DNA of 16,347 nucleotides, from positions 1 through 16,347 of the forward strand of contig JAWDMD010000011.1 of the NCBI GenBank assembly GCA_046536775.1. The letters are read 5' to 3'. Shown piece after piece: positions 1 to 16,347 of the stretch. The DNA comes from Candidatus Nanopusillus sp. (GTDB lineage: Archaea; Nanobdellota; Nanobdellia; Nanobdellales; Nanobdellaceae). The first letter of the stretch is position 1; every line of letters begins with the position of its first letter. The translations under genes and the position numbers were made by a program. Under the pieces are notes generated by a model. It was not told where the DNA came from, did no database searches, and saw only the letters and a program-made list of their open reading frames with translations.

Positions 1-1
1 T

Positions 2-1558
2 TTATATAATTTTAGTGTAAATAATGCAGGTTATTATGTAATATATCAAGATTATATAAAAACAATATGCAATAGTCCATCAAATTATATATGTGATGCA
101 AATGGAACTTTGTGTAATATTGGTCATATAGTAGGACAGGCAGAAGGATGGTTACCAATATCTCCAGAACCGGGATATTATTTATTAGTAATAAATCCAA
201 ATGCTACTGTATATTTGCAAAATTTAACATATTATCCATATATTTACAATATAAATCCTGGCGATGCAATTTATATTGGTAATATAACAAATGTTGGAGT
301 TGGAAATCTTACAATAAATATAAATTGGTCTCTTCCAAATGATCCAAATAGTAGTTTCTTATTACAGGAACAACAGTATTCTCCATTATATATTTATTTC
401 CCAACAAATCTATGTTTACATCAAGATTGTACAGTAAATTATAGTGTAACATATCAGAATGCATATGGTTTAACAGTATATAGTCCTGTAACATATTATG
501 GATATGTAAATATTAATTGGGATACATTAAATATATATACTAATCCATCATTAACGCAAGTAACATATGGACAACCTTCGTATATAACATTAGCAGTACA
601 AAATACAGGACCAGTACCTGCTGAAAATATATCTGTACAAAATGTATATTATAATTCAAATTGTATACAAGTATTAAATACTAGAGGTCAAATAAATTCA
701 TTAAATACAAATCAAGTAGGTTACTTAAATGTAGAAATTAACATAACAAATCCATATTGTTCTCCACAGGATTATAATATAACATTTACAGTTTATGGAT
801 GGAATACATATGTATATAATTATTCAATAATATTACCAATAAGTTATATAATTTCTCCACCAAATGGAGCACAATTGCAATCAATAACAACATTTAATAT
901 AGTAGATGAGAATGCACAAACATGTTATATAATATTTAATGGGGCACAATTCTCTAGAAATTGTAATTCAGATTTCACATATCAGCAATCCATGTGTGCA
1001 GGATCATTATGTAATACACAAATTCAATCAATAAATAATTATGTAGAATTCTATGAAAATTATGTATACTATAATTATTTAACTAATCAATCATCAATAA
1101 TAGGAATAGCAGTTGCATCAAGTATAATAAGTTTATATGTTGGACAAGAATATAAATATCCTGTTTTAATAAAGAATTTAGTACCAACAAATATTCAATG
1201 TTCTTTAGTTCCAGTTCCATCAACTACAAATAATAAAGCAATTGTTACAAATTATAGTATAAATGGAATAAGCAGTAATAATTTTGTTATAGGTCCTTAC
1301 GGATCTTCAGAATTAGATATAAATATTTTAGGAACTTCTAGTGGTATAAGTAGTTTATTATATGGTGTAGTATGTAATTCTACATATGGTTCCTCTTCAT
1401 TTAGTACTCAAGTTCCGATATATGTATTTGGACCAAATAATTTAATAGCAAACTATACTCAATCTCAAATAATAGTATCTGAGAAAATATCTCCAACAGG
1501 TTTAATTGGAATTGGAGGTTTAATATTGGGATTATTTGCTTTGTTTAATATAATCTAA
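2..1558 (+). CDS. Large surface/exported protein, 5'-truncated by the window edge. Asn/Tyr/Cys-rich with a C-terminal transmembrane anchor (S-layer-like or adhesin-like; function unknown).
   Basis: Frame 2 is open from base 2, with no stop and no ATG before the TTG at 110 that the ORF track uses. The extra residues (LYNFSVNNAGYYVIYQDYIKTICNSPSNYICDANGT) have the same composition as the rest, so the gene most likely begins left of the window. I hand-counted about 15 N-X-S/T sequons in the 482 listed residues. The last ~21 aa (PTGLIGIGGLILGLFALFNII) form a hydrophobic C-terminal anchor. Confidence 0.75.
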   Translation, partial: LYNFSVNNAGYYVIYQDYIKTICNSPSNYICDANGTLCNIGHIVGQAEGWLPISPEPGYYLLVINPNATVYLQNLTYYPYIYNINPGDAIYIGNITNVGVGNLTININWSLPNDPNSSFLLQEQQYSPLYIYFPTNLCLHQDCTVNYSVTYQNAYGLTVYSPVTYYGYVNINWDTLNIYTNPSLTQVTYGQPSYITLAVQNTGPVPAENISVQNVYYNSNCIQVLNTRGQINSLNTNQVGYLNVEINITNPYCSPQDYNITFTVYGWNTYVYNYSIILPISYIISPPNGAQLQSITTFNIVDENAQTCYIIFNGAQFSRNCNSDFTYQQSMCAGSLCNTQIQSINNYVEFYENYVYYNYLTNQSSIIGIAVASSIISLYVGQEYKYPVLIKNLVPTNIQCSLVPVPSTTNNKAIVTNYSINGISSNNFVIGPYGSSELDINILGTSSGISSLLYGVVCNSTYGSSSFSTQVPIYVFGPNNLIANYTQSQIIVSEKISPTGLIGIGGLILGLFALFNII

Positions 1559-1843
1559 TTTTTTTAATCTTTTTCTTATTTCCAATATTGCATCATGAAT
1601 TGCAGCACCTAAAAATAGAGTTGTTAATATATATAATTCATATAAGTATGTAATCATTCCAATTATTACTGGTATTATACCAAATACTGATAGATATGCA
1701 TGATGTATTTTTGCCCTATATTTTTTTGTATTTGTTTTAATTTCAATAAAGAATTCTGGTGAAAATTTTCTAATTATATAATCTGCTGAGAAATATCCTA
1801 CTAAGAATGATAAACTATAGGTCATTATAGTAATATCGATCAT
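1532..1843 (-). CDS. Small integral membrane protein (about 3 predicted TM segments), function unknown
   Basis: 103-aa ORF with hydrophobic stretches (YSLSFLVGYF, LSVFGIIPVIIGMITYLY, ILTTLFLGAAI) and a basic C-terminus. It is divergent from rps24e with a plausible promoter. Its 3' end overlaps the convergent gene by 27 nt. Confidence 0.55.
   Translation of the reverse strand: MIDITIMTYSLSFLVGYFSADYIIRKFSPEFFIEIKTNTKKYRAKIHHAYLSVFGIIPVIIGMITYLYELYILTTLFLGAAIHDAILEIRKRLKKLDYIKQSK
1559..1578 (+). terminator. Possible oligo-T archaeal termination signal after the surface-protein gene
   Basis: tttttttaatctttttctta (a T7 run then a T5 run) starts directly after the TAA at 1556-1558. Archaeal RNAP terminates at oligo-T runs. 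The tract lies inside the 3' end of the convergent 1532-1843 ORF, and the whole genome is T-rich, so specificity is low. Confidence 0.25.
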
Positions 1844-1897
1844 TTTATAATAATGTCATTCATTATTTTAAAAAATTATATCATATAAATTAATTAC
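1844..1897. promoter_or_regulatory. 54-bp divergent promoter region
   Basis: The A/T near-palindrome ttttaaaaaatt (1866-1877) lies 21-32 nt upstream of the rps24e ATG (1898) and 23-34 nt upstream of the minus-strand ATG (1843). That is TATA-box distance for leaderless or near-leaderless archaeal transcripts. No Shine-Dalgarno-like GGAGG is present. Confidence 0.35.
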
Positions 1898-2182
1898 ATG
1901 GATCTAAAAATAATAAGTAGGGAAAATAATCAATTATTAAATAGAGAAGAAATTATTGTTTTGATAGATCATAAAAATGAACCAACACCAAAGAGAGATG
2001 ATATAAGGGAAAAAGTTTCTGCAATGATTGGAAAAGACAAAAATTTAATTGTAGTAGAAAAAATATTGACAGAATTTGGAAAACAAAGATCAAAAGCATT
2101 TATAAATGTATATCAGAATGAAGAAGATATGAAAAAGTTAGAGCTAAAACATATATTAAAAAGAAATAAAATTATACAATGA
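1898..2182 (+). CDS. rps24e: 30S ribosomal protein S24e
   Basis: The 94-aa product has the S24e pattern: N-terminal LLNREEI, then HxxxPTPKRDDIREKV...GK, and a C-terminal KxxLExKHILKRN. It is followed by an S27ae gene with a 4-nt ATGA overlap, which is the conserved archaeal arrangement. Confidence 0.9.
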   Translation: MDLKIISRENNQLLNREEIIVLIDHKNEPTPKRDDIREKVSAMIGKDKNLIVVEKILTEFGKQRSKAFINVYQNEEDMKKLELKHILKRNKIIQ

Positions 2183-2382
2183 GCGAAAAGAAAGATTTGA
2201 GAATATTAAAATTATACAAGGTTGAGGATAATAAAGTAATTAGATTAAAAAAGATATGTCCAAAATGTGGAAGATTTATGGCAGAGCATGAAGATAGGTA
2301 TCATTGTGGATATTGTGGATATACAGAATTTAAGCAAAATATAGAAAAGAAATATATAAAAGAAATTGGAATACAAATATAA
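2179..2382 (+). CDS. rps27ae: 30S ribosomal protein S27ae (zinc-ribbon)
   Basis: CPKCGRFMAEHEDRYHCGYCGYTEF is the CxxC...CxxC zinc ribbon of archaeal S27ae. Size (67 aa) and position after rps24e fit. Confidence 0.88.
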   Translation: MSEKKDLRILKLYKVEDNKVIRLKKICPKCGRFMAEHEDRYHCGYCGYTEFKQNIEKKYIKEIGIQI

Positions 2383-2686
2383 TATAAAATATTTTGGTCC
2401 TATTAGATCTTTTATTGGTTTAATGTTTCAATTACCAAAAGAAAATACAATATATATTTTAGATTTAAAAAAAGATGTTGAAGATGGGTTTGTTCACACG
2501 TTTTTTTGTTTAAAACCATTAGATATTTATCTATATAATTCAAATTTTGAATTGGTCCAATATTCTAAAAAGTTAAAACCATTTAAAATCTTAGTTCCGA
2601 AGAAAAAATTTAGGTATATAATTGAGGGTTTAGATATAAATGATGATATGTTGAATTATACAATAGAATATTTAAAATCTCTGTAA
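2366..2686 (+). CDS. Small conserved hypothetical protein, tentatively DUF192 (COG1430)-like
   Basis: RSFIGLMF...(F)VHTFFCLKPLDIYLYNSNFELV...KFRYIIEG resembles my recollection of the DUF192 pattern: GLM motif, then a WM.xT..PLDiifid-type segment, then a C-terminal yvLE.xxG. This is from memory, not a search. The start overlaps the rps27ae end by 17 nt. Confidence 0.4.
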   Translation: MEYKYNIKYFGPIRSFIGLMFQLPKENTIYILDLKKDVEDGFVHTFFCLKPLDIYLYNSNFELVQYSKKLKPFKILVPKKKFRYIIEGLDINDDMLNYTIEYLKSL

Positions 2687-3058
2687 ATTATTAGTTAATA
2701 TTTCTATTTCTACAAACAATTTATCGATCATGCTTTTTATTTCTTTTATTCCATTATTTATCTGTCCAATTATTTCAACTTTTATGTTTGGTGTTATATA
2801 TGGATTTCCACTTATTTCTTTATAATATAAAGTTATATAATCTTTTATACTCTCTAAAATACTTATTAACAATTTCATTGAATTTATTAAATTATTAACT
2901 TCTTGCATTTGATAATTATATAAATTATATGGATTTCCACTAATATTTTTTTCATATTCATTTAAACTCTCCAATTGCAAAACATAGTTATTTATCTGTG
3001 ATAATAAATTTCTTATTTGAGTTAATAATTGATTTTCTAAATCTTGTATATTATCCAT
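2672..3058 (-). CDS. Coiled-coil protein with a duplicated ISGNPY motif, function unknown
   Basis: 128-aa ORF rich in heptad-like L/I/N/E/Q patterns. There are two copies of ISGNPY (residues 39-44 and 82-87), each preceded by an acidic/lysine segment. The DNA shows the same duplication: tatatggatttccac occurs near 2800 and again near 2930. A TATA-like element lies upstream. Confidence 0.6.
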   Translation of the reverse strand: MDNIQDLENQLLTQIRNLLSQINNYVLQLESLNEYEKNISGNPYNLYNYQMQEVNNLINSMKLLISILESIKDYITLYYKEISGNPYITPNIKVEIIGQINNGIKEIKSMIDKLFVEIEILTNNLQRF

Positions 3059-3092
3059 AAAATAATTAATATTTTAACTATTTTATATTTTT
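3059..3092 (-). promoter_or_regulatory. Promoter of the coiled-coil protein gene (TATA box abutting the sRNA D box)
   Basis: The minus strand reads aaaaatataaaatagttaaaatattaattatttt-ATG. aatataaaa sits about 24-32 nt upstream of the ATG at 3058, consistent with a leaderless transcript. Confidence 0.4.
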
Positions 3093-3143
3093 TCAGGGAG
3101 GAGGTGTATTCATCATTTATTCAGTCGCGCGCAACATCATCAT
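3093..3143 (-). ncRNA. Archaeal C/D box sRNA (2'-O-methylation guide)
   Basis: The minus strand reads ATGATGA (C) - TGTTGCGCGCGA (12 nt) - CTGA (D') - ATAA - ATGATGA (C') - ATACACCTCCTCC (13 nt) - CTGA (D), 51 nt in total. Both RUGAUGA boxes and both CUGA boxes are perfect, and the spacers have the canonical ~12-nt archaeal length. It is the only G+C-rich non-coding patch in the window. Confidence 0.8.
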
Positions 3144-3754
3144 ATAAATTTTAATATTCCTTCCTTTTTATCTTTATTTAATATTTCCTTTATTGTTTTA
3201 AAATCTTGATCAAAATATTCTCTCCATTCTTTATGATATAATGTAGATGCTGGATGTAATGTTGGAATTATTTTAACAATTTTTTCCCATTTATTTACTC
3301 TAAATATTTTTCCTCTCAATTTTGTTATTGAAGAAAATTTTAATTTAAAATAATCAAAAATCCATTTTGTTGAATAATGACCCAAAGTTACTATTATATC
3401 TGGCTGAATTATTTCTAACTGTTTTACTAACCAAAAAGAACATGCTTTTATCTCTTCTTCTTCCGGTTCTCTATTTTCTGGAGGTCTGCATTTAATAACA
3501 TTAGTTATATATACATCTTTTCTATCCATATTTAATATATTTTTTATATTTTCAGTTAATACTTGTCCAGCTTTTCCAACAAAAGGTTTTCCCTGTTTAT
3601 CCTCTTCTCTACCAGGTGCTTCTCCTATAAATAATATCTTTGAATTTGGATTACCATCTCCAGGAACATAATTTGTTTTAAATTTATATAAAGGACATCT
3701 TGTACATTTTAATATTTGATTATTTATCTCTTCAATCATCTTTTCTTTATCCAT
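3140..3754 (-). CDS. udg: Uracil-DNA glycosylase, family 4 (4Fe-4S type)
   Basis: CTRCPL...GDGNPNSKILFIGEAPGREEDKQGKPFVGKAGQVL...ITNVIKCRPP...C...TLHPAS matches the family-4 UDG hallmarks: the GEAPG..E...G.PFVG.AG motif, the Fe-S cysteines and the C-terminal HPA/S motif. Confidence 0.9.
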   Translation of the reverse strand: MDKEKMIEEINNQILKCTRCPLYKFKTNYVPGDGNPNSKILFIGEAPGREEDKQGKPFVGKAGQVLTENIKNILNMDRKDVYITNVIKCRPPENREPEEEEIKACSFWLVKQLEIIQPDIIVTLGHYSTKWIFDYFKLKFSSITKLRGKIFRVNKWEKIVKIIPTLHPASTLYHKEWREYFDQDFKTIKEILNKDKKEGILKFI

Positions 3755-3787
3755 TAAAAATATAAGTATGATAATTATTTTAGTTTA
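3755..3787. promoter_or_regulatory. 33-bp divergent promoter region (UDG / ureohydrolase)
   Basis: aaaaatataag (3756-3766) lies 22-32 nt upstream of the ATG at 3788. On the other strand, aaataattat lies about 17-26 nt upstream of the ATG at 3754. Only 33 bp separate the two start codons, so both mRNAs must be leaderless or nearly so. Confidence 0.35.
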
Positions 3788-4624
3788 ATGTTTGCACATG
3801 CTCAGGGTGAATATGATAAATCAAAATGGATAATAGTAGGAATTCCATCTGAAATTGGTAGTTTATCTCATATAAAAAATTATATTGAAGGACCTGAATC
3901 AATTAGAGATGCATCATATAGAATATTTTCTCCAGTATTTGGGGATATAAATATGGAAGAAATATACGATTATGGTGATATAGATTTAGAAGATATAAAA
4001 GATCTAGACAAATTATATGAAAAAATATATAATGAAATTAAAAAAATATATAGGAAAGATAAAAAATATATATTTTTGGGAGGAGATCATTCAATAACAT
4101 ATCCAATATTAAAAATTGTTAAAGAAAATTGGGAAGATTTTTATTTATTATATTTTGATGCGCATCCAGACATTCATCCAGATCCTTATCCAAATTATCA
4201 AAGTTTTATTTATCATTTAATAAAAGAAAATTATATTGAACCTGAAAAAATTATTTTTGTTGGTATATCTAATCTATCATTTGAAGAAAAGAATATAATA
4301 AAAGAATGGGGGATAAAATATTATGATCCTTTATATATTTGGGATAATATAAAAGAAATTTCAAGAGAAATATCAAATATATTGGAAAATAAAAATTTAT
4401 ATATTTCAATTGATGTAGATGTATTTGATACAGGATGTGGGCATTGGTTGGAAGGTATTGGAATTAGACCATATCATTATTTTAAGATTATAAAAGAATT
4501 AAGGAATGCTAATTTAATTGGTTTTGATTTGGTAGAATTATTTTCTAATGAGGTATGTGATAATTTAGCTGCAAAAATTATTACTGAATCAATAGCAATT
4601 TTTAATAAATTTATGCAATCTTAA
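3788..4624 (+). CDS. Arginase-family ureohydrolase (agmatinase-like)
   Basis: The family motifs GGDHSITYP, FDAHPDIHP, SIDVDVFD and a late DLVEL are present, so all six Mn-ligand positions (H, D-H-D, D-D) are retained. The segment after DVDVFD (TGCGHW) departs from the usual DPxxAPG. Substrate cannot be assigned from sequence alone. Confidence 0.8.
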   Translation: MFAHAQGEYDKSKWIIVGIPSEIGSLSHIKNYIEGPESIRDASYRIFSPVFGDINMEEIYDYGDIDLEDIKDLDKLYEKIYNEIKKIYRKDKKYIFLGGDHSITYPILKIVKENWEDFYLLYFDAHPDIHPDPYPNYQSFIYHLIKENYIEPEKIIFVGISNLSFEEKNIIKEWGIKYYDPLYIWDNIKEISREISNILENKNLYISIDVDVFDTGCGHWLEGIGIRPYHYFKIIKELRNANLIGFDLVELFSNEVCDNLAAKIITESIAIFNKFMQS

Positions 4625-5258
4625 AATATGTTTGATTAATTCTTTCTAAATATACTGTTGCAAGTTGATAAAATGTAATATTATTTATCGAATAACATGG
4701 TATATAATTGCATATAATATTTCCATTTGTATTTTCTGTACATGTAATATTTTCGGATAAATTTGTTGGAAATAGAAATACAAATGTTTGATTTGAAGTA
4801 CTTTCGTTACTCAAACAAAAATAATATAAAAAATAGTAAAAATCTGAATAATAATTTTTACATATGGTTAATTTAATATAATCCAAAGAATAAGCTATAG
4901 AAATTGGATATTCATATGTATTGCAATTTCCATTAAAATTTATTATTCCAAAACCATAATTGTCTATTTCTGCTCTAAATGCATAAGGAAATATTGTACA
5001 ATTTGGAAGTTCATTATAATATGTTTGATTAAATTGTTCTATTTTTTCTAATGTTGTAAAATATACTGGATAATTTGGATATCCTAAACAATTTGGAGAA
5101 AATAAATCATATAGTATATCCTGTTCATATGAAAAAGATGTTTGCTCTTTATAATTTGTTAAATTTATATTGGAAAATACAGCTAATAAAATTATCATTC
5201 CAACTAAAAATAATACAATTAATATTGTTATAAATACTATAGATAATTGTTCTTTCAT
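4611..5258 (-). CDS. Exported cysteine-rich protein with an N-terminal hydrophobic anchor or pilin-like leader (last gene of the cluster)
   Basis: The N-terminus MKEQLSIVFITILIVLFLVGMIILLAVF has a short charged n-region followed by ~23 hydrophobic residues. There are 8 Cys (hand count) and several N-X-S/T sequons. The 3' end overlaps the convergent ureohydrolase gene by 14 nt. Confidence 0.7.
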   Translation of the reverse strand: MKEQLSIVFITILIVLFLVGMIILLAVFSNINLTNYKEQTSFSYEQDILYDLFSPNCLGYPNYPVYFTTLEKIEQFNQTYYNELPNCTIFPYAFRAEIDNYGFGIINFNGNCNTYEYPISIAYSLDYIKLTICKNYYSDFYYFLYYFCLSNESTSNQTFVFLFPTNLSENITCTENTNGNIICNYIPCYSINNITFYQLATVYLERINQTYFKIA

Positions 5259-5267
5259 CCTATTTAT

Positions 5268-6575
5268 TTATCTTATAATTCCACGTCCTCCACCTCCACC
5301 ACCAGATCCACCCCCACTATTTTGTCCACATGAAGATTGACTAGGTGGTTGTGGTACACATTGATTTGGGAAAGATATGGTTTCTGGACATGTTTGGCTT
5401 GGGCATTCTCCAGGTGAACAGACAGGACATAGAGAAGAGCCAATTATACAATTATAACATTTAATTGAGATTGAATAATAATATGGAAATGTATATGTTA
5501 ATTCGCAATCTTGTTGATTTACATTTACATTACCACAACCATTCTCATAAGAACATGAATATTGCTGATTTTCTAATGTACAACTTTCAGATATTACTTG
5601 ATTGTTTGTTAGATTATACGTTTCAGTACATTTATATATACAATTTAAAAAATAATAATATGTTATATTTTCATAAAAAACAATAGAAGAAATTATTATT
5701 GTTTGTGGATAAGTATTGCCATTATAATATACATTATATTGGTTATCAGAACATTTTAATATTACCCTGCATGCAATTCCCTGTGGATATAAACATGCTT
5801 CGCATGATGGAATATTTACACATCGATATGGAATTATCGTTTCATTACATTGAATATAAGGATTATTTGAAAATTGCTCAAAATCTTGTGCACAATTATT
5901 GGTTGTAACATGATTATATATTTCATTATAGCAATCTTGATATGAGCATTCTGAAAATTCTCCATTTTCAGAAAATTGAAATGCTAAATTATATAAATAA
6001 AATGCAGGATTGTTTGTTATATTTGATGTAGTTGCATATGGAATTATAGAACCTGAAGAAGGACCAGTAATATTTATATATAATCCTTGAACATAAACAG
6101 GAAAATTATAATTGTATTCTCCAGAAGTTATATTACTGCAATCTCCAAAAACTCCTGCTTGATAATTATTTGAAAAATTGAAAGATATGTTATAAGGATA
6201 ATAATATTGATATGCAGTTAAATATTGTCTTCCAAAACTTAATAAAGTTTCAAATCCAGAAGTTAGCAAATTATTATAATATTGAAGTGCATTTTCACAT
6301 TTTTGGGGTAGTTTACACCAGTAGGGATAAGAAGCCCAATTTTCCTTCCCCCATCCATTTGTCCCTGCTACATATGATTCTGCATAACCTTCTTGTGTTA
6401 ATAATGTTTGTAAATATCCTAAAAAATAGTTTGATAATGTAGATAAAGAAGTAAACCTATTAAAAACAATATTTTGATTATAATTATACGTCAATGCATA
6501 AAAAGATAAAAGAATTATTAATATAGCAATTGTTAGAAATAAAACTACATAAATGACTTCTGCCTGATTCTTCAT
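5268..6575 (-). CDS. Exported, extremely cysteine-rich protein with a Cys/Pro-rich C-terminal module and a poly-Gly tail
   Basis: The N-terminus is MKNQAEVIYVVLFLTIAILIILLSFYAL. There are 26 Cys (hand count). The C-terminal 63 aa are CYNCIIGSSLCPVCSPGECPSQTCPETISFPNQCVPQPPSQSSCGQNSGGGSGGGGGGRGIIR. The start overlaps the upstream gene's end by 4 nt. Confidence 0.75.
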   Translation of the reverse strand: MKNQAEVIYVVLFLTIAILIILLSFYALTYNYNQNIVFNRFTSLSTLSNYFLGYLQTLLTQEGYAESYVAGTNGWGKENWASYPYWCKLPQKCENALQYYNNLLTSGFETLLSFGRQYLTAYQYYYPYNISFNFSNNYQAGVFGDCSNITSGEYNYNFPVYVQGLYINITGPSSGSIIPYATTSNITNNPAFYLYNLAFQFSENGEFSECSYQDCYNEIYNHVTTNNCAQDFEQFSNNPYIQCNETIIPYRCVNIPSCEACLYPQGIACRVILKCSDNQYNVYYNGNTYPQTIIISSIVFYENITYYYFLNCIYKCTETYNLTNNQVISESCTLENQQYSCSYENGCGNVNVNQQDCELTYTFPYYYSISIKCYNCIIGSSLCPVCSPGECPSQTCPETISFPNQCVPQPPSQSSCGQNSGGGSGGGGGGRGIIR

Positions 6576-7783
6576 ATTTTTAATTTAACATGCAAATATA
6601 TAAATGTTAATATAAGGATTGGTGTTACTAATCCATGTATAATTCCAAGCGCCATTAATATATTTGGTATAGATATTAGATATATACTACTTGATCCTCC
6701 AAACAATACTGATTCGAGGAATTCTCCAGTTATAGTTTGTAATAAGATTAAAATACCAATAGACATACCTAAAGCTTTTGTAATTACTCTTTTGCTATTT
6801 CTATATATTTTATAATGAATTCCCATAAAGAAAAACAATAAGGCAATTAAATATCTAGTATGTAAAGCTACAGAAATAAAATCTACATTTGATAAATATA
6901 GTTCTCCAAAAAATATTATTAAGACCACTGTTATAAGCAAAAAATAGTTTGTTGGTATATTATATTTTAAATTTCTATAAACTAAAAAGTAAATTATAAA
7001 TTCGTATATAGATAAAAATATTAATGATTCATATTCGTAGATACTATATTCTCCAACAGAGCTTTCTATAATTAGATTATTATAAATTGATAATTTATAT
7101 ATGGTTATGATAGATTGTAATATTATTATAAAAAATATTAATAAAAATATATACTTTTTGTATTTATAGATTTTTGATATCTTTTCAAATATTTTTGTTC
7201 TTACTATTAATATTTCATTGCTATTAAAATACATAACTAGAAATAGAAATATGGCAAATATAATAAATAAAGATGAATATAATATTTCTAAAATATGAAG
7301 ATGCAAATATAAAAAGACAAAGAATAAACTTGCTATATATCCTACTACCATATCTAGATCTGTAGTTGCAGAATTATATATTAATTCAAGAAAAAATAAT
7401 ATTATAAATAATATTATTGAGATTATATAAAATATTAATGATTTTTTTGAAATGTAAAAGTTATTTTCAAATAAATAATATCCCATAGAAAATGCTATAA
7501 AATAAAATACCCAATAATTTACTATATAAGTAAATATTGATGAAAATGGAAATGGTAAAGGCAAATTGGTATAAATCCCAAAAATTCCAATTGGTATATA
7601 TAATGGGAATATTAATTTATATATTAAAGATGTATTTTTCGAATTCTTTAATATAAAAGATAATAAGAATAAATATATTGTACCAAAAATAATTATATTA
7701 ATATTTAAATTGCTAATATAAATAAAAAGTAAAAACAATATTAAATATATAAGAAATAAAATTTTGTCTTCTTTTTTTACCAT
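6572..7783 (-). CDS. Polytopic integral membrane protein (about 10-12 TM segments), function unknown
   Basis: 403 aa, almost entirely hydrophobic F/I/L/Y stretches broken by short K/N-rich loops, with no cysteine at all. I recognised no AglB WWDYG motif and no A24 GxGD motif. It sits between exported-protein genes with 4-nt and 7-nt overlaps. Confidence 0.7.
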   Translation of the reverse strand: MVKKEDKILFLIYLILFLLFIYISNLNINIIIFGTIYLFLLSFILKNSKNTSLIYKLIFPLYIPIGIFGIYTNLPLPFPFSSIFTYIVNYWVFYFIAFSMGYYLFENNFYISKKSLIFYIISIILFIILFFLELIYNSATTDLDMVVGYIASLFFVFLYLHLHILEILYSSLFIIFAIFLFLVMYFNSNEILIVRTKIFEKISKIYKYKKYIFLLIFFIIILQSIITIYKLSIYNNLIIESSVGEYSIYEYESLIFLSIYEFIIYFLVYRNLKYNIPTNYFLLITVVLIIFFGELYLSNVDFISVALHTRYLIALLFFFMGIHYKIYRNSKRVITKALGMSIGILILLQTITGEFLESVLFGGSSSIYLISIPNILMALGIIHGLVTPILILTFIYLHVKLKI

Positions 7784-9408
7784 ACTGTTAATTCAGCAAC
7801 TAAATATCCGCCTAAAAATGATACATCTACTGGTAGATATATATAATAAACATATGTATTAGTATTTGGAGGTATTGGATATCCTAGACTTATACTTTCT
7901 CCACTACCTTGATAGATATATGCATTTAATTCTTCTTTATTTCCAGTATTTGTAATACAATATGCTCTTGCCATTGCAACACCATTTCCCCCAGGATGAG
8001 GATCATAATATACTGCAGAAATTATAAATTGATTTGTATTTGGATCTCTATCATCTATTACCCATTTAGTAATATTAAATCTATAAAATCCTTCGCTGTT
8101 TATATTAATATTTCCTAAGTAAACCAAAGGACATTCTTTTCCCACAATAATTCCACTTACATTTTTTATATTATCAGATACACCAGTTGGGCAATCTATT
8201 ATCTCTCCACTTAGATTATATTCACAAAAAGGATCTGCTGCTAAAAATACATAATCTGGTTCTCCGCTTATATTTAAAAATGAAATATACAATCTTATTA
8301 CCTCATGCCATGGGTAATCTATAAATACTTGCTGACAATTTGGTGGTATATTTACTACACCTCTATAAAAAGCTCCAACAATTAATTCCTGACTACCTCC
8401 GCACTTAGAATTACCTGTATAATCTGTACTAAATTCTTCTTGACATATTTCATTTAAATATTGTTGTGGGATTATAAATTCTGCTAATCTATTTATATCA
8501 GTAGCAGTTTTATAAATAGGGGGGCCTTGATAATAATATGGTGTTAGATTTAGATATGGATTATCAGTTACAGGACATGGGCCCTCCTTATAATGGCATA
8601 GATATCCTGAAAAGAAATTAGGTAAATAAGATGTAGGTTGTGCTGGCATATTATCTCCACTCAAATAATTTGGAAATAAATTCCATTCAGTTTGGGGACA
8701 ATATACAGAAGCGTTTGTAAAATTATAATTTGGAAATATTTCTGATAGAGGTGTACAGTATCCAAGTTGTATAGCTAGAGATTGATTCATTCCATTATAT
8801 AATGTTGGTAATCCCCATGACTCTGTTGATTTAGATTGATGAAATGGTGCTGTTGCATTTACCCATCCTGCTCCATATAAAGTTTGACTTACTGGTATAT
8901 TAATATTTTCTACATAATTATTTACAAAGAAATATGTATAATTCCATTCATACCATTGTGTACCATCTGGATCTGGTGGAGGATTCATTGAACATGGATC
9001 CCAGTTGTTAAGATTACCACCTACTATAAACATTTGAACAACCCATCCAGTTACTGGTGGGATAAAATATATAGTTAAATTCCATCTATTTCCATATATA
9101 CTATTAAAATAATTTATTAAATCTTCTGATATGTTTGTACACGTGTTTTGATTTATGCAATATGTATCATTTTCAGAAGATGAAAAATATGATAATAAAA
9201 ATGCATAGGATAAATTAACATTATGATCGTAAATATAAGGTAATAAATCAATGCTATTTTGAATTGTTAATGTATATTGATTTTCTACATTATATGTTTG
9301 TGTTATTTTAGAACTAGAACTGGTTGATAATAAATAAACTAAAAGAATTGATAAAATTATTATTGAAATAATAACAACAAATGCTAATGTATTTATTTGA
9401 TTTTTCAT
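7777..9408 (-). CDS. Large exported cysteine-rich protein with an N-terminal hydrophobic anchor or pilin-like leader, unknown fold
   Basis: The N-terminus is MKNQINTLAFVVIISIIILSILLVYLL. 543 aa, 14 Cys (hand count), many sequons, and Pro/Trp/Tyr-rich segments such as NWDPCSMNPPPDPDGTQWYEW. I recognised no catalytic motif. Confidence 0.75.
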   Translation of the reverse strand: MKNQINTLAFVVIISIIILSILLVYLLSTSSSSKITQTYNVENQYTLTIQNSIDLLPYIYDHNVNLSYAFLLSYFSSSENDTYCINQNTCTNISEDLINYFNSIYGNRWNLTIYFIPPVTGWVVQMFIVGGNLNNWDPCSMNPPPDPDGTQWYEWNYTYFFVNNYVENINIPVSQTLYGAGWVNATAPFHQSKSTESWGLPTLYNGMNQSLAIQLGYCTPLSEIFPNYNFTNASVYCPQTEWNLFPNYLSGDNMPAQPTSYLPNFFSGYLCHYKEGPCPVTDNPYLNLTPYYYQGPPIYKTATDINRLAEFIIPQQYLNEICQEEFSTDYTGNSKCGGSQELIVGAFYRGVVNIPPNCQQVFIDYPWHEVIRLYISFLNISGEPDYVFLAADPFCEYNLSGEIIDCPTGVSDNIKNVSGIIVGKECPLVYLGNININSEGFYRFNITKWVIDDRDPNTNQFIISAVYYDPHPGGNGVAMARAYCITNTGNKEELNAYIYQGSGESISLGYPIPPNTNTYVYYIYLPVDVSFLGGYLVAELTVW

Positions 9409-10238
9409 TTTAGATAATATAAAAGAATAACTAGGCCTATTATTATAATTACTATTATTATTGCTATTGGTAAAACTAAATTAACATTATTACTTTTATT
9501 ACTTACATTTGGTTGTGGATAAATTAATTGCTGATTATTTGTTTGATTGTTTGTTAGATTTACTTGAGTCTGATTTATGCATTTAAATATACCAGTACAT
9601 GATATATAAATAATATTTGGTGGTGGACATTGCTGTAAAAATTCTTGATATAATTGATTTAATGAATAATTATATGGGCATCTAAACCAATCTCCTTCGA
9701 ATGATAAGTTTTCTGGACAATATCCGCACATATATTCTATTTTATATACATCTAATACTGTCTGATATGAAGCATTATCTGTCAAATAAGAAGGTGGTAT
9801 ATATGGTGGATTAAAACATGGATAGATTTGATTTGAACATGGTTGATAATACCAGGGTGTATTTGAACAATTTAGCAAACTATTACATATTATGAGTGGT
9901 GTAGGTATAATTAGGTCTTGATATGCTGATGGAGGAATTAATACATATGGACTGACTAATGTTCCATTTGGATATTCACAATAACTACTATTTACATATA
10001 TTAATCCATAATGAGCACAGAAAGAATATTGGGGTGGTACTTCATTTTCATAATATTGTATAGCATCAAAATATGTACCATTTACAATACAATAAGAACC
10101 TGTACTATTTGTATAATATGTTCCTCCGCCATATTCACAATAAACTGCTAATGGATTTATCATGGAATGTATATTATAAAGTAAAGATATAAAAATAATT
10201 ACAAATAATAATATTTTTCTATTGTGTGAGAGTAACAT
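9405..10238 (-). CDS. Type I membrane protein: Sec-type signal peptide, Cys/Pro-rich ectodomain with a tentative tandem DUF333-like motif, and a C-terminal TM anchor
   Basis: N-terminus MLLSHNRKILLFVIIFISLLYNIHS. It is followed by INPLAVYCEYGGGTYYTNSTGSYCIVNGTYFDAIQYY and a weaker repeat, FCAHYGLIYVNSSYCEYPNGT. These resemble the NPAsvYC..GG....G.C....G pattern I recall for DUF333. There are 14 Cys. The C-terminus is LVLPIAIIIVIIIIGLVILLYYLK. Confidence 0.7.
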   Translation of the reverse strand: MLLSHNRKILLFVIIFISLLYNIHSMINPLAVYCEYGGGTYYTNSTGSYCIVNGTYFDAIQYYENEVPPQYSFCAHYGLIYVNSSYCEYPNGTLVSPYVLIPPSAYQDLIIPTPLIICNSLLNCSNTPWYYQPCSNQIYPCFNPPYIPPSYLTDNASYQTVLDVYKIEYMCGYCPENLSFEGDWFRCPYNYSLNQLYQEFLQQCPPPNIIYISCTGIFKCINQTQVNLTNNQTNNQQLIYPQPNVSNKSNNVNLVLPIAIIIVIIIIGLVILLYYLK

Positions 10239-11829
10239 TTTGGATTGCTATAACTAAATAAGGAAATGATAAGCCATAAGGAGATTGATCAAATGGTACG
10301 TATACATATCCATCTTGTATCAAGTAAACACCTCCACATGGTTCACCAATTTCTTCACTACAAAACGTATAGTTTGAGTAAAGTTTGTGGCATATTTTTA
10401 GATATTTCTCATAACATAACTGATAATTTAAATAATATTCATAGCACTCCTCCATAAATATATTATAAAGAAGGACGTGTGGTCCACCACTTTGATCGAG
10501 AATATAGCATTCTGATACGTCTCCCCACTGGTTTTCAAATATCCAACAGTTGGGAGTCCCATATACTTCTTGGCATAGTTGAGATTGTTCGTCATATCCA
10601 ACTAATAGCATAGAATGTCCAGTGCTTTCTATAAATCCATTAGGGTTAGGATATATATTTGGATTAGATCCGCCTGTCCCCCCCAGTATTCCACCAACTA
10701 CTAATGGTCCATAACATAATAAATCTTGGATTATTTGTTGATCGGATAAAGGTCCATTTTGTGAAAGAAAGATAACGCCTTTCGAATAATACAATGGAGA
10801 GCTAGGTCCATTATAATTAAAATTACATACATCACCTGGATAGCTATCATAGTTCTGATATTCTTCTTGTGGACAATGATTTCCTAAAGTAGATTCATAA
10901 TAGCTCCATCCAGGATCAGGTGGTATACCATATTGAGATGTATAATATATTTCATAATATAAACCAGAGATTATAGGAATACCATTTTCAGCAAAAATAG
11001 TCTCACTACCCTTACAACCACTATTGTACTCACAATAACTTGGAGCGTTTGGATAACCATTATTACATTCTATTGCTAAATATGCTGGAGATAGTTGTAA
11101 TCCTTCATTGGGTTTATCATTTCTTATCATATATACTGAAGCAATTCCATTTGCACTAGCAAATGCCCAGCAATCTCCACAATATCCTTGATCTCCTATT
11201 GGAGGTAAATAATTATTTCCATTTACATCACCCCAGAAAAAACTTGTCTGTCCAGTATATTTAACTAGACATTGAGCATTTTGATTAATATTGTTGTTAT
11301 TTCCTTGATTATTTCCTCCATTATTATTACTACTTCCTCCATTGTTTTGATTATTATTGTTTTGATTGTTTTCTGGAGTTATATATATAAGAGTTCCATT
11401 TGGTAAATATTCATTTAATATTGCAATTGAATTTTGAAGATTTGTTGTAATAAAAACAGTATTATTTGTACTAACAAGATATATATAATTGTTTGGATAT
11501 AGAAAACTCACATTTTGATTATTATTATATAATGTTACATTCTTGTAAAAATTAATTGTATAATTGTTATTATTATATTGTATTATTAATTCAGTACCAT
11601 TTGTATATAATATAACTCCACTTGGTATATTAACTTTTACATAATATGTACCTTGAATACTATTTATTGTATTCTCTAAATTTTGTAAATTATTAATAAA
11701 ATTTTCAAATATTAAATTTTCTTGTTGTTTTTTAACATTCATAGAATATTGATAATATATTATAAAAGCTAAAGATATAATTACTAATATTATTGCTACT
11801 GAAAGCAAATTTAATTGATATCTTTTCAT
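10219..11829 (-). CDS. Papain-family (peptidase C1) cysteine protease fused to an N-terminal pilin-like anchor, a beta-rich N-domain and an Asn/Gly linker
   Basis: DQGYCGDCWAFASANG (Gln214, nucleophile Cys220 followed by Trp; Cys codon at 11170-11172), GHSMLLVGYD (His405) and ENQWG (Asn433) reproduce the papain Q-C-H-N motif set in the correct order and spacing. The N-terminus is MKRYQLNLLSVAIILVIISLAFIIYY. There are 17 Cys (hand count). Confidence 0.85.
   Translation of the reverse strand: MKRYQLNLLSVAIILVIISLAFIIYYQYSMNVKKQQENLIFENFINNLQNLENTINSIQGTYYVKVNIPSGVILYTNGTELIIQYNNNNYTINFYKNVTLYNNNQNVSFLYPNNYIYLVSTNNTVFITTNLQNSIAILNEYLPNGTLIYITPENNQNNNNQNNGGSSNNNGGNNQGNNNNINQNAQCLVKYTGQTSFFWGDVNGNNYLPPIGDQGYCGDCWAFASANGIASVYMIRNDKPNEGLQLSPAYLAIECNNGYPNAPSYCEYNSGCKGSETIFAENGIPIISGLYYEIYYTSQYGIPPDPGWSYYESTLGNHCPQEEYQNYDSYPGDVCNFNYNGPSSPLYYSKGVIFLSQNGPLSDQQIIQDLLCYGPLVVGGILGGTGGSNPNIYPNPNGFIESTGHSMLLVGYDEQSQLCQEVYGTPNCWIFENQWGDVSECYILDQSGGPHVLLYNIFMEECYEYYLNYQLCYEKYLKICHKLYSNYTFCSEEIGEPCGGVYLIQDGYVYVPFDQSPYGLSFPYLVIAIQNVTLTQ
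11278..11373 (-). repeat. Low-complexity Asn/Gln/Gly linker inside the protease gene
   Basis: Encodes ENNQNNNNQNNGGSSNNNGGNNQGNNNNINQN (residues ~153-184), between the N-terminal domain and the peptidase domain. At DNA level it consists of imperfect att/gtt/tcc-type triplet reiterations. Confidence 0.8.
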
Positions 11830-11865
11830 TATGAGTTAATAATATTTAAAAAATTTTAAAAATTT
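11830..11865 (-). promoter_or_regulatory. Possible internal promoter ahead of the protease gene
   Basis: This is the only sizeable gap (36 nt) inside the 12-gene cluster. The minus strand reads aaatttttaaaattttttaaatattattaactcata-ATG, with TATA-like ttttaaaa/tttaaata about 15-30 nt upstream of the ATG at 11829. Confidence 0.3.
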
Positions 11866-12306
11866 TTAACTTGGATTTTCTATATAAACAGTTACTTCTG
11901 TTGGAGATGTTTTTTCAACAAGTAGTGGTATTTTTTCATTTGTATTTCCATACGATAATTCGTAAAATAATCCAGAAGTATAATATTGAATTGTACTATT
12001 TGTTGTATTTATTATTACATTGCATGGTAATGTATAATTGTAATATTCATCATATATATAACAACTTAATAAATTATTATTAGCATAAATATAATTTAAA
12101 TATTTGTTTATTTCAATATTAATATAAAATTTTGTTCCAGTATTTGAATAACATACCCTTTCAATTGTTGTATACAAATTTTGACATGATGAAATATCCT
12201 GATATAATAATTGAGTCTGATTATTTATACTTGAAAATTTAAAATATAAATATAAAGATAAACCAAAAGCAATAATTGTTACAATTATCCAAAACCACTT
12301 CTCCAT
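11866..12306 (-). CDS. Small exported protein with an N-terminal hydrophobic helix (minor-pilin-like), function unknown
   Basis: 146 aa. The N-terminus is MEKWFWIIVTIIAFGLSLYLYF, there are 4 Cys, and the remainder is beta-strand-like and Y/N/I-rich. Confidence 0.65.
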   Translation of the reverse strand: MEKWFWIIVTIIAFGLSLYLYFKFSSINNQTQLLYQDISSCQNLYTTIERVCYSNTGTKFYINIEINKYLNYIYANNNLLSCYIYDEYYNYTLPCNVIINTTNSTIQYYTSGLFYELSYGNTNEKIPLLVEKTSPTEVTVYIENPS

Positions 12307-12308
12307 TT

Positions 12309-12722
12309 TTATCCTTGAACATTAATATAAACATAATTTCCTGCCGAATATACTAATATATATTCTCCCGTATTTATATTATAATTGCAATTTTGCATTA
12401 CTACATTTGGATCTATACTACTTACATTATTTATTAAATCCTGACATGTAAATGGTTCCCCCTGATAATTAATTAAATAACAAAGGCCCTGGGCTTTTTT
12501 ATAATAGCATGCTACTACATCCATTGCAACATCTTGTATTGAAGTTACATTTGTTTCTACTACAGTTTGTGTATTATTATATTTTGGCATTATACTACTA
12601 ATGTAGGAAGTTATATTTCCTCTTAATAAAAATATTATTCCTAAAATTACTACTGTGACAATTATTCCTATAATTATTAAAAATGTATAATTAATTGGAA
12701 GTTCTTGAGACTTTATTGCCAT
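12309..12722 (-). CDS. Small exported protein with an N-terminal hydrophobic helix (minor-pilin-like), function unknown
   Basis: 137 aa. The N-terminus is MAIKSQELPINYTFLIIIGIIVTVVILGIIFLL, and there are 4 Cys. It carries a D..xxVVACYxxxxxxLCY motif similar to that of the neighbouring 159-aa protein. The C-terminus is YILVYSAGNYVYINVQG. Confidence 0.65.
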   Translation of the reverse strand: MAIKSQELPINYTFLIIIGIIVTVVILGIIFLLRGNITSYISSIMPKYNNTQTVVETNVTSIQDVAMDVVACYYKKAQGLCYLINYQGEPFTCQDLINNVSSIDPNVVMQNCNYNINTGEYILVYSAGNYVYINVQG

Positions 12723-13192
12723 ATTACAATATAACTATTGTTGTATATTATAAATATACTATTGTATGGATATATATTTCCATCACTATTATTTAAATGG
12801 AATATAATATTATTTGGATTAAATGTAGTATAATTTTGTATATATTGAATTAATATTGATGAATTCAGAATAATATTCTCATCTATATAAACATCATAAC
12901 ATATATTAAATAATTTATTTGTATTTACATTATTATTGTAGCAATTTAATATTAATCCTGTTATATCTGAATAAATTGTATCATTACTTTCATTTGTATA
13001 CATAATATTTATCGCTGAAGGATAATATTTTTCACATGATGGAGAAAAACCGCCTTGTGATATTAATGTTTGACAATAATATGCTTGAGAATTGCCAAAG
13101 AATTTTGTAAAAATAATATCTAATATAACTACAACAGATATTATTGCTATTATAATAATAAATACAGTATCTATTGCTATATCATTCTTCAT
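12713..13192 (-). CDS. Small pilin-like protein with a probable class III signal (A|ID junction)
   Basis: 159 aa. MKNDIA-IDTVFIIIIAIISVVVILDIIF shares the small-residue-then-ID junction with the 255-aa protein (G-ID). There are 4 Cys. It contains ...ITGLILNCYNNNVNTNKLFNICY, and the C-terminus is IFIIYNNSYIVIWQ. Confidence 0.65.
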   Translation of the reverse strand: MKNDIAIDTVFIIIIAIISVVVILDIIFTKFFGNSQAYYCQTLISQGGFSPSCEKYYPSAINIMYTNESNDTIYSDITGLILNCYNNNVNTNKLFNICYDVYIDENIILNSSILIQYIQNYTTFNPNNIIFHLNNSDGNIYPYNSIFIIYNNSYIVIWQ

Positions 13193-13473
13193 ATATAATT
13201 AATACTTCCGTTATAAATATATATAATTCTATAGCCTGCAGGTATTGTTATTCCATTTATTGTACAATTTTCATTAAGAAATACTTTAATATTAATTATT
13301 TCCTGAAAACTTTTATTATATAGATTTTCTAACTGTTGGCAATTAATTGTTTGTATACTATTACCACTTAAATTATTTTTTATATTATAAATATAATAAA
13401 AAGAAAATAAGCCAGCAGCTATAATTAATATAAAAGTTATTATAATCCAATATATTGATTGTTGCAATTTCAT
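13189..13473 (-). CDS. Small exported protein with an N-terminal hydrophobic helix (minor-pilin-like), function unknown
   Basis: 94 aa. The N-terminus is MKLQQSIYWIIITFILIIAAGLFSFYY, there are 2 Cys, and the C-terminus is GYRIIYIYNGSINYI. It has 4-nt ATGA-type overlaps with both neighbours. Confidence 0.6.
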   Translation of the reverse strand: MKLQQSIYWIIITFILIIAAGLFSFYYIYNIKNNLSGNSIQTINCQQLENLYNKSFQEIINIKVFLNENCTINGITIPAGYRIIYIYNGSINYI

Positions 13474-15440
13474 AATTGTATACTTGTTGGTAAATATGGG
13501 CCAAATACTGTATATACTATCAATATTCCTATTATTGAAAATATTACATAAAATATTGTTCCAAATAATAAATTTCTACCTATATAATATGATGTCATTG
13601 TATTATCAAATCCATATTTTATTCCAGCACTCATATATGAAGTTATTATTACATATTCTATAAAGAATATACCAATTATTGCTTCAAAAAATGTTGGTGG
13701 TATTAAATTGTATAGATTAAATGTATTTACAATGAAATTGAATAAGTTTGTTCCTCCACCAAGACCAAAAGATTGGTCTATTAATTGAAAGAAATATGCA
13801 AGTGCAAAAAGCATAGAAACTACTCCATTATTGAAAATTGTAACCATTGCAGAAATTAATGGTACTAAATTTCTTGATGTCATGTCTATCAATCCAATTA
13901 TTTCATTTAATATTTTTCTTACATTATATCTTATATTATCTACATTTTCTAAATTTGTTGATACATTATATGCAATTTTTGATAAAACCTCAGGACCTTT
14001 TGATGCAGAAGTGACTAAAAGTTGCATAGATTCTCTTACTAATTTTGATGGATATAGATTTAATGAACCAATTTTTGGATCAAATACAGAAATATTTAAA
14101 TCATAACCTCTTCTTAAATTATATAGTGTAGTTTTTAGAAAGTTTTCCATAACTCCAGATGATTTTATTATTTTATAATTATAATATGTTTTTTCAATTA
14201 CTATTTCAAATGGATATCCATCTTCTAATAATGATGCGAATTCATATACAACAATTGGAAACTCATTTTCTATTTCTTCAATTTGATATATTTTTTTAAC
14301 TTTTTGGAAAGATGTTAAATAATAGTAAGATCCCACACCCAAACCCAATCCTAAAGGTAATGTTAAAGTTAAAACAGAATATATTAATGCTCTATCCTGG
14401 TAAACTATATTTAAATACTCACTCAAAAATCCCTGTGGAATAAATGTAATCCTTATAGCTAGAGAAACTAAATGATATATTCCCAAAACTGCAATTGATC
14501 CTAATATTATTGAAATTATTATTGCTGGAACTTCTTTATTTCCAATTTTAAATTTTCCAGGTTTTGGTAAATCTCTTGCTAGGGATAAATCAGGAACAGA
14601 AAATGCAAATGGATTTTTTGATAAGAAATTTTGAATTATTAGAAATGTAATAACTGGTAAAATTATTATATATGAAAATGCTATGAAATAGAAACTTACG
14701 GTATTTAGTAAAAATACAGATATTATTGGTAGCATCATCAAACTAACTATTGGCATCATTACTAAGAAAGATACTATAACTGTTGCAGGTTCTCTTAAAG
14801 CATCTACATATAACTGGGATTTTTCTAGGGATTTCTTTAATACCCAACCTAAAATTCTATCTAATAATCTATTTATGTCATCAATAGATGTTTTATATTT
14901 AATGTTTACAATATGTGTCATTGCATATACAAAATCTGGACTTAAATAAAACCATCTTCTCTGATAATATTCTAATGCTGATTCAATATCAGTAAATTTA
15001 TTTGTTTCTAAATTATATAATAGTGATCTAAAGTCTGTTGCAATATAACCTTTCATGTAATATGCTACATATTTTATTCCATTCTCTAAATTAGGATTTC
15101 TTTTTAGATATAATGATAAATATAGAATTATCCATACAATTTCTGATGTTACTTGTATTCTAACAACCTGTGTATAGAATATTGGATAATATGCAAAATA
15201 GAATGATAAAATTAATAAAGATATTAACAAAGAAAAAGCAAATTGAAAGCTTACAAAACTTAGAATGAAATATATGATTATAGAAAATGATATAAGAGTT
15301 ATTACAGAAGAAAATATATTATCTGGATTTGTATTTAATCTATTTAACCATAAATGAAATGCATATTTTTTATATATTGGACCAGGAGCTTTTAGTTTTA
15401 TTAAATTAAAATTATTATAAAAATATTCAAAAAAATTCAT
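13470..15440 (-). CDS. FlaJ/ArlJ-TadC-PilC-like polytopic membrane platform protein of a type IV filament system
   Basis: 656 aa with the FlaJ architecture: TM bundles alternating with two soluble helical domains. Domain 1 ends in ...LYVDALREPATVIVSFLVMMPIVSLMMLPI, like the T2SSF ..EP..i....vg.iv....lPi segment. Domain 2 has EFPIVVYEFASLLEDGYPFE...LYNLRRGYDLNISVF...YPSKLVRESMQLLVTSASKGPEVLSKIA, like the T2SSF l..G.sl..a...fP..l...i..ge.sG.l...L pattern. It has no cysteine. The match is by eye, not by HMM. Confidence 0.65.
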   Translation of the reverse strand: MNFFEYFYNNFNLIKLKAPGPIYKKYAFHLWLNRLNTNPDNIFSSVITLISFSIIIYFILSFVSFQFAFSLLISLLILSFYFAYYPIFYTQVVRIQVTSEIVWIILYLSLYLKRNPNLENGIKYVAYYMKGYIATDFRSLLYNLETNKFTDIESALEYYQRRWFYLSPDFVYAMTHIVNIKYKTSIDDINRLLDRILGWVLKKSLEKSQLYVDALREPATVIVSFLVMMPIVSLMMLPIISVFLLNTVSFYFIAFSYIIILPVITFLIIQNFLSKNPFAFSVPDLSLARDLPKPGKFKIGNKEVPAIIISIILGSIAVLGIYHLVSLAIRITFIPQGFLSEYLNIVYQDRALIYSVLTLTLPLGLGLGVGSYYYLTSFQKVKKIYQIEEIENEFPIVVYEFASLLEDGYPFEIVIEKTYYNYKIIKSSGVMENFLKTTLYNLRRGYDLNISVFDPKIGSLNLYPSKLVRESMQLLVTSASKGPEVLSKIAYNVSTNLENVDNIRYNVRKILNEIIGLIDMTSRNLVPLISAMVTIFNNGVVSMLFALAYFFQLIDQSFGLGGGTNLFNFIVNTFNLYNLIPPTFFEAIIGIFFIEYVIITSYMSAGIKYGFDNTMTSYYIGRNLLFGTIFYVIFSIIGILIVYTVFGPYLPTSIQL

Positions 15441-15444
15441 TACA

Positions 15445-16212
15445 TTAGCTTGTTGTGCTTGGTATATTATTTAACTGGGAATATGGTACTTGCAATAAGA
15501 ATTGACATAATGGCATTCCATTTGCATTATTACTTATACCCAATGCTGCGCAATTTCCATTAACTATTAATACTCCAGTACTAACATTAACTGTTAAATT
15601 CAAATTACATCCATTTGCACTATTATAATAGTTAATAATCTTTAATAATGCACCAAATACCTGGTTTGTAATCCATGTTGGTAATTGTGCAGAACATTGT
15701 ACTGGACCTGGATTTAATATTGAAGATGGAGAAGAAATTTGAATGTTTGCTTGTCCGGATGCTACATTAAATGATGTAGTAGGAGAATAATTTCCGAATA
15801 CATAACTTGTTGCTTGTTCTGGGCTATAATATAAATTATCAATATAATTTTGACATTCTATATACATGCAATCGAGAGGTGTTATTGTATATCCCTGATA
15901 TTGACATTGACTAGAAGGGCCACCATATAATTGTAATAATACACTGCATGGGACAGCATTTGAACAAATATAATACCCAGGACTTACCTGTACAAGTCCA
16001 TTTCCTATATCTTCATACTTTGTACAAAATGTTGCTTGATCTGAACAATAACTTGAGCAATCTGAAACTGCCTGTTGTATTTGTGTATTTGATATTTGAC
16101 TAATCTTTGATGATTGCTGCTGGAATAACTTAATTACAACAACTGCTACTACTAACATTATTATTATTACAAATATTAACTGTACAGCCATATCTATACC
16201 CCTTCTTTTCAT
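15445..16212 (-). CDS. Type IV pilin-like protein with a canonical archaeal class III signal peptide (candidate major filament subunit)
   Basis: MKRRG|IDMAVQLIFVIIIMLVVAVVVIKLF has a basic n-region, Gly at -1, then ~25 hydrophobic residues and a Q-rich helix extension (QQQSSKISQISNTQIQQAV). The globular part carries 12 Cys (hand count). It is the first gene of the cluster, directly upstream of the FlaJ-like gene. Confidence 0.7.
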   Translation of the reverse strand: MKRRGIDMAVQLIFVIIIMLVVAVVVIKLFQQQSSKISQISNTQIQQAVSDCSSYCSDQATFCTKYEDIGNGLVQVSPGYYICSNAVPCSVLLQLYGGPSSQCQYQGYTITPLDCMYIECQNYIDNLYYSPEQATSYVFGNYSPTTSFNVASGQANIQISSPSSILNPGPVQCSAQLPTWITNQVFGALLKIINYYNSANGCNLNLTVNVSTGVLIVNGNCAALGISNNANGMPLCQFLLQVPYSQLNNIPSTTS

Positions 16213-16248
16213 AATTAAGGATAAATATTTTATTCTTTATAAATATTT
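16213..16248 (-). promoter_or_regulatory. Probable promoter of the cluster
   Basis: The minus strand reads aaatatttataaagaataaaatatttatccttaatt-ATG. tttataaa lies about 24-31 nt upstream of the ATG at 16212, and there is no SD-like sequence. The 10-mer aaatatttat occurs twice in the 36-nt spacer. Confidence 0.4.
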
Positions 16249-16347
16249 TTAGTAGTATATAATAAACTCCATATCCCTTTCATTCCTTAATCTTTCTACC
16301 AATCTTCTATCAATATCAATAGCACTCTTATTTGAATTTATTGCCAA
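16249..16347 (-). CDS. 3' end (32 codons) of a minus-strand gene that starts beyond the window; identity unknown
   Basis: The frame is open from the window edge to the TAA at 16249-16251 and encodes LAINSNKSAIDIDRRLVERLRNERDMEFIIYY*. It is hydrophilic and charged, unlike the exported proteins downstream. It is too short to identify. Confidence 0.4.
   Translation of the reverse strand: MAINSNKSAIDIDRRLVERLRNERDMEFIIYY

Follow-up and report, generated by a model that had tools for sequence, protein, structure and literature searches.

Gene content and conservation of the cluster

The window, meaning the whole stretch of 16,347 nucleotides that was analysed, carries on its minus strand a run of twelve co-directional genes (4611-16212, from the ORF listing). 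Table 1 lists these genes and their features. The genes overlap by 4, 4, 10, 20, 4, 7 and 4 nt or are separated by gaps of 4, 2, 36 and 9 nt. This layout, together with the protein sizes and cysteine counts, had been given in an initial annotation of the sequence, and all of it matches the ORF listing and the protein features. Upstream of gene 1 there is a DUF371-type gene with its stop codon at 16249-16251, and a TATA-like box, TTTATAAA, can be read from the sequence with its centre about 28 nt upstream of the gene 1 ATG at 16212. As the genome is very AT-rich, we only infer that this box is a candidate promoter of the cluster.

Table 1. Features of the twelve-gene cluster, with their positions in the window.
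Feature	Coordinates	Strand	Description	Basis
TATA-like box	16236..16243	-	TTTATAAA, candidate cluster promoter	in the 36-nt spacer from the upstream DUF371-type gene to gene 1
Gene 1	15445..16212	-	255 aa, candidate major pilin, 12 Cys	class III signal MKRRG/IDMAVQL
Gene 2	13470..15440	-	656 aa, FlaJ/TadC/GspF-type (T2SSF) polytopic platform, 0 Cys	profile links, model match
Gene 3	13189..13473	-	94 aa, small pilin-like (MKLQQ...), candidate minor pilin, 2 Cys	leader, helix
Gene 4	12713..13192	-	159 aa, small pilin-like (MKNDIAID...), candidate minor pilin, 4 conserved Cys	leader, helix
Gene 5	12309..12722	-	137 aa, small pilin-like (MAIKS/QELP...), candidate minor pilin, 4 conserved Cys	leader, helix
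Gene 6	11866..12306	-	146 aa, small, N-terminally anchored (MEKWFW...), 4 Cys	helix
Gene 7	10219..11829	-	536 aa, modular protein, 17 Cys	domain search, orthologue comparison
Peptidase_C1 domain of gene 7	10519..11217	-	catalytic domain, residues 205-437	Pfam E 8.5e-14
Gene 8	9405..10238	-	277 aa, short Sec signal peptide, C-terminal membrane anchor, 14 Cys, 13 sequons	protein features
Gene 9	7777..9408	-	543 aa, large exported protein, MKNQIN anchor, 14 Cys, 14 sequons	protein features
Gene 10	6572..7783	-	403 aa, orphan polytopic membrane protein, 0 Cys	protein features
Gene 11	5268..6575	-	435 aa, exported, MKNQAE anchor, 26 Cys, Gly-rich C-terminal tail	protein features
Gene 12	4611..5258	-	215 aa, exported, MKEQLS anchor, 8 Cys, 9 sequons	protein features

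For all twelve genes, eight other Nanopusillaceae loci contain orthologues, and these follow the same order. The genes are therefore not scattered among relatives, a result that the initial annotation had named as one that would speak against its reading. When compared with two strains that are about 90-95% identical in DNA, dN/dS lies between 0.06 and 0.39 across the cluster, and purifying selection acts on all twelve genes. Gene 2 is the best conserved (54-97% identity, dN/dS 0.09-0.10), and in every locus it stands at the same place and is coupled by 4 nt to the gene that follows it. For genes 1 and 9, dN/dS is 0.29-0.37 and 0.28-0.30, respectively. Between close strains, genes 7-11 diverge most, with identities of 71-87% compared to 96-97% for the platform.

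Platform, ATPase and protease

The product of gene 2 had been called a FlaJ/TadC-like platform, with a T2SSF profile search proposed as the check. There was no direct Pfam detection of T2SSF on the 656-aa product, and the domain is reached through relatives only. Using HMMER, the product matches the proteins P0010 (E 4.6e-58), P0012 (2e-51) and P0013 (4.6e-50). With a Pfam T2SSF cut-off of 25.2 bits, P0010 and P0012 score 36.6 and 26.5 bits in their C-terminal halves, both above the cut-off, and P0013 scores 24.2 bits in its N-terminal half. When the platform family profile was searched against the PDB sequences, EpsF/GspF were the only matches. The AlphaFold model of gene 2 (pLDDT 85.4, pTM 0.82) matches the EpsF cytoplasmic domain with a probability of 0.99 and a TM score of 0.70, and a PilC model with a probability of 0.63. 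Therefore, the gene 2 product is a member of the FlaJ/TadC/GspF (T2SSF) platform family, although its own sequence does not return the Pfam match.

Platform relatives in Aenigmarchaeota and Woesearchaeota stand directly behind a T2SSE ATPase. In loci L003, L004, L005 and L014, the gene of a 740-772-aa ATPase, which an intein lengthens to 1249 aa in L004, runs up to or into the platform gene, with overlaps of 32 nt in L003 and L004, 4 nt in L005 and 17 nt in L014, and the two genes are translationally coupled. Proteins with MKG/, KKG/ or KRG/Q starts then follow in L003, L004 and L014, and large cysteine-rich proteins of 363 aa (16 Cys), 462 aa (18 Cys) and 819 aa (39 Cys) belong to this series. 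No homologue of the cargo of our cluster was detectable in the Aenigmarchaeota or Woesearchaeota loci.

The flanks were also inspected for a FlaI/PilB/VirB11-type ATPase and an A24 prepilin peptidase, as the initial annotation had suggested. Neither gene was found in the window nor, in eight related Nanopusillaceae loci, at less than 10 kb from the platform. A Nanoarchaeota single-cell genome contains several FlaJ/TadC and FlaI/VirB11 genes (PMC6142677), and for two nanoarchaeal genomes (2016) several secretion ATPases are reported, with no A24 peptidase found (PMC4858521). Since type IV pilus components of Nanoarchaeota had already been mentioned in general terms (PMC6142677), the word undescribed holds for this cluster but not for such components as a whole.

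The gene 7 protein starts with an anchor module (about residues 1-145). After it come an N/G-rich linker and the papain-family catalytic domain, and the C-terminal extension is rich in Cys. Peptidase_C1 scores 52.6 bits against a Pfam cut-off of 20.7, which confirms the papain-like protease proposed earlier. In a residue-by-residue alignment with cathepsin K, the catalytic Gln, Cys, His and Asn are in place (DQGYCGDCWAF, GHSMLLVGY, ENQWG), and the papain-type catalytic domain is intact. In YN1 the C1 domain is carried by a gene 6-type module instead of the gene 7 module that carries it here, and KM4331-08 lacks it. Judged from these sequences, the protease domain behaves as a cassette that is joined to different anchor modules in different species.

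N-termini of the exported products

A single N-terminal hydrophobic helix, starting within residues 4-15, was found in nine of the ten non-polytopic products. The exception is gene 8, with a shorter Sec-type signal and a C-terminal anchor. It is the only Sec-type product of the cluster and shows that ordinary signal peptides of this archaeon look unlike the pilin-like N-termini. Every exported product contains cysteines (Table 1) and 3-14 N-x-S/T sequons, and both polytopic proteins (genes 2 and 10) are free of cysteine.

In gene 1, a hydrophobic helix of 20 residues comes after the signal, and the helical stretch continues to about residue 54. Across five lineages the signal reads KRG, KRS, KRA, KRA and KRS before [ILV][DE]MA, with position -1 limited to G, S or A and position -2 to K or R, and gene 1 accordingly carries the canonical class III signal assigned to it from the start. 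In its single-sequence AlphaFold model (pLDDT 44.8), helices span residues 4-38 and 42-54 and the rest is of low confidence; the N-terminus also gives a weak GspG match (E 0.069).

In genes 3-7, 9, 11 and 12, an uncharged helix of 16-36 residues is preceded by a leader that is basic, ultrashort and conserved. Most orthologues of genes 3, 5, 7, 9, 11 and 12 retain the form M-[KR]-x-Q, with the remaining sequence down to 26-38% identity. For example, Q4-I5-N6 is invariant across seven orthologues of gene 9, and K-[S/N]-Q occurs in four of five gene 5 orthologues; the gene 6 leader departs from M-[KR]-x-Q in four of five lineages. By profile comparison, the N-terminal region of gene 3 is similar to the ones in genes 11 and 12 (probability 57-68%), and gene 4 resembles gene 5 across about 103 columns (hhalign probability 58%). 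A canonical prepilin peptidase requires G, A or S at the residue before the cleavage site. In the M-K-x-Q families the Q is preceded by N, S, A, G, T, L, V, E or Y, outside G/A/S in most families, and it may be that the helices are neither cleaved nor polymerised at all. The pilin-like layout put forward in the initial annotation is common to these products and kept among orthologues, but the residue before Q mostly departs from the rule. None of the pilin, archaellin and class III models of Pfam and NCBIfam scores on any product, nor does ArlC-H or any other archaellum family, in line with the earlier view that this is not an archaellum.

Gene 8 contains a Cys motif, NPLAVYCEYGGG, that resembles DUF333, with a match below threshold (E 0.019). 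Family searches with genes 9 and 11 gave no recognisable family. For gene 10, only 7 relatives were found among 1.84 billion representative proteins; its invariant residues include His, Arg and Glu and no Asp, and in YN1 a paralogue comes after the cluster.

Interpretation of the cluster

In our reading, the cluster is a type IV filament (TFF) locus that has become detached from its ATPase and that displays modular pilins in a Candidatus Nanopusillus-like archaeon. It would derive from a DPANN-wide system in which a T2SSE ATPase and a FlaJ/TadC-type platform are combined with a series of class III-signal proteins. We assign this joint reading a probability of about 0.6. Such a filament would probably be used for host contact.

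A surface-protein island is an unlikely alternative, and the one that survives best. Here the helices would be uncleaved type II signal anchors that tether glycoproteins and the protease under the S-layer, and the platform-like gene, co-transcribed as a scaffold or left as a relic, would serve some function other than building filaments. Such an island fits with the absence of an ATPase or peptidase from the locus and its surroundings, with the conserved Q being preceded by more than small residues, with the lack of any pilin model match and with the low confidence of the gene 1 model beyond the helix. On the other hand, the platform would then hardly be the most constrained gene (dN/dS about 0.1) with its position and coupling kept in all loci, and the -1 residue of gene 1 varies among G, S and A only. 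Other DPANN platforms are coupled to an ATPase and canonical class III proteins, large Cys-rich ones included, and a plain anchor is not expected to conserve K-x-Q at the extreme N-terminus.

With still lower probability, the products could belong to the attachment organelle of Nanobdellota, as structural parts of its 7-8 nm intercellular filament or tube or as portal components. The cluster is present in YN1, which builds the organelle (PMC11420986). The literature as of 2026 assigns no genes to the organelle, its filament width of 6.6-8.2 nm is inside the pilus-like fibre range, and a protease would suit the finding that the host S-layer is displaced. However, the 14 matches of the platform search are Nanopusillaceae or relatives at 22-29% identity, and Nanobdella aerobiophila, a species with this organelle, gave no close homologue, even if divergent copies could escape the search. 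The organelle filament also reportedly runs from the symbiont cytoplasm or a barrier into the host cytoplasm, a placement different from that of type IV filaments.

A type II secretion-like exporter, with genes 1 and 3-6 as a pseudopilus piston and the protease and Cys-rich proteins released as soluble effectors towards the host, is improbable: the GspF/EpsF cytoplasmic domain as the only PDB sequence match of the platform, the weakly GspG-like N-terminus of gene 1 and a hydrolase encoded beside large exported proteins would suit it, but the supposed cargo shares pilin-like N-termini with the supposed pseudopilins, whereas T2SS substrates are exported by Sec or Tat, folded and then pushed out, and no GspC, GspL or GspM-like part scores in profile searches of the cluster products. 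A secretin is also missing, and no outer membrane stands in the way, the envelope of these cells being a membrane and an S-layer (see also PMC11420986).

For the type IV filament locus, we propose that the N-terminal helices would insert the products into the membrane and that a secretion ATPase encoded elsewhere would dock on the gene 2 platform. Together they would raise the helices from the bilayer and assemble them as a pilus or as a short pseudopilus resembling a bindosome, with gene 1 as the shaft and genes 3-6 as the complex that primes it or forms its tip. The large products would be modular pilins that expose the cysteine protease and disulfide-rich glycoproteins outside the cell, and genes 8 (Sec-dependent, anchored) and 10 (orphan membrane protein) may be accessory parts. 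This display would likely serve to recognise the host cell and to digest its proteinaceous S-layer locally. The cluster thus provides testable candidate genes for how the tiny, host-dependent Nanopusillus cells grip and open their hosts.

Layout and conservation of the gene cluster

The initial annotation had described twelve co-directional genes with almost no intergenic space, and the list of open reading frames (ORFs) on the minus strand reproduces them exactly in position and size, with overlaps of 4, 4, 10, 20, 4, 7 and 4 nt and gaps of 4, 2, 36 and 9 nt at the junctions. The single N-terminal helix claimed for nine of the ten non-polytopic products was also recovered in a hydropathy scan, and the tenth product (gene 8, 277 aa) carries a shorter Sec-type signal and a C-terminal anchor. 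Both polytopic products are free of cysteine, while the exported ones contain 2-26 cysteines, an even number in all but one, and 3-14 N-x-S/T sequons each. When all twelve products were scanned against Pfam and NCBIfam, Peptidase_C1 was the sole match above threshold, and ten products concatenated as one homology-search query returned no match. G+C content is 20-32% across the window, and genes for an arginase-family enzyme, a uracil-DNA glycosylase (UDG) and the archaeal ribosomal proteins S27ae and S24e lie on the left flank. The 482-aa ORF on the plus strand, outside the cluster, is probably another glycosylated surface protein. The coordinates of the cluster and of other features in the window and in the loci of relatives are collected in the table.

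Features of the window and of related loci, with positions prefixed by the locus handle where they lie outside the window
Feature	Location	Strand	Remark
Twelve-gene cluster	4611-16212	-	
Platform gene (gene 2)	13470-15440	-	656 aa
Genes 7-11	5268-11829	-	
Asn/Gly-rich low-complexity linker of gene 7, NNQNNNNQNNGGSSNNNGGNNQGNNNN	11250-11400	-	joins anchor module to protease domain
Low-complexity C-terminal end of gene 11, GGGSGGGGGGRGIIR	5268-5330	-	
482-aa ORF, very rich in N-x-S/T sequons, C-terminal hydrophobic anchor …GLIGIGGLILGLFALFNII	110-1558	+	sub-threshold DUF11-repeat match
103-aa small membrane protein	1532-1843	-	no family; between ribosomal protein genes and UDG gene
128-aa predicted coiled-coil protein	2672-3058	-	no family; between ribosomal protein genes and UDG gene
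Differences in the protease module, YN1	L001:13201-14940 and 15785-16210		
Differences in the protease module, KM4331-08	L007:13201-13971		
Second gene 10-like polytopic membrane protein, YN1	L001:21375-21971		immediately after the cluster
Gene 10-like fragment, KM4331-08	L007:20995-21582		
Module upstream of the ATPase gene, distant DPANN loci	L003:4821-7703, L004:3383-6224, L014:4756-7440		part co-directional with the ATPase gene in L014
Intein-split ATPase gene, distant DPANN locus	L004:6283-10032		LAGLIDADG endonuclease domain in the intein
Hydrolase genes beside homologous pilus-like loci	L003:18346-20355; L004:21312-22046; L005:2346-5623		

Synteny, on which the initial annotation had made its proposal depend, is kept. 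The same gene order is found in RSNS15, RHS.bin.5, KM4331-08, the complete genome of the cultivated YN1 (AP031373) and at least two more assemblies, and in these Nanopusillaceae loci the cluster is always flanked by the RNA polymerase operon, RimK and DUF371 on one side and by the arginase gene on the other. The genome scan was made with two peptide patterns; N. aerobiophila and N. equitans are not among the matches listed, which is not evidence of absence. At the DNA level the window is 90-95% identical to the 'Candidatus Nanopusillus sp.' RSNS15 contig and 87-93% identical to RHS.bin.5. Protein identity across the Nanopusillaceae loci is 54-97% for the platform and ranges from 26% to 98% for the other products, with the lowest values between close strains in genes 7-11 (71-87%).

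All twelve genes are under purifying selection. Against the two closest strains, no gene reaches a dN/dS of 0.4; the platform has 0.09-0.10, the small proteins lie within 0.06-0.22, and genes 1 and 7-11 span 0.18-0.39. In the comparison of the window with loci L010 and L011, dS is 0.23-0.54 for genes 7-11 and 0.06-0.26 for genes 1-6 and 12, which is a tendency, as the two ranges overlap. The raised dS and the divergence of genes 7-11 together suggest that the cargo half has exchanged alleles or recombined, or that it carries older alleles.

The platform protein and the search for an ATPase

The assignment of gene 2 as a FlaJ/TadC-like platform, for which T2SSF homology had been named as the deciding point, held by an indirect route: gene 2 itself has no direct Pfam match to T2SSF, and membership in the family was reached through its relatives, a profile and a structural model. 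The HMMER relatives P0010, P0012 and P0013 are related to gene 2 at E 4.6e-58, 2e-51 and 4.6e-50, respectively. Against PF00482, for which the gathering score is 25.2 bits, the C-terminal halves of P0010 and P0012 score 36.6 and 26.5 bits, and the N-terminal half of P0013 scores 24.2 bits. When the profile of the platform family was searched against PDB sequences, only the cytoplasmic domain of EpsF/GspF was matched (E 0.034). An AlphaFold model of gene 2 built from a 14-sequence alignment (pLDDT 85.4, pTM 0.82) was matched by Foldseek to EpsF with probability 0.99, TM 0.70 and rmsd 3.1 Å, and to the PilC model of the type IVa pilus machine with probability 0.63; the global E-values of this model are poor because full-length platform structures give no alignment. 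An internal duplication of the platform was also considered, but at the sequence level it is not significant (hhalign probability 3.7%).

Homologous platforms are coupled to an ATPase in more distant DPANN genomes. In four distant relatives (two Aenigmarchaeota-type, one metagenomic and one Woesearchaeota), a gene for a 740-772-aa T2SSE ATPase abuts or overlaps the platform gene with its 3' end, and the platforms of three loci (L003, L004 and L014) share 24-29% identity with gene 2 at E 1e-28 to 1e-64. From the PF00482 scores of the relatives, the EpsF profile match, the model and these ATPase-coupled relatives, we accept gene 2 as a polytopic platform protein of the GspF/PilC/TadC/FlaJ (T2SSF) family, the kind of platform found in loci of the type IV filament (TFF) superfamily.

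These three Aenigmarchaeota/Woesearchaeota loci resemble the cluster in having the homologous platform followed by small and large Cys-rich helix-bearing proteins. They differ in that the ATPase gene is kept adjoining or overlapping the platform gene, the signals are canonical (K-G↓ or KRG↓Q), the cargo is non-homologous, and a conserved divergent module is kept upstream of the ATPase gene. This module comprises three paralogous 170-210-aa proteins with FxFxxPFLL...YGLL[RK]K, a protein of about 215-238 aa and a coiled-coil protein of about 130 aa, and it is absent from the Nanopusillaceae loci. Apart from these differences, we observed that an intein with a LAGLIDADG endonuclease domain splits the ATPase of L004 as well as P0016-P0018, P0055, P0078 and others; the intein-bearing forms, found in many Aenigmarchaeota-type sequences, are 1249-1287 aa long and the uninterrupted form about 745 aa.

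The initial annotation had proposed a search of the flanks for an ATPase, and this came out negative: none of eight Nanopusillaceae loci has a T2SSE ATPase gene within 10 kb of the platform gene. Pfam and NCBIfam scans of the window found neither an ATPase of the T2SSE/VirB11/ArlI family nor an A24 two-Asp prepilin peptidase, and with the Aenigmarchaeota ATPase as query the best 120 matches contain only other DPANN lineages and no Nanopusillaceae. In published TFF models the ATPase, platform and peptidase are mandatory and usually co-located (Makarova, Koonin & Albers 2016; Sivabalasarma & Albers 2026 preprint); in the cluster, ATPase and peptidase are not co-located with the platform. Nanoarchaeal genomes do encode such ATPases. 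Besides its archaellum ATPase, strain Nst1 encodes three clade-2 ATPases and a single clade-4 ATPase (PMC4858521, supplement), and in a Yellowstone Nanoarchaeota genome several T2SSF/FlaJ genes are listed alongside at least two of the FlaI/VirB11 type (PMC6142677, supplement). A 2016 census of two nanoarchaea found secretion ATPases present, and did not find pilins and prepilin peptidase (PMC4858521).

Gene 10, the only polytopic product without an assignment, was weighed as the missing A24-type prepilin peptidase. An exhaustive search of 1.84 billion representative proteins gave seven relatives, all of the same kind. The invariant residues of gene 10 include His, Arg and Glu, and it is ruled out as an A24-type enzyme because no Asp is invariant. 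As a separate observation, gene 10-like sequences also occur at the end of the loci of YN1 and KM4331-08 (see the table).

N-termini and cargo of the exported products

The first gene carries a canonical class III signal. Its N-terminus is MKRRG↓IDMAVQL both in the window and in the two Nanopusillus metagenome-assembled genomes, and it is MKKRS↓IEMAVEL, MKKRA↓VDMAVEL, MRKRA↓LDMAIQL and MGKRS↓IDMAVQL in four other lineages, which gives the pattern [KR]R-[G/S/A]↓[ILV][DE]MA over five lineages. According to work on PibD and FlaK, the substrates of archaeal prepilin peptidases need a basic residue at -2 and may have no residue other than G, S or A at -1. A single-sequence AlphaFold model of gene 1 has a pLDDT of 44.8, with the helix alone confident.

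On the other hand, the other eight anchored families begin in most orthologues with the ultrashort leader M-[KR]-x-Q (M-K-x-Q below), followed by 16-36 uncharged residues. The residue x, at -1, is mostly N or S, with A, G, T, L, V, E and Y also found. The Gln is replaced by D or I in gene 4 and in some orthologues at locus L009, and gene 6 begins with MEKWFW in four of the five lineages. Q4-I5-N6 of gene 9 is invariant in seven orthologues, as are Q4 and E6 of gene 11 in its orthologues, and several of the N-terminal regions are linked by profile-profile comparison with a probability of 57-72%. These eight products share an N-terminal design that is conserved. In the Aenigmarchaeota/Woesearchaeota loci, the proteins downstream of the platform, some of them large and Cys-rich, begin with MKG↓, KKG↓ or KRG↓Q-x-E; given these class III starts, the M-K-x-Q of Nanopusillaceae looks like the same design with the Gly at -1 replaced. 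When profiles made from orthologue alignments of genes 1, 4, 5, 9, 10 and 11 were searched against the PDB, they yielded either no match or matches at chance level.

The protease is borne by gene 7. PF00112 (Peptidase_C1) matches it at E 8.5e-14 with 52.6 bits (cut-off 20.7), and the alignment with cathepsin K pairs CGDCWAF with CGSCWAF, GHSMLLVGY with NHAVLVVGY, and ENQWG with KNSWG. By its sequence, gene 7 is a member of peptidase family C1 (papain) with the catalytic Gln-Cys-His-Asn residues intact. The product consists of an anchor module of about 145 residues, an N/G-rich linker and the C1 domain, in that order. In YN1, a gene 6-type module bears the C1 domain together with its C-terminal extension (39% identity), and the anchor module of the gene 7 type is a stand-alone 141-aa protein; in KM4331-08, the gene 6-type protein is without a protease domain. 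Both genomes have two extra genes, one for a 141-143-aa protein that copies the anchor module of gene 7 and the other for a 172-175-aa protein that copies the N-terminal domain of gene 8. Since the C1 domain sits on different anchor modules or is absent depending on the lineage, the protease is a cassette moved between anchors, and such movement is how modular pilins behave.

For genes 9, 11 and 12, no family was found in Pfam, NCBIfam or PDB sequences. They also appear to have no homologues in the distant loci, as profiles of the cluster families matched only N-terminal helices when run against every ORF of these loci, those of the Aenigmarchaeota included. Gene 8 contains, after its signal peptide, a DUF333-like Cys motif with a below-threshold Pfam score, and it is this domain that YN1 and KM4331-08 have in a second, separate gene.

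Comparison with known systems and a possible role in host contact

The system would work in the manner of an archaeal type IV filament whose subunits are functionalised. Its nearest paradigms are the bacterial modular pilins, the Sulfolobales bindosome and those adhesive pili of archaea in which accessory genes lie downstream. With the archaeal adhesive pili, especially TFF subsystem 4A, in which accessory genes follow the platform, it shares a FlaJ/TadC-type platform, tight gene coupling, a putative class III-signal pilin as the first gene, and genes for small pilin-like and large surface proteins downstream of the platform. It differs from them in being without an ATPase gene, in that most subunits start with M-K-x-Q rather than [KR]-[G/A/S], in that one subunit bears a papain-type protease, and in that its accessory proteins match no known arCOG or Pfam family of pilins or adhesins.

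The Sulfolobales bindosome (BasEF, BasABC) likewise has large functional proteins with pilin-type N-termini, thought to be mounted on a TFF base (PMC4858521), and polytopic membrane proteins of unknown role in its locus (PMC4858521 supplement). Its cargo consists of class III-signal solute-binding (sugar-binding) proteins served by BasEF and joined by an ABC transporter, whereas that of the cluster is a predicted protease and orphan Cys-rich glycoproteins; it keeps ATPase and platform together and disperses the cargo, whereas the cluster keeps the cargo with the platform and would have its ATPase elsewhere. Membership is ruled out, as Pfam and NCBIfam found no solute-binding or ABC domains in the cluster, and the likeness is in principle only. 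In bacteria, PilB and PilC of Streptococcus sanguinis and the type IVb proteins CofB and TcpB carry a bulky functional module on a pilin, which sits within or at the tip of the pilus and is adhesive. The cluster shares with these modular pilins a pilin-like module with a grafted functional module, and differs in its archaeal-type N-termini and in that incorporation into a fibre is only putative. To our knowledge, none of the examples has a catalytic module of the papain family on a pilin-like anchor.

A type II secretion system does not fit, as the Pfam and NCBIfam scans gave no scores for a secretin or for GspC/L/M and the putative substrates have pilin-like rather than Sec-type N-termini. 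The archaellum is ruled out because no product scores in these scans for archaellin (ArlB), ArlF/G, ArlH, ArlI, ArlJ, ArlC/D/E or ArlX; for YN1 and N. aerobiophila, archaellum genes have been reported separately.

In a filament with functionalised subunits, an ATPase encoded in trans would power the platform, and the N-terminal helices would be pulled from the membrane to form either a pilus or a short pseudopilus of the bindosome type. Gene 1 may form the shaft, genes 3-6 the priming or tip set, and genes 7, 9, 11 and 12 the modular pilins, which would display the protease and the disulfide-rich glycoproteins.

Nanobdellota (Nanoarchaeota) serve as models for archaea that live as obligate ectosymbionts. 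[quoted passage not shown] We infer a possible role of the cluster in host contact from the obligate ectosymbiotic life of the organism, from the fastest divergence in the cargo half, and from the M23, M15_4 with SLT, and C25 hydrolases near the DPANN homologues. The full set of these hydrolases, namely Peptidase_M23, Peptidase_M15_4 with SLT and Peptidase_C25 with M28, parallels the papain-type protease of the window.

A bolder reading is that the cluster encodes the 'missing' nanoarchaeal TFF pilins, with an N-terminus of a new kind, and that their fibre is part of the Nanobdellota attachment apparatus. For both to be true together is improbable, and we put it at roughly one chance in eight. 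The three-residue M-K-[N/S] leader before the invariant Gln would then either escape cleavage or be removed by an enzyme with no relation to A24 prepilin peptidases, and the host S-layer would be opened at the contact site by the pilin-borne papain-type protease.

Type IV pilus genes of Nanoarchaeota have previously been noted in general terms only (PMC6142677; 2026 YN4 preprint), and we found no description in the literature of the cluster, of the M-K-x-Q proteins or of a pilin-anchored papain-type protease. The cluster is a concrete, conserved gene set: next to the platform it encodes one candidate pilin with a canonical signal and eight pilin-like proteins of atypical form, with a predicted protease on a swappable pilin-like anchor. 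As it is found in the cultivated YN1, it offers candidates for proteomics, labelling and biochemistry. If the M-K-x-Q proteins are indeed filament subunits, searches for archaeal pilins would have to apply broader sequence rules, and enzymes would be added to the known cargo of type IV filaments.

Follow-up and report, generated by a model that had tools for sequence, protein, structure and literature searches.

What role does a papain-like cysteine protease play in a gene cluster resembling a type IV filament operon? This question is raised by g7, a gene in a 16,347-nucleotide stretch of Candidatus Nanopusillus sp. DNA (hereafter the window; contig JAWDMD010000011.1 of assembly GCA_046536775.1), whose product had been described in the original prediction as a papain-like protease mounted on a pilin-like N-terminal helix through an Asn/Gly linker. 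g7 belongs to a 12-gene operon (g1 to g12). The features of the operon and of the g7 protein are listed below, a slash within a sequence marking the class III site. No tRNA and no Rfam family was found in the window.

15445..16212, minus strand: g1, first gene of the operon, a 255-aa pilin-like protein with the canonical class III signal MKRRG/IDMAVQLIF
13470..15440, minus strand: g2, a 656-aa polytopic membrane protein, divergent TadC/FlaJ (T2SSF) platform
11866..13473, minus strand: g3 to g6, small proteins of 94, 159, 137 and 146 aa, all having a hydrophobic helix at the N-terminus
10219..11829, minus strand: g7, whole gene, 536 aa, ATG start, stop codon included (ORF list, PF00112, 41 full-length homologues)
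11752..11829, minus strand: g7 residues 1-26, charged MKRY leader and hydrophobic segment L6-Y26 of 21 residues (family alignment)
11659..11751, minus strand: g7 residues 27-57, amphipathic continuation of the helix, alpha1-C-like (AF2; near-invariant across the family)
11401..11658, minus strand: g7 residues 58-143, eight-stranded beta head and helix 131-141 (AF2)
11272..11400, minus strand: g7 residues 144-186, N/Q/G-rich disordered tether (pLDDT, alignment)
10222..11271, minus strand: g7 residues 187-536, C1A (papain-family) peptidase domain without propeptide, 17 cysteines (Pfam, PDB alignment, Foldseek)
11170..11172, minus strand: catalytic codon of Cys220 (Q214 six residues before, W221 next)
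10963..11001, minus strand: g7 residues 277-289, 13-residue insertion (alignment columns 330-355)
10615..10617, minus strand: catalytic codon of His405
10531..10533, minus strand: codon of Asn433 (Asn-x-Trp motif)
10339..10509, minus strand: g7 residues 441-497, Cys-rich helical insertion, hypervariable, placed after ENQWG and before the final beta strands (alignment)
4611..10238, minus strand: g8 to g12, remainder of the operon, five genes (ORF list, Pfam)

The C1 catalytic set had been claimed to be intact, and it was found so. Q214, C220 and W221 lie in DQGYCGDCWAFAS (residues 213-225), H405 in GHSMLLVGYD (residues 404-413), and N433 and W435 in ENQWG (residues 432-436). A Pfam search gave a significant match to PF00112 (Peptidase_C1) over residues 205-437 (52.6 bits against a cut-off of 20.7, E 8.5e-14), and in a phmmer search against the PDB the stretches QGyCGdCWAF, GHsmLLVGY and wifeNqWG fell on the Cys, His and Asn-x-Trp motifs of cathepsin K. 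The closest PDB match in this search had an E value of 5e-5, and the domain has diverged strongly from those C1 enzymes that have been characterised. The AF2 model has a two-lobe papain-like fold, with pLDDT values of 80-93 across most of the protease core. When it was compared by Foldseek, cathepsins C, K, L and B were matched at E 6e-9 to 1e-6 with a target-normalised TM score of about 0.6, and the best 50 of the 97 PDB matches at E<=1e-3 were all C1 peptidases. This fold match implies that C220 and H405 would lie side by side in three dimensions. Both residues are invariant in all 42 family sequences, and Q214, W221, N433 and W435 are kept in at least 90% of them. The catalytic core (mean identity 0.73) showed a dN/dS of about 0.3, indicating purifying selection. 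At the level of alignment and predicted structure, these results confirm that the C-terminal region of about 350 residues is a genuine, divergent papain-family (C1A) peptidase.

An I29-type propeptide was absent, as had been predicted: the g7 protein gave no match to PF08246 in Pfam, and the mature-domain start FFWGDVNG directly adjoins the disordered tether. The original prediction had treated this absence as an oddity and C1 peptidases as rare in archaea. Neither view is borne out by the literature, since short prokaryotic C1A peptidases commonly lack a propeptide and C1A peptidases have been recorded from every major lineage of archaea, DPANN among them (PMC10380794). The g7 protease clade itself is isolated and very divergent, and was found only in Nanopusillaceae and archaeon YN1; a catalytic-domain profile search for outside relatives returned its own family and one remote eukaryotic match (E 6e-5). 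The orthologues Nst1_643 and Nps_00495 already carry the automatic annotation 'Peptidase C1A subfamily'.

The family varies mainly around this core. The Cys-rich stretch (residues 461-500) had been taken for an insertion or an extension; it proved to belong to an insertion (about residues 441-497), as the canonical C-terminal strands GVYxxQDGYxYVPF...IQNVT follow it. The insertion shows a mean identity of 0.39, a dN/dS of 0.4-1.05 and pLDDT values of 50-70, and it is missing from the homologue P0041 in the alignment. The 13-residue insertion, present only in this strain and in P0001, immediately follows the GC.G[GS] motif (C63-N-G-G of papain). The linker, put at 32 residues in the original prediction, exists as a disordered low-complexity tether and extends over about residues 144-186. 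Its pLDDT values are 26-48 in the AF2 model, falling below 30 in part, and its length and composition differ between strains, the tethers of P0038 and P0039 being G/S-rich and more than 60 residues longer. The g7 protein contains eight N-glycosylation sequons, five of which are within residues 58-143, and both N531 and T533 of the sequon N531-x-T533 are invariant in the 42 family sequences. The 17 cysteines and eight sequons suggest that the peptidase domain is extracellular.

The N-terminal module (residues 1-143) is better conserved than any other part of the protein (mean pairwise identity 0.80, dN/dS 0.1-0.3). AF2 predicted, with a pLDDT of 90.4, a helix at residues 3-57, eight strands between residues 62 and 128 and a helix at 131-141, that is, a helix-plus-beta-head 'lollipop' with a helix of 55 residues. 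The claim that residues 27 to about 150 are beta-rich therefore holds for the strands at 62-128 and fails for residues 27-57, which are helical. M1, Q5 and N7 are invariant in 42 of 42 sequences, and Q5 and N7 lie right before the hydrophobic segment. The motif M[KR]xQx[SNE] is common to five operon proteins (g7, g3, g9, g11 and g12), and in g7 the Gln at +1 and the polar residue at +3, which may be compared with the QxSxE of PF04021, precede the hydrophobic segment, although no Pfam pilin or class-III-signal family scores. The g7 protein (MKRY/Q) lacks the [KR][GA] pair expected at −2/−1 of a class III site. The −1 residue in its orthologues is mostly Y, N, D, L or S, with G only in P0022 (MKKG/QLN), and two g12 orthologues begin MKG/QFS.

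No operon protein matched a Pfam pilin or class-III-signal family, and in Foldseek the N-terminal module matched no solved pilin or archaellin significantly. When this module was compared with every operon neighbour and with distant clusters by hhalign and hmmsearch, the hydrophobic helix alone was aligned. The supposed resemblance of the module to its small neighbours was thus not recovered by sequence profiles; the general pilin layout of the N-terminus is supported by the AF2 model. The M[KR]xQxN terminus can be read as a class III signal that has degenerated, joined to alpha1-N, because homologous clusters have the canonical signals KG/IAL and RG/QTS. One such cluster is L018, in which TadC scores 343 bits. 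Its canonical class III signals are MKG/IALST in the g4 homologue (29.7 bits), MKG/LALEF in the g5 match and MSKKG/MSALE, and its VWA-domain protein begins MRG/QTSLL.

The claim that the operon is type IV filament-like was upheld by g1 and g2. The class III signal of g1 follows the consensus M[KR][KR]R[GA]/[IL]DMA. Direct profile searches with g2 found no match in Pfam, NCBIfam or the PDB. Among its 592 homologues, five of ten sampled exceed the Pfam T2SSF cut-off, and its orthologue in N. acidilobi has been assigned in the literature to arCOG01814, 'Pilus assembly protein TadC'. On account of this transitive homology and the arCOG assignment, g2 is identified as a TadC-type platform. Downstream of g7, g8 encodes a 277-aa Sec-type protein anchored at its C-terminus, and g9 to g12 comprise a polytopic membrane protein of 403 aa and three proteins (543, 435 and 215 aa) whose pilin-like N-termini begin MKxQ; genes in this region overlap by 4-20 nt. 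The 12-gene operon is conserved across Nanopusillaceae. Its synteny is kept in at least 10 genomes, including those of the cultured N. acidilobi (Nps_00495) and Nst1, and g2 was located four genes upstream of g7 in every genome examined. The g7 orthologue and all its operon partners are without values in the proteome table of the N. acidilobi co-culture.

Neither an assembly ATPase nor a prepilin peptidase was found at the locus in the genomes examined. According to the literature, ATPases are encoded elsewhere in nanoarchaeal genomes, and Makarova et al. found no recognisable A24 prepilin peptidase in two of these genomes (PMC4858521). The idea that the g7 protease stands in for the missing prepilin peptidase was rejected because its domain appears to be extracellular, as judged from disulfides, sequons and its position C-terminal to the transmembrane segment, and the leader faces the cytoplasm.

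The relation between protease and carrier is illuminated by archaeon YN1. A 579-aa protein of YN1 joins a g6 module (63% identity, E 3e-61) to a C1 domain, and also contains an additional beta domain and a P/S linker. Its C1 domain shows 39% identity to that of g7 (E 2e-66), scores 66.1 bits with PF00112 and retains the equivalents of Cys220, His405 and Asn433. In the same archaeon, the N-terminal module of g7 occurs as a free-standing 141-aa protein (51% identity, E 4e-32). Because YN1 fuses the same protease domain to g6 and leaves the g7 module free, the protease is a swappable effector, and carrier and effector are autonomous modules. This agrees with the original view of a protease presented on a carrier. 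At the same position in the distant cluster L016 there is a protein whose module of transmembrane segment, helix and beta strands is connected by a G/S/N linker to a domain with HETGHAIGLLADQY at its end. A swap to a metalloprotease was considered for this domain and is kept as no more than a lead, as the gene is cut by the contig end, Pfam and the PDB gave no support and a metagenome scan yielded no full-length copy.

We propose, at a probability of roughly 55%, that g7 encodes a modular pilin-like surface protein of Nanopusillaceae (Nanoarchaeota/Nanobdellota) composed of a membrane-held carrier, a tether and a protease, which joins a pilus assembly on a TadC platform and acts outside the cell. 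The carrier comprises residues 1-143: a charged leader of four residues, the invariant Gln5, a helix that is first hydrophobic, then amphipathic and extends as far as residue 57, and a small beta head. Some 40 disordered, N/Q/G-rich residues tether it to the effector, a putatively extracellular, disulfide-rich C1A cysteine protease without a propeptide. g7 would be co-transcribed with the pilin bearing a class III signal, with the TadC-type platform and with seven other proteins, each pilin-like or a membrane protein. Its hydrophobic N-terminus would keep the protein in the membrane and, in the manner of minor or 'modular' pilins, would allow it to join the pilus-type assembly, probably with removal of the leader and incorporation into a filament. 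The tether would give the protease head the reach to cut proteins outside the cell, presumably at acidic pH and under anaerobic conditions. The favoured targets would be surface proteins of either partner, in the S-layer or outside it, at the contact between symbiont and host, where the protease might open the S-layer.

Known systems provide partial precedents. Modular type IV pilins of bacteria bear effector domains, predicted peptidases among them; PilB of S. sanguinis (pilin plus vWA) and the predicted S74 and M26 architectures combine, like g7, a small pilin-type module, a linker and a bulky effector, with the effector gene among pilus genes and display by the filament proposed (PMC8179133). 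In contrast, g7 is archaeal, has a long disordered linker and shows neither a −1 Gly nor the N-methylation motif IPR012902. The architectures named in that paper do not include a C1A cysteine protease as effector, and the incorporation of the g7 protein into a filament is putative. Short and multidomain prokaryotic C1A peptidases (Kordis & Turk 2023, PMC10380794; arCOG03611) share the Gln/Cys/His/Asn set, the lack of an I29 propeptide and a low copy number per genome, to which g7 adds a pilin-like carrier, a Cys-rich insertion after Asn-x-Trp and a strict linkage to a TadC operon. The halobacterial T4P loci of subclade 4F (ATPase arCOG01818, TadC arCOG01814, small pilins; PMC4858521) have the same TadC arCOG as the N. 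acidilobi orthologue of g2, and in both cases small pilin-like proteins with a single TM segment come next in a row. The g7 operon differs from them in the absence of the adjacent VirB11-family ATPase, in its degenerate class III signals, in its large pilin-like proteins (215-543 aa) and in the protease. The SPEARE proteins of Ca. Nanohaloarchaeum antarcticus, which Hamm et al. are said to have described in 2019, are reportedly DPANN ectosymbiont surface proteins with protease domains for which an action on the host envelope was proposed. They differ from g7 in their giant size and in their many domains, serine proteases among them; their sequences are unrelated to it, and they lie outside pilus operons.

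Four other explanations were weighed. The protein could be an ectoprotease that is merely anchored, its helix being a type II signal anchor that is never polymerised and the operon a 'surface protein island'; the enzyme would then be a general membrane-bound protease, serving an auxotrophic symbiont in peptide scavenging or acting in the turnover of surface proteins. Cysteine cathepsins are used for nutrition by many parasites. The missing −1 Gly/Ala, the lack of a recognised prepilin peptidase in the two nanoarchaeal genomes mentioned above, the absence of a Foldseek match to pilins and the annotation by Wurch et al., who give the N. acidilobi orthologue a single TM domain but not a signal peptide, all speak for this explanation. 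However, the invariant Q5 and N7 and the extreme conservation of the 143-residue module are more than an anchor requires, and the N-terminal motif is common to other operon proteins and related to the canonical class III signals of homologous clusters. The survival of the module alone in YN1, where the protease sits on g6, and the tight, conserved linkage to TadC also argue against it. We regard a mere anchor as possible, if somewhat doubtful. That the whole protein is instead secreted in soluble form, its N-terminus being a Sec signal cut, for example, after the conserved Y-S29, is very improbable. The conserved YQYS motif after the hydrophobic stretch does resemble 'YN(I/Y)xS', with which the Sec-type signal of g8 ends, but the 21-residue stretch has the length of a TM segment and is continuous in the AF2 model with the conserved helix to residue 57. 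In addition, the residues at −3 and −1 (Q and S) are poor for signal peptidase I, and the orthologue is annotated without a signal peptide.

The remaining two explanations concern the activity of the enzyme. If the protease served in maturation, it would process the operon's own pilin-like, cone or S-layer subunits outside the membrane, including removal of the symbiont's own S-layer at the site where the attachment organelle is built, and the host would not be its target. Genomic links between surface peptidases and the T4P of archaea are known: transglutaminase-family enzymes of clade 1 T4P (arCOG02164, arCOG09555, arCOG03450) have the same papain-type thiol-peptidase fold and lie beside pilus genes, with pilin processing or degradation proposed (PMC4858521), although they are not C1A, are not described as fused to pilins and belong to other archaeal lineages. 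Moreover, the symbiont's own S-layer is replaced by the cone according to cryo-ET in the literature, and fusion to g6 or to the N-terminal module of g7 implies nearness to operon partners. The hypervariable insertion near the active site and the strain-specific 13-aa insertion at the CNGG site better fit a variable target, such as a host's, than a conserved self target. We consider maturation improbable. It is scarcely credible that the papain fold has been kept as a catalytically dead adhesin or lectin-like head. In the alignment, P0038 and P0039 do have Ser where the oxyanion-hole Gln is expected and Phe at the position of Trp435, and the domain is remote from characterised C1 enzymes. On the other hand, the invariance of Cys220 and His405, the retention of Asn433, the catalytic set in the divergent copy of YN1 and the purifying selection on the core all argue against the loss of activity.

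The preferred reading, a tethered protease on a modular pilin-like carrier, can be extended to the attachment organelle of Nanobdellales, in which a 7-8 nm filament displaces the host S-layer (PMC11104419, PMC11420986, 2026 YN4 preprint). The 12-gene operon might be the pilus-type part of this organelle (filament and/or portal), with the g7 protease cutting the S-layer locally, the host's or the symbiont's own, and so letting the filament and host membrane through. We offer this extension tentatively and consider it unlikely. If it is true, the hypervariable insertions near the active site would follow the diversity of host S-layers.

How DPANN ectosymbionts pass through the S-layer and what makes up their attachment organelle are questions posed in the literature cited above, and the present operon provides a candidate for both. 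A concrete candidate gene set exists in the cultured systems N. acidilobi-Acidilobus and YN1-Sulfurisphaera. The pilins of the operon may have escaped recognition because their class III signals have degenerated, and the catalytic head has moved between two carrier subunits in evolution. Since it combines a tethered protease with a pilus-subunit-like anchor in a conserved pilus-type cluster, g7 is a testable candidate for the opener of the host's protein shell where the symbiont attaches. The hypothesis is open to direct testing, and it would carry the idea of the 'modular pilin' to archaea and to a C1 protease effector.

The protease gene, g7, lies in a run of twelve closely spaced genes, g1 to g12, in which "|" in a motif marks the cleavage site of an archaeal pilin-type (class III) leader.

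Genes of the operon in the window
16212 down to 4611, minus: 12-gene operon; neighbouring genes overlap by 4-20 nt or are separated by gaps of at most 36 nt
g1, minus: 255 aa; start M[KR][KR]R[GA]|[IL]DMAVQLIF, a canonical archaeal class III signal
g2, minus: 656 aa; polytopic, T2SSF/TadC-related
g3 to g6, minus: small proteins (94-159 aa), each with a hydrophobic helix at the N-terminus
g7, 10219..11829, minus: protease ORF, 536 aa, ATG start
g7, g9, g11 and g12, minus: larger proteins with an N-terminus of the same kind as g3 to g6
g8, minus: Sec-type signal and C-terminal anchor
g10, minus: polytopic

The motifs named in the original prediction for the g7 protein (Q214, C220-W221, H405 and N433-x-W435) and its Cys-rich stretch (461-500) were all found at these residues. 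A Pfam scan assigned residues 205-437 to Peptidase_C1 (52.6 bits against a curated cut-off of 20.7, E 8.5e-14) and gave no score for the I29 family, in agreement with the predicted lack of an I29 propeptide. A phmmer search of all PDB sequences returned C1 enzymes only (cathepsins K, L, H and C, falcipain and papain; best E 5e-5), and in the alignment the Cys, His and Asn-x-Trp motifs of cathepsin K corresponded to QGyCGdCWAF, GHsmLLVGY and wifeNqWG of the g7 protein. In an AlphaFold2 model built on 42 homologues, the pLDDT of the catalytic core was 80-93 over most of its length, and Foldseek with this model retrieved cathepsins C, K, L, B and X (E 6e-9 to 1e-6; target-normalised TM ~0.6). C220 and H405 were invariant in the family alignment, and Q214, N433 and W435 were kept in at least 90% of the sequences; in two homologues, Ser replaces Q214 and Phe replaces W435. 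The dN/dS of the catalytic core was ~0.3 in nine pairwise comparisons (Nei-Gojobori). By profile threshold, catalytic residues and fold, each of which was tested, the g7 protein is a member of family C1, and we take its C-terminal domain to be a functional papain-family peptidase domain under selection.

When residues 1-143 (the N-module, g7N) were modelled alone, a pLDDT of 90.4 was obtained, with a single unbroken helix (3-57), eight short strands (62-128) and a second helix (131-141). Since the first helix is continuous, residues 27-57 are helical in the model and do not belong to a beta-rich module, which had been placed from residue 27 onward. The hydrophobic N-terminus is of transmembrane (TM) length and continuous with the conserved helix, which leads to a compact beta head. 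The tether (144-186) is disordered (pLDDT 26-48) and differs among strains in the alignment, ranging from a few Asn to a Gly/Ser run that adds more than 60 residues. The Cys-rich segment, previously described as an insertion or extension, is an insertion (about 441-497) and not an extension; it sits between ENQWG and the canonical C-terminal strands (GVYxxQDGYxYVPF...IQNVT). It was modelled with low confidence, with three short helices inside 458-494, is absent from the homologue P0041 in the alignment, and is the most variable part of the protein (mean identity 0.39, dN/dS 0.4-1.05). A further insertion of 13 residues (277-289), shared by the window protein and P0001, its closest relative, immediately follows the GC.G[GS] motif, which we take to be the counterpart of the substrate-binding wall C63-N-G-G of papain. 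The g7 protein contains 17 cysteines and 8 N-x-S/T sequons, five of them in the beta head (58-143), and both N531 and T533 in the C-terminal sequon are unchanged throughout the family alignment. These features would fit an extracellular location.

The gene order of the operon was kept in every genome examined, with RNA polymerase, RimK and DUF371 genes on one side and arginase, UDG, S27ae and S24e genes on the other. No match was obtained when g2 was searched directly in Pfam, NCBIfam and the PDB. An exhaustive phmmer search yielded 592 homologues with end-to-end alignment; the Pfam T2SSF threshold was exceeded by five of ten sampled homologues, and four more scored under it. The g2 orthologue of Ca. 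Nanopusillus acidilobi is annotated with nine TM domains and was independently assigned to arCOG01814 (Wurch et al. 2016, Supplementary Data 1), which is 'Pilus assembly protein TadC' of T4P subclade 4F (Makarova et al.). The predicted type IV filament-like operon is thus upheld by the canonical class III signal of g1 and the TadC identity of g2 through its homologues and arCOG01814.

Within the operon, g11 (5268-6575, minus strand) encodes a very Cys-rich pilin-like protein of 435 aa, whose C-terminal tail is rich in Pro, Ser and Gly (...PPSQSSCGQNSGGGSGGGGGGRGIIR); an ORF with a proline run on the opposite strand (5170-5340) is merely the antisense of g11. The last gene, g12, abuts and overlaps the arginase gene (4611-4624), likewise in the locus L004. 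A gene of 344-349 aa, missing from the window, is located between these two genes in the locus L001, in Nanobdellota archaeon YN1 and in N. acidilobi, where it is Nps_00465 with 11 annotated TM domains. Positions 110-1558 (plus strand) encode the C-terminal 482 aa of a very large protein (1415 aa in L001 and 1461 aa in YN1) ending in a TM anchor. Because its N. acidilobi orthologue by gene order, Nps_00425, is annotated 'S-layer domain' (arCOG02079), the pilus-type operon ends ~3 kb away from a putative S-layer-type protein.

The protease starts with M[KRN][RKG]xQ[LI]N across orthologues, with M1, Q5 and N7 invariant, and the start M[KR]xQx[SNE] is common to g3, g9, g11 and g12. The canonical site is regained in some orthologues, namely the g7 homologue P0022 (MKKG|QLN) and g12 of two genomes (MKG|QFS). 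Distant homologous clusters were found via TadC homologues. In one of them, L018 (GCA_038999725.1), TadC scored 343 bits against the window-family profile, and four of the products of its small-protein genes (L018:12124-14799) start with MKG|IAL, MKG|LAL, MKG|IAL and KKG|MSAL. The L018 proteins starting with MKG|IALSTIA and MKG|LALEF are homologues of g4 (29.7 bits) and g5, respectively, another small protein starts with MKG|IALEY, and the protein starting with MSKKG|MSALEIVF is g1-like. Since canonical versions occur in occasional orthologues and in L018, the MKxQxN/S termini of the window look like class III signals without the -1 glycine. The loss of this glycine is consistent with, and no proof of, altered or absent prepilin processing in this lineage. 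L018 also encodes a VWA-domain protein (20832-22115, plus strand) with the canonical class III start MRG|QTSLLIKGIYIILVLV (MRG|QTSLLIKG...); in archaea, this protein would be the equivalent of the bacterial modular pilin in which a pilin is joined to vWA.

A profile search with the N-module detected a free-standing homologue of 141 aa (P0201, 'YN1_4400') in the complete genome of YN1. It showed 51% identity to the window N-module over residues 2-129 (E 4e-32) and stops where the window linker starts. The YN1 operon is otherwise the same as that of the window. Its Peptidase_C1 protein (579 aa, Pfam 66.1 bits) consists of a g6 protein at residues 1-142 (63% identity to window g6, E 3e-61), ~110 additional beta-rich residues, a Pro/Ser linker, and a C1 domain at residues 285-577 (39% identity, E 2e-66) that retains every catalytic residue. 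One catalytic head thus has two carriers, g7N in Nanopusillus and g6 in YN1, the unused carrier being a separate small protein. This swap shows the N-module to be an autonomous unit and the tether plus protease to be cargo and, by Rosetta-stone logic, suggests a single assembly containing g6, g7N and the protease. The free N-module gene of YN1 is flanked by two copies of g8 (L014:9153-10004 and L014:10439-10957; 283 and 172 aa), which has a Sec-type signal, an 'NPLAVYC.YGGG...' motif and a C-terminal anchor. When window 10219-11829 (minus strand) was compared with L001 and L005-L011, the synonymous divergence of the N-module was several-fold below that of the catalytic core in the same genome pairs; against L001, dS was 0.12 for the N-module, 0.69 for the core and 2.4 for the insertion. 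This unevenness hints that the gene may be a mosaic, with recombination reshuffling the protease head between strains.

In another distant cluster, L016, whose TadC shows 35% identity to that of the window, an incomplete gene (13424-14608, plus strand) occupies the position of the protease gene. Its product combines a TM helix and a helix/beta module with a long linker rich in G/S/N, and its last domain breaks off at the contig end with HETGHAIGLLADQY (HExxH motif). A metalloprotease may take the place of the cysteine protease there; the domain had no support in Pfam or the PDB, and no full-length copy was found.

A search of 5.8 billion proteins returned 41 homologues, all full-length with the architecture of g7, the named ones being from Ca. 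Nanobsidianus stetteri, Ca. Nanopusillus and Nanopusillaceae. In a scan of one genome per GTDB species, the nine g7 loci, which include that of cultured Ca. Nanopusillus acidilobi 7A, were all from Nanopusillus, Nanobsidianus or Nanopusillaceae. A profile search with the catalytic domain alone recovered a single remote eukaryotic protein (E 6e-5) outside the g7 family, so that the domain forms an isolated, divergent clade. The protease is also the most diverged protein of the operon across species, with 65% identity to its N. acidilobi orthologue; the other eleven proteins show 79-96%, and the TadC platform is among the most conserved (92-97% within Nanopusillus). The original prediction regarded C1 peptidases as uncommon in archaea; this is contradicted by their reported presence at low copy number in all major archaeal lineages, including DPANN, and short prokaryotic forms without propeptides have been described (Kordis & Turk 2023). 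The C1 annotation of g7 orthologues is already public: they are listed by automatic annotation as 'Peptidase C1A subfamily' (Nps_00495 / Nst1_643, arCOG03611), with one TM domain and no signal peptide, and the same table holds no proteomic abundance value for the protease orthologue or any operon partner (Wurch et al. 2016, Supplementary Data 1).

Since neither a Gly/Ala at -1 nor structural similarity to pilins was found, the g7 protein, judged from sequence and model, cannot be classed as a genuine type IV pilin. An ectoprotease that merely uses its N-terminus as an anchor, for nutrition or turnover, gains support from the absence of a -1 Gly, of any known prepilin peptidase and of structural similarity to pilins; the invariant Q5 and N7, an N-module that is both autonomous and extremely conserved, and the N-terminal motif common to other operon proteins argue against it, and we regard it as possible, though rather doubtful. 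A protease for maturation or self-remodelling would be in line with what Makarova et al. proposed for T4P-linked surface peptidases, and seems unlikely. Still less credence is given to a secreted enzyme released by Sec cleavage, and a catalytically dead binding head is highly improbable, being contradicted by the invariant Cys and His. A role of the g7 enzyme as a prepilin peptidase substitute was ruled out by topology.

We favor, with a probability of roughly 0.55, a pilin-like, surface-displayed active protease that would work at the cell surface within a pilus-type system. With its N-terminus in the membrane, the g7 protein would serve as a minor or modular pilin-like subunit in a TadC-dependent assembly, or would at least lie beside that assembly, and the tether would present the protease outside the cell. 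By our own arithmetic, the ~40 residues of the tether span ~12-15 nm when fully extended. Papain-type enzymes have their optimum under acidic, reducing conditions, which would match the habitat of N. acidilobi, an acidic, anaerobic hot spring. The g7 protein would work in a manner similar to the bacterial modular pilins, such as PilB of S. sanguinis (pilin module plus vWA), for which InterPro-based predictions include pilin-S74 and pilin-M26 peptidase architectures, and it resembles the archaeal T4P-linked surface peptidases (Makarova et al.). In the searched literature, no report was found of a pilin-like carrier of a C1 protease, of the operon as the source of the pilins missing from a nanoarchaeal TadC system with degenerate signals, of the YN1 carrier swap, or of a link between the protease or operon and the attachment-organelle problem.

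In cryo-ET of the related cultured Nanobdellales YN1, N. aerobiophila and YN4, the symbiont has a cone where its own S-layer is replaced, the host membrane crosses the host S-layer by protruding through a portal, and there is a filament, 7-8 nm in size, that 'displac[es] the host S-layer'. The authors stated the molecular identity of the cone, portal and filament as unknown, and these papers make no mention of the operon or protease. A specific role of the protease in opening the S-layer within the attachment organelle is a tentative proposal, which we hold to be improbable as it stands. For a surface protease of this kind, S-layer proteins at the contact site would be the most attractive substrates, and a target varying among hosts would go well with the hypervariable insertions close to the active-site region.
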